Positions 1 to 64,000 of a stretch of 64,000 nt of DNA are shown here, piece by piece; within the stretch, counting starts at the first letter, position 1, and every line of letters begins with the position of its first letter. Below the pieces are notes generated by a model. The model did not search any database. It was not told the origin of the DNA and saw nothing but the letters and a program-made list of their open reading frames with translations. The stretch spans positions 173,739-237,738 of the forward strand of contig CAVYRH010000002.1 of the NCBI GenBank assembly GCA_963770835.1. The letters are read 5' to 3'. A program made the translations under genes and the position numbers. The DNA is from an uncultured Pseudomonadota bacterium. GTDB lineage: Bacteria > Oederibacteriota > Muellerivitia > Muellerivitales > Muellerivitaceae.

Positions 1-1292
1 GGACAGGCTTTTTCCCCTGAAAATGGACAATTCCCCGGAAAACAATCGCGTTTCGGCCAGTCGCTTTTGCGCCATACAAGCCGTCGTCAGCTGCCGTGAC
101 AAGAGTCTCCAGGTTCACCCCATCCTCCCCCCACTCCACAATGGCCTGGGAAATAGTGACGGGGTAATGGATCACGTAAAGGTCATCCTTTTTGTGGCCC
201 GTTCCATCCGTAAAATGCCGGATGTTCTCGGCCTTGATGATCTCATTGGCCTCCGCCACCACCTTCTCCTCGACGTATTTGCGGAATTCCCCCGCTTTCT
301 CCAGGGCTTCTTTTTCATCCCCGTCCAGGATCCAAATGACCTCCTCGCCCCCATACCGCCAAATTCGTTCCTTGGAAAAGATCCCCTGGCCCGCCTTGGC
401 TAATGTTCTCAAGACGGCGTTCCCCACTTGGTGGTTGGAATGCACATCATTGAAACTTTTGAAATAGTCGATATCGGCCATGCAAAGGTAAATCTTGGCT
501 TTCTTCTTGGCGGCATAGGCGGGAATCTGGTTTCTCGCCGCGCGGAAGTTCAAAAGGCCCGTGAGGTCATCCATCACAGTTTGCTTGACGAGGTTTTCCT
601 TTGTGGTTTTGTCCTGGCAATCCGCCGCTGTATCCAGGATGAAAGGGAACATTTGGGCCAAGAGCCATTTGCCAGGCTTTGTTTTCCTCAATTTCCCCAA
701 GGTTGCTCTCTTTTCCAGTTTTTGGGCCTTCTCCAGCAAGGCCTTGATCCTCGGGTCTTTCATCCCCGCATCCCTCAAAACGGAACAAACGTGGACCGTC
801 CAGTGGAATTTCCCCAGTGAGAAATAAGCCGAAGCCAAAAGAACCAGGTACTCGGGTTCCTTGGGGAACCTCATATTCAGGCTTTGGAGCATCTCAACCG
901 CCGTCTCGGCCCTGCCGGTCAGGGTGAAAAGTTCCGCTTGCAGGGCCACCGCTTCGGGGAAATCCCGCACAGCCTCGAAAATTTCCTTGAGCGTGGTTTC
1001 GCATTCGGCGTATTGGGCCTTCAAAAGATAGGCTTTCGCCAGCAGAACCCGGCTTTCGGATGACGGGTGGGAAAAGTTATGTAGCCTTTCGATGACCTTG
1101 AGGATGGAATTAGGTTTATTTAATTTGGCGTAGATCTTCCCGGCTTCCAGATAGGCTTCCACGTTGTGGGGCTGGTAGGAGTGGATCACCTCGTCAAAAA
1201 ATGGAAAGGGCCTTCCGGTACGATTTGGCCTTCATGTAGAGATGCGCGGCCTGGAGGCTTTGGCGGGCCAATTCGGGATTGAGAGTTTCCAT
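1..1292 (-). CDS. TPR-repeat + GGDEF diguanylate cyclase; runs off window edge; +1 frameshift in the A6 run at 1196-1201
   Basis: Manual translation: METLNPELARQSLQAAHLYMKAKSYRKALSIF / DEVIHSYQPHNVEAYLEAGKIY (TPR-like helices) ... DDLTGLLNFR ... MADIDYFKSFNDVHSNHQVGNAVL ... RYGGEEV ... VTISQAI ... AADDGLYGAKATGRN. ATG at 1292 lies 1 bp downstream of the preceding stop. Confidence 0.85.
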
Positions 1293-1293
1293 G

Positions 1294-1881
1294 TCAAAAC
1301 TCCTGGAAGTTTGATATTTGCAGGGTTCCGTTGTCGTCTTTCACCACGACCAAAAGGTTCATGGGCAGCTCCAATTGGGAGGGAGGATTGGTGTTGTCGG
1401 AGTTGTAGATGCTTTTCCCGATGACCTTGACCCAATAATGGGTTCCATCGGAATTGACGACACTGGAGCGGTCGATCCTCTGGTAGATGACGTAGGCCTT
1501 GGACTGCCTAATGAATTCCACCCATTTGGGGTCCAGGAACGCCTCGCTATATTGGGACATGAGGTTGTCCACCATGAGGCCGGATACTTTGTCCGTCTGG
1601 CGGTCGATGTCCGTGTAGCTCAGGTTGAAGGCCATGATGGAGAACTTCTCGGCAAAATCGATGACCCCGGTGTCTTGGGTCGCCGTTTCAACCGCCTGAA
1701 AGTCCTTGTTCTCCTGGGGGTGGGTTACAACAGCGCCAATCCTCGCCTTACCCCACCAAAGGGTGAAAAGGATCCCGGATAGGGTGATGGCCACAACCAA
1801 TAGGATCATCGGCCATGCCTTATTGCCCTTGCGTTCTTCCTCCACCTCATCCAAAAAATTCATTTCCTTTTTCTCATTCAT
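1294..1881 (-). CDS. VirB8/TraE-like bitopic T4SS protein
   Basis: Single N-terminal TM helix followed by an NTF2-like alpha/beta domain; directly downstream of VirB4. Confidence 0.55.
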   Translation of the reverse strand: MNEKKEMNFLDEVEEERKGNKAWPMILLVVAITLSGILFTLWWGKARIGAVVTHPQENKDFQAVETATQDTGVIDFAEKFSIMAFNLSYTDIDRQTDKVSGLMVDNLMSQYSEAFLDPKWVEFIRQSKAYVIYQRIDRSSVVNSDGTHYWVKVIGKSIYNSDNTNPPSQLELPMNLLVVVKDDNGTLQISNFQEF

Positions 1882-1908
1882 ATATCACCTCGAATATTTC
1901 CCGTCATA

Positions 1909-4401
1909 TCAGCCGGCTTTCATTACCTTGTTGTTTTCCTTGTCGTCGATCCATTGGCAGATGGCGGATAGGACTTTTTCAGGGTCCTCATCCTTGGCGT
2001 AGGCCTCCAAATACCGGTCCCTGACCGCCGCCTCGGGGCCATAGGTGGTGGCGATGTGGTAGGAGAGTTCATCGGGATAAATGTTGACGATCCCCTGGCG
2101 GTGGGTCTGGTGGATCATGGCCTGGGAATAGACCCCTTTGACCTGGTGGAGGCCCGAAACCATGTCCATCTGGGTTGGATTGAGTTGAAGGAGGTTTTTG
2201 GCGTGGCGGACATCGTCCCCGACGAGTTTCAACAGAATCTTAGTGGCGGTATTCTTGAGGATGGCTTCCACCCCCTTAACCCCATTGAATTCCCCGATTT
2301 CCTGGGTAGCGAAGATGGGTTGGAGCCTCAGGTGCCGGGCCGTTTTCGCGATCCTCAAAAGGAAGGAAAGACCAGTGGGGAATTGGGCCAAATGCCAAGC
2401 TTCGTCAAGGACCAGTTGGGAGAGACGGTTCAAACCCATATTTTCCTTGGCTTTTCTCAAGCAGTAGTTGGAGATGACGAAAACGGCTAGGCCAATGGCC
2501 TTCTTGTCGTTGTCACTAATGCCGGAGGTATCGAATACAGTGAAATTGTCGTCCCCCTCAACGGTGGATTCCCGGTCAGTCAGGTTGGCGTAGATTCCTT
2601 TTCCCGTATAGAGCTTCAGGATTTCAGCCTGCTTGCGGCATATATATTGGAACTGGACAGGCGTCTTTTTCTCTTCCGACATCCTTATCAATGTTTCCTT
2701 GAGGTCCGAGAGAAGGGGAACCCGGTTTTGGGATATGACGTTCCGGTAAGTCGTCTTTATCGCTTCCTGAAGCAAGGCCTTGTCCAGTTCCTCCGCTTCC
2801 TCGATTGAGTTGCCCTTGACGTTGGCAAGCACGACCCCCAAGAACATGATGATGCTGGAGATTTGGTCGGGGTCGATTTCGCCGTCCAATTCCTTTATTT
2901 CATCCAAGGGATAATCAAAGATGTTCAGGTGGTGGCGGCTGTCCAGGTCGTAATTGAGGTACTTGCCCCCGGACAAAAGGCAGAGAGTTTTGTACGATTT
3001 CGATTTGTCGATGACCATCACGTAGGGGTTCAGGTGCCTGTTTCGGATCAAGAGCTGGTTGATGGTGAAGGATTTGCCGGTACCCGAACTTCCCACCACC
3101 AGGAAGTTCCAGTTTTCCGCCTCCTTTCCCCACAAGTCCAAATGGACCATCTGGTTGGAAAGGGTTTTCCCGATGGGCACACCGTCCGTTTCGGCGATGG
3201 GCTCGTATAAAACAGGAATCGCGTTGGCGATAACGGCCGTGGCTTGCAGGTGCTCGTGGGAAGCGTAATCGGTGGCCTGGGGCGTGGTGGAAAGGAAAAG
3301 CCTCTTTTGTTCCGCGTAACCAGACAAGGGGTGGACGTTCTTGAACTTCCGGGCCAGGTTCTCGTAAATCGTCAGGAGGGATTCTTTTGTGTCCGCGAAC
3401 AAGGTCACGTAAAGGGAAAACTTGGCAAGGGAGGTCTTCTTCTCCGAGACCATGGACAACACTTCCTGGCGGTAATCCAGGTTGGCCTGGGCCTCGAAAT
3501 TGACCACGTTTTTGCGCTTCCAAAGGGCCCCCTGGTCGGCCTGGATTTGGCGCTCAACCACCCCCTGGGCCCGGAACAAATCCACCCCTTTCACGAACAA
3601 GGAAACCTTGAAATCATCCGTTTCCCCGTAAAGTTCCTGGAAGAAAAGGCTTTGTTCGTTGAAAGACGGGAATTCGGTCACGTAGAGGGTCTTGGCCAAC
3701 TTGTCCCCAATCTTGAAAAAATGGGGGTTGGTGAAATCCCAGGGGACCGTGGAGAGCATTTCCCGGAGTGTCTGGAACCCGAATTCCCCACCCGACATGG
3801 AAATACCCCGTTTGAAAAGGGACGGATTCCCGTGGAATTTCCTAAGCGAGAATTCCTCATATAAGAGGGTGTAAATCTCCTCCTCACTAGCCTCTTCCAG
3901 TTCCATCCCCAAGAGTGATAGCTGGGAAGCCCAGGATTTGGCCCTCCTCAATACCTCCTCAAGGGGTCCAAAGGACCCCTTTTCATCTTTTGCGGGATTT
4001 GAAGGAATTACGGTGAACAGGACATACGAAAGAAAGCGGCAAATACGGTGGTCCTTGTAAAACAGCCGCAAGGAGTTTTCCAGGAACCGGGGATACTGGT
4101 TTTTGAAGATCGTCGGCGCGTTTTCGTGGATATGGCCCTTGAACTTATCGATTCCCACCTCAACATCCGCAGGGACCCTTTTGGTGAGGAACTGGACTTG
4201 CTCGTCTTTCCGCAAGTCCCCCAAAGCTGAGTTCAATTTCATCACTTTCTCGCCCAATACCTCCGGGTCTTCCATCCAGGGATTGAGCCCGCCTTCAACC
4301 TTGAATACGGCCACGAACTGGCGGGGGTTCCTCAAAACAAGGAATCCCGGGCCAACCGATGAAATCCTCAAGAGTTCGGGAATGACGTTTTTCATGTTCA
4401 A
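1909..4401 (-). CDS. virB4: VirB4/TraC-family T4SS ATPase
   Basis: 830 aa; Walker A GSSGTGKS, VIDKSKSY, Walker B LVLDEAW, AKTARH and FATQ motifs. Confidence 0.9.
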   Translation of the reverse strand: MNMKNVIPELLRISSVGPGFLVLRNPRQFVAVFKVEGGLNPWMEDPEVLGEKVMKLNSALGDLRKDEQVQFLTKRVPADVEVGIDKFKGHIHENAPTIFKNQYPRFLENSLRLFYKDHRICRFLSYVLFTVIPSNPAKDEKGSFGPLEEVLRRAKSWASQLSLLGMELEEASEEEIYTLLYEEFSLRKFHGNPSLFKRGISMSGGEFGFQTLREMLSTVPWDFTNPHFFKIGDKLAKTLYVTEFPSFNEQSLFFQELYGETDDFKVSLFVKGVDLFRAQGVVERQIQADQGALWKRKNVVNFEAQANLDYRQEVLSMVSEKKTSLAKFSLYVTLFADTKESLLTIYENLARKFKNVHPLSGYAEQKRLFLSTTPQATDYASHEHLQATAVIANAIPVLYEPIAETDGVPIGKTLSNQMVHLDLWGKEAENWNFLVVGSSGTGKSFTINQLLIRNRHLNPYVMVIDKSKSYKTLCLLSGGKYLNYDLDSRHHLNIFDYPLDEIKELDGEIDPDQISSIIMFLGVVLANVKGNSIEEAEELDKALLQEAIKTTYRNVISQNRVPLLSDLKETLIRMSEEKKTPVQFQYICRKQAEILKLYTGKGIYANLTDRESTVEGDDNFTVFDTSGISDNDKKAIGLAVFVISNYCLRKAKENMGLNRLSQLVLDEAWHLAQFPTGLSFLLRIAKTARHLRLQPIFATQEIGEFNGVKGVEAILKNTATKILLKLVGDDVRHAKNLLQLNPTQMDMVSGLHQVKGVYSQAMIHQTHRQGIVNIYPDELSYHIATTYGPEAAVRDRYLEAYAKDEDPEKVLSAICQWIDDKENNKVMKAG

Positions 4402-4682
4402 ACCTCGCTTTCTTCCCCGCCACTGTTGTAATACCGTGGTTCCCGGTGGAACCGGACGATGTTCTCGAAATGTTTCTCAGGCCAGAAACTCTTCAAAACG
4501 TAAAAAACGGTGGCCACAACTAAAGCCGAGAAGAATAGAACCAGGCTCCCTTCTAGGCCCCAAACACTGAAAAGCAATATGAACCCGAAGGCGTCGGCGA
4601 TGAAGATGAACATCAAGCGAGTGAAGTCCGAGGCATAGAACAAGCCCCACATCCTGGATTCCTTCTCAAGTGGGATTGCCAT
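4398..4682 (-). CDS. VirB3/PrgI/TcpE-like small membrane protein
   Basis: 94 aa with two TM segments; overlaps the virB4 start. Confidence 0.6.
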   Translation of the reverse strand: MAIPLEKESRMWGLFYASDFTRLMFIFIADAFGFILLFSVWGLEGSLVLFFSALVVATVFYVLKSFWPEKHFENIVRFHREPRYYNSGGEESEV

Positions 4683-6588
4683 CGCCGCCCCTCCTTTCCT
4701 TGCCCATGCCCCTGACCGTGGGCGGAGGCCCGCCCCTTTGAAGGCGTTTGGCGTAGGAGCCGATCAAGCGCCGCTTCTCCATTTCCTCCTTGGAGAAATC
4801 CCCCTTGCTCCTGGTGAATTCCTTGTCCATTCCCTTGGAGATGCTGTCCCCGGCGAATTTCCGCACCAAACCTGAGACGGGGTTGTCCGTTCCTTCCCCG
4901 CCCCGGTCGCGGCCTCCGATTCCCCCAACGTTTCCGATCATGTTGAGGCCCTTGACGAATCGCCCCCCGGCCACGGCTCCGGCTGTGGTTCCGACAAAAG
5001 GGATGATGGAACCCACCGCCGCCCCCGCCGCCGTCCCCACCGCCTGCCCTGTTTCACCCGTCGCGGCCTTGATGCCCCCGGCGGTCTTGAGCCTAGCCGC
5101 GTTCATGGCCCCCATCGCGGCCAGGTTGTCCCTTGCGAAATCCTTGATTCCGTCCCCCCGTAAGTTCCCTCCTTGGAAGGTGGTGAAAAGGGAGGCGAAC
5201 TCCTGGACATTGGCGATCATCTGGAGCCCCGCGATAACCGCGCAGGCGGTTAAGAGGCTGTTCACCCCGATGGTTTCGATCCCCCAATCGATGTTGGGAA
5301 TGAGGTAAAGCCCTACCAGGGTGATGGCCCAAAAGACGGAATATAGGAGTTGTTTTACGAAGTACCGGAGAGCCCCCCAGAAAATGGGGGCGGTCGCTGG
5401 GTGCCCCAGGCAACCGATAAAAGCGGGCCCCAGGAGGAACAGGACCCAGAGATTCAAGACTTGGAAAAACTTCGCAAAAATGACAGAAAAACAGACGATT
5501 AAACCCCAGAGAGCGGCCCCGCATTTGAGTAAGCCCCCTCCAAACTTGGCGATGCGGCTCTCATCCTGCGGCTGGTTGCCTGCCGTTGCGAGATTGGGGC
5601 CTGATGATGCCTGTTGGGGCGGGTATTGGACGCCGTTGTTACCCATCAACCCTTGGACCGAATAAGGAACCAGTGTTTCCCCGGATATGGCCGGGGTGCT
5701 TCCCACCGTGTCGGCCCCTCTCGCCAAAAGGACGTGGACAAGGGTGGGGACGCTCAAAATCAGGATGATCCCGGAAACCGCCTGGATGAATTTGTAATTG
5801 CCGCTTTTGGAGTCCCCTGCCGCCACCGCCGAGTAACAGTTGTAAAAACCCAGGATGACCAGGGAAAGGGAAACGAGGAAGAAAAAGTCCCAGATAATCC
5901 CCTGGGTTTTGATGAAGTTCCCCCGAAAGTCGATCTGGTTCACCTGAACCGCACTCAAGCCTGAAGGCCCGCCCAAGTTGATGTCGGCGAACCCTTCCAG
6001 GACCCCGCTGGTTTTGAGGGTATTTTGGTTGTAGAGGTAGTACCCCAAAGCTGTCACACCGTTGGTCAAAAGGGAATGGATGAAAGGCCAGGCGAAGATG
6101 GCGGTGAAAGCGCCCACAAAGACAAGGACCATCGAGGGCTCAACCGGCCTCCCCCAAAACCCTGAGGAGCGCTGGCCCACGTCCACCAGGAAAAAAACAA
6201 GGAGAAGATAGAGCCCGAAGCCGCTGGTTATCTTGAGCAGGTTCAAAACCTCGGCCACGGCTAGGGAGGCCTCACCGGCCATCCCCGGTTGTTTGGACAT
6301 GGCGGTGTAGGTGATAGGCGAGGCCAAATCCGGAATCTTGATGAGGAATGTCCCAATGTACTTGTCGTATACGTCGAAGAGGGTTTGAAGGGCCCAATTG
6401 CCTAGGCTGTCCATTCCGTTGGCGACCCAATCCGCCGCGTTCTTGGCGACGGTTTCCACGATTCCTTGGGATACCCCCTGCTGGATGGCGCCTTCCGAAG
6501 GGCCGCTATCGGTCGAGAGGACCGTAACGGCGCCCGCGCCCGGCGCCACCATCAGGGTCAAACCCGCTATATATAAAAGCTTCTTCAT
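4666..6588 (-). CDS. VirB6/TrbL-like polytopic membrane protein
   Basis: Multiple TM helices (LWVLFLLGPAFIGCLGHPATAPIFWGALRY) and a Gly/Ala-rich C-tail; probable start MKKLLYIAG. Confidence 0.75.
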   Translation of the reverse strand: MKKLLYIAGLTLMVAPGAGAVTVLSTDSGPSEGAIQQGVSQGIVETVAKNAADWVANGMDSLGNWALQTLFDVYDKYIGTFLIKIPDLASPITYTAMSKQPGMAGEASLAVAEVLNLLKITSGFGLYLLLVFFLVDVGQRSSGFWGRPVEPSMVLVFVGAFTAIFAWPFIHSLLTNGVTALGYYLYNQNTLKTSGVLEGFADINLGGPSGLSAVQVNQIDFRGNFIKTQGIIWDFFFLVSLSLVILGFYNCYSAVAAGDSKSGNYKFIQAVSGIILILSVPTLVHVLLARGADTVGSTPAISGETLVPYSVQGLMGNNGVQYPPQQASSGPNLATAGNQPQDESRIAKFGGGLLKCGAALWGLIVCFSVIFAKFFQVLNLWVLFLLGPAFIGCLGHPATAPIFWGALRYFVKQLLYSVFWAITLVGLYLIPNIDWGIETIGVNSLLTACAVIAGLQMIANVQEFASLFTTFQGGNLRGDGIKDFARDNLAAMGAMNAARLKTAGGIKAATGETGQAVGTAAGAAVGSIIPFVGTTAGAVAGGRFVKGLNMIGNVGGIGGRDRGGEGTDNPVSGLVRKFAGDSISKGMDKEFTRSKGDFSKEEMEKRRLIGSYAKRLQRGGPPPTVRGMGKERRGGDGNPT

Positions 6589-6651
6589 ATGAAACCTTCC
6601 AAATATCAAACTGCTTTAAGGGGGATATGCCCCCGTTCACTTCATAAACCG

Positions 6652-7011
6652 TCAATTACCCGCCAACACCGAGGAAACCGGACGAGCCCCGAATTCCCCG
6701 GCTTTCAGGATGAGGACGTTCACCACCACCCCCACCATGAGAATCCCCACGAAAGCCAGGACCGAGTTCCATACCCTGTCCTTGGCCGTCGTGTCCCCCT
6801 TGCTGGAATCCGCCAGGTGGTCGAAAACGTTCTTGATGCAGCCGAACAATTTCCAGAGCCCGTAGGCGTCCAGGACGAAAAGGATCAGCGTCTTGACCGG
6901 CGAAAGCTCCGGGATGCTGACCACGGCTTGGGCGAAGGCTGCCTCGGCCTCCAAAAAGATCCAAAGCGCCAAAACCACCCTTTTCTTCCCCTTAAATATT
7001 TCTTTCTTCAT
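6652..7011 (-). CDS. VirB2/TrbC-like pilin
   Basis: Signal peptide ending AFA-Q, then two hydrophobic helices separated by a KG/AKD loop; RBS GGAGG before MKKEIF. Confidence 0.6.
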   Translation of the reverse strand: MKKEIFKGKKRVVLALWIFLEAEAAFAQAVVSIPELSPVKTLILFVLDAYGLWKLFGCIKNVFDHLADSSKGDTTAKDRVWNSVLAFVGILMVGVVVNVLILKAGEFGARPVSSVLAGN

Positions 7012-7047
7012 ATCGAACCTCCGAAATAAAACATCAATACACATTCC

Positions 7048-7905
7048 TCATTGGGCCGGCGGTGCGCCTCCGGCATTTGCCGAGTTCTGGGGCTCTCGGG
7101 GTTGGACATTGACGGTCCCCAATTGCTGGATGGCGACCGAACCCCCGGTTTGAACGGCAACTGCCCCCGCAGTGTTCAACCCTTGGACCCCATTGCCGCT
7201 TGTGGCGATGTTGGAACCCGTTGACTGCCCCAAGCCGACCAGGGATCCCAGGTTCGTGATGCCAAGGGAGGAGAGGATCTGGGACACCACCAGGGACCCG
7301 ATGACGCCTCCTAGGGCCGCAATCGCGGTCCCAATGACCTGGTTGAAGGCCGAAACCAAGGCGCTTTCCTGGCTGGTTGGTTGGTATCCAGGGGCGACGG
7401 TGGGCCCAGGAAGGGCCGATATCTGCCCTGAAATCGTATTGGCCTGGGCAACGTTCCCTGTCTGGATGGCCTGTGCTTCCTGCTGGTAAAGGCCCCCGAT
7501 CTGTTGGAAATCCGGGTCGCTACTCCCCTGAAGCTGGACGGAATAACCCTGGAGTTCCGTGACAGACTGGGGCGCGAAAGCCGTTCCCACCGTTTGGGAA
7601 AGTTGGGCGCTCAAGGTGGCAAGGCCGCTCATGACCTGGCTCTTCACCCAATCGGACTTCGCCGCCTGGTTGTATTGGGTGGACGTGAAGGGACAGGGTT
7701 TCCTCGTGCCCCGCGAAACAACCCCCGTTGGGACGTAACGCCTTGCCGATTCCTTGGGAAACACCAATTCCTTCATGAGAAAATCCCTGAACCCAACCAC
7801 GTTTTGCCTTATCTCATCGTTGGTCTTGGAGTCGTCCGAAAAGGTATCGGCCGATAGGGGCTGTACGCAAAACAAGAAGATAATTGAAATCCATATACCT
7901 TTCAT
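7048..7905 (-). CDS. Secreted Gln/Gly/Ser-rich protein with hydrophobic C-terminal segment (possible VirB5-like)
   Basis: Signal peptide; translationally coupled within the operon. Confidence 0.55.
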   Translation of the reverse strand: MKGIWISIIFLFCVQPLSADTFSDDSKTNDEIRQNVVGFRDFLMKELVFPKESARRYVPTGVVSRGTRKPCPFTSTQYNQAAKSDWVKSQVMSGLATLSAQLSQTVGTAFAPQSVTELQGYSVQLQGSSDPDFQQIGGLYQQEAQAIQTGNVAQANTISGQISALPGPTVAPGYQPTSQESALVSAFNQVIGTAIAALGGVIGSLVVSQILSSLGITNLGSLVGLGQSTGSNIATSGNGVQGLNTAGAVAVQTGGSVAIQQLGTVNVQPREPQNSANAGGAPPAQ

Positions 7906-8369
7906 TCAGCCCCTCCCTTCTTGAGGGCCAGGATGAACTGGGCAACCTCAAACGGGTTTTCCACTCCCTGGAAGGCCATCTCGAATTGCCCCCGCCTGTC
8001 GGATGCCCCGGCGGTCTTGATGAAGATGTTCCCGATTCCAAAGGGCTTCTGGAGAAGGGTTTGTTCGACTGTGACATCCACTATTTTTTCAATCGGGATG
8101 CTCCTGACCTCCCTCACCAGGATTCCCTCCCTCTGCTCGACCAAGTCCTTCTTGACGACGTAAATTGTGTTGGAGAGGGCCGCCCAAGAGAAAACAGCCA
8201 ACAAGGATTCCAAGAGAATAAACAACGAGAGAACCAGCAAGGGGTCTACCCCAAGCGGTATGAGGCAAAGGAAAACCAAAGGGGCGGCAAGGACATCCAG
8301 GTAATGCGGGAAGGAAGGGTGAAGAACCTTCAGGACTTCAAATTTGATTTCGTTCAAGTTCTTTTCCAT
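7902..8369 (-). CDS. Membrane protein with bacterial PH domain (bPH_2/YdbS-like)
   Basis: Two TM helices, then REGILVREVRSIPIEKIVDVTVEQTLLQKPFGIGNIFIKTAG. Confidence 0.85.
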   Translation of the reverse strand: MEKNLNEIKFEVLKVLHPSFPHYLDVLAAPLVFLCLIPLGVDPLLVLSLFILLESLLAVFSWAALSNTIYVVKKDLVEQREGILVREVRSIPIEKIVDVTVEQTLLQKPFGIGNIFIKTAGASDRRGQFEMAFQGVENPFEVAQFILALKKGGAE

Positions 8370-8378
8370 GTCAGCACC

Positions 8379-8849
8379 TCAAAAAAGCCGGACGTAGGCC
8401 GGATCGCTGTCTTCCGTCACGAAAACCGTGATTCCAAAATCGGGAAAATAGGGCCGGTTGACCCGGATTCGAAGCTTGCGGGCTCCCGACGCCACGCCTT
8501 TCCCAAAAACCTGCCGTGTGGACTGCCGCCTCAAAATCCACCCCTGGATGGCTTGGTCGCTCGATAAGTCGAGGATGAATCCACCATCGAGTGAGGTCAG
8601 GGTGACTTCGATTTTTGCCTTGTCCGTCTCCGTCCCGAATTCAAGGGTCTGGGTTTTGAAAGGAACCGCTACCTGGGCCGTTCTTTTCCTTGTTGGCCCC
8701 GCAAACTTTGGCGGCTGGTGGTACTGGCCCAATTCCTCGATGGCCCATTGGTACCGGTCCCTGACCACGTCGAAGGGGTTATCAGTGGCCAGGACCAGCC
8801 CTGGAACAAAAAGGACTAAAGATGATATAAAGGCAGCTTTGCTGCTCAA
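8379..8849 (-). CDS. Secreted hypothetical protein
   Basis: Signal peptide; coupled to neighbouring genes. Confidence 0.6.
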   Translation of the reverse strand: MSSKAAFISSLVLFVPGLVLATDNPFDVVRDRYQWAIEELGQYHQPPKFAGPTRKRTAQVAVPFKTQTLEFGTETDKAKIEVTLTSLDGGFILDLSSDQAIQGWILRRQSTRQVFGKGVASGARKLRIRVNRPYFPDFGITVFVTEDSDPAYVRLF

Positions 8850-10033
8850 AATGACACCCCCATATCGACGGCAACAGCGGGATTGACGTAGCTGGTTGAG
8901 GAAAGCGGCAATTCCAATCCATCAGTTTCGTTTCCCTTCCCCACCGGCAGGGGTAAGGGGAAATTTGTGTTCGAAGTATTCAAGCGGGCCAAGGTGAAGT
9001 CGTTCATCGAATTGGTTATTTGCAGATCAATGAAGATGGAACGGATTCGAATCCGAGCTTTCCCATACCAGGCCATTTGGGGTAAGCCCGCCAGGGAGGG
9101 ATTGATGCCGTTCCCGCCCGTAAAGGGGTTGTTTAAGTTGGAACACAAGGGAACCTGGCTCTCAAACGTCACCTCATCCAGTGACAGGAACTCCCAGGAA
9201 AAGAGGTGTCCTATTCTTGCCCCAAAGGTGAAGGCGTTCGTGTCGAAGCTGCGGGCTGAATCCTCAACGCCATATTCGAAATAAAGCTCGTAATTCCCGG
9301 AGAGATCCGCTTTCCCGCAGATGGAATAAGACGGGTTCCCGCTTAACGATCCGTAGGTGAAGTAGTCGGAAGTACTTTCCGCCATATTGAAAAGAAGGAC
9401 GGTTGTGAGGTCTTTCCCGAAATCGAGCTTCATCCGGGCCTGGCCCATGAAAAAACCCTGGGAGCCGTCCAAAACCGCGTTATCCTCAGCCAACAGGGTC
9501 GGGAAGTAAAAGAAGCTCAAGGAAGTCGGCGGGCTTGAGAGGCCCTTGTCGTCCTCCAAGCCGAAGGAGAACTTGAACGGGATATAGACCTTTATCCCGT
9601 CCAGCCTCCTTTCCCCCATCAAGGGATACCGCCCGAAAAAGCTCGTTGGGGAGACGATGCCGGACAAATCCATGCGGCCGGCCCGGGCCTCGAACCAGGG
9701 CTCGGACAGGGAGATATTCGCCTCCCTCACTTCAACCGTTTCCACCCCATCGGAAGACGAAAGGCTTTTCCCGAAACGGATGCGGCCTTCCGCCGACACG
9801 TCGTTTTCATCGATGGGGCGTACAACCGACAAATCCACCAGGGAACCGGCTTCGCCGTTTGAGTAGGCGAGGGCCACGGTCGAGCTGACTGCTCCACTCT
9901 GCGTCTCAGGGGTCAACGCCGCCGTTGGCGTGGGCATAACCATTGGAGCCGGTGTGGGTGTGGTTTTACCCATGGCGGCTGGGACGGATACCGCGACTAT
10001 CAAACACAAAATAAAGAGCGTCTTCATTTTCAT
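8846..10033 (-). CDS. Putative outer-membrane beta-barrel protein
   Basis: Signal peptide, PT-rich linker, amphipathic beta-strands, C-terminal VDMGVSF. Confidence 0.6.
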   Translation of the reverse strand: MKMKTLFILCLIVAVSVPAAMGKTTPTPAPMVMPTPTAALTPETQSGAVSSTVALAYSNGEAGSLVDLSVVRPIDENDVSAEGRIRFGKSLSSSDGVETVEVREANISLSEPWFEARAGRMDLSGIVSPTSFFGRYPLMGERRLDGIKVYIPFKFSFGLEDDKGLSSPPTSLSFFYFPTLLAEDNAVLDGSQGFFMGQARMKLDFGKDLTTVLLFNMAESTSDYFTYGSLSGNPSYSICGKADLSGNYELYFEYGVEDSARSFDTNAFTFGARIGHLFSWEFLSLDEVTFESQVPLCSNLNNPFTGGNGINPSLAGLPQMAWYGKARIRIRSIFIDLQITNSMNDFTLARLNTSNTNFPLPLPVGKGNETDGLELPLSSTSYVNPAVAVDMGVSF

Positions 10034-10039
10034 ATCCTC

Positions 10040-11116
10040 TCAATAACTGGTGTTCAATACGGTGAAGGACCCGTTCCCAACCGAGGCGCTGCCCGTTGCC
10101 CCGTTGGAACCGCATGACGCGTGGAAGGCCGGGAATCCCCCGTCGCTGTAATAGCTGCAAGAGTAGTTGCCGGGGGAAAAGGTGATGACCCCGCCCTCGG
10201 CGTTGGTGTTCCCATTCGGGGTGTCAAAATAACCGGAGGTGCAGTTGGTGGAAGGTTCGTTGATCCACACCCTTACGGTGGCGCAGGAATTACTGCTTGA
10301 GACCGTCAAGGTTCCGTTGGCCTGTTTGACGAGGTTGCAAGAGTCATAATTGTTGAAATTAGGCTGGCTCCAGGTGACGGTCACGGTACTCGTGAAGTTT
10401 TTGGCGATGGTCTGAGGGGAACTTTCCGCTCTTGGGTAGGGAGTGGGCTCCAAGTCCAGTGCCGTCACCGAGAAGTATGCCGGCTCGTCCACGCAACCGC
10501 TCCCCGTTACCGTCACCGCCGCCGTGTCGTCCTCAAGGTAGCCAATAGTCGTTGGCCCATATCTCGTATTCCAACCCGAGGGTAGTTGGGAAAGCTTGAG
10601 CGTCACGGGAACCAGCAGGCTTCCCTGGTTGTAGGAGAGGCCGTAAAGGAAGATTCCGCCGTTGGTGCCGCTGATGCCGCTTGGAACCGGCGGCGTCAAC
10701 TGAAGGGTCGCCCCCGACGTGGTGAACTGGACTTCCTCAAACGACTGGGTAACCCCCATCGTCACCGTGGAGGGTGCATAGGGAAAAGGCGTCTGGGCCG
10801 GAATTACGAAGGTCCAGGTTCCAACTTCCAAATAAGGCGGGTTGAAGGTCGCAATTCCGGTTGTTGTGGTGGGAGCCGAAAAAGTCGTGGAGCCGGAGGG
10901 AGGTATTGCCTCAACCGTCAAACCCGCCACGCCCGCCCCCTTATCCACCACCGCGACCTGGACAGAGCCGGTGATCCTGGCAATAGGCGTGGGCGTCGGA
11001 GAAAAGGCCGTGTCTAGGGGTGAGGAAGGACTATTGGAGTGGCACCCCACCATGATTCCAACAATTCCAACCGGAAAGAGCATCAAAAGCACCAAGTAAA
11101 CAAACGCGTTCCTCAT
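10040..11116 (-). CDS. Lipoprotein with Ig-like Thr/Ser-rich domains and Cys-rich tail (adhesin-like)
   Basis: MRNAFVYL...IMVGC lipobox-like site, SPTPTP linker; RBS GGAGG. Confidence 0.65.
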   Translation of the reverse strand: MRNAFVYLVLLMLFPVGIVGIMVGCHSNSPSSPLDTAFSPTPTPIARITGSVQVAVVDKGAGVAGLTVEAIPPSGSTTFSAPTTTTGIATFNPPYLEVGTWTFVIPAQTPFPYAPSTVTMGVTQSFEEVQFTTSGATLQLTPPVPSGISGTNGGIFLYGLSYNQGSLLVPVTLKLSQLPSGWNTRYGPTTIGYLEDDTAAVTVTGSGCVDEPAYFSVTALDLEPTPYPRAESSPQTIAKNFTSTVTVTWSQPNFNNYDSCNLVKQANGTLTVSSSNSCATVRVWINEPSTNCTSGYFDTPNGNTNAEGGVITFSPGNYSCSYYSDGGFPAFHASCGSNGATGSASVGNGSFTVLNTSY

Positions 11117-11635
11117 ATCGAACCTCCTATACCTTTTCTTTGAACCCGTGATTCCCCGGCGGATTCCGCTTGAGGAACGGGGATTCAATTGTTCAAATAC
11201 GCTTCCTTGCGGGCCAAGGCATCCAATATCCAGCTAGGTTCCTTTTCCTGGCCGGCTTCTCCCACGGACGGATCGGCTTTTCCAATAACGCTTGGCGAGG
11301 CAGATTGGGTTTTACGCAAGACGAAAACCAAGGTGTGTTTCTTTTTGTGCGGGGTGGCGCAAGATGAAGCGCCCTGTTTCGAGGGAGTTCCTTTTTTCTC
11401 CAGGAAGGCAATGAGGAAGACGGTGGGGGAATTCAGCCGGAGGGCGGCCGAAAGCAACCCGGACGCCCCACGGCCGGTGAATCCCAATGCCGTAAGAACG
11501 GACCCCACCTTGAAATATACGACTCCGGCTAATACCGGCTTTTCCTGGTTCATATGGTTCACCCAATATTCCCGTTTCACTTTTTATGGCATCGACGGGA
11601 GGCCGCAAGAAAGAATACCTTTGTATACTTCCTTG

Positions 11636-11664
11636 AACATAGAAAGCCTTTCCCTCTTAGTCAA
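11636..11664 (-). promoter_or_regulatory. Putative sigma70 promoter of the T4SS operon
   Basis: TTGACT-N17-TATGTT on the minus strand. Confidence 0.45.
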
Positions 11665-12048
11665 TGCTCGCTGAAAAATATTTCCGGGATTTGTCAAAAA
11701 CCTGGAAAGGAATGGGAAGACGCGGTGTTGTTCCGGTTTTTCTTGGGCCCCAAGGTTTCGCTTCTTGAAAGCCGAAGGGATTAAGACGGACGGCCCTAGG
11801 AAAAGTTCCAAGATTTCAAAAATATTTTTTCCGGCAGTTATGCCGCTTTTTGTGCGGCCTCTAAGTTATCCACCGTTGTTCGTCCCTAAATTCACGGGTC
11901 CACCGTTAAACGGACGGGTTATCCACAATCATCAGTTACCAGCGTTAACCGTCATTTATACGGGCCGATATTCCACGGTTTAGTGGCGCAATTTGAATTT
12001 GTTGATACAAGGAAATGAAAATTTGGGTGGGTGGGAATTCACGGAAAA

Positions 12049-12507
12049 CTAATCGTCCAGGCTTCCCTCGTACTCAAAGGAACTTTCGATCTTCTTCTCG
12101 TGCCCGCAGGAGGAACAAGCCCAGACTTCCTTGAGGGAAGTTTCAACATACGGCATATCCACCGGGTGGATGAACTCAATATCCTGGTTGGGCGAAAAAA
12201 GCCGGTTGGAATAAAGAACCCCTCTTTCCGTTCGGGGGATGGCCCTGACCACTTCCCTCTCTTGGGTCACCTCGGTCTTGACCCGGTGAAGGGCGAAAAA
12301 CTGGCCGCAGTTGGGACAGCGGGATTTGATAACTTTTTTGATACCGTAGACGATGGGGCCCAAGGTCAGGACATAAAGCGGGTTCAAGATATAAAAAACC
12401 GCCGTCCCGGCGTCAAAAACGAATTTGAGGATGTAGCCCATGATCCCTAGGGCCACAAAGGCACCGATTGAGAGGAAAAAAGAAAAGATAAAAAAATGAT
12501 GAGTCAT
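12049..12507 (-). CDS. Membrane protein with zinc-ribbon
   Basis: Two TM helices; CPNC...CSSC. Confidence 0.7.
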   Translation of the reverse strand: MTHHFFIFSFFLSIGAFVALGIMGYILKFVFDAGTAVFYILNPLYVLTLGPIVYGIKKVIKSRCPNCGQFFALHRVKTEVTQEREVVRAIPRTERGVLYSNRLFSPNQDIEFIHPVDMPYVETSLKEVWACSSCGHEKKIESSFEYEGSLDD

Positions 12508-12681
12508 CAGTCACCGCCCAGCGCCACTCATTTCTTGATTCAATGCTATTACCCGAAGTAACCAGGGTCAAGAGAGGGAATAAACGGGCAAACGATTTTA
12601 TTTTTAACCGCCTCTTTTTTGACCCAACCGTCTAAGAACTATCTTTCAATCCAATTCCCGGCGGTGAGTGACGCTCATGAG

Positions 12682-13359
12682 TTACCTCACTGGTACCGGA
12701 TGCGCATCAAAGGATATATTCTTTTTTGGCCGTCCTGGCTTCTTGTACGGACGCCAATCCAAGGCCGTTGGGTTGAAGGGCGCAAACCAGTAATAGGTAA
12801 TAGAGCCGGGGGCCTTTAATGTCCTTGTGTATTGCAAGTAATGGTTCCGGTGCCTGAACTTTAATACTTCCATGATCCACTTGCGCCCCTTGCCCTTTCG
12901 ATGGGCCCATAAAAGGAAGCTGGCTTTAATCATCTTATAAGGGAATCCGGTTTTCCAGAGATCGTTCAGGGCCTTGCTTTGCATTAATGTTATTTTTGGT
13001 CCGAATCCCCTTTTGTTCCAGAAGCGAAAAAACCTGTGGCCGAAAGGTTCCTGGGGGTGCCTTTCCTTGATTTTTTGCCAGGTGTACCTCCAACCTATTG
13101 ATTTCCCTTTCCCGAACAACTTGCAAAAGTACCAATAAACGTTGTTCCTGTGGGCATTCATTGCCTTGGCGCTTCGGGCTAGGTTTCCTTCGTGGAGGGC
13201 AAACCATGTCATGTGATGGTGGAAGCGGAATACCTCGGGAGGGTTGCCGGCTTCCCATAGGGTGTTTAGGGTTTCTAAACCCTTTCTCAAATCCTTAAGA
13301 GAGTAGACGGGTTCAAAGACTGCATCCTTTAGTTTAAAAGGTCTTTTACGGGTGGTCAT
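12682..13359 (-). CDS. Basic DNA-binding protein: duplicated Fis-like HTH with C-terminal AT-hook-like motif
   Basis: GNLARSAKAMNAHRNNVY resembles the Fis HTH; KKPGRPKK; paralogue of the next gene. Confidence 0.6.
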   Translation of the reverse strand: MTTRKRPFKLKDAVFEPVYSLKDLRKGLETLNTLWEAGNPPEVFRFHHHMTWFALHEGNLARSAKAMNAHRNNVYWYFCKLFGKGKSIGWRYTWQKIKERHPQEPFGHRFFRFWNKRGFGPKITLMQSKALNDLWKTGFPYKMIKASFLLWAHRKGKGRKWIMEVLKFRHRNHYLQYTRTLKAPGSITYYWFAPFNPTALDWRPYKKPGRPKKNISFDAHPVPVR

Positions 13360-13499
13360 GATGGGGCCTAGTTTTTTTACACTCTCGGCCCTTAAAGCGG
13401 GCTAGGCATGACGAAAATTTCATAAGGCCGGAGAAACTACCCAAGAACTCAAAAAAAGAATACCGCTCGTAACTCTCGGGCTTTGGGTGAAATATTTTT

Positions 13500-14144
13500 T
13501 CATTTTTCAATCCTCGGCCTTCCCTTCATTCCCTTAGGATACCAATCCCCTATCGAAGGATTAAGCGGTTGGAGCCATTTCCAGGCCGGGGAACCCCTTT
13601 TGACAGCGGCAAAACGAATACGGTGGAGTGTCCGCAAATTGAATCTCAGCCGTTTTATAACCTCATCCCAACCCATTCCCCTCCTGAAAGACCAAAGAAC
13701 ATAATGCGACCTCAAAAGTTTGTAAGGAAACCCAGTCAGCCAAAAATCCACCAGGACCCGGTTTTCGGGAATGTTCAATCGCGGGCGTCCACCAGCGAAT
13801 TTATATAATTCCAAAACCATTAAAGGGAAGGGCCAGACCGGCTTCTTTTTGCATAAGGAATTCCATTTGGCCCTGAACCGGTAGGTCTTGGGCGTTCCCA
13901 CCAAAGCCTTGAAGACATATAAAATTTTGTTACGGTGGAATCCAGTGATCCGGGCCATAGCAGTCACGTAGCCATTAGTCTGGGCGAACCATGTGAAGTA
14001 AAAATGGAATTTTAAATCCTTGGGGGTGAGTCCCTTCGACCAAAGCCGGTCTAAAACCTTAAAGCCGTTTCTTAAAGCCCCGCCCTTCCCTTTGCGGTTA
14101 TCCATTTCGACAAAAGGGATATTGTTCCACATCCTCTTACTCAA
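13500..14144 (-). CDS. Paralogue of 12682-13359 (Fis-like HTH x2 + AT-hook-like motif)
   Basis: NGYVTAMARITGFHRNKIL, WLTGFPYKLL, KGRPR. Confidence 0.6.
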   Translation of the reverse strand: MSKRMWNNIPFVEMDNRKGKGGALRNGFKVLDRLWSKGLTPKDLKFHFYFTWFAQTNGYVTAMARITGFHRNKILYVFKALVGTPKTYRFRAKWNSLCKKKPVWPFPLMVLELYKFAGGRPRLNIPENRVLVDFWLTGFPYKLLRSHYVLWSFRRGMGWDEVIKRLRFNLRTLHRIRFAAVKRGSPAWKWLQPLNPSIGDWYPKGMKGRPRIEK

Positions 14145-14147
14145 AAC

Positions 14148-14474
14148 TTATTCCCCCTTATACTCGATTCCGATATTTTTAAAATAATTGACGATCCGGC
14201 GCTTCATCAGATTCAACTCAAGGGGGTTCGGCCCCCTTCCCAAAACGCCGTAAACTTCCAAACTGGCCATCCGGAAAAGTTCACAGAAGGTGTATTCCAC
14301 CCATTGCCGTTTTCCATCCCCGTCCAGGTCGTCGTAATCGCGTTGAAGGCTTTCCGGGCAAGGAATCTCCTCGAGGATTTCCAATGATAAATAACCATTC
14401 ATGAACCTGGCTACCCGCTCGATATCGGATGTTTTCTTGTCCTTCGGGTTGTAGGGGGCTGGGACTTCCGACAT
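14148..14474 (-). CDS. Hypothetical protein
   Basis: 108 aa ORF with RBS GGAGG. Confidence 0.65.
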   Translation of the reverse strand: MSEVPAPYNPKDKKTSDIERVARFMNGYLSLEILEEIPCPESLQRDYDDLDGDGKRQWVEYTFCELFRMASLEVYGVLGRGPNPLELNLMKRRIVNYFKNIGIEYKGE

Positions 14475-14520
14475 TAAACCTCCACCAAGTAAGTATTTTG
14501 ATATTTTAACCTATCCAAAT

Positions 14521-14550
14521 AAAAAAAGGGTTAGCCCTCGGAGCTAACCC
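14521..14550 (-). terminator. Intrinsic terminator ending the leading-region operon
   Basis: GGGTTAGCTCCGAGGGCTAACCC hairpin followed by a T7 tract on the minus strand. Confidence 0.8.
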
Positions 14551-14629
14551 CAATTCCCAACAGTTTCAATTTCCAATCCCTCAACGCCGCCACCTTTGGT
14601 CACAAAGGACACACCGGCAAAGGTGGCGG

Positions 14630-15178
14630 TTAACTCCCTTGTTTACACCGGCAAGGCATGATGACCCCATAATTCCTCTGGTTGCCCTCGCCCTTGTTAT
14701 TGGTGACTCGGATTGCCTCAAAAGTTATCAAGTTTCCCTTCCCGTCAAGGGGAAGGTGAAGCTTGACGCTCCCCTCATACCCTATGGCCCGGGCCAGACG
14801 GAATAGGAGCCCTGGGTCCAGGGCCAGGACTGACTCCCGGCGCTCCCCCGGTACGACGTTCTGCCATTTGGGGAACTCGCAATCCTTCAAGGGTCGCTCC
14901 GCCTTTAGAAGGCCTTCCTTCCGGTGTTGCCCTTCCAAGTCCCCGTTGGCCGACAGGTATACCGCATTTCCACATGAGGTGGTCCCTGCCCTCAACCGTT
15001 TCAAAAAGGAACCCGAAATATACCCTGGCGTGTCGTTCTGACCCCCATCCACAGGTATCACCGCCAGAATGTTTCCATCGGTCGCGACAACCTCCTTTCC
15101 CGTGAAATAAGGCTCCGATAAGGCCTCTTTATCCGGCGAGGCCGCAAATTCGATTTTGCAGTCGTTTTGAATGATCAT
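14630..15178 (-). CDS. DNA polymerase III beta-clamp-like domain protein (MGE type)
   Basis: VVATDGNILAV, EFPKWQNVVP and GVIMPCR echo DnaN motifs ATDGHRL, FPDY..V.P and VMPMR; only 182 aa. Confidence 0.6.
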   Translation of the reverse strand: MIIQNDCKIEFAASPDKEALSEPYFTGKEVVATDGNILAVIPVDGGQNDTPGYISGSFLKRLRAGTTSCGNAVYLSANGDLEGQHRKEGLLKAERPLKDCEFPKWQNVVPGERRESVLALDPGLLFRLARAIGYEGSVKLHLPLDGKGNLITFEAIRVTNNKGEGNQRNYGVIMPCRCKQGS

Positions 15179-15498
15179 TTTTCCGTTCCTTTCCGTTCCA
15201 TTTCGAATTCCTTAATTTTTGAATCCAGGCATTCCAACAAAGCCCCGCAAACATCCCAGCCCCTGGCCTCACTCAAACCCGTGAAGCTGAAATCCCCCCT
15301 GTCCAGATCGACCTCCCCGAAAGCTTCCTCGGTTTTATCCCAAAAGTAGTTTTTCAACTGTTCTAATAAGACCCCTATCCCCCGCTTGCGGATGAGGTAA
15401 GCCAACACGCCGTAAACGTCGGCTTCCTTGAGCCTTAACGGCTTCAACCTCCTTTCCATGCGTTTTTCCAGTTCCCGGAGTTTCTTCTGCGTTTCCAT
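15175..15498 (-). CDS. Hypothetical protein
   Basis: Likely start METQKKLRE after a GGAGGG RBS. Confidence 0.55.
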   Translation of the reverse strand: METQKKLRELEKRMERRLKPLRLKEADVYGVLAYLIRKRGIGVLLEQLKNYFWDKTEEAFGEVDLDRGDFSFTGLSEARGWDVCGALLECLDSKIKEFEMERKGTEK

Positions 15499-15985
15499 GG
15501 TTCCCTCCCCTTTTCGATTGAACAACATTCCTGAAAATCCGCCTGGTGTTCTTCGGGGAAAATTCAGCTTCCCCCCAAATGCCGACATAAGCAGGTTCGT
15601 AATTCTTCTTCCCTTCGCCGTTATCTTGTAAAACCCGCTTGATCTCCCCCCGCTTACCCCCCTCGGTGTCGTAGTCCACCAGTGCCACCCGGATGCAGGG
15701 TTTATTGGCAAGGATGGACTGAACGTTGCCGCCTTCCAGCACAAGGACGATCCGGGTGGGTTCCTGGTTCACGCTCACCAGGGAAAACAGGAGAAAGGCC
15801 AACCTCTCAGCCTCCACCTTTGAAATCCTCAAGGAAATAGGTTCAGTCTTTCCCGGCTTTTTGGACAAAACCGAAAGGTTGATCTCTCCTCTCACGTTCT
15901 TGAAAAGCTCCACCTTGCGGGGTACGAAGTAACCGTTCCTCCCCCGCGCCCACCCAATTCCGTTTAAATTTATTTCCTTTACCAT
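15335..15985 (-). CDS. Hypothetical protein (true C-terminus probably near 15510)
   Basis: IVLVLEGGNVQSI...VALVDYDTEG; the tail overlaps the next gene and looks off-frame. Confidence 0.5.
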   Translation of the reverse strand: MVKEINLNGIGWARGRNGYFVPRKVELFKNVRGEINLSVLSKKPGKTEPISLRISKVEAERLAFLLFSLVSVNQEPTRIVLVLEGGNVQSILANKPCIRVALVDYDTEGGKRGEIKRVLQDNGEGKKNYEPAYVGIWGEAEFSPKNTRRIFRNVVQSKRGGNHGNAEETPGTGKTHGKEVEAVKAQGSRRLRRVGLPHPQAGDRGLIRTVEKLLLG

Positions 15986-16030
15986 TTTCTTACTCCTTCC
16001 AGAGGCGCCCGCTTTACAAGCGTCCCTTAT

Positions 16031-16267
16031 TTAGTCCGGCTTACAACCCGCGCCGGGCATAAGCCCGACAACTTCGATCACCTGGGCCACACGTGGGAAA
16101 ATCTCGTTGAAACGAACCGGGCTCGCCCAATGAACCGGCTGGTTTGAGTCCGTTGGGTCCCACACCACGAACATGGCCGCCCTCATGCCAACCGCCGCCG
16201 TCCTTGCCTCCTCCCGGACGGCCTCGTAAACCTCCGGCCAAAGCTCCCTTGCGATTTCCTTAGTCAT
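16031..16267 (-). CDS. Small hypothetical protein
   Basis: 78 aa; RBS GGAGG. Confidence 0.55.
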   Translation of the reverse strand: MTKEIARELWPEVYEAVREEARTAAVGMRAAMFVVWDPTDSNQPVHWASPVRFNEIFPRVAQVIEVVGLMPGAGCKPD

Positions 16268-16306
16268 GCTCTTTCCTCCTTTCCTAAAGAATCCGGCCCA
16301 TGCTGT

Positions 16307-16728
16307 TCAGGCCGCCGCCTTCTCCAATTTGGTTTTAAAAATAAAGTCCATCGCGGCCTGGGCCTTTGCCGCCGCTGACAAAATGGCCCGCTTGTCATCC
16401 TTCAAGACCCGAATCCAATCCCCGATGTAATCAGAGTGCTGGGTGGCATAGGGGATTCCGACCGAGGCGCAAAGGAAAGCCGCCCCCATTTCCGCCACCA
16501 GTTCCTCGAAAGCGTAGGCCCTGTCCCCGAAACGCTTCCCGTTTTCCCGGTCCAGGCGGCTCCCGTGGCCGGTCCAATGATGTTGATTCCCCGGTAGGGT
16601 TTCCTCGTGCTGGCGTTGACGGGAAGGGGAAGCCCCCTTCCCTCCCCCCAGGGCTTCTCCCAAGGGGCGACACCCCGCCCCAAATCCCCCAAAACCCTGC
16701 TGGTGATTTCCTCCGCAATGTTCCTCAT
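16307..16728 (-). pseudogene. ardC: ArdC antirestriction/ssDNA-binding protein with large internal deletion and frameshift
   Basis: N-terminus ITSRVLGDLGRGVAPWEKPW...PVNASTRKPYRGIN joined directly to C-terminal HWTGH..RLDR..YAFEELVAEMGAAFL in another frame. Confidence 0.85.
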
Positions 16729-16817
16729 TTCTTTTCCTCCCATCTGTGCCCCGGCTACTAGCTGGGGCAAACGGTTTGATTGTGCCGGGCCTCAAACAAA
16801 GGCCCGGCTTAAGTTCC

Positions 16818-17206
16818 TTAAAGTGACTCAACAAGCCTTTGGAACTCCAAAAGCTCCAAGGGGTCCAGGGCGCATCCCACCGCCCCCAGAAACTCCGCCT
16901 CGGTCAGGCCGTCTTTCGAGTCCACCAGGGCGCGGTTCTCCATGGTCCTCCATCTCGTAAAAGAAGAAGCCTCCGGCCCTCCTTCCCAAAGTGGATTTCG
17001 TACCGGCCCCAAACCTTGAAGCTCCCAGACCCGAAACGATGGATGCGCCATAACCCCTCCTCAAAAACTCCAACCTTCCTCAAGCTTCCGGATGACCCGG
17101 TCGATCTCCTCATCCGAAACCTTCCAGTCCCCTTTGGGCCTTCGGCTCCTCGGCCTGACCCCCCTTCCGGTTTTCTTTCCTGCTTCTTTTCCTCTTCCAT
17201 TCCCAT
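16818..17206 (-). pseudogene. Degraded small ORF (frameshifts and stop)
   Basis: Protein-like pieces in three frames after a GGGGGTG RBS. Confidence 0.3.
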
Positions 17207-17249
17207 CACCCCCTTTCTTTTTGGTTTTTTTTGATGGCTTCGCATTCAA

Positions 17250-18123
17250 AAAACCGCCTTCCCCCTCCCCCCTCAAAAACCAGAGGGGGGAGGGGAAGGC
17301 AAAGCGGGAGTTTTGGGAGATCGTGAGTGGAAAGCGCGAAACTGCCGGAGGGAGAAAAAGGAAGGCCACCCTTTACTTTTGTGCGCCGCGCCTTTTGCTG
17401 GCGCAAAAGTTGCCGTGCAAGGGTGGCCGTGTAAGTAAACAAAGCCCTATGGGGCCTCGGGACGGGCTCCCGAAACTATCCGTCGTCCAAAGACCTCAAG
17501 TCCCGGACTTCACTGTCTGCTTTGGAGTTTGCTTTTAAACAGCCAAGGAAGGAACGAGCCAGATCTACCGGGAAGGTTTGAAAGGAATCCCCGCTACCCG
17601 AAGGCCCTTTCCCCGGCGGCAAACCGAGGCGGTTTTTTCATGTCACGCCGAAATTTGCCGCTGGGGAAAGGGCTTACTGAGGCCTCAAACGCCCCATCCA
17701 TTTATCGGCGGCGTGCCAGGGCCGCATTTGGCGGTGGCCCAGGCGTGCCGCCGCCTTTGCGGGGGGACCAATCCGAAATCCCCCTCACCGGATTGTCGAC
17801 TCCAAAACACCTTCCCCCGGAGGGCTAACTTACTTTGGCTGGCGGGCAAACCGGTGAGGGGGATTTCGGCTTGGTGGGGACCCCAAAGGAAAATGGATGG
17901 GAGGTGTGTCCGTGAACACCAAACCCCCAAGCGCGGTTTTGGGAGTCAAAGAGGGGCTTTACCCCTCTTTTAGGGGTTTGGGGGCGACGCCCCCCAAGGA
18001 AAGGGGTGGGCCAAGATCATCCCACAGTCTTTGTGGGATAGCTTGGCCCAGGGGGAAGGCCCACGTTCCAAGGCGCTTTCCCTTGGAACGTTCCCCCAAA
18101 CAAACAAAACACTGAATCGCCTA
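17250..18123. other. Hairpin-rich non-coding region, putative oriT / ssDNA-promoter region
   Basis: Perfect 19-bp IR 17773-17791/17851-17869, 11-bp IR 18063-18091 and other hairpins; directly upstream of the ardC block. Confidence 0.45.
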
Positions 18124-18152
18124 TGACCGGCCCCCCAAGTTTGTGCCACCAA

Positions 18153-19040
18153 TTAAGTCACTCCCGGAGTAGGAGTTCCTGAGGTCGTCATGGGCAAGGT
18201 GTTGCCTTTGGGCCCCATGACGACCGCCTCCGGGGCAGGCGGTTTATACCCCAGAGAGCTGTGCGGCCGTTTCGTATTGTACTCCTTCCTCCACCTCTCA
18301 GCGAGCACTCGGCCTTCCCACACCGTGTCGAGCAGTTCGCCGTTCAATAGTTCGTCCCTGAATTTGCCGTTGAAGCTTTCGTTATAGCCGTTCTCCCAAG
18401 GGCTTCCCGGTTCGATGAAAAGGGTCTTTACTCCCACCTTCGGGAGCCAGTCCTTCACCCTCTCCGCTGTGAATTCAGGCCCATTGTCGGAGCGGATGTG
18501 CTCCGGCACTCCCCGTTGGACGAACAAGTCCGTCAGCACTGCCTGCACGTCGTCCGCCGTAAACTTCCGAGCTACCGGCAGGGCCAGGCATTCACGGGTG
18601 AACTCATCGATCAGCGTCAGGAACCGAAGAGGCCGTCCGTCGCTGGTCCTCTCGGCGACGAAGTCATAGCTCCAAACGTGGTTGGGGTGTTCCGCCCTCA
18701 ACCTGACACAGGAACCATCCGTAAACCACAACCTCCTTCGTTTCGGCTGTTTTTTCGGTACTTTCAACCCTTCCTGCTTCCAAATCCTTTCCACCCGCTT
18801 CTTGTTGACCCTCCAGCCCTCCTCCTGAAGCATCTTGGTAATCCGCTTATACCCATACCGCCCGTACTGGCAGGCCAGCCGGAGAATGGCGGTCGTCAGG
18901 AGGTCCTCATCGGGCAGGATCTGAGGGATATATCGCTGGGTGCTCCGGGGTTGGCCGAGGGCCCGGCATACGCGCCGCTGGGAGGCTCGGTGGGTTTCAC
19001 ACGCTTCCCGAACCGCTTTTCGGCGCTTTTCCGGGCTTAG
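18153..19040 (-). CDS. IS3 transposase OrfB (DDE)
   Basis: WSYDF, RSDNGPEF, GSPWENGYNESFNG, YNTKRPHSSLG. Confidence 0.9.
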   Translation of the reverse strand, partial: LSPEKRRKAVREACETHRASQRRVCRALGQPRSTQRYIPQILPDEDLLTTAILRLACQYGRYGYKRITKMLQEEGWRVNKKRVERIWKQEGLKVPKKQPKRRRLWFTDGSCVRLRAEHPNHVWSYDFVAERTSDGRPLRFLTLIDEFTRECLALPVARKFTADDVQAVLTDLFVQRGVPEHIRSDNGPEFTAERVKDWLPKVGVKTLFIEPGSPWENGYNESFNGKFRDELLNGELLDTVWEGRVLAERWRKEYNTKRPHSSLGYKPPAPEAVVMGPKGNTLPMTTSGTPTPGVT

Positions 19041-19315
19041 GAGTTTCCCCGGGCCAAGTCTTTCAGGATGCGGTTATCCAGGGAGAGGTCGGCCACCACC
19101 CGCTTGAGCTGGGTATTCTCTTTCTCCAATTCCTTTAGGCGTTTGGCCTGGTCCAGCTTGAGACCGCCGTATTCTTTTCGCCAGCGGTAGTAGGTATGTG
19201 GGGTTATTTGAAGCTCACGGCAGACTTCTTCAACAGCACGGCCTTTGGACTGCTCAACCTCGGCCTGGCGCAACATGGAAATGATCTGCTCGGCGTTGTG
19301 TTTCTTCCTTGGCAT
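19037..19315 (-). CDS. IS3 transposase OrfA
   Basis: TYYRWRKEYGG...RLKELEKEN..LKRVVADLSLD. Confidence 0.9.
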   Translation of the reverse strand: MPRKKHNAEQIISMLRQAEVEQSKGRAVEEVCRELQITPHTYYRWRKEYGGLKLDQAKRLKELEKENTQLKRVVADLSLDNRILKDLARGNS

Positions 19316-19390
19316 AAATGCCCCCTTTTTCTTGGCCCATTATAGAAAAGTATGACTTTTCAACTGGACCAGGTTGAGGGGGGCGGGTCA

Positions 19391-19694
19391 AAGAAGGGTC
19401 GGAGACCATGAAATCATCAACAAAACAAACTTTTCCGCCCGGGTTATAGACTGGCGGGGAATTGACGACGGCCCCAATGATGAAACCGTTGATCTTTTGC
19501 GCACCATCCCCATATATCAAGGCGATCACGTTCTCCTTCGACAGGAAGTCTTTCAAAAAAACGGTTTGCAACTCAACTGCGCCTTCAGCCTCTTTATGGA
19601 ATTGTGGCTGGTAATTTTCATACTGCTTTCTTTTGAGGGCGGAAAGGGACGCAATGATCTTTACATCATCGGTGGTAGCTTTTCGGATAGTCAT
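19391..19694 (-). pseudogene. GNAT acetyltransferase truncated by IS3
   Basis: MTIRKATTDD...GFIIG...VYNPGGKVCFVDDFMV, cut at the IS end before the acetyl-CoA motif. Confidence 0.75.
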
Positions 19695-19726
19695 TCTCTT
19701 CTCCTGATGGACTTAAACCGTAAATC

Positions 19727-19758
19727 ATTGTCCACGATGGCTCCCCGTCGTGGACAAC
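19727..19758. repeat. 32-bp palindromic cassette-boundary repeat, copy 1 (intact)
   Basis: ATTGTCCACGATG-GCTCCC-CGTCGTGGACAAC. Confidence 0.85.
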
Positions 19759-19762
19759 CAGC

Positions 19763-20164
19763 CTATAGGTTTTTCAGAAAATTGGACGGATTCACGACTT
19801 TTACATTTTGGTAAACCCCAACATCCAACAAAGCATTATCACCCGAGACGATGAATTCAGCGCCCCCCGCCAATGCCGCTGCAATAAACTTATCATCATC
19901 TGGGTCTTTGCAAATACCTTGGACAGGCTTGGCGTTCACCAGTTCGCAATTCAACTCGATGATTTCAAGTATGGTCCCAACCTCAACGCCAGGGTGTCGT
20001 TTAGCTAAGTCTTCCAAAACGCGGTGGTACTCCTCAAGGATTTCCGGGGATGCCAATAACTTGAAGTCACCTCGTTCCCAAGATTCAATGACTTGGTAAG
20101 GCTTCCCCTTCCAGAAGATTCCAGAAACAAGAACATTCGTGTCTATTACAACAATCCTTTTCAT
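19763..20164 (-). CDS. vapC: PIN-domain toxin (VapC-like)
   Basis: VVIDTNVLVSG, CKDPDDDKFI, IVSGDNALL. Confidence 0.9.
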   Translation of the reverse strand: MKRIVVIDTNVLVSGIFWKGKPYQVIESWERGDFKLLASPEILEEYHRVLEDLAKRHPGVEVGTILEIIELNCELVNAKPVQGICKDPDDDKFIAAALAGGAEFIVSGDNALLDVGVYQNVKVVNPSNFLKNL

Positions 20165-20421
20165 TTACCGCGCCGGACACGGGTTATGGCGGTCTTCACG
20201 TCCGACGGACGCAATCCAGCTTCACTCGCTTGCTTTCGTGCGGTGGCAAGTAAACCGCCCAGATGGCTTAAGGATGGCGGGGTGATCGCTCTGAAAATCA
20301 CCGAATCACCTTGGCCGACAACGACGAACTGATCCCCTTCTTTGAGATGCAGACTTTTGCGGATGGATTCGGGAATAACTACCTGCCCTTTCGAGGAAAG
20401 CTTTGTGGTTGCTATGGTCAT
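20161..20421 (-). CDS. vapB: AbrB/MazE/SpoVT antitoxin
   Basis: TKLSSKGQVVIPESIRKSLHLKEGD; 4-bp overlap with the toxin; operator-like palindrome CCAGTAATCTTACTGG upstream. Confidence 0.9.
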   Translation of the reverse strand: MTIATTKLSSKGQVVIPESIRKSLHLKEGDQFVVVGQGDSVIFRAITPPSLSHLGGLLATARKQASEAGLRPSDVKTAITRVRRGK

Positions 20422-20508
20422 AGGTCACCTCCCAGTAATCTTACTGGTAAGAATATACGTAAATCCAGGTCATTTCAACTGTCTGTTTTCATGTCCAATA
20501 GGGGTCCC

Positions 20509-22449
20509 GTAGGGTCGAGGACTGGTGCGGTGGCCTTCTGGCTCCGTTTCCAGTCCCCGCCTCCTCGAACGTAGCGTGCGGATTTCCCGCACTACGCTCA
20601 CCTGTTGCTTTCCTGTCAAAGTTTATGTGACCTATCAGACGGGTAGCGCTTTCGGTTCTTGGTAATATCGTATTTGGTAGCTTCTGTACAACCCCAGATA
20701 CTTATATATCCACTCCCTACTCCACCTATCCCGCCCAAAACCGTCGAGCTTCTTCGCACGCATCATATGCCGTCTGATTTTATTCTCGACCCATCTTTCC
20801 ACGTAGTTAAAACAGCGCCTAGAATTCCCTATCCGAAAGTAATTCACCCACCCACGCAGTTTGGGATTGATAATCTCAATCACCCTCTGCACCGGCTGAG
20901 ATTGGAAGCTTCCAAATGTTTCCTTGAGCTTACCCAGAAGTGTTGCTCGCGCCTTCATTTTCGGCGTGAACTTCACCCCCCATTTCCCTCGACGGGTTTT
21001 CACCTGTCGAAAGTCAAACCCCAGAAACCCGAAACTTTCACCTTTCGTTAAGTCTGCTATCCGCGTCTTGTCCGTGTTGATTTGCAAGTCGAGCTTGGTC
21101 AATTCTTCAAGTAACCTTCGGTAGGCAGCCTTTGCCAACCATTCCCATTGCGGATATCCATTAACAAGGATCACCATATCGTCAGCGAACCTCGCATATT
21201 CGATATAGTTGTTCTTCCCTTGCCGAGTCACTTCTTTTGCCTTTTCCAGCATCTTATCCACCTCGTTGAGGTAGAGATTAGCCAGAAGAGGGGAAATAAC
21301 CCCTCCCTGCGGGACTCCTCTTTTGCCGCTGGCCTTCAGGATCATCCTCAACAATCTCAACACCGTTTCATCCTCAACCCTTCGGGCAACTTTCTTCATC
21401 AGAAGGTCGTGCCTTACCGTGTCGAAATATGCCTTGAGGTCTACATCAATGACTCGGGTTTTTCTACAGACGATTGCCGATGCTACCCTGTTCACAGCCG
21501 CATGAGCGGTCCGCTTGGGTCGATACCCATAGGACCCTTCTTGAAAATCGGCCTCAAAAATCGGTTCCAGAATAAACTTCAGTGCTCCCTGGACTACTCT
21601 ATCCCGAATGTTGGGTATCCCAAGGACTCTTACCTTCCCATTTCCCTTGGGTATTTCCTTCTTCCGGTTTCGAACGGGCTTATACGTGCCTTGAACTAAT
21701 TCACCCCGGATGCTTTCCAGAAACGACTCCACTCCGGCCTCCTCAATGGCATCAAACGTCACCCCATCTATTCCAGGGGCTCCGTTATTTACCTTAGCCA
21801 TTCGGTAAGCCTGTTGAAGCGTTTCCATCTTGCAAACATGGGTGTACAGTCCCCAGAAACTCCAGTTCTTTTCAGCCTTCGCTTTGACGTATATCTCTCG
21901 TCTCAGGTCTTGCAGGTTAATTGACGTCTTTTTCATACCGTCACTGCCTTCCGTTTTGTCGAGGGACTTAACAACAGCAGGGTTCCTTCGCTCCACGGGC
22001 ATTACCCCGCTTCATCGCTACCATGAACCCATCCTAAACCCTCTCACCTTCGACCGTTTTCCCGCGTCACGGTTATACGGCCTACCTTTCTCCAAGCATT
22101 TCTGCCTGGGGCAAGGAGGGTTTCTCCAGTTGCTTGGCGTGTCCTTGTCTTCGTGCCGTTGCTATCACCCCGTCGGAGTGTTCCAGCGCTTCAGCCATTT
22201 CTCCGCGCTGTCCCATGATGCTTTCGTCCCACGACGGCGGACTCAGCCTCCGAGGCAAGTGTTTTCGGGGCCACCTGTGCATTTACTTTCGTTACGGCCC
22301 GACGACTCGCTCACCATCCTTTCGATGGCTTTGTTGATGGGCTTCAGGCATTTGGTTTCCCGCTTGCCTGCCATCCTAGCTAATGGGCTTTGGCTATTAC
22401 CCATGCAAGACTATCTCTTGCTGAACACACCTGCCTTTTCTGGACGCAC
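20509..22449 (-). mobile_element. Group II intron 1
   Basis: 5' GTGCG; domain V GAGCGTAGTGCGGGAAATCCGCACGCTACGTTC; 3' CCCTAC; internal RT ORF. Confidence 0.9.
20635..22002 (-). CDS. ltrA: Group II intron reverse transcriptase/maturase (no endonuclease domain)
   Basis: PGIDG, RVLGIP..RDRVVQ, GVPQGGVISPLLANLYL, RFADD, FLGF. Confidence 0.93.
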   Translation of the reverse strand: MPVERRNPAVVKSLDKTEGSDGMKKTSINLQDLRREIYVKAKAEKNWSFWGLYTHVCKMETLQQAYRMAKVNNGAPGIDGVTFDAIEEAGVESFLESIRGELVQGTYKPVRNRKKEIPKGNGKVRVLGIPNIRDRVVQGALKFILEPIFEADFQEGSYGYRPKRTAHAAVNRVASAIVCRKTRVIDVDLKAYFDTVRHDLLMKKVARRVEDETVLRLLRMILKASGKRGVPQGGVISPLLANLYLNEVDKMLEKAKEVTRQGKNNYIEYARFADDMVILVNGYPQWEWLAKAAYRRLLEELTKLDLQINTDKTRIADLTKGESFGFLGFDFRQVKTRRGKWGVKFTPKMKARATLLGKLKETFGSFQSQPVQRVIEIINPKLRGWVNYFRIGNSRRCFNYVERWVENKIRRHMMRAKKLDGFGRDRWSREWIYKYLGLYRSYQIRYYQEPKALPV

Positions 22450-22483
22450 CGTCGTGGACAACCTCAAAAGCGACTTTGATTTT

Positions 22484-23080
22484 TCACCTTTTGTTAAATA
22501 ATTCTTTGATCGTCTTAATGGGCAAAAATAAGGTTTTAGGATCGCTCGACAATGGGACAAACCCATATTTCCGATAAAATCGGACGGCGTTTTCATCCTT
22601 GGCGTCAACCACCACGGCATATATGCCAACTTCTTCCGATAAGCGATCGGCCTTGCCAAGGGCATTCCATAAAAGCTCTCCCCCGATTCCTTGGCCTTTG
22701 TGATGCTTGTCTACCCCTAACCTTCCAATTCTAACGGCAGGGACGGGATAGCGAGGTAGGTGTTTAGAGTGGATTGCAGGAATACTTTGGGCGTCAATCT
22801 CGGAAGCAACAAGGGTGTAAAAGCCCAATGCCTTCCGGCCCCCCTGCGCCGAGGTCTCAAACCGAGGCTCTCGCTTGGGTTGTGCCGGTTCCAAATGGGA
22901 ACCGGCCCCGCCCTTTTCCACGGCCACAAAAGTTTTGCTGATATTCCGATCGTGATTTTGCCGGGCGTATTTTTGGAGATAGTCATTCAGGGCCGGTGCG
23001 CCGCAATCGAAAGACCCCAAGTCCAAATGGCGGGATATTGGCTGAATGTCCATATTCAAAGGTTTTTCAGAATGGCTCAA
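22484..23080 (-). CDS. GNAT toxin (TacT/AtaT-like)
   Basis: FDCGAPALNDYL, LPRYPVPAVRIGRLGVD, GQGIGGELL, VVVDAKDENAVRFY. Confidence 0.9.
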   Translation of the reverse strand: MSHSEKPLNMDIQPISRHLDLGSFDCGAPALNDYLQKYARQNHDRNISKTFVAVEKGGAGSHLEPAQPKREPRFETSAQGGRKALGFYTLVASEIDAQSIPAIHSKHLPRYPVPAVRIGRLGVDKHHKGQGIGGELLWNALGKADRLSEEVGIYAVVVDAKDENAVRFYRKYGFVPLSSDPKTLFLPIKTIKELFNKR

Positions 23081-23352
23081 GCGCGGCTATGCTTCTTGGC
23101 GAGGGCCAAAAGGGCCTTAGTGGGGCGGGGCGGATGCTCCATGACTTTCATGAAGGAATTCCACTCGTTTTCCGAAAGGGTGATGCGGCTTTGGGCCGTA
23201 AGCCCTTCCTGGGCGGCTTTCAAAGAATTAAAAAGCATGAAGGCGCTGAGACTTAGCCCGAAGATCGAGGCGGCTTTTTCAAGCATGGCCTTGTCCTTCG
23301 GTCGGATGCGAATTTCGATTCGTTGTTCCCTTGATTGCGTTTCCGTCGCCAT
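23077..23352 (-). CDS. DUF1778 RHH antitoxin (TacA-like)
   Basis: RIEIRI...KAMLEKAA...SLSAFML...ITLSENEW..F...PP.PT.AL. Confidence 0.9.
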   Translation of the reverse strand: MATETQSREQRIEIRIRPKDKAMLEKAASIFGLSLSAFMLFNSLKAAQEGLTAQSRITLSENEWNSFMKVMEHPPRPTKALLALAKKHSRA

Positions 23353-24965
23353 AAACCCTCCTTATACCTTTAAAAGAAGTATACATTAACGTACGGATGA
23401 TGTCCACACATAAGGTGTAGAGTAGAACACAGGCGCAGTAATGTGCAGGTTAACCCTTGGCTTGTTTCCCTGTTTCCAGTTCCGTGCCCGTTTAGGATCG
23501 CCCATCATTCCGTTTCCTGCATCCCCTCATCAAACCGTACGTGACCTTTTCGATCATACGGCTTTCCGACAACCTTTCATCCGGCGGCATACGAGCTAAA
23601 AGTTGGAATCCAGTTCAAACCAAGGCGTTTCACTTCCTCGATCGGCCATGTTCGTCCTTCCCAGGCGTACTTACGCCTCCGGAACAAAGTCAGCCTCTCC
23701 AGTACGTAAAATTGGAGCTTAGAAAAGTACTGCTGGCTATCCCCGATACGAAAATAGTTGGCCCATCCCCTCAACACCGGGTTCAAAGCCTTCGCTAAAT
23801 CCTCCATTGGAGATAAGAGTCGCTCTCGGCCCGCCGTCATCTGCTTCACCTTCTCGGCGATTTTCTTCATAGCCTTCCGACTCGGCCAGCTCAGGCAACA
23901 GGTCTTTCCCAATCCTACCACTGGCATACCTACTTGAAAATGAAACCCCAGGAAGTCAAAACCTTCCTTTGCAGGCCCCATTTCCACCAGCCGTGTCTTT
24001 TCCGGGTGCAGTTCGAGCCCCATACGTCCCATCAATTGCTTGATGACCTCCAGGCTCTTTTCCGCATTGGCTTGGCTACCGCACAGCACCACAAAATCAT
24101 CTGCGTACCGTACCAGCCTTCCCAATTTCCTGTGCCTCTTATTCCAAACCTTGTCCAACAAGTGGAGGTAAACATTGGATAACAGCGGTGAAATTACTCC
24201 GCCTTGGGGCGTCCCTTGGACGGTCGGCCTAAGCCTACCTTCCTCAAACACACCCGCCTTCAGCCACCCTTGGATCAGGTTCAAAATATTCCTGTCACTG
24301 ACCCTCTGGCGCACTAGCACCATCAGTTTGTCATGGTCGATGGAATCGAAATACTTCCTGATGTCTCCATCCACTACCCATGTGTACCCCCCGTTGATCC
24401 ACTTCTTGATCTCCCGGTGGGCCTGTTGGGCTCCGCGTTTTGGCCGAAATCCAAACGAGCCTTCCAGAAAGTCCGCCTCAAAAATAGGTTCTACCACCTT
24501 CCGGCAAGCCGCTTGGACTACCCGATCCCGGATTACCGGAATTCCCAACGGTCTCTTACTTCCGTCAGGCTTGGGTATTTCCACTCGTCTCACCGGCTTA
24601 GGCCGGTACTTCCCAGATTTGAGTTCCTCCTGGATTCCCTTCAGGAATGGAATAATCCCTACCTTCTTTTCAATCCATTCCAGTGTTTCCCCGTCCACTC
24701 CTCCTTGGCCTTTGTTAGCCTTCACCTGTTTCCATGCCGCTACCAGGACATCCCATCGGGTCATCCTGTCGTACAGCACATGGAACCTTCGGTTCGGGCT
24801 CCTCTTGGCCGCTCGGTATAGCTCCCTTTGAAGGATTCGCGCCTTGTCTTCGGAGATAACATGAATGAGCCAGCGGCCTGCGTAAAATAAAACGGGCCTT
24901 GTTGAAGGGCCCTAATTCGCGGGTTGCTCCTTGAGGGAGCCTATCCGCATACGGAGGGCTGGCTC

Positions 24966-26069
24966 ATGGAAAATAATATCACGGTGGTCGGGTTGGATGT
25001 CCATAAGGATACGGTGGTAGGTGCGGTCCTGCCGGCTAGGGCCGAAAATGTGAAGGATATTTTTACAATCGAGAACACCCCAAAAGCATTGGGGAAAATG
25101 CTGGGTAAGTACGAAGGACGAGGGTCAATAACGTTTGTGTACGAGGCGGGCCCTTGTGGATATGACATCCACCGGCAATTAACCCAAAAGGGGTTGAAGT
25201 GCGTCGTAATCGCCCCTGGGAAAATTCCAGTGAAAGCCGGGGATCGGGTGAAGACAGACCGCCGAGATGCGGAAAAGTTGGCCCGTCTTTGGAGGGCGGG
25301 AGAGCTGACGGAAGTGCGGGTTCCGACCATCCAAGAGGAAGCCTGTCGGGATCTGGTTCGAGTTCGTGAGGATGCCCTAGAAGACCGGCAAAAGGCCCGG
25401 CACCGGTTGTCGAATTTCTTTCTTCGGCAAGGTCGTATCTTTCGAGAAGCTAAGAATTGGAGATCAGCCCATGAGGCATGGCTGAAAACCCAAAAGTTCG
25501 AACCTCTGGAACTGCATGAGACTTTCGAGGCATATGTCCGCGGGAAGCAAGAGGCAGATGAGCGGTTGAGGAGTTTGACGAGCCGAGTGGAGGAGATGGC
25601 CAGCCAAGAACCCTACAGGAAACTGGTCAAGCATTTGAGGTGCCTGAAAGGGGTTGATACCTTGAGCGCCATGACCTTGGCGGTGGAAGGCCAAGATTTG
25701 AGGCGATTTGAGAGCGCTCGTAATTTCATGGGTTACGCGGGTTTGGGGATATGTGAAAGCAGTTCAGGTGGAAAAATCCGTCGGGGAGGAATCACCAAGA
25801 CCGGGAACGCCCATTTGAGACGGATTCTTGTGGAATCGGCTTGGAGTTACCGCCATGGGAAGTCGGTCGGCGTGGTTTTAGAAAAAAGGCGGGAGGGTTG
25901 TCCGGTGGAGATTTTAAAGATCGCCCGCAGAGCACAGGATCGTCTGTACAAAAAGTTTCTAAAAATGACCCAACGTAACAAGCCCATCCAAAAAGTAGTG
26001 GTGGCCGTAGCCCGGGAGTTGGCTGGATTTGTGTGGGCCATCGCCCAGGAAACAACAGGAATGGTTTAA
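24966..26069 (+). CDS. IS110 DEDD recombinase/transposase
   Basis: VGLDVHK, YEAGPCG, VKTDRRDA, ESSSGG, ITKTGNAHLR, VAVARELAG. Confidence 0.93.
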   Translation: MENNITVVGLDVHKDTVVGAVLPARAENVKDIFTIENTPKALGKMLGKYEGRGSITFVYEAGPCGYDIHRQLTQKGLKCVVIAPGKIPVKAGDRVKTDRRDAEKLARLWRAGELTEVRVPTIQEEACRDLVRVREDALEDRQKARHRLSNFFLRQGRIFREAKNWRSAHEAWLKTQKFEPLELHETFEAYVRGKQEADERLRSLTSRVEEMASQEPYRKLVKHLRCLKGVDTLSAMTLAVEGQDLRRFESARNFMGYAGLGICESSSGGKIRRGGITKTGNAHLRRILVESAWSYRHGKSVGVVLEKRREGCPVEILKIARRAQDRLYKKFLKMTQRNKPIQKVVVAVARELAGFVWAIAQETTGMV

Positions 26070-26099
26070 CAAGGTCATGAAGGAAGAACCCTGTTTCCG

Positions 26100-26270
26100 G
26101 AAGCTTGGCAACGATTTGGAGAACCCTCGGTACAACTCTGTGGCGCAAAGGCCTAAGCCTGCGACGACCCACGATCAGAGATCGAGGCAGCTCCCGACGA
26201 ATGAAAATCTTGCGTCCCTGGAACCAGCAATGGGTCTAACACGCGAATATCAGTTTGATTCATCGTCGAA
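26100..26270 (+). ncRNA. Putative IS110 bridge RNA
   Basis: Two internal loops carrying target-matching (ACAACTC, TCAGAG) and donor-matching (ATCT, ATATCAG) segments. Confidence 0.65.
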
Positions 26271-26923
26271 ACAAGCCGGGCTTTCGAGATCAGGGCTTTT
26301 CGCAGGGCCTTGAGGTGGAAAAGAGTAGGATAAAACCAAAGGAAAAACCAGCGGGCTTGACTGGCTCATTCATATCAGTTGTTGGCCTTTTGGGGCATGC
26401 TCCAGCGCCTCCCTTTTCCGGTTGCTTGGTTGAAGCAGGGGTCCTTCCCTCCAGGTGGTTTTGTTGTCCACCCTTCAGCGGTAGTGTGACCCCCTCCGAC
26501 TTCCTCTCGCCCTTACCACTTTTCGGTTTTAGCCTTATAGCGGCAAGTCTTTTGGCGGGTAGGATCTCCCAGGTTGCTTGCATAGCCTTTCCAACATTCC
26601 GTTCCCCATACGCCGGAGGATTTGCCCCGCTTGCTCCAGATTCTTTAGCGGGATAATAGCCTTCGCCGGTAGACACGCGGCTCGGCATCCTCTTGCACCT
26701 TTCGGTGTCCCTTTCACGACGCGGCAAGATTCACTTGATGTTGCGGACTGCTGAATTGTTCCCTCACCAAATGAGGTTTATGACCCCGTTTCGGGCAGGA
26801 CCTCTCGGCCCTACGCCGGGGGCTGACTTCCAGGCTCTCTGGCGATTACCTGGTCAGGACTTGGGCTGGCCCTCCTCGACCTACTCCCTCACCTGCTGGC
26901 TCTGCAAACCTTCGCTGGCACGC

Positions 26924-26953
26924 TGTCCACGAAGGGTCCCCGTCGTGGACAAC
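26924..26953. repeat. Palindromic repeat copy 3 (first 2 bp displaced to 23415-23416 by intron 2)
   Basis: GT|TGTCCACGAAG-GGTCCC-CGTCGTGGACAAC. Confidence 0.85.
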
Positions 26954-27060
26954 AAACATAATTAGGTTGCACATTACACAAGAGACACAAATTTGATCCA
27001 AAGAATGCTTTGCCACATCTTTGACAAAAATAAAAAAATTTTAAAACATCTAAAATCTAA

Positions 27061-28115
27061 GCCGAATTCACGGAGTAAGTGCAACACTTCGCCGGAAGAC
27101 TTCCGCCGGAGTTTGAAAGCCCAGACACTTCTTAGGCCTGTTATTGAGGGACCTTTCGATTGCCTTGAGCTTCTTGGAGGACACTTTAGCAAGGTCAGTC
27201 TTTTTTGGCAAATAGCGGCGAACAAGACCAATGATATTTTCCACGGAACCTTTTTCCCAACTGTGGAAAGGAGCGCAGAAAAAGGATTTTGTACCAAGGA
27301 CTTGATTGGTTTCCAGATGGTTGGTGTTTTCGGTTCCATTGTCATAGGTCAGACTCAGGCGAGCCTGTTGCGGGAAGCGGCTTAAAGTACGGTTAAGGCT
27401 ATGACTCATTTGGAGAGCTGTCTTTCGTTTGAGCTTTCCCAGCTTGGAGAACCGGCTTTGACGCTCGACGAGAGCGCGTACAGCAGCCTTACTTTGACGG
27501 GAAACCATAGTGTCCGTTTCCCAATGGCCAAACTGCTTGCGATGCTTGACGGTCTCTGGTCTCTTGTCGATGGAAACACGGCCTGGGATATGGCTTTTGG
27601 CGTGCCTGTGGCTGTGACCAAAGGCGAGCCGCCGCCGGTGGTGACGGACCAGGCAAGGAATCAGATCAGTGGCCTCAGCGTAAATCCACTGGTAGATGGC
27701 TTCGGGACCAATGGTTTGCTTAGGCCGCAGGTGGCCTAAACGGCCTGAAATGAGTTCGGGAGACCAACCGCGTTTCAATTGGCGACGGACGTAGGCACGA
27801 ATTCGTTTTGTTTTCAGGCGTAAACGACGAGCCCGTTGTTGGTTACGGGCCACATACCGTTGATGGGCCCGATGGGAAAGATAGTAACCAGAACGGATGG
27901 GGGGAGCGTTGCGCTTGAGTTCCCTGGAGAGGGTGGAAGGAGACCTCTTCAAGGCGCGGGAGATGGCCCGAAGGCTAAGGCCTTTTCCCTTCAAGACGGA
28001 TAAATGATCTCTTTCCTCAACACTTAAATGCTTGTAGTTCTTTTTCATGGCCGCATATCCTATGGATGCGGCCTTCTTCAGGCACTAAGTGTTGCACTTA
28101 CTAATGGAACTCGGG
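27061..28115 (-). mobile_element. IS30-family element
   Basis: Imperfect terminal IRs sharing AGTAAGTGCAACACT; TAA flanks both ends. Confidence 0.88.
27068..28048 (-). CDS. IS30 transposase
   Basis: YKHLSVEER...RSPSTLSRELKRN, WSPELIS, GHWETDT, LTYDNGTE, WEKGSVEN. Confidence 0.93.
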   Translation of the reverse strand: MKKNYKHLSVEERDHLSVLKGKGLSLRAISRALKRSPSTLSRELKRNAPPIRSGYYLSHRAHQRYVARNQQRARRLRLKTKRIRAYVRRQLKRGWSPELISGRLGHLRPKQTIGPEAIYQWIYAEATDLIPCLVRHHRRRLAFGHSHRHAKSHIPGRVSIDKRPETVKHRKQFGHWETDTMVSRQSKAAVRALVERQSRFSKLGKLKRKTALQMSHSLNRTLSRFPQQARLSLTYDNGTENTNHLETNQVLGTKSFFCAPFHSWEKGSVENIIGLVRRYLPKKTDLAKVSSKKLKAIERSLNNRPKKCLGFQTPAEVFRRSVALTP

Positions 28116-28294
28116 TAATAAATTTTCATTATTAAAATAACATTGGGAATTTTGGGGATAACTGCAACTGTGCGAGGTTGCATTCAACTACAACAATTTG
28201 TAGTAAGTGGCAACCAACTCCAACCTGTTGAAATGTTGGAACACACAATCGGTTTTCAATATTGGGGTTTGTGGCTAAGGGGTGGCAAAGTTTT

Positions 28295-28333
28295 GGTGTC
28301 ACACCCTGTCATTTACTGGCATTTTGTGACACC
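28295..28333. other. Putative integrase arm-type sites near the element end
   Basis: GGTGTCACA...TGTGACACC inverted pair plus TGTCATT, ~100 bp from the tRNA break. Confidence 0.4.
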
Positions 28334-28432
28334 TTGACTTTGTCTTGTGGTTAGGAGGCAGGAGCAAAAAAATTTAAATTTTTATTTGTTTACAATGCTT
28401 TTTACAGAAGAGAGTGAAACCGGGAAATGGCA

Positions 28433-28469
28433 TTGGCAAGGTTGCACTCTACCACTGAGTTATTCCCGC
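28433..28469 (-). pseudogene. 5' half of tRNA-Gly(GCC); probable att junction
   Basis: GCGGGAATAACTCAGTGGTAGAGTGCAACCTTGCCAA followed by non-tRNA sequence. Confidence 0.88.
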
Positions 28470-28506
28470 GTTTCCGGGCCTTGGAAGGCCTTGTGAACGG
28501 AGCGAA

Positions 28507-28535
28507 ATTATACTTTTCACGGCACCGGGAGTCAA
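28507..28535 (-). promoter_or_regulatory. Sigma70 promoter of tRNA-Gly
   Basis: TTGACT-N17-TATAAT. Confidence 0.8.
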
Positions 28536-28595
28536 TAAAAGTGGATCAACCTCTACCCAAACCTCGAGGCTATAACCGCCGGAGAACCAAAGGGT

Positions 28596-29418
28596 TTAGT
28601 CCTTTTTCAAGCCCAAATCCTTCACCACTTGTTCAATGATGTCGGCGTCGATTTGTTCCCGTTTCAACAAGATAGCCCTCCAACATCGCGTTGTCGCAAG
28701 TGGTATTGATAAGCCTGGGAATGCCCTTGGTGTAGTCGAATATCCTTTGGTAGGCGTTGGGCGTGAAAACTTCCTTCTCACAACCCGCCACGCTCAACCG
28801 GTGCTTGCAATATTGCTCGCTGGTCTCCCGCGTGAGGGATTTGATGAAAAATTTCATTGCCACCCGTTGGAGCAAAGGCGGATCCAGACCCAGGTAGGTT
28901 TCCAATTCAGGGAGCCCCAAAAGCACGATGGAAATGAGCTTGCGGCCCGGAACCTCCAAATTCAAGAGGCCACGGAACTCCTCAAAAATTTCCTTTTTCT
29001 GGAGCATGTTGGCCTCGTCGATCAAGACCACCGCCTTACGTCCCTCCTCGTAAATTTTCATGAGGCGTTCGTAAAGCTGCGAGATGACCTGGCCCTTGGT
29101 TTCCGCCGGCGAGTCCACGCCCAATTGATGGGCTATCTTTTTGAGCATCCATTCGGCCGAAATCTCGCTATGGACAATGACGAGGAGGGTGGCTTCGTAT
29201 TGGGGATCTTGCTCGAGTTTTTCGAGCGCTTTACGGGCCAGGAGGGTTTTGCCTGCGCCGATATCGCCCACCACCACTGTAAGGCCCTTCATGGTGTCCA
29301 CCGCATGAAGCATGCGCACCATGGCCTCGGCGTGTTGGCTGCTCTCGTAATAAAAACGGCTGTCCGGCGCGTTGGAAAAGGCTTGCTCTTTTAAACCGTA
29401 GAAGTTCTCGTAGCTCAT
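28596..29418 (-). CDS. ExeA/GspA-like AAA ATPase (1-bp frameshift near 28670)
   Basis: MSYENFYGLKEQAFSNAPD, GDIGAGKT, VLIDEA, GIPRLINTTCD; natural tail LKREQIDADII lies in another frame. Confidence 0.85.
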
Positions 29419-29515
29419 CGGGCAGTCCTTGGAACAGGCAAGAGCTACTCAACAGCCTGTCTTCCCGGTCGGGCCACCGGAAGGAGCTCCAGGCCCGGGA
29501 TTCGTCGAATACGGG

Positions 29516-29543
29516 AAAAAGCCCTTCAACTAAGGCTTTTCCG
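29516..29543 (-). terminator. Probable terminator after the TPR gene
   Basis: GGAAAAGCC...GGCTTTTTC hairpin. Confidence 0.5.
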
Positions 29544-29550
29544 CCTAAAA

Positions 29551-32046
29551 TCAGACGTAGCCTACCCTATTTGATTTCTTTTTGCCACCCGAATCTTTTT
29601 CCGGCTCAGTTGGATGGTTAGCCGGCGCAGGAGTCTCAATAGGCTTGGCGGACCCGGGGCTTGTGGGAGCGGCCTGGGAGGCCGCAGGTTTTTCAGGAAC
29701 GCCGCCGGCGCCCTTGGCTTTGATCAAGGCTTCTACATCCCCCAATTTCTTCTTGGCTTCCAGGTTATCCGGTTCCGTTTGTGTAATACGGCGGTAAATC
29801 TTGGCAGCCTCCTCCAAAAGCCCCTGGCGCACGTAAATATCAGCCACGGCGATCGTCATGAATTCGTCCCGACTATCCTCCAGTGAGTCTCCCCGCGATG
29901 GCGGCGGCGTACGGGAGGTCGCCGTTAGGCTGTTCGCAGCGGACTTTTCCCTTTCATCCCGCACCCTTTTCTCAACTTCTTCCCGGATTTTCCGATCGGT
30001 CGCGTCTTGCGATTCCCGCGCCTTCCGTTCAGCCTCTTCTTGGGCCTTTTTAAGCGTGTCATCCCTAAGACGTCTTTCTAATTCTTCCTTGTATTTTTTC
30101 TCAGCTTCCGCCTTGGCCAGCCGTTCCATTTCTTCCTGGGCCTTCTTCTCCGCTTCCTCCCGGGCCTTTTTCTCCAGCTCGGCCCTGGCCCTTTTATCCG
30201 CTTCTTGGCGCGCCTTCATCTCCAATTCTTCACGAAGGTGCTTGGCTTCCTCCTGGGCCTTTCTCTCCATCTCGGCCCTCAGGTGTTTTTCTTCCTCTTC
30301 TTTGGCCTTCTTTTCGGCCTCCAGTGCGCCGATGACATCTTCACCGGTTTTGACGTAGGCAGTATAGGCCTGGTTTAACTTTTGTTTCACTTGGGCGTCA
30401 TGGGGATGGGCTTCCGCCATTTGCTGATAAATTTCGATGGCTTCCTCCACCATACCTTGCTTCAAGTAATTATCGGCGATGGCGAGCTGGGCTTTCAGCT
30501 CTTCCTGTGAATCCATTTCAGCGGAAAGCCCTGCTTTTTCCAAAGTTTCAGCCGGGGGAGGGGTGGCCGCCGGCCTCGGTGGCTGTGAAAAAGGTTTCGC
30601 GACTTCCTGTTCCAAATCCAAAACACCGGCGGTCGGGGTTTTGGATTCCGGGGTTTTCGCATGACCGGCATCGGCCTTTACCGAAGATGCCGGCGTCGAT
30701 ACCACCATGGGCTCGGCGGATTTCGCGGGAGCCGCAGTCCCAGTGGCGACTTCTCCCATCACCCTTTTCTGGGCTTCGGAATGGCTAGGGTTCAATTCCA
30801 AAGTTTTATGGACTGCCTCCATCATGGGTTCCTTCTTACCTTGCTTCTCATAGAGAAGGGCCAACTTGAAATAAGCGTCGGAGGCGCCTTGCGTGTCCCC
30901 GATTTGTCTTAGGGCCTCGGCTAGTTTGGAATGAGCCGAAATTGAATTTTCATCCAGGGAAAGCAGCGCCCGGGCGAACTCAGCGGTTTTGGCATGGTCG
31001 TTTTTGGAGGCATAATGGTCGATCAGTGTTCCTAAATTGGTAATAGCATCGTGCTTACTCCCCTTTTTAATGCAAAGCTCCACCCAGGCTTCCAAGGCGG
31101 CGGGGTTGTCCTTCTCGAGTTTCAGGGCTTTCTGGATATTCTCCGAGGCCTTGTCCGCCTGGTTAAGTTCCAGAAGAACCCTCCCCAGGTTCGTCAGCGC
31201 CCCTACATGGGCCACTTTGAAGCGCAGGAGACTCTCGAATTCCGCCTTGGCTTCGGATAGTTTTTGTTTTTTGAAAAACACCATGCCAAGGACGTAATGG
31301 GCCTCGATACTCTTAAGTTCCACCGCCTTAGCGGCATAAGTGTTGGCGTTTTCCAGGTCCCCGGTGTTAAGGGCTTGTTCGGCGGCGTTCAGGTATTCTT
31401 TTTTGGCTTCCCCATCCGAACCCTGTTTGATGTGGATTTGGGCCAGATTGACCCGGGCCTCGATGTTGTTGGGGTCCAGCAGAACCACTTTCTGGAAAAT
31501 CTCTTGGGCTTTTTTGAAGAGACGATTTTTCAGGAAGGCCCCGCCCAGCATCTGGTACTGTTTGAGGGCTTCGGGGATTTGCCCCTTCTTTTCGTACAGC
31601 TCGCCTAATTTGTAGAAGGCGGCGAGATTCTCGAGGTCGAGCTTCAACACCTCCGTCAAGGCCTCAATGGCGACGTCCATATCGCCTTGTTCCATGGCCG
31701 TCTCGGCTTTAAGGGTCTGCTTGATGAGGTTTTGTTTTTTTTGGGCTTCGGCGGGAAGGAGGCTCGCGTCAAGCGCGGCAATCTTTTTGTTGACGATGAC
31801 AGCCTTGTCGGTTTGGCCGCGGGAGGAGAAATCCGTGGAAACCTTGATATATTCCTCGAAGGCTTCCCGGCTAGACCCCTTCTTGACGTAAACATCCCCC
31901 AGCATGTTATGGGTGTTGATATCCTCAGGATCCAGGGCGAGGAGTTTTTTATATTCCTCAATGGCCTTATCCCAGCGCCCTTCCTGGAAATAAATATAGG
32001 CCATTTTAACGATATTTTTTTTATCCCCACCTGCTGGAGTGCTCAT
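29551..32046 (-). CDS. Large TPR protein with charged coiled coil
   Basis: Many TPR repeats, an EK/A-rich coiled coil and a C-terminal TIAVADIYVRQG TPR. Confidence 0.88.
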   Translation of the reverse strand: MSTPAGGDKKNIVKMAYIYFQEGRWDKAIEEYKKLLALDPEDINTHNMLGDVYVKKGSSREAFEEYIKVSTDFSSRGQTDKAVIVNKKIAALDASLLPAEAQKKQNLIKQTLKAETAMEQGDMDVAIEALTEVLKLDLENLAAFYKLGELYEKKGQIPEALKQYQMLGGAFLKNRLFKKAQEIFQKVVLLDPNNIEARVNLAQIHIKQGSDGEAKKEYLNAAEQALNTGDLENANTYAAKAVELKSIEAHYVLGMVFFKKQKLSEAKAEFESLLRFKVAHVGALTNLGRVLLELNQADKASENIQKALKLEKDNPAALEAWVELCIKKGSKHDAITNLGTLIDHYASKNDHAKTAEFARALLSLDENSISAHSKLAEALRQIGDTQGASDAYFKLALLYEKQGKKEPMMEAVHKTLELNPSHSEAQKRVMGEVATGTAAPAKSAEPMVVSTPASSVKADAGHAKTPESKTPTAGVLDLEQEVAKPFSQPPRPAATPPPAETLEKAGLSAEMDSQEELKAQLAIADNYLKQGMVEEAIEIYQQMAEAHPHDAQVKQKLNQAYTAYVKTGEDVIGALEAEKKAKEEEEKHLRAEMERKAQEEAKHLREELEMKARQEADKRARAELEKKAREEAEKKAQEEMERLAKAEAEKKYKEELERRLRDDTLKKAQEEAERKARESQDATDRKIREEVEKRVRDEREKSAANSLTATSRTPPPSRGDSLEDSRDEFMTIAVADIYVRQGLLEEAAKIYRRITQTEPDNLEAKKKLGDVEALIKAKGAGGVPEKPAASQAAPTSPGSAKPIETPAPANHPTEPEKDSGGKKKSNRVGYV

Positions 32047-32425
32047 AAAACCTCAGGGAATCTGGCAGTAAGGGAAAAAAACCTTACCCGGCCCGACGCA
32101 AAAGCCGAATGTTTATCGGAGTTAAAATCGGCTAAAAATTAATGGTTTTGTCCGATTGCAAAACTGAAAGAAGGACCTGCATCCCGCAAAAATCCTTTAA
32201 TTCACTATAACATCGGCATTTTACCAACGCAAGAAAAGAGGCTCATGGCCGCCGTAAAGGAATAAAGAAGATCCAAAAACATCCTTGGGGGCAAACCAGC
32301 GCGGCAGGATCGGGAAAACCCCTTTCTTTCTGCTTCGAAAGCGCCGGGTAAGTCGACCGAGCCGAAATCGAAGCCGGACTGGGTTCCTTCGCGCCAAATT
32401 TTCGAAACTTGGATATCGGATAACC

Positions 32426-33013
32426 CTAGGTTTTCCAGGTAAATTTGAGCTGCCGGTGTCGGAAACAGGTTGTGACATGGTCGTTGACCATGCCCACCGC
32501 CTGCATATGGGCGTAAACGACCGTAGGCCCCAGGAACTTGAACCCCTTTGCCTTAAGGTCTTTCGCCCAACCTTCAGCTTCCTTGGTAAAAGCCGGATAA
32601 TCCCTCAAACGCCGGTACCGGTGGACAATAGGCCTTTCCTTAACCCAAGACCACATATACCGCGAAAAGGTCCCGAATTCGCGCCGTACTTCCTGGAACC
32701 TTCTGGCGTTGTGGATTGCCGCAACAATTTTGGCCCGGTTGCGGATAATGCCCTTGTCCCGAAGAAGGCGGGCTATTTCCTTCGCTCCAAACTTGGCAAC
32801 CTTCCGAAAATCAAACGCCGCGAAGGCTTTGCGGAAATTTTCCCGTTTGTACAGAACCGTTCTCCAGGACAATCCAGCCTGAAAGGTTTCCAAAACGAGG
32901 AACTCGTAGATCTTCCGGTCGTCACGGAGGGGTTTCCCCCATTCTTTGTCATGGTAGGCGGTCATTAGCGGATCATCGGAGGGCCAGGGACAGCGGGAGA
33001 GGGACTTCTTCAT
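32426..33013 (-). CDS. tag: DNA-3-methyladenine glycosylase I
   Basis: RCPW, YHDKEWG, LETFQAGLSW, IIRNRAKI, GMVNDH. Confidence 0.95.
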   Translation of the reverse strand: MKKSLSRCPWPSDDPLMTAYHDKEWGKPLRDDRKIYEFLVLETFQAGLSWRTVLYKRENFRKAFAAFDFRKVAKFGAKEIARLLRDKGIIRNRAKIVAAIHNARRFQEVRREFGTFSRYMWSWVKERPIVHRYRRLRDYPAFTKEAEGWAKDLKAKGFKFLGPTVVYAHMQAVGMVNDHVTTCFRHRQLKFTWKT

Positions 33014-33244
33014 GAAATTAACCGCAGGTCGTGGTATTTGAACATGTTTTTTCCTCTCCATGGAGTTTTGGTGAGTTCTATAATCCGCTTCAACGTCACT
33101 TTAACCTAACCTTCAATTCCAACAGTGGCAACACCGCTACGACCAACGCTTCTTCCTAGGGTTTGCTGCTTTCCGGCTATCCTAAAAAAAATCCGCCTTT
33201 ATACCGTACTTGAATAATTGCTTTTTAAATGTTAAAGAATTCCC

Positions 33245-33820
33245 ATGCATAAGGGAAGGTTGGAAGCTTTCAGCGACGGCGTCATCGCCATCATCATCAC
33301 CATCATGGTGTTGAACCTGCAGCCTCCCCAGGGCGCCGATACCTCCGCCCTAGCGCCCCTTCTCCCCCGCCTGGCTGGCTATGCCCTCAGTTTTGTTTTC
33401 CTGGGCATTTATTGGAGCAACCACCATCACCTCTTGCAAGCAGCCCAAAAGGTGAACGGCGCCATCCTTTGGGCCAACCTTCATTTGCTGTTCTGGCTTT
33501 CCCTGACACCCTTCGTGACGGCCTGGATGGATGAAACCGGTTTCGCGGCCCTGCCCACGGCCCTCTATGGGGTAATCCTGTTCCTGGCGGCGGTGGCCTA
33601 TTACATCCTGGTGCGTGCCCTTATCGCCCATCACGGCAAAAATTCAACCCTAGCTCAGGCAATCGGCCAGGATTTCAAGGGCAAGTTGTCGGTCATCCTT
33701 TATGCCGCGGCGATCCCCCTTTCCTTCCTTCAACACTCGGTCGCTTTGGGAATCTACGTCTTGGTGGCCGTCATTTGGCTCGTTCCCGACCAGCGCATTG
33801 AGAAGAATCTGTCGGCCTGA
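33245..33820 (+). CDS. TMEM175/DUF1211 family membrane protein
   Basis: RLEAFSDGVIAIIITIMVL, YWSNHH. Confidence 0.92.
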   Translation: MHKGRLEAFSDGVIAIIITIMVLNLQPPQGADTSALAPLLPRLAGYALSFVFLGIYWSNHHHLLQAAQKVNGAILWANLHLLFWLSLTPFVTAWMDETGFAALPTALYGVILFLAAVAYYILVRALIAHHGKNSTLAQAIGQDFKGKLSVILYAAAIPLSFLQHSVALGIYVLVAVIWLVPDQRIEKNLSA

Positions 33821-33842
33821 CTTACGGCGCCGAAGACATATC

Positions 33843-35636
33843 TCATCCGATATACCCGCCCTTCTGAAGATTCCAAAGTTTCCGGTAAAGGCCCGGCTTC
33901 CGGATCAATTCCCGGTGATTCCCCTGCTGGACCACCCTGCCTTTGTCTAAGACGACGATGATATCCGCGCTCATGATGGTGGAAAGACGGTGGGCGATGA
34001 GGATGCAGGTCCTTCCTTTCATCAAGTCCTTCAAACCCTTTTGAATTTCATGCTCCGTTTCCGAATCCAGCGAGGAAGTGGCTTCGTCCAGGATGAGGAT
34101 TTTCTTGTCCGCGAGGAGGGCCCGGGCAATGGAAACCCTCTGCTTTTCCCCACCGGAAAGTTTCACCCCCCGCTCCCCCACGATGGTTTTTTCCTTGGAA
34201 GGCAGGCCCTCGATGAATTTCGCGAGTTGGGCGAACCGGATGGCGGCGAAAACCTGTTGGCGGGAGGCCCCGGGGTTGGAGAAGGCGATATTGTTGTAGA
34301 GGGTGTCATCGAAGAGAATGCATTCTTGCGGCACCATGGAAAGGGAATCCCGGAGGGAGGTTTGGGTCACCTCCCGGACACCCTGCCCATCCAATCGGAT
34401 AGAACCCTTTTCCACATCGTAAAGCCGGTAGAGAAGGCGAATCAGGGTGGTCTTGCCCGCGCCCGAGGGCCCGACCACCGCCACCCTCTTATGCGCGGGT
34501 ACTTTGAGGGTAAATCCGGCAAGAATGGGCCTTTTTCGGTAAGTAAAGACCACATCCTTGAACTCGATGGTCCCTTTCTCCAAATGAAGCGCCTTGGCAC
34601 CCGGTTTGTCCTTGATCTCATTGCCGGTCTTTCCGTATTGGAACAAGTCCTCGAAGTCGGCGACGGCCCGGTACATATTGCGGATGCCCATGACGAAGCC
34701 TGAAAGGTACTGGAGGAGCGTTCCAAATTGGGTGAAGACGAAAACAAACTCGCCCATGCTCAGGGTTTTGTCCTTAATGTCCTCCATGGAAAAATAAATG
34801 AGGAAAAAAGTCCCCATCCCAACAATGAAGTACTGACCAGCCTCCGAAAGCTTGTACTGGTCCCAAAAATGCAGCTGGAGCTCCCGGGTCTTCTCGCTGA
34901 TGTCGAAAAAACGCCTCTCCACGTCCCTTTCCTTGGCGAAATACTTGATGGACTCGATATTGGTGAAGACGTCGCTGATGTTAGCCTTCTCGATGTCGGA
35001 GATGTTGTTGTACATGGCGTTGGGTTTCCTTTGCCGCAAAACGAAGTAATAGGAAAAACCCATGTAGGACACCACCGTCGCCAGCACCACACACCCCACC
35101 TGCCGGGTGAAATGGGCGATGAGGACGCCCGAAAGGGCCATCTGGAAAAGAATGGGGATGAACTGGAAAACGAAGACGTCGGTCATGGTTTCAACCGCCC
35201 CCGACCCGCGGATCAGTCGCGAAATGAGCGACCCGGTCTTGTGGGAGGTATGGAAGCCGTGGGAAAGCGCGAGGATATGGTTAAAAAAATGGCGTTTGAT
35301 GTCGGCGATCAGGCGGGATTCGAGCCGGTTAATCCAGGAAAGGTTCTGCCAACGCGCCAGCGCCCGGGCAAAGGGAATAGCCAGGAGAACCCATAGGAGG
35401 GGCTGGAGAAGATCCTCGAATTCCCCCAGGGTCTTTTGATGATTCAGGTATTGGGTGGCCGCGTCCACGACCCGCCCGAAGTAAATGTTGAAAAGGGGAT
35501 CCAGGGCCGTGACAAAAAAGATCAACCCGGCCAAGAAGAAACATCCCCATTTATACTTCTTCAAGAACCCGAAATAGACCTTGAAGTTGTACCGGAAGTC
35601 GATGAATTCCTTGTCAGAGACTTCAATGTCCGACAT
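33843..35636 (-). CDS. ABC exporter, fused permease/ATPase
   Basis: TM domain, GPSGAGKT, LSGGEKQR, ILDEATS. Confidence 0.93.
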   Translation of the reverse strand: MSDIEVSDKEFIDFRYNFKVYFGFLKKYKWGCFFLAGLIFFVTALDPLFNIYFGRVVDAATQYLNHQKTLGEFEDLLQPLLWVLLAIPFARALARWQNLSWINRLESRLIADIKRHFFNHILALSHGFHTSHKTGSLISRLIRGSGAVETMTDVFVFQFIPILFQMALSGVLIAHFTRQVGCVVLATVVSYMGFSYYFVLRQRKPNAMYNNISDIEKANISDVFTNIESIKYFAKERDVERRFFDISEKTRELQLHFWDQYKLSEAGQYFIVGMGTFFLIYFSMEDIKDKTLSMGEFVFVFTQFGTLLQYLSGFVMGIRNMYRAVADFEDLFQYGKTGNEIKDKPGAKALHLEKGTIEFKDVVFTYRKRPILAGFTLKVPAHKRVAVVGPSGAGKTTLIRLLYRLYDVEKGSIRLDGQGVREVTQTSLRDSLSMVPQECILFDDTLYNNIAFSNPGASRQQVFAAIRFAQLAKFIEGLPSKEKTIVGERGVKLSGGEKQRVSIARALLADKKILILDEATSSLDSETEHEIQKGLKDLMKGRTCILIAHRLSTIMSADIIVVLDKGRVVQQGNHRELIRKPGLYRKLWNLQKGGYIG

Positions 35637-35983
35637 AGATGAAAGCCCTCTTTAACCCATGATGGATGATATTTTTACCGGCTTTGACTAATGAACAAGC
35701 ACATTTATGAATCCCAAGACAGCATCTTAGAATAATAAAATTGATTTGAGCGGGTGAGAAAATGGGTAAAAAGAGGTTCTCACGCCAAAAAGGACAGTTT
35801 ATTTAAATAAAAAACAAAATAAACGTCCAGACCCAGATTTATAAACTTAACAGATCGATTAAGGTCCAAACAAACACCGTTGAGTCGGGTAAAACCTTGA
35901 GCGGCGGAAAAGAAGAAGCTTATGATCCAGTCCATGCAAAAAATTCCTGTCCGATTTACAATGGTGCGAATGGATGGCACTGC

Positions 35984-36355
35984 ATGAAGAAGGACAACCT
36001 TCGAAAAAACAAGCGGCTCTCGGTCCGGACACCGGTCGAAATCTATCCCGTGTTCCCGAGCTATGAGGAATGGCTGGCGGATTCAGGTAGGAATTATTTG
36101 ACGGGCCGTTTGAACGACTTAAGCCGGGGCGGATTGGGCCTGACCTCGAAAAGGCGTCTCTTGGAGGGCTCCGTCCTCAAGTTCCGTTTTTCCCTCCGGG
36201 GGAACCGGCGGGTGGAGATTTTCGGAAAAATCGTCTGGGCTCGGCGCCAGCGGGCCGGCGCGAGGTTTTTTTTACTGGTGGGGGATTCGTCAAAAACCGA
36301 TGCGACCCAGCTTTCACCCATCGGAGCCGGACCCCTACTATTATCCCTTTCTTAA
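35984..36355 (+). CDS. PilZ domain protein
   Basis: RKNKR (RxxxR) and DLSRGG motifs. Confidence 0.75.
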   Translation: MKKDNLRKNKRLSVRTPVEIYPVFPSYEEWLADSGRNYLTGRLNDLSRGGLGLTSKRRLLEGSVLKFRFSLRGNRRVEIFGKIVWARRQRAGARFFLLVGDSSKTDATQLSPIGAGPLLLSLS

Positions 36356-36451
36356 AACGAGAAAACCGGTGTATGCCAGGCTTCGTCCCGGCACATATCA
36401 AATTTCAATATTAATAGCTCTTGCCAAGCGTTTTTCTCCAGGAAAATTTAG

Positions 36452-36502
36452 GCCCGAGGTCGGACTTGAACCGACATGACCGTGAGGTCGATAGATTTTG
36501 AG
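36452..36502 (-). repeat. 3' fragment of tRNA-Leu(CAA), island att site
   Basis: Matches tRNA-Leu 60534-60584 from anticodon loop to acceptor stem except in the variable arm. Confidence 0.9.
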
Positions 36503-36628
36503 AGTCGCAATGGGTTGCTTGATTTTGTTTTCTTAAAGCTTCTAAAACCCTTACAGCTAAAGCGAAAAACGAACTTTTTTCCTTCTCCTTTCCCGCCCCG
36601 AAAAGGGCGTTTGTCATTCCCGTGTCAT

Positions 36629-37699
36629 TCAGGTCCCGAATTTGGTGTCATTGAACACCCGAACTCGCTCTAAAGCCAATTTTCGGTCTTCCCTATCAAC
36701 CTTGTCATATCGCCTGAAAACCGCGTTGGTCTTATGCCCGCTGACGCTCATGATGACCGAATCTGGCACCCCCGCCTTGCGCATATTCGTGATCGCGCAA
36801 TGTCGAAGGTCGTGAAAATGGAAATTATCCAATCCGGCCTTTTGACAGGCGTTTTTGAACCCGGTCTTACAAGCCGTTAGCCTCTTTCCTTTATAAGTGA
36901 AAACTAACGGGCTACCTATTGTCTTGGGAACCCTTTTGATGATTTCCTTTAACTTCTCATCAACTGGTATTTCCCTCTTTTCCTGAGTCTTCGTATCCTC
37001 CGCCTCAAGAAAAATAACACCCTTTTGGAAATCCACCTGATCCCATCTTAGACCTAGGATTTCACCCTTCCTCATGGCCGTGTAGTAAGCCAACTCGACC
37101 ATTGATTTCAGGTGAGGCGGACAGCATTCCAAAAGCCGTTTAATCTCAGCCGGTGAAAGGGTCCTATCCCTGGGGATTTCCTTAAATAACCTGATCCCCT
37201 CGATTGGATTCCTGTCGATCTGCCTGTTTAACTTCGCTCTATTAATAATCGTTTTTAAGCAGGCAATATCCCGGTTGAGGGTGGCCGCCTTCATTTCCTC
37301 CCCTTTGGGTTTTCCGGTTTTCCTTCTCCAAGTTAAATACTTTTCAGCCAGGTCAAGGTTCAGGCTTTCCAAAAGCTTATCGCCAAAAAAAGCCTTAAGG
37401 TTTGCCACGTAATACTTGTCCCGATGAAAACTTCTCTTCCTGGACACCGAATAAGCCATAAAGGAATCGGCGGCTTCGTTGAAAGTGATCTTCGGCTTAT
37501 CCTGCGCCAAATAACTGTTTTCAACGATCTCTTGCATGTGTTGGGCCAAGACCTTCTTTGCCTGAGGCAAAGGGATCTGTCCCAAACGCACTCTTTTACG
37601 TTTATTAACTCCTTCCTCCTGGATAAAAAAATCCAGGAAATATCCCCCTCTATCTTTCCGAAGATGTTGGGGCAATCCGTGAACATTAGGCTTACTCAT
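36629..37699 (-). CDS. int: Tyrosine integrase
   Basis: TAMRKGEILGLRW, FHDLRH, SGHKT, RRY. Confidence 0.95.
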   Translation of the reverse strand: MSKPNVHGLPQHLRKDRGGYFLDFFIQEEGVNKRKRVRLGQIPLPQAKKVLAQHMQEIVENSYLAQDKPKITFNEAADSFMAYSVSRKRSFHRDKYYVANLKAFFGDKLLESLNLDLAEKYLTWRRKTGKPKGEEMKAATLNRDIACLKTIINRAKLNRQIDRNPIEGIRLFKEIPRDRTLSPAEIKRLLECCPPHLKSMVELAYYTAMRKGEILGLRWDQVDFQKGVIFLEAEDTKTQEKREIPVDEKLKEIIKRVPKTIGSPLVFTYKGKRLTACKTGFKNACQKAGLDNFHFHDLRHCAITNMRKAGVPDSVIMSVSGHKTNAVFRRYDKVDREDRKLALERVRVFNDTKFGT

Positions 37700-37825
37700 A
37701 CTGCCTCCTAATGTCCCTTGCTTTTTGGCATTTTACCAAATTTCGAAATAAATTCCTTAAGCAGTTGGATTCATTTTTTTGAAATAAACGATATCCGCCA
37801 CGGCACCTTAAAAACGGTTATTCCA

Positions 37826-38977
37826 TTAACTTTGTGCCAGTTTCATCCACCAAGGCGGTTGAAGTTCATGTGGCTTTCGCCCCACAGCAAAGGGAGCGAG
37901 ATCCAGTTCCGTCTTCCTATCCAAGATCAATTGGGCCATCAGATATCCGCTGGCGGCCGCAAGCAGATGGCCGTGCGTGTGGTGTCCGGCGGCAATGTAA
38001 AGTCCTTCCGTACCTGGGACAGTGCCCAAAAAAGGATGGCCATCCACCGAACCGGGGCGGAAACCAGAGAAATAACCCGATACCCGTAGCGGTGACAAAA
38101 CCGGTGCCATGCGTCTGGCTGCGGTCGCCAGCGTCGCAATGCCTTCAGGCGTCACGGCTCGTTCAAACCCAGCTTTTTCCAAGGTACTGCCGACGTACAA
38201 TTCGCCGCCCCGGCGCGGCACCATGTAGTAACCGGATGCGAAAAGAATGTGCTTGATCCCTGAAAGGGGCCCTTGAAGGAGCAGCACCTGTCCCCGAAGG
38301 GGATACACGGGCAACCGGATTCCCAAGGGGCTTAACAGTTCCGGAGCCCAAGCCCCGGTGGCCAACACCACGGCCTCGGCCTTGATGGTCCGCATTGCGG
38401 TTTTGACGCCTTCCACCCGCCCAGCGCGCACCACTAACCGCTCCACCGGTTCGTTGGTATGGATGGGCACCCTTGCGCGCCGCACCGCTTCCACCGTCGT
38501 CCGGCACATGGCGGACGGGCGAATCTGCGTGGTATCGGGCAGGAACATGGCCCTTCGAACGTCTTTCGGCAAGGCGGGTTCCTTGCGGCGGGCTTCCTTG
38601 CCACCCAACCATACAACCTCCATGCCCAATTTCACCAGGCGTTTGGAGAGCATCCGCGCGTTCTTTTCTTCGTTTTCGGAAAACAAAAGCCCCATCGATC
38701 CCGACGTTTCCCATTCGGGGTCCAACCCAGAAGCACGTTTTAATTCCTTCACCCAGGACGGGTACAGGCGGTAGGACAAACGGCTCAGCTCATAGAGTTC
38801 CGGGGTGTCGAATGCCACACTGTGGAGCGGCAACATCCCCGCCCCTGCGGCGGAAGCTTCTTGCGCGGGCGCTTGACGATCCAGAACGATGGGGCGCGCG
38901 CCGCGTTTTTTGAGATGCCAGGCGACGGAGAGGCCGACGAGACCGCCACCAATAACTATAATTTTCGGGTTTTTCAT
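37826..38977 (-). CDS. thiO: FAD-dependent glycine oxidase (ThiO/DadA family)
   Basis: IGGGLVG, ASAAGAGML, PLRGQ, GFRP, GH. Confidence 0.8.
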   Translation of the reverse strand: MKNPKIIVIGGGLVGLSVAWHLKKRGARPIVLDRQAPAQEASAAGAGMLPLHSVAFDTPELYELSRLSYRLYPSWVKELKRASGLDPEWETSGSMGLLFSENEEKNARMLSKRLVKLGMEVVWLGGKEARRKEPALPKDVRRAMFLPDTTQIRPSAMCRTTVEAVRRARVPIHTNEPVERLVVRAGRVEGVKTAMRTIKAEAVVLATGAWAPELLSPLGIRLPVYPLRGQVLLLQGPLSGIKHILFASGYYMVPRRGGELYVGSTLEKAGFERAVTPEGIATLATAARRMAPVLSPLRVSGYFSGFRPGSVDGHPFLGTVPGTEGLYIAAGHHTHGHLLAAASGYLMAQLILDRKTELDLAPFAVGRKPHELQPPWWMKLAQS

Positions 38978-39281
38978 GATTTCTCTCAATTTTTTGAATC
39001 GTTGAAGGCGAGGATGAGATGCGCGCTTTCGAGGCGTCTTTCGATATGAAACATTTACTTTCCGAAGAGCGAATCGGACCCCTGATCAAAAGAGCTTCAT
39101 TTTAAAGTTTTTTTGGGGCGCGAGTTGAAATAGTTTCTTTTATGAATGGAGACCAGCTTGTATATTTCAAGTTTAACGCAGTTCAACAATTTAAGTTCCT
39201 CCGGCTCTTTCTTTAGCAGCTTCTTCCTTGCCGAAACAACTCCGGCTCATACTGGTCGTTACTAATTCTCACGTGAGACCT

Positions 39282-40358
39282 TTAAAAACACCGGATCGAG
39301 CTGGATTTCAGGAGAAGATATATCTTCTTACCCTGGACAAGTCCCAACTGCTCCACAGCGTCCGGAGTCAACCTCACCCTCAAGGAAAAACCGGCCCAAA
39401 CCTTTAGCAAAACGGTTCCTCCAAAGCTTTCTAATGATTCCAGATGTCCTTCAAGTATGTTTCTGGCCGATATATCCGCCGGGGAAGACAGGGCCACCAG
39501 AATATCCTCCGATGGAATGTCCACTTGAATCCGGGTCCCCCGGGACACATCCAACAAGGGAGTCCAAAGGAAGGTTTCACCCACCCGAACCCGGCTCATG
39601 CCCTTTTCGGGAAAATGCGATTCCACTTCCCCAAGCAATAGGTTTTCAACGGGCTGAGAGACCCATTGGGCCAATACATCGGTTTTTTTCAAGGTCCGTT
39701 CCGGTTCGCCCTGGGCCACCACCTTTCCCTTTTCCAAAATGATAATTTCGTCCCCCAAAGCTAAAATGTCGGAAACGTCGTGGGTGACATACAGGATGGG
39801 AATATGGAAATCATCCCGAATAAGGTTCAAATAGGGAAGGATGCGGGTTTTCAATCCCCTATCCAGCGAAGAAAAGGGCTCATCCAACAACAGCAAATTC
39901 GGCGACGCCATCAAGGCACGGGCCAAACCCACCCTTTGCTTTTCTCCGCCGGAAATTTCTCCGGGGGAAGAATCCATCAAATCACCGATTTCCAAAGTTT
40001 CCACTGCCGTCTTGAAGGACAGCCCGTTCGGGGCGACGCGGCTTGCCCCATAGAGGATGTTTTCCCGGACAGTGCGATGAGGAAAAAGAAGGACATCTTG
40101 AGGTAAGAAACCTATCATCCGTTTTTCGGGAGGAAGCCTGCGCTTACCGGTTGTATCTTCCAAGACCCTGCCCCTCACGGTCACATAGGCGAAGGAAGGC
40201 TTGCGGAGTCCCGCCACCAGCTCCAAGAGGGAGGTTTTTCCTGAACCCGAGGGCCCTAAAACGGCCGTGACGGGTTCGCGCAAGACTAAATCCACATCCA
40301 GGAAAAAAGAATCCAATGGAAGTTGGGCCCTCACCTCCAATACCGGGGGAAGGCTCAT
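39282..40358 (-). CDS. modC: Molybdate ABC transporter ATPase
   Basis: GPSGSGKT, SGGEKQR, ISARNIL TOBE domain. Confidence 0.92.
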   Translation of the reverse strand: MSLPPVLEVRAQLPLDSFFLDVDLVLREPVTAVLGPSGSGKTSLLELVAGLRKPSFAYVTVRGRVLEDTTGKRRLPPEKRMIGFLPQDVLLFPHRTVRENILYGASRVAPNGLSFKTAVETLEIGDLMDSSPGEISGGEKQRVGLARALMASPNLLLLDEPFSSLDRGLKTRILPYLNLIRDDFHIPILYVTHDVSDILALGDEIIILEKGKVVAQGEPERTLKKTDVLAQWVSQPVENLLLGEVESHFPEKGMSRVRVGETFLWTPLLDVSRGTRIQVDIPSEDILVALSSPADISARNILEGHLESLESFGGTVLLKVWAGFSLRVRLTPDAVEQLGLVQGKKIYLLLKSSSIRCF

Positions 40359-41056
40359 GGTGTTTCTCTCGGTGCAACCCTGCTTTTTTTACCCCTATGC
40401 TTGGCCGTTAGATATCCCGCCGCCCCGATAGCCAAGAAAGCCAACAGAATCGATATTCCCATTAACCGCCAGGCCTCGTCATCCTTGCCCAATTCAATCA
40501 TTTGAAAGATGTCGACGGCCAAAGTGGTTGTCCTGCCGGGGATATTTCCGGCCACCAAAACTGTCGCACCGAATTCTCCAAGAGCCCTGGCGAAAGCCAA
40601 CACCAAGCCCGCGGCCACACCCTTTTTGGAAAGGGGTAGCGTCACCGTCCAAAAAACCCAAAAGGGTCCCGCTCCCAAGGTCCGGGCCACTTCTTCCAGC
40701 CGGGGGTCCACACTCTCAAAAGCCGTCCGGGCCGTCCTCATTAAAAGGGGAAATGACATCACCGCCATGGCCAAAACGACGGCCTTCCAGGTGAAGATCA
40801 CATCCCAGCCGAAATAACCCTCAAGGACCGAACCCAAGGGGCCTCTCCGACCGAAAAGTTTGAGAAGAATCAAGCCCGTCGCCACCGGGGGCATAACCAG
40901 GGGAAGGGAGGCCGCCGTTTCCACCAATGCTTTGCCCCGCCATTCTTTGCGGGCCAAGATCCAAGCCAATCCAACACCAAACGGCGCTATCAGGGCCATA
41001 GCAAGGAAAGCCGTTTCTAAAGTGAACCACAGGACTTGCCACTCCTCGGGATTCAT
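40355..41056 (-). CDS. modB: Molybdate ABC transporter permease
   Basis: LPLVMPPVATG, FARALGEFGAT, GNIPGRT. Confidence 0.93.
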   Translation of the reverse strand: MNPEEWQVLWFTLETAFLAMALIAPFGVGLAWILARKEWRGKALVETAASLPLVMPPVATGLILLKLFGRRGPLGSVLEGYFGWDVIFTWKAVVLAMAVMSFPLLMRTARTAFESVDPRLEEVARTLGAGPFWVFWTVTLPLSKKGVAAGLVLAFARALGEFGATVLVAGNIPGRTTTLAVDIFQMIELGKDDEAWRLMGISILLAFLAIGAAGYLTAKHRGKKSRVAPRETP

Positions 41057-41062
41057 GCCGGA

Positions 41063-41782
41063 TCACCGAGTTGCCAGGGTAAGGAACCCGTACTTTTTGA
41101 ATATTGCCAGTCCCACTTTGGATTCCAAATATCCCAAAAAAGACTTCGCCGCACTAGTGTCTTTCGATGCTTTTATAACCGCCGCCGGATATACAATTCG
41201 AGGCGCATTCTCCCCGGGAACCTCAAAAGCGACTCTCACCTTGGAAGAAATGGCGGCATCGGTTTTGAAAACCACACCGGCGTCTGCGTCTCCACATTCC
41301 ACCGCAGACAAAGCGATCCTTACGTTTTGGGCAGGGACAACCCTGTCCTTCACTTTGTCCCAAACGCCCTTGTTCTCGAAATATTTGCGGGCGTAGGTAC
41401 CGGCGGGCACACCCTCTGGATCAGCCAAAGCGAGTTTTTGTACTTGAGCCCCAATTAAAGCCTCAAGATTCGGAATATCCAACCCGCCCGATTTGGGCAC
41501 AATCGCAACCAATGAATTGGAAAGAATATCCTTTCGGGAATCCTTCAATAACAGGTCTTTTTTTTGGAGTTTATTCATTTTGGCCTCACCTGCCGGAATA
41601 TAGAGATCCGCCGGTATCCGGTTCTCGATTTGACGGCCAAGATAATTAGAGCCCGCGAAATTAAAATATACCTTTACCGCAGGATGTACTGCTTCATAGG
41701 CCTTTCCAATCTCCCTCAAGACATCCGTCAGGCTGGTTGCCGCGAAGACCATCACGCTTCTATTAGGGGCCATAACACGCAC
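41063..41782 (-). CDS. modA: Molybdate-binding protein without evident signal peptide
   Basis: VFAATSLTD, NFAGS, VPAGTYA, IVYPAAV. Confidence 0.85.
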   Translation of the reverse strand: MRVMAPNRSVMVFAATSLTDVLREIGKAYEAVHPAVKVYFNFAGSNYLGRQIENRIPADLYIPAGEAKMNKLQKKDLLLKDSRKDILSNSLVAIVPKSGGLDIPNLEALIGAQVQKLALADPEGVPAGTYARKYFENKGVWDKVKDRVVPAQNVRIALSAVECGDADAGVVFKTDAAISSKVRVAFEVPGENAPRIVYPAAVIKASKDTSAAKSFLGYLESKVGLAIFKKYGFLTLATR

Positions 41783-41892
41783 CTTCTTACCTCGGGTTTA
41801 TATTTGGATAAAAACTCTATTCCCGTTATCGGCTAATTCCCTTACCTGTGCGGATTTTCTCGCTCAAAAACATTCATAGGATCAAAAAAGGC

Positions 41893-42102
41893 TCAATCCA
41901 CGCCGATCATCACGTTGGATGACTTGACGATTGCATAAGCCGTGATACCCGGCTTGAGGCCGAGACTTTTCACCGAACTTTTGGTAATGATCGAAGTGAT
42001 CGATTCCCCGCCGGGAAGTTGAACCACCACTTCACAGTTGATGGGGCCCGCCGTGATCTTCTTAACTTTTCCCTTGAGCTGGTTCTTCGCGCTGATTCTC
42101 AT
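41893..42102 (-). CDS. mop: Molbindin / TOBE (Mop) protein
   Basis: MRISAKNQLKG...SIITKSSVKSLGL...AIVKSSNV. Confidence 0.9.
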   Translation of the reverse strand: MRISAKNQLKGKVKKITAGPINCEVVVQLPGGESITSIITKSSVKSLGLKPGITAYAIVKSSNVMIGVD

Positions 42103-42187
42103 GATGCCCTCCAAATAGTTGATGGATTGCGATGGTCCTGCTGTTCTGAAGCCATCCTACAGGCCCGTCCAAGGCGGAAGCCATCCC

Positions 42188-42964
42188 CTAAGGCTTTAGG
42201 AGCGTGACAAACCCATATTTTTCAAACACCGCCAGGCCTTCTTTTGACTCCAAGTATGCCAGGAAATTTTCGGTTTCATCCCTTTCTTTCGATCCTTTCA
42301 AAACCGCCACAGGATAGGCGATGGTGGGCGCATCCCCTGCGGGAACCTCGTACGCCACCTTGACCTTGGGGGATATGGCCGCATCGGTCTTGAAAACAAC
42401 GCCCGCATCCACATTGCCCGATTCCACGGCGGCAAGCGCGGCCCGGACGTTCAAAGTGGATACCACCCGGTCCTTTAATTTGTCCCAAACCCCCTTTTTC
42501 TCAAAATATTTCTTGGCGTAGATTCCACAGGGCACCCCGTTCGTATCAGCCAGGGCGAGTTTGCGGACCTTCGGCCCCGTCAGGGCGTCCAGCCCAGGAA
42601 TATCCAGTCCTCCCAATTTTTCCACGACCACCACCAAGGAATTTGAAAGAAGGTCCTTGCGGGAACCATTCAACAGGAGACCCTTTTTCTCAAGTTCATC
42701 CATCTTGGCTTCGTCTGCCGAGAGGAAGAGGTCCGCCGGGGCCCCCGCCTCGATCTGCCGGACCAGGAGATTGGATCCCCCGAAGTTGAAAACCACTTTC
42801 TCACCGGGATGCCCTCTTTCACAAGCTTTCCCGATCTCCTGGAGCACATCCGTCAAGCTGGCGGCCCCGAAAACCGTCACTTCTCCGGCTCGGGCCCAAC
42901 CAAAAAGAGATAAAAAGGCGGCCACCCCAAAAATGCATATTGTTGATCTTCTTTTTGGGGCCAT
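42188..42964 (-). CDS. modA: Molybdate-binding protein with signal peptide
   Basis: MAPKRR...ARA-GEVTVFGAASLTD; in frame with an upstream integrase fragment. Confidence 0.88.
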   Translation of the reverse strand: MAPKRRSTICIFGVAAFLSLFGWARAGEVTVFGAASLTDVLQEIGKACERGHPGEKVVFNFGGSNLLVRQIEAGAPADLFLSADEAKMDELEKKGLLLNGSRKDLLSNSLVVVVEKLGGLDIPGLDALTGPKVRKLALADTNGVPCGIYAKKYFEKKGVWDKLKDRVVSTLNVRAALAAVESGNVDAGVVFKTDAAISPKVKVAYEVPAGDAPTIAYPVAVLKGSKERDETENFLAYLESKEGLAVFEKYGFVTLLKP

Positions 42965-42994
42965 TGTTAACACCTTAGTTAACAATCCGATAAT

Positions 42995-43207
42995 AATCTT
43001 TGGCCTTTCTTGAGCCAAATAACTGTTTTCAACGATGGCTTGCATATGTTGGGCCAAAACCTTCTTTGCCTGAGGCAAAGGTATCTGTCCCAAACGCACT
43101 CTTTTACGTTTATTAACCCCTTTCTCCTGGATAAAAAAATCCAGGAAATATCCCCCTCTATCTTTCCGAAGATGTTGGGGAAGTCCGTGAACATTAGGCT
43201 TACTCAT
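42995..43207 (-). pseudogene. 5' fragment of a second integrase copy
   Basis: First ~71 aa nearly identical to the integrase at 36629-37699; upstream DNA also shared. Confidence 0.9.
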
Positions 43208-43453
43208 ACTGCCTCCTAATGTCCCTTGCCAATTGCATTTTACCAGGCAGTTAAATGAATTTCAGGTGAGATTTTTATTAGGGGAGAACTGCGATACGAA
43301 CAAGTGAATTGTCTGGAATAAATCGAAAACTAAACTTGTTCATATTTGGAAAGAGGTGAAATTGGGCTTCGCGCTAGGAAGACCTGGCCCGGGTTACCCC
43401 GGTAACCAGGTCGCCGCTTCGCACTATAGATTATTTAGACCATGCCTTTAAAA

Positions 43454-45673
<2,220 letters not shown>

Positions 45674-45801
45674 CTATCAATAAAGTATAAACCCGGAAAA
45701 AAACACGGCCCATATTATAAAATTCTAGGCAATTAGACCGATCCCCTTCCACTAACTTTCATTCGATTTCATTGATTGATCATCTTCAACTCGAACTTCC
45801 C

Positions 45802-47004
45802 TTACCCGAATATCTTCTCTAAGAAAGGCAACATGCTTATTACGCCTGTTACAAAAATTAAAATGATAGTGATCCAATAGATGTATTTATTGATCCCCTT
45901 CAAAATAAAGTCGCCCATTAATTTTTTGTTGGAAGCAATCATTCCCAAAATGATCGCGGGCGCGATCAGCACGACAATCTGTAAAACCATCAAGTCGAGG
46001 GCAAGCTTGATGAGGTTGTAGGAAAAGAGCGGGATGATCACGGCGGGAAGGGACTCAACCAGATAAACCTTGAACCAGTGCTTCCGGCCCCAACCCATGG
46101 CCTCCGTCACCCCCCAGCAGCTCCCAAGGGAAATAACAATAAGGGCGATAAAAGACGCTGTAACGAGGCCGGTTCCAAACACATAAGGGGCATAATGCCC
46201 GGCCACCGAAGAGAGGCTTTGGGAGAGGCCTTTGGGCGACGTAAAATCCAACACGGCGGCGTTTATACCGATGGCAGATATGGCTATGGCAACCATAATT
46301 AATTCGGAAAAGAGGGCGCCCACCATGGTTTCAAACCGTATGGCCCAAATACTGCCTTTACCCGTGCCCTTTTCCGCCGTTGCGGAAACTTGGTAAAAGA
46401 GCATAAAAGGCATGATCACGGCCCCGATATTGGCGGCTAGCATGAAAATAAAGTCGGAGGACGTGGAGAAATAAAACGGCGTGAGAACAACGTTCCCGTT
46501 CCGGGCCGTCATAAATGCGGCCACGATCCATACCACCGTAAAAATGACGGAGATGACAAGCAAAGGCTTCTCCGCCTCCACATACTTCCTCTTATATACC
46601 ACAATCACATGGGCCAGGAAGGCGATGGGGATTGATACCCAGGGAGAAACACCCATCATCTCAAAACCAACCGCGATGCCGGTATACTCAACGACATAAC
46701 TGATGATGTCCACCAGAGCCATCGGTACGGCACAAAACACCGCGACACGACGGCTGTAATTCTCCCGAATCAGTTCCCCCAGCCCTTTGCCCGCAACAGC
46801 TCCCACGCGGCCCGCCACTTCCTGGATCACGTACAAAGGGAATGTCAGCACCATGATGAACCAAACGAGTTTGGTGCCATATTGTGCCCCGCTTTCGGCG
46901 GCGGTTATGGCGCTGGCCGCATCTACATCCGCGATCATGACAAGCCAAGCCGGGCCCCACGTCTTTGCGATACGGCCCAATTTTTCCTTTAACTCCCTTA
47001 CCAT
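45802..47004 (-). CDS. NRAMP-family divalent metal transporter
   Basis: GPAWLVMIADVDA, QEVAGRVG, NIGAVIMPFMLFYQ. Confidence 0.85.
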   Translation of the reverse strand: MVRELKEKLGRIAKTWGPAWLVMIADVDAASAITAAESGAQYGTKLVWFIMVLTFPLYVIQEVAGRVGAVAGKGLGELIRENYSRRVAVFCAVPMALVDIISYVVEYTGIAVGFEMMGVSPWVSIPIAFLAHVIVVYKRKYVEAEKPLLVISVIFTVVWIVAAFMTARNGNVVLTPFYFSTSSDFIFMLAANIGAVIMPFMLFYQVSATAEKGTGKGSIWAIRFETMVGALFSELIMVAIAISAIGINAAVLDFTSPKGLSQSLSSVAGHYAPYVFGTGLVTASFIALIVISLGSCWGVTEAMGWGRKHWFKVYLVESLPAVIIPLFSYNLIKLALDLMVLQIVVLIAPAIILGMIASNKKLMGDFILKGINKYIYWITIILIFVTGVISMLPFLEKIFG

Positions 47005-47121
47005 GGCGCGACCTCGTTTCCACAATGTTTGCTCACCAACTCAACCCGCAAGTCAAATGATAACCATTCTCAAATAATTGCCGCATGACTTGTGTCACAC
47101 ACCATCGAAGAGCCCCCGGCT

Positions 47122-48453
47122 TTATTCGAACAATTCCTGGCCGATGTATTTTCCCGGCTGGGCCCCCGGCGGACAGGCGAAGATGCCGCTGCCCACGTGG
47201 GTTAAAAACTGGTTCATCATGTCGAAGCGCGACATTTTTTCAAACATCGGGATAAAGGCCTTGCGGGGGTCTTTTTGATAGCACTGGAACAGAAGGCCCG
47301 CGTCCATTTCCATGCCCTGCCGCCAGGGCGGCCACCGTTCGGCGGTAAAAACCAGGTTGTTGTCATAGGAATAAGCTCGACGAAGCATCTGAGCACCGTT
47401 ATTTTCCTCGGGAGCGCCCAGCCTAGCATGGGAGTTTTCGGGGATCACGGAGTTCCCTTCCTTGTCGTTAGCGGCCAAATCCAATTTGTCGTTTTCGTTC
47501 TGACCGGTGAGTGGGGCCCCCGAATATTTTTTACGCCCCACAGTTTGTTCTTGGAAAGACTTTTTCATCCGATCCCAATGTTCCAGGGAGATTCGGATTG
47601 GCCTTACCACCATATAGGACCCCCCGCGCATCCATGCAGGCCCCTCTTGACCCACCCAAACGAATTTATCCATGGCTACGGGGTCGTCGGTCTTTGGATT
47701 CATGGTGCCATCCTTGAAACCCATCAAATTGCGCGGGGTTTGTCCTTTGGGTGTCTTGGGCACGAAACCATTTTGTTCCCAACGTAAAGTCGCTACGCCA
47801 TCCGCCAAGCGAGTTAATTGACGCACTGCGTGCAAAGCTACCTCGGCGTCATCTGAACAGGCTTGAACCGAGAGGTCACCACCCGTGTGGCTCTCAATTA
47901 ACTGTTCCCCCGGAAAACGGGGCAGGTCAACGAGAGCGGGAGGGCGATGCCCTGCCAACCCATAGCGGTCCTTCCCGTCCTTGACGAATATTCCCGGCCC
48001 GAAACCAAAGGTAATGGTCAGCCGGCCTGGGGAAATATCCAGAACATCACCCGAATCCCCCGGGACTTGTTGCGGATCGGTCCCCAGGTCCTGACCGGTT
48101 TTACCACTAGTCATCCGCGCGGAGGATTTAGTCCAGCTTTTCAGCAGAGCAATGAGTTGCTTACGGTCTTTTGCGGTAAGGTCGAAAACCGCGAAACAGG
48201 TATAGGTTTGCATCGGCGTGAGAATGCCCCCCTGATGGCTGCCATTGAAAGGCTCGATCTCGGAGGCTGGAAAATCGTTCGCTTCGGGTACCGCGTCTTG
48301 TTCGCTGACAGAAGCCCCGGGCGGCAAATCCTGGTCCGTGACGGCTGTCGCCGGGGAGGCATAGTCGTTGTCCGTTCCCGCACGACAAAACGGCGCCCCC
48401 CAAAAAACACTGACAGCCATCAACACAGAAAACGTGAAATGGGATTTTTTCAT
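47122..48453 (-). CDS. efeB: DyP-type peroxidase (EfeB-like)
   Basis: HQGGILTP, TPRNLMGFKDGT, SHARL, MLRRAYSY. Confidence 0.88.
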   Translation of the reverse strand: MKKSHFTFSVLMAVSVFWGAPFCRAGTDNDYASPATAVTDQDLPPGASVSEQDAVPEANDFPASEIEPFNGSHQGGILTPMQTYTCFAVFDLTAKDRKQLIALLKSWTKSSARMTSGKTGQDLGTDPQQVPGDSGDVLDISPGRLTITFGFGPGIFVKDGKDRYGLAGHRPPALVDLPRFPGEQLIESHTGGDLSVQACSDDAEVALHAVRQLTRLADGVATLRWEQNGFVPKTPKGQTPRNLMGFKDGTMNPKTDDPVAMDKFVWVGQEGPAWMRGGSYMVVRPIRISLEHWDRMKKSFQEQTVGRKKYSGAPLTGQNENDKLDLAANDKEGNSVIPENSHARLGAPEENNGAQMLRRAYSYDNNLVFTAERWPPWRQGMEMDAGLLFQCYQKDPRKAFIPMFEKMSRFDMMNQFLTHVGSGIFACPPGAQPGKYIGQELFE

Positions 48454-49694
48454 GGGATAGCTTCCATCAGCGTATTGGTATCGTCCTGGACATAGTAGAA
48501 ACCCGTGCCATCCGGCGTCATGGCCAAGCCAAAGAGATCTCCGTTACCCGGTGGGGTCTGGGCCTGATCGGGGTCGATCCACTGCGCGTAGATCTGTTGG
48601 CCCGTGATCGGGTCCACTTCCACGGCCTTGCCGTCCTTGCCGTTACAAACCAACAAATGGCCCTCGGGGGTCATGACCATCGCGAGAGGCCAAACCAATT
48701 GCCCGTTTTGAGTGACGACTTTTCCCGTACCGGCGCTATCCGCGCGGGTAGCCGGGTCTGAAATAGCCGCGATGAGATTGTCCAAGCCGTCGGTCACATA
48801 AAGGGTTTTCTGGTCCTGTGAAAGCACCAAGCCCGTGGGGCCAAACAGGAAATTGTCCCGGTCCGCGCGTTGCGAAAAGCCGCTCCCAATAACGGTCTGA
48901 TCAACCAACACGGGAGGCTTGCCTTCTTCGATGGATAGCTTGAGCCGCAAAACGGTTGAACTGTGCAAAATAGGCGGATAGCCTGTCTTGGGATCGGTCA
49001 CATCAGGCCCGGGCACATCAAACCCAGCCATGCTGATGAACAACACTGCGCTGTCGCCGTTATCGATCACCGCCATGTCACCCCAGGGACCATTGATGTT
49101 CTTGTCGGTCCAAACCGAAACCAAATGGCCATTCGCATCCAGGACCAAAAGGCAGCCGTCCCCTTTGGTCTTGGTCGTTCCATCCGTGCTGGGCATACTG
49201 CCCACGATGACCCAACCGCTCTTGAGCATGGCCATCGCAGTCGTCAAACCCACGCCTACTGGGCTTTGAGGCAGTTTTTGAGGGATCGTCGCGAAGAGGG
49301 TCATTTTTTTAGTCGAGGGCCGGTAGTCCATCAATGTCGTGCCGGTACCTTGCAGGTTGGAAATGGAATTAAAGTTAGAGATGAGAACATCACCCTTTTC
49401 AATAATTCCCGCCGAGACTGGCGCCACGATGACAGCGTAAGGATTCACATCCCCGTTATCCGGAATGGTGGAACCCAGGGTAATGTGCTTATGAAGGGTT
49501 TCTAAGAACCCCTTTCGGCCATTGGCCTGAACGGTCGGTGGGAGCCCGGAGGGTAGGACGGTTGGCGTGGATTGGGAGGCCGCATCCGAACCATAATCCC
49601 CCCCGTCACCTGAGCTTCTGGACGCCGACATGGAAGGCGCCGTCACAAGGGCTCCAATCAATAAAAAGAATGTGGTGGTTTTTTTCAGTTTCAT
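48450..49694 (-). CDS. Secreted beta-propeller (NHL-like) protein
   Basis: Signal peptide; GDVNPY, INGPW, GPTGL repeats. Confidence 0.7.
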   Translation of the reverse strand: MKLKKTTTFFLLIGALVTAPSMSASRSSGDGGDYGSDAASQSTPTVLPSGLPPTVQANGRKGFLETLHKHITLGSTIPDNGDVNPYAVIVAPVSAGIIEKGDVLISNFNSISNLQGTGTTLMDYRPSTKKMTLFATIPQKLPQSPVGVGLTTAMAMLKSGWVIVGSMPSTDGTTKTKGDGCLLVLDANGHLVSVWTDKNINGPWGDMAVIDNGDSAVLFISMAGFDVPGPDVTDPKTGYPPILHSSTVLRLKLSIEEGKPPVLVDQTVIGSGFSQRADRDNFLFGPTGLVLSQDQKTLYVTDGLDNLIAAISDPATRADSAGTGKVVTQNGQLVWPLAMVMTPEGHLLVCNGKDGKAVEVDPITGQQIYAQWIDPDQAQTPPGNGDLFGLAMTPDGTGFYYVQDDTNTLMEAIP

Positions 49695-49720
49695 TTTTTC
49701 TCCTTTTTTTATACTTCGGA

Positions 49721-51190
49721 TCACAATTGCAAAATACTGCGAACACCCACAACTAATTCATTGTTGATGAGTTGTCCCGGCGCGTTGGGGTTTTCTATGC
49801 CGCCCGCCGGGTTAAAAATGTACTGTAGATCGGGCTGAAGCTGGAACCACGTAAAGACAAAATATTGATAGGTTGCTTCAATAAATGCCTCACCCGAAGG
49901 CTGCGGGTTAAAGGTGCCTGGATTAAAAGAACCCGTATCCGACGCCAAACCTGCCAATGCGGGGCTGAGATGGGCATAGCCCATTCCCAGTCCAAAAACA
50001 TCGTCAGTGCGATAAGTAAATGGGTCTTTGAGTATTAAGCAAAAGTTCGCGCTGAAATCCACAGAGTTTCTGTCCGAGGGAGCCCACATGGCGCGTGCGA
50101 ATAAACTTAAAGTACGGTTCGGATCTTTACCACTGCGCCAGATCATTTGATCACCCACCCCATAGATGGAGTAATCGCCAGCATGATTTTGCGGATTGCC
50201 GTCGCTGTTGGGGTCGGCCAAAGACAAACCCTGGTCATCGTAGCGCAAGTCCGCGAAATTCTCGGTGTTATACCAAGCGCCTAACCTGTAGGTGCCCGAG
50301 AGGGCGGGAGTAGAGCTGTAAACCATATCGCCAAGGGCTGGAAATGAATATTGCAGTTCGGCTATGGCCAGCACCCCGCCATTGAGCGGGAAACTTAACC
50401 CGTATTTGTCCTCCTGCTGGGAGTCGCCGCCGGATAAAGGCGACGGACTGCCATTGAACACCCCAGCGAGGATCTTGATCGAATCCGTTGCTTTCCATTG
50501 AAGTCGCGCCCCCAAGTCGGAGAGTGGATAAGCCGGGCCACCACCCGGCAGGTCGGCTGAAGGCAACATGGGCCAGCCGAACATGGTATTGGCGAAATAA
50601 GTGGCGTTGATGCTGTCCATGAATTCCTGGTCTAGACTTTGTTGGCCTACCTTGAGGTCGAGGCGGCTCACTCCGCTATCGTCATAAAACTTCTGGTCAT
50701 ACCAAATCTCCCAAAAGCGGAAACCGTCTTCAGCCTCAATACCACTGGCGGTTTGAAGGTTGCCGAGGTTCTGCTGGCTTAAATTCACACCGTGAACATT
50801 CAAGCCACTGATGTTCAATAGCCCGCCAGGCAGCCGAAAGGCCCGAGCCGTGTCGAGTTGGAGTACAGCCTGGGTTAACCCGTCATAGGTGCCACCCTGT
50901 TGGATTCCTCCTGTCAAATTACCCAGAACCTCGCTGGTTTCTTGAAGACTCAGGGACATACCGTTACCGCTCAACCATTTGCGAAAACCCCATAGGTCAC
51001 CGAAAAGATAGCTGCTGCGGCCAATCCCATCCAAGAAACCAAAAAACCCTTCCGAAGGATTTGACAGGCTGGTGTAGTCAACTGGTGCTGAAATGGGAGG
51101 TGGCGCGGCGAAAGATGTGCCCGATCTGATCCAGAAAAAGAAAGCCAAAAAGAGGATCACCGCTAATGTTTTAGAAGATCTATTCGCCAT
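49721..51190 (-). CDS. OprB-family porin
   Basis: LFGDLWG.R, GPAYPL, QLQPDLQYIFNP. Confidence 0.88.
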   Translation of the reverse strand: MANRSSKTLAVILFLAFFFWIRSGTSFAAPPPISAPVDYTSLSNPSEGFFGFLDGIGRSSYLFGDLWGFRKWLSGNGMSLSLQETSEVLGNLTGGIQQGGTYDGLTQAVLQLDTARAFRLPGGLLNISGLNVHGVNLSQQNLGNLQTASGIEAEDGFRFWEIWYDQKFYDDSGVSRLDLKVGQQSLDQEFMDSINATYFANTMFGWPMLPSADLPGGGPAYPLSDLGARLQWKATDSIKILAGVFNGSPSPLSGGDSQQEDKYGLSFPLNGGVLAIAELQYSFPALGDMVYSSTPALSGTYRLGAWYNTENFADLRYDDQGLSLADPNSDGNPQNHAGDYSIYGVGDQMIWRSGKDPNRTLSLFARAMWAPSDRNSVDFSANFCLILKDPFTYRTDDVFGLGMGYAHLSPALAGLASDTGSFNPGTFNPQPSGEAFIEATYQYFVFTWFQLQPDLQYIFNPAGGIENPNAPGQLINNELVVGVRSILQL

Positions 51191-51291
51191 TTCTCATCTC
51201 TTTCAATTCAAGGAAAGTTTCGACTTTCATTGAATGCCAAAAATTAAATTCACGATATTACCCATCACAAAAGCCACCTTTTGGTTTGAAT

Positions 51292-51325
51292 AAAAAAACC
51301 AGGTAAAGGCTTTCACCTCCCTGGC
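51292..51325 (-). terminator. Intrinsic terminator in the leader upstream of the porin gene
   Basis: CCAGGGAGGTGAAAGCCTTTACCTGG followed by a T7 tract. Confidence 0.6.
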
Positions 51326-51403
51326 TTGCAGTTAAGCTGGCTGGGTTTTTACAAGATGAAATGGGTTTGATAGTTACTGAATTCAACCCCTGTCTTGCCT
51401 CTA

Positions 51404-51445
51404 TCTAATTGATAATGATTATCAATTAGAATTTATTCCTGTCAA
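51404..51445 (-). promoter_or_regulatory. Fur box overlapping a sigma70 promoter
   Basis: 27-bp palindrome TCTAATTGATAATGATTATCAATTAGA; TTGACA at 51440-51445. Confidence 0.88.
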
Positions 51446-51666
51446 CTAAAAACTTTCTTCAATAACCCTCAGCGGAGAGCCAAATTTATAATTTCGAGGT
51501 TATACGAAGGGAAATTGGCTCAACAGGATGAAACATAAAGTCACTCACTGGTTCCGATTCCCCCTTTAACTGGGTGGCGTAGTAATAAGTAATATCGTCA
51601 TCCTAGGCTCTGAAGAGATTGAAGAAGGTGAATTCCAACGAAGCGTCGCCCTGGTTGTATTCGGCT

Positions 51667-52260
51667 TTACGGTTGATCATCCATCAGCTTGAAGCGAATG
51701 GGAATGTCCACGCTCGTGGAAACCGCAATTCCAGCCAATCGGGCGGGTTTGAAACGCCAAGTCTTGACCGTTTGGAGTGCCAAATCATCCAAAAAACCGG
51801 AACCGGAACTTTGCTTCAAAGCTACCGATGTAACTTGGCCTTTATCATCCACATCCGCCGTGAGCAGGACGGAACCTTCCAGTTTCTGGCGCCGGGCCTC
51901 CAGGGGGTAAGGTGGGGGCGGGTTGCGGAAATAGGACGGGACTTCTAAAGCCCCCCCTGAATGGGTGGTGGATCGGCCCGGATCGGGCAAAGGGGCAGGC
52001 GTGGAAACGGGATGAGGGCGCCGTTCCGTGGGCGCGTCATCAGAAAAATCCTCCAAATCCACCGTCTCACCAGCCTGGGAAACCACTGCTTTCGTCTCCT
52101 CACCCGAGACCGCTCCGGCCATTCCGAACTGGGCCTGGGTGGCCAAACCCAAACTACCGACCAAGAAAAGAAGTCCGTGCAAAGTGAAAGCGACAGCGAA
52201 GCTGATTCTTAGTCGTTTGGCGCCTTCCCCGTTCTTCCCGTACTGCCTCCAAGGCGTCAT
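51667..52260 (-). CDS. tonB: TonB
   Basis: TM SxxxH motif; YPLEARRQKLEG, SSG, WRFKPA. Confidence 0.9.
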   Translation of the reverse strand: MTPWRQYGKNGEGAKRLRISFAVAFTLHGLLFLVGSLGLATQAQFGMAGAVSGEETKAVVSQAGETVDLEDFSDDAPTERRPHPVSTPAPLPDPGRSTTHSGGALEVPSYFRNPPPPYPLEARRQKLEGSVLLTADVDDKGQVTSVALKQSSGSGFLDDLALQTVKTWRFKPARLAGIAVSTSVDIPIRFKLMDDQP

Positions 52261-52264
52261 CTTC

Positions 52265-52678
52265 TTATTTCCTCGATACAATAGTTCGTATAGCGGTTCG
52301 TTTAATGCCGGATTTTCGTACCGAGTCCAACACGGAAACCACTAGGCCAAACGGTGCTTCTTTGTCGCCGTGGATGAAAACCTTCGCCTCGCCGTCCGAT
52401 GATTTTAAGGCATTAAGCCTTCCAGAAAGTTCATCCAAGGCGGTTTCCTCCTTGTCCCAGAAGATTTTTCCTTCCTTCGTCACGGCGATGACCGCCGAGA
52501 CTTGGGCCGAATCCGACTTGGCCGATAGGGCCGAAGGGAGGTTCACGGGCACACTCAGGTTTTGGATCATGGCCAGGGAAACCATCATGAAGGTCGCCAG
52601 AAGGAAAAACATGATATCGATGAGTGGGATGATCTCAATGCGGGCTTTTCGCCTGGAAAGCGGGGGCGGGATGCGCAT
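52265..52678 (-). CDS. exbD: ExbD
   Basis: IEIIPLIDIMFFLL. Confidence 0.92.
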   Translation of the reverse strand: MRIPPPLSRRKARIEIIPLIDIMFFLLATFMMVSLAMIQNLSVPVNLPSALSAKSDSAQVSAVIAVTKEGKIFWDKEETALDELSGRLNALKSSDGEAKVFIHGDKEAPFGLVVSVLDSVRKSGIKRTAIRTIVSRK

Positions 52679-52679
52679 G

Positions 52680-53282
52680 TCAGTCCCCGATCTGCCGCAG
52701 GATCAGTTCCATTTGGGTTCCCGTATCCTCCAACTCATGCCGGGTCCTTTCCAATTGGGAATTCAGGTAATTGAAGGGGATCAGGGCCGTGATCGCGATG
52801 ACCAAGCCAAAAGCAGTATTCACCAGGGCCTCGGCGATGCCGCCAGTGAGGGCCATCGGGGCTTGGATCTGGTCCTCCCCCAAAAGCCCGAATGAATGGA
52901 TCAAGCCGGTGACAGTGCCCAGCAGGCCCAGGAGAGGTGCCAGGGTGATCATGGTGTCCAGGACCGGGAGACCACGGCTGAACCGCCCCAGTTCCCGGTT
53001 GGCGGCCTGGAGAAAGGCGTTAGAAAGGGATTTATCCCTGTTCTCCAACGCATAGGCCAGCGTCCTCGCGATGAAATCTGTTGAACGGCGTCCCCGGTCA
53101 AGACACTCCTTGATCTTCTTTTTCTCCAGGTCCTCCAGAAAGACGTCCACGTCCTGAGGCCGACGAAGCCGCGATTCGCGGAGGTAAAACCAGACCCGCT
53201 CCAACACGACGGACACCGTCACGATGGAAGCCAGCAAGAGGGGCCACATGACGGGTCCACCCTTGGCGAAAAGTTGAATCAT
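52680..53282 (-). CDS. exbB: ExbB (MotA/TolQ/ExbB)
   Basis: APLLGLLGTVTG, GIAEALVNTAFGL. Confidence 0.92.
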   Translation of the reverse strand: MIQLFAKGGPVMWPLLLASIVTVSVVLERVWFYLRESRLRRPQDVDVFLEDLEKKKIKECLDRGRRSTDFIARTLAYALENRDKSLSNAFLQAANRELGRFSRGLPVLDTMITLAPLLGLLGTVTGLIHSFGLLGEDQIQAPMALTGGIAEALVNTAFGLVIAITALIPFNYLNSQLERTRHELEDTGTQMELILRQIGD

Positions 53283-53408
53283 TTTTTCCTCCTAAAAATA
53301 AATGATGGATTCTTGTGGCAAGGATACAACCGAGGTAGAAGCCTAGGAAGACCCCGCTCGCGCAGTACCCCCGAAGGGCTTCTTTTCCCAAGAGCCCTGA
53401 GGTGGGTA

Positions 53409-55601
53409 TTAGATGCGCAACTTCAAAGTGGCCCGCAGGGCGAAAGGCTCCACGGGATGGAACATGTTGTCATACACTCCTTGCGATGGTTCCCCCGGCA
53501 ACCGGCTGATGTCCCAATAGGTGATGTCGTCAGCCTGGGTATTGAAGAGGTTGAAGAACTCCAGGGCCAGGGAGGCATCGCCACGGGTGTATTCGGCTCC
53601 GGCGTTGACCAGAGCCGTGTCTTGGGAATAATGGTCGCCTGTCTCGTCCGATCCCAGGAACCTCGGCCCGAAATAGCGCAAGCGTATCTCGAATTTGAAG
53701 TCCAGGGGAGCTTTCACGCAAAGCCCGGCGCTGAACACATCGGCGACCGCCTCCGGCACTTGGAGGCCGTAAGTGGCGGTATCGAAGTAATGGGCTTGGC
53801 TGGTAGAAAGGTCCGCGTCCAAGATGACCCAATCGAGAGGCCGCCAATCGTTGGCCCATTCGATACCGATGCGGCGAGTAGCGCCGGAGGGGTCGGTGGT
53901 ACCGTCGTCGCCGTTGAAAACCAGTTCCGAATCAAGATCCAAAAGCCAGAGGGAGACGGTGCTCTTTAAGTTGGGCACGGATTCGCACCGGATTCCGAAT
54001 TCCGCGCCCCGGGACTGCACCAGGGCTGGATAGTCGGCATCCGGGTTCGCCGCCGTCACGGGCCCGCCATTTTGAGTGGTCACGTCCCAGTTCTTAGTCG
54101 TGCCCCGTGCGTCGTTAGAATGGTAGTCGAACCCGCCGCTTAAGTAGAGCTCGGTCCCGCCCCAGGGGCCGAAAACCAAGTTGGCCTTAGGGCTTAAGAG
54201 CGCCCCCGTGGCCGTGCCCGAGTTGCCCGACACGTTGGCGGTGACGTCATACCTCACCGCATCGCCCCGTATGCCGATGGTGGTTCGGAACCATTCGTTC
54301 CAATGGGTGAGGTTGGAGACGTAAAGCCCGCCGCTGAGTAAATTTACTTGGTCGTCCGAATCCGTGGAGAACCGGACCCGGTTCTCGGTGTTGTAAAGCC
54401 CAATATGAAGGAAGTCGTTGCGAATCTGGAACCCGGCGGTAGTGCGAGAATCGGCTCCCAGAAGGTCGTGGCTCCAGGCCTGGACGAATTGGCCTCCGAG
54501 GATGTTGCGGTCGTCATACTGTTCGAACTGGTCGCCCTGCACCGGGTTGTTATAGAAGAGAGAAAAATTGCTGAAAAGATCGAGATAGCTCCTGACGCAA
54601 TAGACCTGCACAGTGGTGGCCGCCGATGAACTGTTGTCCCGCCATTCGCCCGAGAGGCTCAAACGGTAGCTTTTCCCCCCGTCGGTGGGGCTGAAGCTCC
54701 CAAAACGGTCGATCAACCCTTCCTCAATTGCCCTCTCCGGAATCTGGTTGGTGGCGTTCCAATCGCCCTCGTAACCCATGGCGGTCAAATCCCATCCTTT
54801 TTGGGCATCCCCCGAAATGTAACGAATAAGGCCATTGTATTTCTTGAAGTTCTCCGGCACGTCCCAAGGTCCGTCCATATGCTCGGTTTCCATGGCGTAA
54901 ACCAGGTTGTCCGACCCGAATGTTGAGCTATCCACCGCCACGGCGCGCTGGTATCCGAAATATCCCGAGGTGACATCGGCCAAGCCGTGAGAGAGACTAC
55001 GGAAGGTTCGAATCTGCGCGGCACCCGCCGAGGAAAAATCCCCATCCTCAGCGTAATAGGGGCCTTTCTGGTAATTCACGCTTTCCACCAGTTCGGGGAT
55101 CATGAAATTGAGGTCCATGTAACCCTGCCCATGGGCCTGGGTGGGTAAGTTGGTCGGCATACCGTCGATCCAGGTAGCGAAGTCTGTGCCGTGGTCCAAG
55201 TTGAAGCCACGTAGGAAATACTGGTTGGCCTTACCATCGCCCGAGTGTTGGGTGACGATCATGCCTGGAACGTTTTCCATCACTTCTCCGGGCCTCAGGA
55301 GCGGGCGATTAGACAAGTCATCCTGGCCCACATATCCCTCGCTGGCCGAATCGGCTGTGCCGATAAGGCTCTCGGACCGCCCTATTACCAGTACTTCCGG
55401 TAATTGAAAAATGGATTTGTCCGTTACCGGCCCATTGTCCGTCGGACTTGGCGTAAGCGTTGGTGAAGGTGTCGTCGGGGAAACTGTTTCTAGGGTCTGT
55501 GCTTGTGTTTGCGTATAAACAGTCAATACGAGAAGAAAAACCATCCCTTTCGTTAATTTAAAATTTCGTCCAATCCTTTGGAAAACCATTAGCACCTCCA
55601 T
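53409..55601 (-). CDS. TonB-dependent receptor, probably for nickel
   Basis: QHSGDGKANQYFLRGFNLDHGTD plug; HPVEP C-terminus; in the NikR cluster. Confidence 0.88.
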   Translation of the reverse strand: MEVLMVFQRIGRNFKLTKGMVFLLVLTVYTQTQAQTLETVSPTTPSPTLTPSPTDNGPVTDKSIFQLPEVLVIGRSESLIGTADSASEGYVGQDDLSNRPLLRPGEVMENVPGMIVTQHSGDGKANQYFLRGFNLDHGTDFATWIDGMPTNLPTQAHGQGYMDLNFMIPELVESVNYQKGPYYAEDGDFSSAGAAQIRTFRSLSHGLADVTSGYFGYQRAVAVDSSTFGSDNLVYAMETEHMDGPWDVPENFKKYNGLIRYISGDAQKGWDLTAMGYEGDWNATNQIPERAIEEGLIDRFGSFSPTDGGKSYRLSLSGEWRDNSSSAATTVQVYCVRSYLDLFSNFSLFYNNPVQGDQFEQYDDRNILGGQFVQAWSHDLLGADSRTTAGFQIRNDFLHIGLYNTENRVRFSTDSDDQVNLLSGGLYVSNLTHWNEWFRTTIGIRGDAVRYDVTANVSGNSGTATGALLSPKANLVFGPWGGTELYLSGGFDYHSNDARGTTKNWDVTTQNGGPVTAANPDADYPALVQSRGAEFGIRCESVPNLKSTVSLWLLDLDSELVFNGDDGTTDPSGATRRIGIEWANDWRPLDWVILDADLSTSQAHYFDTATYGLQVPEAVADVFSAGLCVKAPLDFKFEIRLRYFGPRFLGSDETGDHYSQDTALVNAGAEYTRGDASLALEFFNLFNTQADDITYWDISRLPGEPSQGVYDNMFHPVEPFALRATLKLRI

Positions 55602-55628
55602 GTAATACTAATTTTTTATTCGTAATAC
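55602..55628 (-). promoter_or_regulatory. Putative NikR operator
   Basis: GTATTAC-N13-GTATTAC, similar to the GTATGA-type NikR box. Confidence 0.6.
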
Positions 55629-55645
55629 TTATAAAGCAAAAAAAA

Positions 55646-56687
55646 TTAGGCCCCGGTTTTCTCGAAACCCTGCATCCGGTAGATACAAACCGAAAGAAGC
55701 CAACCCACCACGAAGACCCCAACCACCACGAACCCGAAGTTCGCCAGATCATCGTTCAAGGACCCAATCAGGCCAAAAGCCCCGCCATGGAGATTGAGTT
55801 TGTCGGCGATCAGTCCAAGACCTTCAATGGAGCCGATCAAAAGTGCCACCAGCACGGAAAGCGAAGTAAGGGTCAGGTTGTACCAAAGTTTTCTTAAGGG
55901 GTGGATAAAGGCCCAGCCATAGACACCGGTCATCAAAACACTGTCGGTGGTATCCACCAGCGACATACCGGCGGTGAAAAGAACCGGAAAGACCATGGTC
56001 GTTCCAAAGGACGATCCCTGGGCGGCCTGGGAGGCTGCGATACCTAAAAGACCAATCTCGGTGGCCGTATCAAAGCCCAATCCAAAAAGAAAACCCACCA
56101 GGTACATATGCCGGCTTTTCGAAGACCCCATTCAGGAAAGGTTTAAAGATGCGCGAAAGGAAACCCCGGTCCCAAAGGAGTCCGTCCAATTCTTCCGGGT
56201 TACTTGTTTCTCCCCGTTGTTCGCGTCGAAAGGCCCGCCAGATGCTCTTCAAGACGAAGAGATTGGCCAGCCCGATACCGACAAGGAAGAAGGCCGAGAT
56301 CGCGGTGCCCAAGACTCCGCCGATGTTCTTCAGCCCTTCCAGCCGGTCCTGCGACGAGCCAATGGCGGCGGCAAGGGACGCCGAGGCCAAAACGACAATC
56401 GTGGAGTGTCCGAGGGAAAAGAAGAACCCCACCGAAATTGGTCGGCGGCCGTTTTGCATTAGCTTTCTCACCACGTTGTCGATGGCCGCAATATGGTCCG
56501 CGTCGACCGCATGGCGAAGTCCAAAGATATAGGCCAGAAAGGCTGTCCCTAATAACGCCGGGTTGTGGGCGAAAGCGGTGAAAGCCCAGGCCCAGGCACC
56601 TAGGTTGAAAAGGACGAGCCAAAAGTAAAGTGCAGAGGTCTTGGCCCTAACGCCCTCAATTCCATCATCGAACAGTTTGAGCCACAT
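55646..56687 (-). CDS. hoxN: HoxN/HupN/NixA Ni/Co permease, frameshifted near 56130
   Basis: RHAVDADHI and FSLGHSTIV in the first ORF; GFLFGLGFDTATE in the second. Confidence 0.85.
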
Positions 56688-56741
56688 TGTTAAAGTCCCT
56701 TTTGCCTATTAATGTTTTTTATTGCCAACCAGATAAAACCA

Positions 56742-57161
56742 TTAGCCTAATTGACCACCCAACGATCCTAAGGAAATGGAAGCGTGCAGAACCCCTTTTT
56801 CCTGGCGCATATGGTCAAACAGGTGACGAATATCAGAAGCCTTTCCTTTAACCATAATCATCTCGGCGCAAATGCGCTCATCCAGATGCACGTGGGTAGA
56901 GGCTAATACCTGCGCCGCGTGGTGGTGTTGAACCTCGATCAACTTCTCACTTAATCGTCGTTTGTGGTGGTCATACAAAAGGGAGATCGTACCCAGCGCT
57001 TCCCCACCTTCCTTATCCCATTCCTCGGATACCATTTTCCCGCGCACCAAATCCCGTATAAACTCGGACCGGTTCTCATAATGACTTTCTCGAATCATTT
57101 TTTCGAGTTTATCGGCCAAGGGTTTCTCGATGGAAAAACTGAATCGGCTTAGTTGGGGCAT
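56742..57161 (-). CDS. nikR: Nickel-responsive regulator
   Basis: RFSFSI..., NRSEFIRDL, YDHH, HVHLD...C.E. Confidence 0.93.
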   Translation of the reverse strand: MPQLSRFSFSIEKPLADKLEKMIRESHYENRSEFIRDLVRGKMVSEEWDKEGGEALGTISLLYDHHKRRLSEKLIEVQHHHAAQVLASTHVHLDERICAEMIMVKGKASDIRHLFDHMRQEKGVLHASISLGSLGGQLG

Positions 57162-57224
57162 GGCACAAGACCTCCAAATGAGTTTGAGTTTATTCAATAA
57201 TAGAATAGGCCTTCATGATTAAAA

Positions 57225-57250
57225 TCATACGTTTTTTTTATTTTTCATAC
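57225..57250 (-). promoter_or_regulatory. Putative NikR operator upstream of nikR
   Basis: GTATGA-N14-GTATGA with the same A-rich spacer as 55602-55628. Confidence 0.5.
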
Positions 57251-57348
57251 CGGTGGCGCATTTCATTAGGTGATGACACATGGGACAATTACTAAACACG
57301 TGATTTTCTTAGATTTGCAATAAAGAAATGAAGTGTTATCGAGCCGGT

Positions 57349-57723
57349 CTAAGAAATATTGTGTTCCAATTTCATCTTCTCCAAAAACTCTTTTGCGGAA
57401 TTATTAGTCGATACCGATCCGCTGTATTCGTAAAACTTGGCACCACCGTTAAAAAAACTGTGCCCCAAAATCCTCTTGGCTGTTGGTTGAATAGCCTCGA
57501 TAAACTCATGCCACTTAGGGTCTTCGTTCCTCAAGGACGAATGAAAGGCAGAATCCACTGCGCCCCGGACAAATGAGGAAAAATCTTTTATCCCAAATTT
57601 CCTTGTCATTTGTTTCCAATATTTTGCCTGGCTCGGCTTGACCCGTAGGGAAACCACCTGTTCGACTTCATTCTTAACCCGGATAGTCGAATGAGACAAC
57701 CTGTCCTTTTTAATGATTTTCAT
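57349..57723 (-). CDS. Hypothetical protein, possible RHH DNA-binding
   Basis: VVSLRV...DFSSFVRGAV pattern. Confidence 0.55.
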   Translation of the reverse strand: MKIIKKDRLSHSTIRVKNEVEQVVSLRVKPSQAKYWKQMTRKFGIKDFSSFVRGAVDSAFHSSLRNEDPKWHEFIEAIQPTAKRILGHSFFNGGAKFYEYSGSVSTNNSAKEFLEKMKLEHNIS

Positions 57724-57935
57724 GATTCCCCCCTTAACGAATTGTATTAAGTTTCAAGTTTACGTGATTTTCTTTTCGGTATTCACTCACTAACGCTCAT
57801 AAACCAGTAATGACCATCCAAAGGATTTTTAAATCGGAGATGTCCGTCGAGAGGCGCATTCGTGTCCTATCGGAGTCATATTCTGTCGGTTTTTGCCGCC
57901 TCTGACTGCATTTGACTGCCACAAACAACAAAGTG

Positions 57936-58199
57936 TCATTTTGCGTAAAATGCAATCCGACTGTTACTTAGAACCTTTACGACCTTGGCTATATCAACCC
58001 ATCTTTGAAAAGCCTCTCGACTAGCCAATGCCCTTTTTAATTCCCAAACCGACATTTTCGCTTTCTTCGCAAAGGTTTCAATCCCCCCAAGCTGCTCTAC
58101 TATTTCCACAACCGCTTCCTGGAACAACTCCGCTTTTCCGGAATTCAACCCCACAGTCAAGAGTTTGGCCCCTAGTTTTCTACATCCTTTATTTCCCAT
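57936..58199 (-). CDS. Small HTH protein (antitoxin-like)
   Basis: GGIETFAKKAKMSVWELKRALAS. Confidence 0.5.
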   Translation of the reverse strand: MGNKGCRKLGAKLLTVGLNSGKAELFQEAVVEIVEQLGGIETFAKKAKMSVWELKRALASREAFQRWVDIAKVVKVLSNSRIAFYAK

Positions 58200-58418
58200 T
58201 CCGTTGTCCTTTGTACGAAAGAACGTTATAAGCAAACATAAAAATTCTAATGACGTTCAAGTAAATTGAATAGGCTTTAAATGGAATATATCGGCCAACA
58301 CACGCCACAGAAAGTCTACTGAGCCTTATGGCCTTATACGGTAAAAATTTTAATTACACGCCCAAAACAAATCTTTTCTTAAACACATTACCTCAATAGA
58401 TTTTTTCCTCAAAATTAT

Positions 58419-60406
58419 GTAGAGTAGAGCACTGGCGCAGTAACCCACAGGAAGACCCTTGTCTGTATCCACCGTTTCCAGTTTCGTGCCCGTTTAGGGT
58501 TCTCCGTAGTCCTGTTTCCAGCGCCCCCTCATCAAACCGTACGTGACCTTTTCGATCATACGGCTTTCCGACAACCTTTATTTCGGCGGCATTCAAGCTC
58601 TTTGGGCTTGGTGGGACAGGAAATAAAGGCCAAGACGTTTGAATTCATCTCCGTTCATAGACCAATTTCGTGCCCGTAAGCCATGCTTATGCTTTCGGAA
58701 CAAAACCAGTCTTGTGACCGTATAAGAATCAATATTGGAAAACTGTTTCCAGCTTGTGCCCACTTTGAAGTATTGGGCCCATCCCCTCAATATCGGGTTC
58801 AGGGTTTTCACCAATTCCTCCAATGAGAGCGAGAGCCTCCACCCTTCAGAAGTCACCGCCTTGATCTTCTCGGTAATCTTCTTCATGGCTTTTCGGCTCG
58901 GCCAGCTTCGAACGTATGCCTTCCACCCCTTCTTCCTTGGTTGGCACATCTGATAATGAAAGCCGAGAAAGTCAAAACCGTCCTTCCCTAGGCCCATCTC
59001 TACCAGCTTCGTCTTTTCCGGGTGTAGTTCCAATCCCATCCGCTCAAGTAGACCCTTGAGCACCTTCAGGCTTTCTTCCGCCTTTTGATGGGTTGGACAT
59101 ACCACCACGAAGTCGTCCGCATAACGAATCAGTTTCCCTAATTTCTTGTGCCTCTTGTCCCAAATCTTGTCCAGCAGGTGAAGGAATATATTGGAGAGAA
59201 GAGGAGAGATTACCCCTCCCTGAGGTGTGCCTTCTTGGGTCAGCAAAAGCTTCCCCTCTGTTAGCACTTCCGCTTTCAGCCATCCCTCGATCAGCTTCAA
59301 AACTTTCTTGTCACTGATCCTTTGTCGCACCAGCACCATTAATTTGGCGTGATCAATGGAGTCGAAATACTTTCGAATATCTCCATCCACCACAAACCGA
59401 TACCCTCGGTTCACCCATTTCAGAATTTCACCGTGGGCTTGATGGGCTCCGCGCTTGGGCCGAAAGCCGTAAGAACCTTCCAGGAAGTCAGCCTCAAAGA
59501 TAGGTTCGACCATCTTCCGGCAGGCCGCCTGCACCACTCGGTCCCGTATGACCGGTATACCTAATGGTCGCTTCCCGCCGTCCGGTTTCGGGATTTCCAC
59601 CCGTTTGACTGGTTTTGGCCGATATGTCCCCGCCTTGAGTTCTTCCTGGATTTGCTTGAGAAAGAGTCTTACCCCTTCTTTCTCTATCTTCTCCAAACTT
59701 TCTCCATCCACCCCTCCACGCCCTCGATTCGCCTTGACCTGTTTCCACGCCTCGATGAGTACATCCCCTTGGATGAGCTTGTCGTACAACGCATGGAAAC
59801 GCCGGTTCGGGCTTCTCTTGGCCGCTCGATATAGCTCCCTCTGGAAGTGGCGCACTTTGTCTTCTGAGTTATTAGCCTTTTCAGGCATTCCCCATGCTCC
59901 TCTTCTTTTGGTCGCTTGGTTGAAGCAGGGGCCCTTCCCTCTGGGAAGTTTTGTTGTCTTCCCTTCATCGGTATTACTGCCCCCTCCGACTTCCTCCTGC
60001 CACGTTTCCCCTTCAGTGCCACCTTATAGGAAGCGCTCTTTTAGCAGGTAGGATCTCCCAGGTTGATATATCAGCCTTTCCCACATTCCGTTCCCTCATA
60101 CGCCGGAGGATTTGCCCCATCCATTCCCGTTTTACCGGATGGGATTGTTGCCTTCGCCGTAAGACACGCGGCTCGGCCTCCTCTGTAGCCTTTCGGCGGA
60201 CACTTCACGACGCGGCAGGATTCACTTCATGTTACGGACTGCGGGATCGTTCCCTTTCTCATCAAAGGTTTATGACCTCGTTTCGGACAAGGCCTCTCGA
60301 CCTTGCCACGGAGGCTGACTTCGGGGCCCTCGGGCGGTTACCCCGTCAGGATTTGGCTCATATCAAGCCTCACCTGCTGGCTGCTACACCCTTATTCCTG
60401 GCACGC
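58419..60406 (-). mobile_element. Group II intron 3
   Basis: 5' GCGTGCCAG; same domain V as intron 2; 3' CTCTAC. Confidence 0.9.
58593..59888 (-). CDS. ltrA: Group II intron RT/maturase (intact, no endonuclease)
   Basis: RPLGIP, GTPQGG, RYADD, FDFLGF. Confidence 0.94.
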   Translation of the reverse strand: MPEKANNSEDKVRHFQRELYRAAKRSPNRRFHALYDKLIQGDVLIEAWKQVKANRGRGGVDGESLEKIEKEGVRLFLKQIQEELKAGTYRPKPVKRVEIPKPDGGKRPLGIPVIRDRVVQAACRKMVEPIFEADFLEGSYGFRPKRGAHQAHGEILKWVNRGYRFVVDGDIRKYFDSIDHAKLMVLVRQRISDKKVLKLIEGWLKAEVLTEGKLLLTQEGTPQGGVISPLLSNIFLHLLDKIWDKRHKKLGKLIRYADDFVVVCPTHQKAEESLKVLKGLLERMGLELHPEKTKLVEMGLGKDGFDFLGFHYQMCQPRKKGWKAYVRSWPSRKAMKKITEKIKAVTSEGWRLSLSLEELVKTLNPILRGWAQYFKVGTSWKQFSNIDSYTVTRLVLFRKHKHGLRARNWSMNGDEFKRLGLYFLSHQAQRA

Positions 60407-60529
60407 TGTCATATACGTGTCATTCGCATTTGTGAGGGCCATTGACACAAACAAAAAAACTTCCGACAAGTTCGGAGATTCGTAGGAAAAATTATTTTTT
60501 AAATTTTTTATTGAGCGAAAAAAGAAAAT

Positions 60530-60616
60530 TGGTGCCCGAGGTCGGACTTGAACCGACATGGGATTGCTCCCGATAGATTTTGAGTCTATTGCGTCTGCCA
60601 ATTTCGCCACTCGGGC
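60530..60616 (-). tRNA. tRNA-Leu(CAA)
   Basis: Full cloverleaf with long variable arm, anticodon loop CTCAAAA and encoded CCA. Confidence 0.96.
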
Positions 60617-60680
60617 TAACGGGTGGGAAGGCCCCAAGGATGGGGCAAGGTTGGTTATTTTATGGGAACACTAAGCAAAG

Positions 60681-62141
60681 TCAAGGGACACGCGTGAACC
60701 CCGCGGCGGCATGGCCCAAAGGAACATTGAAATAATCCACGGCGTTGAAAAAGCAGGTGTCCTGCGCCAGTTTTCCCAAAAGCTCCCTGTCGTCGGGCAC
60801 AAGGCCTTTCTCAACATCCTGGCCCAGGAGGTTACAAACCAGCCGCCGGAAATAATCGTGGCGTGAAAACGAAAGGAAGCTGCGGGAATCGGTGGTCATG
60901 CCCACGAACCGCGAAAGCAATCCCAGGTTGGACAGCACCCGTAAGTGGGCCTCCATGCCGTCCTTCTGGTCCAGGAACCACCAGGCGGGCCCCCATTGGA
61001 CCTTCCCCGGCGTAGAGCCGTCCTGGAAGTTGCCGCACATAGCCGCGAAGACTTCGTTGTCGGCGGGGTTCAGGTTAAAGAGGATGGTCTTGGCCAGTTG
61101 ATTCGAAGAATCCAAGCGGTCCAGGAACCGGGAGAGGGTTTGAGCCTGCGGGAAATCCCCAATGGAGTCGGCGCCAATATTGAGACCTGCTTGAGTCCTC
61201 AAGCGGGAGCTGTTGTCGCGCAGGGCGCCCAGGTGGAACTGTTGGACCCATCCCCGGCTATGGTCCAAAAGAGCCAAATGGTAAAGCAGGTAGGATTTAA
61301 GATCCAGGGCCTTGTCCGGTTCCAATCCACCGCCCGAACGAAGGCGGTTGAAGGCGGTGGAAGCCTCCTGGTCGGTAAAGGGTTCGGAATGGGCGCACTC
61401 TAAGCCGTGGTCAGAGGATCGGCATCCCTGGTCGTGGAAAAAACCGTGGCGTTTCTCCAGCGCCTCCAAAAACGAGTTTAGGGACCCGACGGCTATGTCC
61501 GAAACCGTCTCCAGTTGTCCCACCCAGTCGTTCCAGGCTTTGGGGTCTTCAACCGCCAAGGCCTTGTCGGGACGCCAAGTCGGGTAAACGCGGGTGGCTG
61601 GATCCTTCTTTAAGGCCAGCCATTCATGGTGTTCCAAGGAATCCACGGGGTCGTCGGTGGTACAGACCACCGCCACCTTGAACTTTTCCAGGAGCCCCAG
61701 GGTGGAAAAACCGGGCTGGGAAAGCAGTTGTCCCGCCTTGTCGTAAATTTCCCTGCCCATCCGCGAGTCGAGGAGGACATCGATGCCAAAGGGACGTCGA
61801 AGTTCCATGTGCGTCCAGTGATAGAGGGGGTTGCGGAGTGTTTTGGGCATCGTGGCTGCCCAAGCCTCGAATTTCTCCCAGTCGGACGTATCTTTGCCCG
61901 TGCAATAGCGCTCAGCGACGCCATTGGCGCGCATGGCCCGCCACTTGTAATGGTCGTCCGAGAGCCAGATTTCGGTGAGGGAGGAAAAACGGTGGTCCTC
62001 CGCGATCATCTTCGGGGAAAGGTGGTTGTGGTAGTCCAGGATGGGCAAGGGCTCGGCATAGCGGTGGTAAAGCTCCTCCGCGACCGAGTTTTCCAAGAGG
62101 AAGTTGTCGTTGATGAAGTTTTTGATGAATTGCCTCCCCAA
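60681..62141 (-). CDS. uxaC: Glucuronate isomerase
   Basis: PILDYHNHL, DHYKWRAMRANG, WWFLDQ, GMTTDSRS. Confidence 0.95.
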   Translation of the reverse strand: MGRQFIKNFINDNFLLENSVAEELYHRYAEPLPILDYHNHLSPKMIAEDHRFSSLTEIWLSDDHYKWRAMRANGVAERYCTGKDTSDWEKFEAWAATMPKTLRNPLYHWTHMELRRPFGIDVLLDSRMGREIYDKAGQLLSQPGFSTLGLLEKFKVAVVCTTDDPVDSLEHHEWLALKKDPATRVYPTWRPDKALAVEDPKAWNDWVGQLETVSDIAVGSLNSFLEALEKRHGFFHDQGCRSSDHGLECAHSEPFTDQEASTAFNRLRSGGGLEPDKALDLKSYLLYHLALLDHSRGWVQQFHLGALRDNSSRLRTQAGLNIGADSIGDFPQAQTLSRFLDRLDSSNQLAKTILFNLNPADNEVFAAMCGNFQDGSTPGKVQWGPAWWFLDQKDGMEAHLRVLSNLGLLSRFVGMTTDSRSFLSFSRHDYFRRLVCNLLGQDVEKGLVPDDRELLGKLAQDTCFFNAVDYFNVPLGHAAAGFTRVP

Positions 62142-62350
62142 CTTTTGACGCGGTTATTTAAAAATGGACAAACCCCAAATGCGACCGGCTTAGAAATAAC
62201 CACGCGAACAAGATAACAACTCCAACTTGGACCAGGGCAACGAGGATGGCTTTTATAAATTTGCCAATCCCAGGAGAGTCACGATCCTCAGATTCATCTT
62301 CATCTAACACCGATAGGCTCCCCACTCATTTTTCAAGTTCAAATCGGCAA

Positions 62351-62968
62351 CTAGGCGAAGACAAAGACGATCCGATATTCTTTTTTTCGCCCCTTTTTCC
62401 AAACCCAGGCCGGGTCGCTAGCCTCACCCCGGGTCACAAAGGCGTGGAGGAAAGGTGTCCACTGGCGGTTATCCTGCAGGACCAGATGAAGTCCAGGAGC
62501 CTGGATCTTGAGAGTCTTTCCACCTAATAAGGGATGGGGCCCTAACCTCAAGGCCTTGGTTTTCCCTTCCGCCATTTTGATGTCGGCCGGAGTTTTTTGG
62601 GGAATCACTCCTTTTTTCTTGCCGAACTCGAATGCCTTCCCGGCCCAGTCCTTATAGGGCAGGTTCACGACCTGGCGGACATGGATGAGTTTTACGTCCG
62701 ACAAGGGCATCACCACCACCCGGACTTCCAGTCCCTTCGGAATGAATTTAACGGTTGTTTTCAAACCAATGAGGCCATCCGGCAGTTTCACCAATCCCTG
62801 CGGGGCCTTGCCTTTCGGGGAGGGCCGGGCGGTGTTCTTGACCCAACCCTCGATAAAAAGCTCGGGGGTGACAACCGCGATTTTCTTCGGCCCGTAAAAA
62901 AGGGCCGCGCTCCCCTCATCCAGGATTTTCGCCGTTAAAAGCGTTGGATTCGATTTTTCGGGTTTCAT
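62351..62968 (-). CDS. Hypothetical protein
   Basis: Start MKPEKSN overlapping the MFS stop. Confidence 0.6.
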   Translation of the reverse strand: MKPEKSNPTLLTAKILDEGSAALFYGPKKIAVVTPELFIEGWVKNTARPSPKGKAPQGLVKLPDGLIGLKTTVKFIPKGLEVRVVVMPLSDVKLIHVRQVVNLPYKDWAGKAFEFGKKKGVIPQKTPADIKMAEGKTKALRLGPHPLLGGKTLKIQAPGLHLVLQDNRQWTPFLHAFVTRGEASDPAWVWKKGRKKEYRIVFVFA

Positions 62969-64000
62969 AGTTCCCTTTTGTTTTTTCCGGTTGGGATAGG
63001 CTCCAGCCGGGGAGCCAGGGCCTGGATCGCGGCTAGGGCGGCAAGATAGGCGAAACCGGCCACCAGGAAAACCGGCGTATAGCTTCCAGTCCATTGGAGA
63101 AGGTAGCCCACGGCCGTCGCGATCACCATGCCGCTGAGCGCCCCCCCAAAACTGCCGAAACCCACGGCCGAGCCCACGGCCCGGCGCGGAAACATGTCCG
63201 AAACCAGGGTATAGAGGTTGGCCGACCAGCCCTGGTGGGCCGCCGCAGCCAGGCCGATCAAGGCCACCGCCCCCCAGACCGTGGTGGCGTTCGCAACGAA
63301 AACAATGGGGACCACGCAGAGGGCGCAGGACAGGAGGGCGGTCTTGCGGCTTGAGTTCAGGCTCCATCCCCGTTTAATCAAAGAGGAGGAAAGCCATCCT
63401 CCCGCGACGCTCCCCAAGTCCGCCATGAGGTAAATGGTGATAAGGGGAAGCCGTATTTCAGAGAGGGAGATGCTGTATTTCTCGTTGAGGAACTTCGGTA
63501 GCCAGGCAAGGTAGAACCACCATAGGGCACCTGGTGAGAAACTTGCCAGCGGCAAAGGCCCCTAGGTTTGCCGGAAACGGACCAAGGCCGCCCAGGGCAT
63601 GGGTTTTTCCAGTTTCTCGGAGTCGCTGCGGATGTAGCGGAACTCGGCCTTGGAAAGCCGGGGGTGGGATTCGGGTGCCCGGTAGAAAACCCACCAAAAA
63701 CTCAGCCAAAGAAACCCGAGCGTCCCGGTTGCCACAAAGGTCCAGGGCCATCCCAAAAGAGAGGGTAAGGGAAGGAACGAGGGCGGCCGCAACCAGTATT
63801 CCAACATTGCTGCCGGCATTGAAGAGGCCGGTGGCCAGGGCCCTTTCCTTTTTGGGGAACCATTGGGTGATGGTTTTGACGGCCGCCGGGAAATTCGCCC
63901 CTTCCCCGAGTCCCAGCCAAAAGCGGGCCACCCCAAAACCGAAAGGGCTGCGGGCCAGGGCTTGGCCTATGGCGGCCAGGCTCCAAAGGCCGATGGCCAG
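62965..64000 (-). CDS. exuT: ExuT-like hexuronate MFS transporter (partial, several frameshifts)
   Basis: LGLGEGANFPA..WFPKKERALATGLFN, WWFYL.WLPKFL, AAHQGWSANL across frames. Confidence 0.8.

Follow-up and report, generated by a model that had tools for sequence, protein, structure and literature searches.

The 28-bp palindrome that recurs through the genome of an uncultured soil bacterium is probably (we put the chance at about two in three) the recombination site of a gene-cassette system that is laid out like an integron but assembled from other parts, and that would be run by a candidate short serine recombinase. A shortened serine recombinase is most likely the driver, as judged from sequence. 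Integrons are the textbook system of gene-cassette capture and shuffling, and a second system with the same layout, combining a serine recombinase with a short double-stranded site, would mean that the strategy arose at least twice and that entire cassette pools escape attC-based tools. The system also bears on how serine integrases function without directionality domains, could supply a small recombinase for genome engineering, and is compact for testing, comprising one small gene and one 28-bp site. A literature search, with most subscription journals and supplements outside its scope, found no description of the site, of serine-recombinase cassette arrays, or of FCPU426 mobile elements.

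A three-cassette array on a conjugative element

The window, meaning the whole 64-kb stretch of DNA that was analysed, contains three exact matches to the 13-mer arm of the repeat; at up to two mismatches there are six, compared with a shuffle mean of 1.2, and none of 100 shuffles reached six. These matches and their coordinates bear out the three direct copies reported by a sequence-only reading of the window. Site 1 (19727..19758, minus strand) is a 32-bp copy with its 28-bp core at 19729-19756; site 2 (20490..22462, minus) is split by an intron into halves at 20490-20508 and 22450-22462; and site 3 (26922..26953, minus), the first of the array in gene direction, is intact. The same reading had both of the latter copies interrupted by introns, which holds for site 2, split by a 1941-bp group II intron, but not for site 3, which an intron (23417-26921) merely adjoins. 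On the gene strand the consensus is TGTCCACGACGGG-GA-CCCGTCGTGGACA, and the symmetry, described before as 13-6-13, continues inward to a 2-bp centre, giving 13-2-13. The site folds as a hairpin (z of -4.4 and -2.8).

The sites delimit co-oriented units. The VapBC cassette (19759..20489, minus) carries an AbrB/MazE-type antitoxin (20161-20421) and a PIN toxin (19763-20164), both by Pfam, and measures 763 bp including one site, exactly as first read; L071, L325, L080 and L110 contain homologues, 74-84% identical, that have a site or an end resembling one. The TacAT cassette (22463..23416, minus), with a TacA antitoxin (23077-23352) and a GNAT toxin (22484-23080) by Pfam, has homologues in L325, bounded by a site on either side, and in L215, where a site marks the 5' end. 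It measures 986 bp including one site rather than the 984 bp given earlier, since the second intron lies directly beside the intact site 3. The third cassette (19391..19726, minus; ORF start at 19694) is truncated by an insertion sequence, and its earlier labelling as a GNAT gene is unconfirmed because the gene is cut at 19390 by the IS3 element and leaves a 101-residue stub without a Pfam hit. The distances of 4 bp and 21 bp from stop codon to repeat, the 32 bp to the start codon and the common orientation of the genes were all reproduced. A promoter scan gave results near chance level, with -35/-10 matches ahead of both toxin-antitoxin pairs.

Group II introns use the site as a landing pad. 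Intron 1 (20509..22449, minus; 1941 bp; reverse transcriptase at 20635-22002) is inserted inside site 2, and 10 of its 12 genomic copies sit at the same base of a site. In run X1, possibly the source sample, one contig connects 20507 with 22449; an intron-1-free form of site 2 therefore exists as DNA. Intron 2 (23417..26921, minus; reverse transcriptase at 23577-24779) follows site 3 directly and contains an IS110 element at about 24861-26378, with its transposase at 24924-26069 on the plus strand.

An IS30-family element (27076..28102, minus) lies upstream of the array, and an IS3-family element (18123..19390, minus) occupies the place that the short serine recombinase and a terminal site hold in relatives; a target duplication of IS3 is absent at the window copy and at a control copy too. 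The host ICE has conjugation genes (TraG/VirB4-like and TrbL-like, 1909..11188, minus), an ArdC remnant (16307-16834) and, at its far end, a 37-bp copy of the 5' half of tRNA-Gly(GCC) (28433..28469, minus); the window begins about 2-3.5 kb after the full tRNA-Gly and the tyrosine integrase. A homologue of the ICE backbone in L312 adjoins the short recombinase. The window holds a three-cassette array that apparently lost its recombinase end beside IS3, a loss that we infer from gene order only. The proposal that the system is carried on an ICE fits this array, which ends a 32-kb tRNA-Gly ICE, but a restriction to the ICE does not fit the genome, where 101 sites are spread over 17 contigs.

Exchange of cassettes at the centre of the site

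Searching this and related genomes for the palindrome, as had been suggested, returned those 101 copies, arranged in direct-repeat arrays, against none in a shuffled genome, and found the site in 30 of 99 genomes of the phylum, all of one order; these genomes are related, so that counts are not independent. All 68 neighbouring site pairs less than 8 kb apart in this genome are direct repeats, and across the genome set 283 pairs are direct and 12 opposite. At 78 of 95 sites the gene strand has an open reading frame whose end lies no more than 75 bp upstream; for the other strand the figure is 16 of 95, and for random places 313 of 2000. The arrays carry accessory and toxin-antitoxin genes, and the flanks of the sites are variable, with neither a conserved tetranucleotide nor a U-tract. 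Half-sites at array ends, which are expected of tandem elements with terminal inverted repeats, were represented only by scattered degenerate or indel copies.

Recurring cassettes reveal the point of exchange. One 859-bp unit occurs three times in this genome, 100% identical and with different neighbours each time, in keeping with the claim that the repeat delimits variable units and, more broadly, that it is the mobile boundary of cassettes in shuffled, co-oriented arrays analogous to integrons. Among 411 junctions, 22 pairs with a common downstream unit place 51 of 54 differences at positions 1-13 of the 32-mer, and 19 pairs with a common upstream unit place 66 of 72 differences at positions 18-32; this half-site inheritance implies exchange between positions 13 and 18. 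Each cassette begins, at its 5' end, with the right half of a site and closes, at its 3' end, with the left half of the following site, and cassettes swap neighbours through exchange at the site centre.

GA occupies positions 16-17 in 388 of the 411 junctions. A comparison of both cassette ends shows differences at these positions in 23 of 283 cases and at positions 14-19 in 82 of 283, and the latter figure makes 13-GA-13, the geometry of serine recombinases, a better reading of the site than 13-6-13. None of the 23 core variants is common to both ends of its cassette, so they cannot test a 2-bp rule, and no correlation of core variants between neighbouring sites was found at any position. The lowest mismatch falls at position 15 and the mapped crossover spans positions 14-17; a single-strand exchange over GGG may also account for this. 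Among the contigs of four runs no cassette circle or skip joint was seen; two back-joints, with unknown sequence between, occurred in single contigs.

A dimer of the short recombinase would bind the two 13-bp arms and cut around the central GA, whose asymmetry would set polarity, and an enzyme without directionality domains would treat all sites alike. With sites treated alike and polarity set by GA, direct repeats would be excised as circles, and the circles could re-enter any site in one orientation.

The candidate recombinase and rival explanations

The short clade comprises 19 proteins of 275-283 residues that are 68-100% identical and consist of a catalytic domain (PF00239) and a recombinase domain (PF07508). 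All 19 end before the zinc ribbon and lack both zinc ribbon and coiled coil, a boundary defined by Pfam and alignment. Full-length relatives reach 55-59% identity and none is higher, leaving a clear gap, and a quick tree gives the clade an SH-aLRT of 100. The catalytic serine and catalytic motifs are invariant, and dN/dS is 0.02-0.25 where not saturated. A site follows the short gene at all ten genome loci where the C-terminus is in view and at both metagenome loci, while none follows other serine recombinases at 11 genome loci and 24 lower-identity metagenome loci; full-length relatives end in tRNA genes or unrelated DNA. The gene stands at the downstream end of arrays, convergent with the cassettes. 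The sequence-only reading saw no cognate recombinase, which is true of the window, but one intact short gene in this genome, encoding 275 residues (G000:C17:12078-12905), abuts a site on another contig.

Intact copies are present in only 5 of 30 site-bearing assemblies and broken ones in two more, and several genomes with dozens of sites yielded none. The gene at the array's downstream end, pointing at the array and often on ICEs, would serve other arrays in trans, or these would be mobilized only upon arrival of an element bearing the recombinase. LI integrase contacts half-site positions 1-12 through its recombinase domain; without the coiled coil its excision becomes promiscuous and intermolecular integration is abolished, and without the zinc ribbon its binding drops about 25-fold (PMC3783163). 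Integration by the short form would, given these effects, need adaptation or a partner.

That weakness of truncated LI integrase also favours an unlikely though weighty alternative, in which cassettes and site are real, the short recombinase is a passenger or decaying remnant, and the work is done by a full-length sister serine integrase or an unidentified host protein. It draws on the rarity of intact genes (5 of 30), on four 5'-truncated copies and one frameshifted copy, and on the occurrence of full-length sister integrases both in several genomes of the family and in G025, where a pair of sites is present. Against it, the gene is always reversed and terminal, unlike cassette genes, and its length and position are kept under purifying selection across 66-88% identity; no second site was seen in 10-16 kb on the gene's other side in four relatives (in G000, 7 kb separate it from the next site), and the full-length relatives have no site at their end. 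Far less probable is a tyrosine recombinase target of 11-6-11 or 13-6-13 form, most simply the dif of a single Xer expanded into dif-module arrays, although the core can be read as 11-6-11 and a single Xer orthologue is distributed like the site, present in 23 of the 24 genomes of the family as well as in G025 and in 0 of 15 others, other families having canonical-length XerC/D-like matches. Co-occurrence and a seemingly single copy in G025 favoured such a dif until a degenerate second G025 site near the origin and xer's own palindrome led to its rejection. The xer gene lies at the gene-strand switch (gene-strand bias was used because GC skew in G000 is too weak), and the dif-like palindrome immediately upstream of it differs from the site. 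In G025 the distance from the sites to dnaA is 50 kb, and no skew flip accompanies the G006 cluster. G000 encodes 12 tyrosine recombinases, all of them Xer-like, RIT-like or integrases of tRNA islands, and 11 of their genes have no full site within 2.5 kb; six paralogous tRNA-island integrases were rejected, only one having a site within that distance. The tyrosine geometry proposed before is not supported, the six-base overlap not being conserved between cassette ends and the linked enzyme being a serine recombinase.

Two further readings deserve very little credence. A REP-like repeat or terminator hairpin at gene ends, shuffled by homologous recombination or introns, would suit the hairpin fold, the position after stop codons, the attraction of group II introns, as by terminators, and the 11 Y1 transposase genes in the genome, of which only one lies in a unit; strict direct orientation, variable flanks, exact half-site inheritance, the accessory and toxin-antitoxin cargo and the fixed link to one recombinase clade speak against it. 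Equally implausible are CRISPR-like or casposon-like repeats laid down by the solo Cas1 found behind one site: cas1 stands behind a site in G004, in G014 and, in three copies, in G000, but Cas1 is tied to its own identical 37-bp repeat, occurs in 6 of 24 family genomes and was not found in the site-rich G012, G018, G020 and G021, and cassette ends are hybrids, not duplicates; Cas1 was rejected as the enzyme. Y2/IS91 enzymes were found in none of five genomes, where no control matched either.

The serine-recombinase cassette system is, with slightly less assurance than its core, likely to be an independently evolved gene-capture platform, in which a large serine integrase shed its directionality domains and turned into a bidirectional recombinase that acts on cassettes through a symmetric 28-bp site. 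Its arrays would reach about 100 cassettes in one order and move between genera on ICEs; the enzyme, at 275 residues, would be compact and its site minimal.

Relation to known recombination systems

attC sites span about 55-140 bp, with R and L boxes and a G/TT crossover. By length and sequence the present site is not an attC; at 28-32 bp, with a central crossover and no attC box layout, and with a sequence unrelated to dif, it agrees with the earlier exclusion of both. IntI (TIGR02249, E 1e-20) was detected in none of five genomes including G000, where no control passed the cut-off either. As in integrons and CALINs (IntI, attI, attC), arrays are co-oriented and shuffled, cassettes mostly hold one gene or a toxin-antitoxin pair, the site lies just past the stop codon, the recombinase stands at one array end, and orphan arrays exist. 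Group II introns target the cassette site in both, as far as the available parts of the sources describe (PMC3001079, PMC7923331). Unlike in integrons, the 28-bp site is perfectly symmetric about GA and the candidate enzyme, a serine recombinase, is encoded at the downstream end and faces the cassettes.

Sites of Acinetobacter pdif modules alternate in orientation, whereas those described here are direct, are unrelated to dif in sequence and coexist with a host Xer that has its own site. The accessible parts of three sources describe 28-bp pdif/dif sites (XerC/D) that bracket small, shuffling accessory and toxin-antitoxin modules, as here (PMC13141974, PMC6449649, PMC12907356). Large serine integrases (LI/A118, phiC31, Bxb1, SPbeta) and SCCmec Ccr share the catalytic and recombinase domains, and a 2-bp central crossover is described for this group in the available part of PMC11722253. 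In contrast to these, the candidate has no zinc ribbon or coiled coil, the cargo is single-gene cassettes, and one symmetric site in about 100 copies replaces the attP/attB pair. Small serine resolvases (gamma-delta/Tn3 res site I) cut a 28-bp site around a central dinucleotide by means of a serine enzyme without a directionality domain. The candidate differs from them in its DNA-binding part, an integrase-type recombinase domain (PF07508), and its sites, beside which no accessory subsites are visible, delimit cassettes.

Sites, cassettes and the array in the window

A weight-matrix scan of the window's own genome (G000) identified 91 intact copies of the site, compared with 0 in a single shuffled version of it, and 10 further sites split by a group II intron (intron 1) bring the count to 101 on 17 contigs. 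On the gene strand, the consensus reads TGTCCACGACGGG-GA-CCCGTCGTGGACA, which is palindromic up to the 2-bp centre. All 68 of the 68 neighbouring pairs less than 8 kb apart are direct repeats, one 28.5-kb contig carries 17 same-direction sites, and an ORF ends at most 75 bp before the site in 78/95 cases on the gene strand, as against 16/95 on the other strand and 313/2000 random places. The units between sites encode toxin-antitoxin pairs, acetyltransferases, secreted proteins and many unknowns; an HflX-like GTPase, whose homologues lie close to sites in several genomes, also travels as a cassette (locus L015, 7666-8994). With a relaxed pattern, the site was detected in 30/99 genomes of the phylum, comprising G000, 28/30 other members of its family and the order's one other genome, and in 0/67 genomes of other families. 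An exact scan with one genome per species yielded 94 loci; the 80 titles listed are mostly of candidate division FCPU426, the rest being unnamed or otherwise labelled bins.

The units move between contexts. An 859-bp unit is present in three copies that are 100% identical and differ in their neighbours, and two more units are common to different arrays. The site is real, and that it belongs to a cassette system is very likely, with a probability of about 0.9.

The three copies claimed by the sequence-only reading are present in the window and exceed chance expectation. The copy at 19727-19758 is intact, while the second is interrupted by intron 1 (1941 bp, 20509-22449); an intron-free form of this site exists in sequencing run X1, which may be the source sample, where one contig runs directly from 20507 to 22449, the shorter side of the junction being 149 letters long. 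The third, described as intron-split through a join two bases off, is intact at 26922-26953 and is directly followed on the gene strand by intron 2 (23417-26921), so that the TacAT unit measures 986 bp instead of 984 bp. Pfam confirms the VapBC and TacAT identities; the ORF proposed as a GNAT gene after the repeat is present, cut by an IS3, and this third ORF of the array has no match in Pfam. Homologues of the VapBC unit occur in four other genomes at 74-84% identity, ending at a site, and the one in locus L071 has a clean site boundary at both ends; a TacAT homologue (L325) likewise lies between two sites.

As proposed, the array is carried on an ICE, at the far end of an element of ~32 kb bounded by tRNA-Gly with an integrase and by a 37-bp copy of the tRNA 5' half (28433-28469), a duplication that reaches up to the anticodon loop and does not involve the 3' end. 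In the related genome G073, conjugation genes homologous to those of this ICE are followed by ArdC, a recombinase and then the array, and G020 preserves the order of ArdC and two small genes. Because the same backbone runs into the IS3 and the truncated cassette in the window, the recombinase end of the array appears, judging from the order in relatives, to have been lost there.

Exchange point and candidate enzyme

Comparison of 411 distinct junctions located the exchange. In 22 pairs with a common downstream unit, 51/54 differences fall at positions 1-13 of the 32-mer, and in 19 pairs with a common upstream unit, 66/72 fall at positions 18-32; exchange therefore occurs between positions 13 and 18. 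A looser first-pass comparison agreed, with one difference at position 17. The tyrosine-recombinase geometry suggested earlier was not supported, as the two ends of a cassette differ at positions 14-19 in 82/283 cassettes and at 16-17 in 23/283, which is evidence against a standard tyrosine recombinase with its 6-bp homology. These differences fit a 2-bp serine core without proving it, since conservation is high throughout positions 14-17 and no core variant is shared by both ends of a cassette.

No cognate recombinase had been seen beside the array; G000 does hold a candidate, a short serine recombinase of 275 residues whose stop codon lies 12 bp from a site, and clustering of 907 ORFs near sites showed that a serine recombinase recurs there. 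All 19 of its closest relatives have 275-283 residues and no zinc ribbon. A gap sets them apart from full-length integrases, and a quick tree built from 61 of 120 listed matches places them on a single branch (SH-aLRT 100). Where synonymous sites are unsaturated, dN/dS among five intact short genes is 0.02-0.08 for the catalytic and 0.10-0.25 for the recombinase domain. With three fragments lacking the C-terminus excluded, 10/10 short-clade genome loci run up to a site, always in the same orientation; in nine the distance is 6-34 bp (one of these sites, split by intron 1, was read by eye), and in one the reading frame continues into the site. The count for loci of other serine recombinases is 0/11. 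Among 27 metagenome loci, a site is found at 2/3 with at least 69% identity (the third is cut off, and one may be the same organism as G076) and at 0/24 of the remainder. Full-length serine integrases at L263, L267, L268 and L273 have 3' ends running antisense into tRNA genes.

The main weakness of this candidate is its sparse distribution, the short gene being intact in only 5/30 site-bearing genomes and broken in 2. This could reflect draft assemblies and, as with CALINs, arrays lacking an enzyme, but another enzyme may drive the cassettes instead. IntI was not found in 5/5 genomes searched. The solo Cas1 behind one site was set aside, having its own 37-bp repeat and not being found in several site-rich genomes. 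The single Xer of the lineage tracks the site in distribution, and was rejected because its gene (L089:8014-9118, G000 contig C11) stands at the gene-strand switch and is immediately preceded by a conserved 11-6-11 palindrome distinct from the site. This layout of the order's apparently single, divergent Xer resembles that of XerS/difSL, and we infer that the palindrome acts as dif; other families show canonical-length XerC/D-like matches. Separately, the window encodes (36629-37699) one of six paralogous tyrosine integrases of 360-375 residues, 55-80% identical, three of which adjoin tRNA genes. On balance, the short serine recombinase is probably the enzyme that drives the cassette system.

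Introns and other elements at the site

Intron 1 occupies the same base of a site in 10/12 copies and contains sequence complementary to the conserved site arm, and 16/20 rows of the intron 2 group adjoin a site, many being 798-bp ORF-less derivatives. Such a derivative inserts directly after the site at G000 C3:3681-4478 and in nine similar copies, and at some sites it is found together with intron 1. This targeting of a cassette site, which parallels the attC-targeting introns of PMC3001079 and PMC7923331, is a passenger trait. All six genomic copies of one IS110 (window 24861-26378) lie inside or beside the ends of intron 2 group introns, suggesting targeted insertion. A third group II intron (58593-60616) lies directly behind tRNA-Leu(CAA), with a related copy on contig C19, and a NicO nickel transporter gene split over two frames (55646-56687) adjoins nikR.

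Solo-cas1 regions occur in G000 at C3:48634-102028, C3:383301-400905, C15:11464-15791 and C16:21525-37475 (L013, L024, L026, L090-L092). Solo cas1 and a 111-residue ORF together form one of the system's own cassettes. Behind it comes a 37-bp repeat, present in 27 copies of which 23 are identical, and this repeat encloses pieces of 0.2-12 kb, including IS3 and cas1 fragments. Three genera share a 100% identical Cas1, a recombinase gene in L316 is truncated at a point where one such repeat lies, and our literature search found no paper on this arrangement.

Proposed mechanism and relation to known systems

According to PMC3783163, half-site positions 1-12 are the binding site of the recombinase domain in LI integrase, with the zinc ribbon binding further out; loss of the coiled coil permits excision between any sites and no integration, and loss of the zinc ribbon weakens binding ~25-fold. 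PMC5499577 and PMC11722253 also address these domain roles. Since the recombinase domain covers positions 1-12, a protein ending after it matches a site with 13-bp arms. The short recombinase would mediate undirected excision and re-entry of cassettes, the asymmetric GA centre fixing their polarity, and it would have to integrate them without a coiled coil.

No description of the system was found in a search of mostly open-access literature. The site system failed the tests defining dif modules, REP elements or CRISPR arrays; nor is it a large serine integrase system of the standard kind. It also failed the tests that define integrons, although it is like them in how the cassette system works.

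Follow-up and report, generated by a model that had tools for sequence, protein, structure and literature searches.

Several groups of group II introns come close to those described here. The IIC-attC introns S.ma.I2, E.c.I7 and Kl.pn.I1 occupy the attC sites of integrons, according to the portions of the reports drawn on here (PMC3001079, PMC7923331). The class D introns RmInt1 and RmInt2 of Sinorhizobium meliloti are endonuclease-less and home by means of EBS1, EBS2 and EBS3, and either inverted repeat of ISRm17 can serve RmInt2, which therefore never lacks a target in the correct strand (consulted sections of PMC4615759 and PMC5894124). In introns of groups IIE and IIF, EBS2 was reported to be dispensable for splicing in vitro (PMC3753933, in part). 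IIB introns (CL1, class E) have been found in integrons or CALINs of halophiles, with three cases, two of them fragmented, given in the relevant part of PMC7923331. The introns analysed here come from one family of uncultured soil bacteria; the window is a stretch of 64,000 nt from one member genome, in which two introns lie at copies of a short palindrome that separates gene cassettes (Table 1).

Table 1. Features at the intron-bearing sites, positions counted from the first nucleotide of the window (RNA types assigned from sequence)
Feature	Position	Strand	Description
Site copy 1	19729..19756	-	intact 28-bp palindrome, 46.7 bits
Toxin-antitoxin cassette	19763..20421	-	AbrB/MazE-type antitoxin 20161-20421, PIN toxin 19763-20164
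Site copy 2, bases 12-28	20492..20508	-	3′ exon of intron 1, GGGACCCCTATTGGACA
Intron 1	20509..22449	-	group II intron, IIE/IIF-type RNA, 1941 nt, GTGCG...CCCTAC
Intron 1 RT/maturase ORF	20635..22002	-	455 aa, FADD motif, RVT_1 and GIIM, no endonuclease domain
Intron 1 EBS1	22230..22236	-	CGTCGTG, pairs with site bases 5-11, 7/7 with CACGACG
Intron 1 EBS2	22257..22262	-	ACACTT, pairs with exon -9 to -14 (site bases 1-3 and 3 flanking bases)
Site copy 2, bases 1-11	22450..22460	-	5′ exon of intron 1, TGTCCACGACG
Toxin-antitoxin cassette	22484..23352	-	TacA-like antitoxin 23077-23352, GNAT toxin 22484-23080
Intron 2	23417..26923	-	group II intron, IIE/IIF-type RNA, starts GCGTG, ends CTCTAC
Intron 2 RT/maturase gene	23577..26398	-	YADD motif, RVT_1 and GIIM, no endonuclease domain
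IS110-family element	24854..26376	+	transposase 24924-26069, 13-bp sub-terminal inverted repeats
Intron 2 EBS3 (predicted)	26610	-	U
Intron 2 EBS1	26669..26675	-	TGTCTAC, pairs with site bases 22-28
Intron 2 EBS2	26709..26713	-	AAGGG, complementary to site bases 16-20 where these read CCCTT
Site copy 3	26924..26951	-	intact, 49.1 bits, 5′ exon of intron 2
Intron 3	58419..60406	-	relative of intron 2 (RT 68% identical), non-repeat target, internal control

Results

The 28-bp site reads TGTCCACGACG GGGACC CGTCGTGGACA and is present in about 100 copies per genome. At a threshold of at least 15 bits, 89 copies were counted in the window genome and none in the shuffled genome. The site was found in 24 of 30 genomes of the family versus 0 of 30 outside it, in agreement with a preliminary description of the window that had taken the repeat for a recurrent, conserved site. 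Folded as RNA, its predicted hairpin reaches −16.6 kcal/mol (z −3.2). In 41 flank-sharing pairs the exchange lies inside the site with positions 13-15 invariant throughout, so that readings as 11+6+11 and as 13+2+13 both fit these pairs. Among 16 serine recombinase loci examined out of 20 fetched, nine short-form matches are followed by the site at a distance of 15-71 nt from the 3′ end, and in a tenth the site at this place is split by an intron; all six long-form loci are without an adjoining site. An identity with attC was rejected, the consensus matrix being without the RYYYAAC...GTTRRRY boxes. An integron integrase was likewise discarded: among 12 tyrosine recombinase matches, one is a member of a multicopy integrase family and the other 11 lie at least 9.7 kb from a site or on site-free contigs.

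Short cassettes are oriented with the site in 35 of 35 cases, as are all in-site introns of the window genome. Behind the 3′ end of intron 1 a promoter-like site is predicted for the AbrB/MazE-PIN cassette (20478-20450), and behind that of intron 2 another for the TacA-GNAT cassette (23406-23378). Intron-free homologues of both cassettes exist in other genomes.

Intron 1 splits site copy 2 after base 11 (position 11|12). Its placement at the border of arm and spacer, as first described, holds under the 11+6+11 reading and is lost under 13+2+13, where the insertion falls inside the left arm. Empty alleles confirm its boundaries: for a second target, which lies in an IS transposase gene, six uninterrupted copies align gap-free, and a contig of the X2 run joins 20507 to 22449, omitting 1941 nt, and represents an intron-free allele of the window site. 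The 12 copies of intron 1 in the assembly are 99.9-100% identical and hence recent. Intron 2 lies directly behind site copy 3 (position 28|29) and measures 1984 nt minus an IS110-family element that interrupts its RT gene 22 nt past the ATG; all six genome copies of this element occupy the same point of introns of the intron 2 lineage. Neither the element nor the EBS2 of either intron figured in the preliminary description. A start of intron 2 at GTGCC, two bases later, was rejected because the EBS1 pairing reaches ...GGACA and because the GC/TC dinucleotide does not vary within a lineage. The g2 reference intron likewise begins GCGTG.

The RTs of introns 1 and 2 are 38% identical and carry RVT_1 and GIIM domains only, with no HNH, so the absence of an endonuclease domain is upheld for both. 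In quick-mode maximum likelihood trees with eight references, one per class, the AU test rejects a single clade of the site-targeting RTs (p 3e-58) as well as a clade with class C, for which S. meliloti GR4 supplied the reference intron (p 1.6e-5). The intron 1 RT groups with B.th.I3 (g2; SH-aLRT 99-100, 49% identity) and would belong to variety g2, judging by this one reference. For the intron 2 RT, the best reference is Ni.ha.I1 (41% identity) with deep forks of 83-90, in a set of references without g4 or other class F members. A search of solved structures with the RTs matched only IIC, CL and ML RTs, which did not help to assign a class. At the RNA level, an alpha-prime stem-loop with compensatory pairs lies 3′ of the EBS1 hairpin; in intron 1 its TGGCT is complementary to AGCCA, and in intron 2 alpha-prime was assigned by eye. 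The 5-nt loop of domain V is GAAAU in intron 1 and GAAAA in intron 2. Since EBS2 tracks the target in both, the introns are, on sequence grounds, homing introns of IIE/IIF type and not class C-attC introns.

EBS1 identity was judged by covariation with the exon and by RNAalifold, which on 17 sequences assigns EBS1 to the terminal loop of domain Id and EBS2 to its internal loop, with compensatory changes in 16 of 29 pairs. The domain I fold and the tabulated flanks of homologues thus both back the loops first proposed as EBS1. Over 14 loop variants, 83 of 98 EBS1 positions pair with their own exon (shuffled mean 45), and EBS2 forms 59 of 84 pairs in a register picked after the alignment had been viewed. 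Neighbouring registers give 24-43 pairs for EBS1 and 25-41 for EBS2, and none of 20,000 permutations reached the observed pairing of either. The hairpin GTCC-GCCGTCGTG-GGAC, whose CGTCGTG had been noted as complementary to CACGACG, is indeed present in intron 1 (22236-22230). The loop of intron 2, CGTGTCTAC, pairs 7/7 with GTGGACA including one G-U, as described apart from its length, EBS1 being 7 nt and one pair longer. The original claim that two different introns target the repeat by means of matching EBS1 loops is thus supported. The predicted EBS3 of intron 1 (A, 22165) is a mismatch to G12 of the site and a match to the second target; 3′ exons of the intron 2 family begin with A in 37 of 38 distinct cases.

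Within the intron 2/3 family, EBS1 pairs 7/7 in 25 of 27 distinct exons and EBS2 follows the site variants (AAGGG-CCCTT, ATGGG-CCCAT, ACACC-GGTGT). Intron 3 differs from intron 2 in EBS1 and EBS2 and pairs its EBS2 as GTGTC-GACAC at its non-repeat target. Relatives of the window genome add two further lineages, at 19|20, with pairings TGGGTC-GACCCA (loci L014, L018) and CGGGTC-GACCCG (L157), and at 26|27, with TCCACGA-TCGTGGA (L160). L151, a relative of the 19|20 lineage, has a different loop and a non-site exon. Close homologues at unrelated sites would have spoken against the EBS1 assignment, but only more distant ones were found there, with other EBS sequences, which supports it. Pairing is poor at L013, L043 and the tandem copy in L158. 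With G-U freely allowed, 352-2050 positions outside the site also pair with intron 1 and 552 with intron 2; almost all are empty, so protein-exon contacts or selective purging must add specificity. Strict Watson-Crick targets of intron 1 fall in the site in 86 of 102 cases.

In the window genome 24 of 30 distinct insertions are in the site and 6 outside it, with two introns per site at three sites. C3:1720 and C24:22295 have 4.2 kb in common up to both contig ends and entered the count as one insertion, being taken for an overlap in the assembly. Family loci outside the window genome comprise 29 insertions, 24 in the site, 4 elsewhere and 1 in tandem behind another intron within the site, in a census that took only loci with a readable 5′ end (leaving out L011, L152, L155, L156 and L161) and left out two class C introns and L234, a false start-motif match. 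There are at least four insertion points in all (11|12, 19|20, 26|27, 28|29), 28|29 being the commonest. Degenerate sites whose stem is poor (L020) and non-palindromic targets (the IS gene, intron 3) have insertions as well, and the class C introns of the family (L159, L162) sit behind terminators. None of 18 segments behind intron 2/3-family ends in the window genome recurs with its intron, so no co-moved intron-cassette unit was found there; one of the 18 has an intron-free homologue (88%).

All 32 copies, including those external to arrays, lie on whichever strand holds the larger share of long-ORF coding within 40 kb, in a tally that counts the introns' own ORFs and takes the coding strand as a proxy for replication direction. 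GC skew is too weak to fix the replichores; the G-rich strand carries 26 of the 32. The intron 2 lineage of the window genome has used 13 of 41 forward targets versus 0 of 62 reverse ones (p 1.6e-6), and intron 1 has used 9 of 64 versus 0 of 22 (p 0.10, not significant alone). In a relative (G027), three copies occupy the reverse face of the palindrome, two in arrays opposing the flanking genes and the third amid mixed gene orientation. These copies and the dominant-strand bias fit lagging-strand homing.

Discussion

Two unrelated endonuclease-less introns insert at fixed points, after bases 11 and 28, probably by ordinary EBS1/EBS2 retrohoming into a strand exposed at the replication fork. 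The genomes display the insertion positions, the complementarity and covariation of EBS1 and EBS2 with the exons, at least four points held by RT lineages that form no single clade, and a strand bias. In all likelihood the lineages share the palindrome as a landing pad for homing by base pairing and not by the hairpin recognition of integron introns. Each lineage may have gained the site separately through mutation of its EBS loops, since the site is conserved and intergenic, has some 100 copies in each genome that cassette traffic keeps renewing, and so offers an abundant low-cost target. The intron RNA would reverse-splice into the lagging-strand template with nascent DNA as primer, as for RmInt1, and the palindrome would give the 28|29 lineage a target in either array orientation. 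Intron targeting is independent evidence that the 28-bp site is a functional DNA element of long standing.

It might be argued that the folded hairpin is recognised, as class IIC-attC introns do with the bottom strand of attC, and that EBS pairing is secondary. The predicted fold, the position of intron 2 directly behind the stem and the lack of endonuclease in both RTs agree with this, but IBS1 and IBS2 of intron 2 both lie within the stem, where folding would presumably mask them, and insertions occur at a poor-stem site and at non-palindromic targets. Given also that EBS2 covaries with the target, that a grouping of the RTs with class C is rejected and that the true class C introns of the family are found behind terminators instead, hairpin recognition is extremely doubtful. 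The analogy with class C-attC introns drawn in the preliminary description is thus not supported as a mechanism, in view of the RT trees, the 7-bp EBS1 and covarying EBS2, the degenerate and non-palindromic targets, and an orientation mostly in the direction of the cassette genes. Insertion might alternatively be wider and the enrichment at the site mainly a matter of survival, insertions in genes being purged and those at cassette joints tolerated. The hundreds of empty wobble-compatible targets, the promoter-like sites retained behind both introns and the six insertions outside the site can be read in this way. We nevertheless regard it as very unlikely, as most Watson-Crick targets of intron 1 are in the site anyway, the copies are near-identical and so recent, and survival alone would not make the EBS loops of four lineages fit the site each at its own exact register.

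A host function of the introns, by which they would act as locks or regulators and hold useful cassettes in place (such as the two toxin-antitoxin modules) or shut the entry site on the recombinase side, appears highly improbable. Three of the four positions break the site, three sites hold two introns each, and in genome G020 an intron 1-lineage copy occupies the site beside a short serine recombinase (L009/L191). However, the near-identity of the intron 1 copies, the intron-free window allele of the X2-run contig, the intron-free homologues of both cassettes, the failure of any downstream segment to recur with its own intron and the intactness of the site at 28|29 all weigh against such a role. 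Under retrohoming, insertions at 11|12, 19|20 and 26|27 would break the site DNA and stop exchange at the joint, and those at 28|29 would keep the site core whole. Locking, as suggested in the preliminary description, gained no support here; it is conceivable only at the three within-site positions and geometrically impossible for intron 2, because all 28 bases stay intact; any locking would be a side effect of parasitism and not a host function.

A wider reading, which we hold to be rather unlikely, is that the array system is shaped by an arms race between joint and introns: bases 16-22, the hypervariable right arm, would diversify partly to evade EBS pairing, EBS2 loops would follow single variants (CCCAT, CCCTT, GGTGT), and in-core introns would fix cassette order, up to closing the recombinase-proximal entry site. 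If so, the four positions would amount to a naturally made footprint of a gene-capture system other than the integron, and retroelements would have specialised on cassette joints a second time, independently. To our knowledge, only class IIC-attC introns are known as specialists of gene-cassette joints, by hairpin reading. Here this niche would have been filled repeatedly by other intron classes with plain EBS1/EBS2 pairing in a different cassette system, with natural retargeting in fine steps across single site variants and both palindrome faces, and the variants are ready test pairs for the role of EBS2 in IIE/IIF homing. Among the matches listed, which cover papers outside subscription journals, none describes this system of cassette site and introns.

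Comparison with known systems

The following comparisons refer to the parts of the cited reports considered here. With the IIC-attC introns, those of the window share that they are endonuclease-less group II introns and parasites of the recombination site of a cassette array. The IIC-attC introns, however, form a single monophyletic class C lineage, target attC with an EBS1 of 3-4 bp and no EBS2, have a hairpin upstream of IBS1 and lie on the bottom strand opposite to the cassette genes. Here several non-C lineages use a site that is not attC, with a 7-bp EBS1 and a covarying EBS2, at four positions in or at the palindrome and mostly co-oriented with the cassettes, the three reverse cases in G027 apart. 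The IIB introns of halophiles are likewise non-C and lie within cassette arrays in cassette direction, but a conserved target and repeated homing in exact register are not among what is reported for them (PMC7923331). As in groups IIE and IIF (PMC3753933, PMC3552965), alpha-prime is found in the terminal stem-loop of Id3, the domain V loop has 5 nt and EBS2 is present, although the accounts of IIE/IIF and g1-g4 in these sources do not describe targeting of cassette sites, and the intron 2 lineage matches none of our eight references firmly. RmInt1 and RmInt2 resemble the window introns in their multicopy targets and their bias for the lagging-strand template, and RmInt2 forms head-to-tail copies, as seen here at locus L158. 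Yet they are of class D, which the RTs here are not, and their targets are insertion sequences, each used by one lineage, while in the present case at least four lineages share a cassette joint as their target.

Introns at the cassette repeat

The repeat separating the gene cassettes, hereafter the site, is a 28-bp palindrome, TGTCCACGACG GGGACC CGTCGTGGACA; insertion points are named by the two site bases that they part (11-12, 19-20, 26-27, 28-29). Copies of at least 15 bits number 89 in the source genome (G000) versus 0 in the shuffled genome, and the site is found in 24 of 30 other family genomes and in 0 of 30 genomes outside the family, which bears out the preliminary description of a recurrent, conserved site. 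The boundaries of the two introns likewise place both in it, and they indeed lack an endonuclease domain, RVT_1 and GIIM being the sole domains on the RTs of introns 1, 2 and 3. The closest titled relatives of the intron 2 RT come from candidate division FCPU426. An intron-free allele of the intron 1 joint exists in a contig of sequencing run X2, which fuses window position 20507 to 22449. Introns of the intron-2 family begin with GCGTG or TCGTG and end with CTCTAC or CTCTGC.

Positions of introns, intron models and neighbouring elements (window coordinates unless a contig is named; the window spans G000 C2:173739-237738)
Feature	Position	Strand	Remark
Intron 1	22449->20509, 1941 nt	minus	splits site copy 2 after base 11
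Intron 2	26923->23417	minus	begins after base 28 of site copy 3
Intron 3	60406->58419	minus	third group II intron of the window
Group II intron domain I models	22287-22423, 26736-26872, 60227-60365	minus	Rfam
Group II intron domain V/VI models	23492-23566, 58419-58568	minus	Rfam
IS110-family element	24854-26376		interrupts RT gene of intron 2; sub-terminal inverted repeats
IS3-type and IS30 elements	18130-19390 and 27068-28048		flank the array
ArdC remnant	16307-16834
45-bp tRNA-Gly duplicate	28425-28469 and G000 C2:170229-170273		tyrosine integrase at C2:170397

Extent of targeting

In the source genome 24 of 30 distinct insertions lie in the site. Intron 1 has 12 copies in 11 distinct contexts, 9 of them in the site; the remaining two are antisense within a multicopy IS transposase gene (by our reading IS5-type), of which seven more copies are empty. 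The intron-2 lineage, with 17 copies, many without an ORF, occupies 16 contexts, 14 in the site, and the counts are 1 of 1 for the C11-type intron and 0 of 2 for intron 3. Of 31 family genomes 13 have Rfam domain V/VI matches, and when the regions around these matches were surveyed, requiring a readable 5' end, 24 of 29 distinct insertions outside the source genome were in the site (6 at 11-12, 4 at 19-20, 1 at 26-27 and 13 at 28-29), one stood in tandem behind an in-site intron and four were elsewhere. Each of the 19-20 and 26-27 introns has an EBS1 and an EBS2 that match its own target, and removing it restores the exact site.

Close homologues at unrelated sites were named at the outset as evidence against targeting; those at such sites are more distant relatives of intron 1, which have other loops and several of which lie in domain V of other introns. 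Near relatives of intron 1 at 7 metagenome loci are at 11-12. Among the relatives placed in a domain V are L053, L071, L144, L177 and L178, whose EBS1 matches that target. Three single sites of G000 hold both intron 1 (11-12) and an intron-2-lineage intron (28-29), at C3:1720/3679, C11:10/1969 and C20:4033/2074. Locus L158 (G014 C7) is a head-to-tail pair of intron-1-lineage introns in one site with GCGCG starts, and the 11-12 copy L012 (G027 C3) has three extra 5'-junction bases, reading as site to the central GA and then from intron base 2.

EBS pairing

The loops of both introns are EBS1, as had been proposed. Among relatives of intron 1 from family genomes, metagenomes (36 loci) and plasmids, 83 of 98 positions pair between EBS1 (the last 7 loop bases; 14 distinct variants) and the own 5' exon, against a permutation mean of 45 with 0 of 20,000 reaching 83, and shifted registers give 24-43. 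For EBS2, the second hypervariable loop, 59 of 84 positions pair with exon -9 to -14 in a register picked after inspection of the alignment (mean 34, 0 of 20,000 reaching 59; other registers 25-41). RNAalifold on 17 sequences places EBS1 in the terminal loop of Id3 and EBS2 in the internal loop preceding it, with compensatory changes at 16 of 29 pairs. Exon pairing is weak in L013, L043 and the second tandem copy of L158, and at site base 12 the predicted EBS3 of intron 1 (A) does not match.

Of the 27 distinct exons in the intron-2/3 family, EBS1 pairs 7/7 with 25 and 6/7 with both intron-3 exons, and EBS2 tracks the site variant: AAGGG, that of the window's intron 2, has both its copies in CCCTT sites, the commonest variant ATGGG is in CCCAT/CCCGT sites, and ACACC, in a G010 copy, is in the divergent site GGGAGGTGT. 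Intron 3 (EBS2 GTGTC, EBS1 TGTCTTA) has a non-repeat target, and an intron 81% identical to it (C11:107425, EBS1 TGTCCAC) lies inside a site. The 3' exons start with A in 37 of 38 distinct cases versus 44 of 76 empty sites (p 2e-6), which fits an EBS3 of U.

Strand and specificity

The palindrome offers both faces, yet in the source genome intron-2 targets are used in 13 of 41 forward versus 0 of 62 reverse cases (p 1.6e-6). Such a bias could follow the direction of the site, in which 35 of 35 short cassettes tested are read, or that of replication; a lagging-strand-template rule has been shown for RmInt1/RmInt2 (PMC4615759, PMC5894124). For 32 of 32 intron copies of the source genome the strand bearing the intron is also the one that has most of the long-ORF coding within 40 kb, and this extends to the six or seven copies that are not in a site; the G-rich strand bears 26 of 32, the skew being weak. 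Genome G027 has three insertions on the reverse face: the arrays on C21 and C9 run counter to the genes that flank them (plus-strand ORF share 0.05-0.24 and 0-0.32), and on C3 gene orientation is mixed. With replication direction taken by proxy, the pattern fits the lagging-strand-template rule better than a site-direction rule. Strict intron-1 targets are in the site in 86 of 102 cases; free G-U pairing adds hundreds, almost all empty, so that protein contacts or selection would add to pairing.

Intron class

The likeness to class C-attC introns did not hold at the level of class. In quick ML trees with one or two references per class, none of them IIC-attC, the RTs of introns 1 and 2 fall on separate lines: intron 1 with B.th.I3 (SH-aLRT 99-100), listed as variety g2 in Table S2 of PMC3552965, and intron 2 with intron 3 and the C11 type in a separate clade, placed among lines formerly of class F or unclassified. 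The RT of the 19-20 intron makes a third line. On these references the AU test rejects introns 1 and 2 in one clade with class C (p 1.6e-5), as well as the monophyly of site-targeting RTs (p 3e-58). Besides a covarying EBS2, the introns carry both IIE/IIF marks described in PMC3753933, alpha-prime in a terminal stem-loop and a 5-nt domain V loop. The 26-27 intron, without an ORF, may be of class E origin: its 5' end is similar to that of L167, an intron with an RT that falls with the class E reference. The family's true class C introns (L159, L162) lie behind terminator-like hairpins. The RT of L047, in the site with the EBS1 of intron 1, groups with that of the non-site intron L039 (95) and not with intron 1; RNA/ORF mosaicism or more than one retargeting event may lie behind this.

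Cassette system, possible locking and spread

The source genome has one resolvase-domain gene (275 aa, C17), with a site 18 nt behind it. Among 16 serine recombinase loci examined out of 20 fetched, in nine of the short form a site lies 15-71 nt from the 3' end, and in a tenth an intron-split site lies there; a site adjoins 0 of 6 long-form loci, and tyrosine recombinases showed no linkage to arrays. At G020 C9:135100-137200 (L009/L191) an intron-1-lineage copy sits in the site adjoining a short serine recombinase. Crossover mapping is compatible with both 11+6+11 and 13+2+13 readings of the site. The window's array has no recombinase adjoining it and is part of an integrated element of ~32 kb, which carries TrbL/VirB4-like genes and is bounded by the tRNA-Gly duplicate; the IS3-type element truncates the last (GNAT-like) cassette of the array. 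Both window cassettes occur intron-free with other neighbours in relatives.

Insertions at 11-12, 19-20 and 26-27 interrupt the site and would prevent exchange at that joint; 28-29, the commonest point, leaves it whole. In 0 of 18 cases was an intron-cassette unit seen twice. The near-identity of the copies, together with the empty allele, suggests that the introns have spread recently as selfish elements. The IS110-family element, presumably IS1111-like, is a parasite of a parasite: 6 of 6 genome copies share one insertion point, in domain IV of introns of the intron-2 lineage. Since it interrupts the RT gene and alleles lacking it are present in runs X1-X3 and in G027, the window's intron 2 likely needs IS excision or RT in trans. 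A short pyrimidine/purine-tract element, which we take to be BoxC-like (~60 nt in the copy read), is a further parasite of the site, at bases 10-11 with an apparent AC duplication (G000 C5:308118, C5:317908, C11:105383, C11:115068).

Comparison with known systems

In the literature searched we found no published description of this intron/cassette-joint system. The initial observation is real, and an IIC-attC-like niche is filled several times by introns that probably home through EBS1/EBS2. As with IIC-attC introns the niche is a cassette joint; unlike them, homing here is probably by EBS1/EBS2, the joint is not that of an integron and several lineages are involved.
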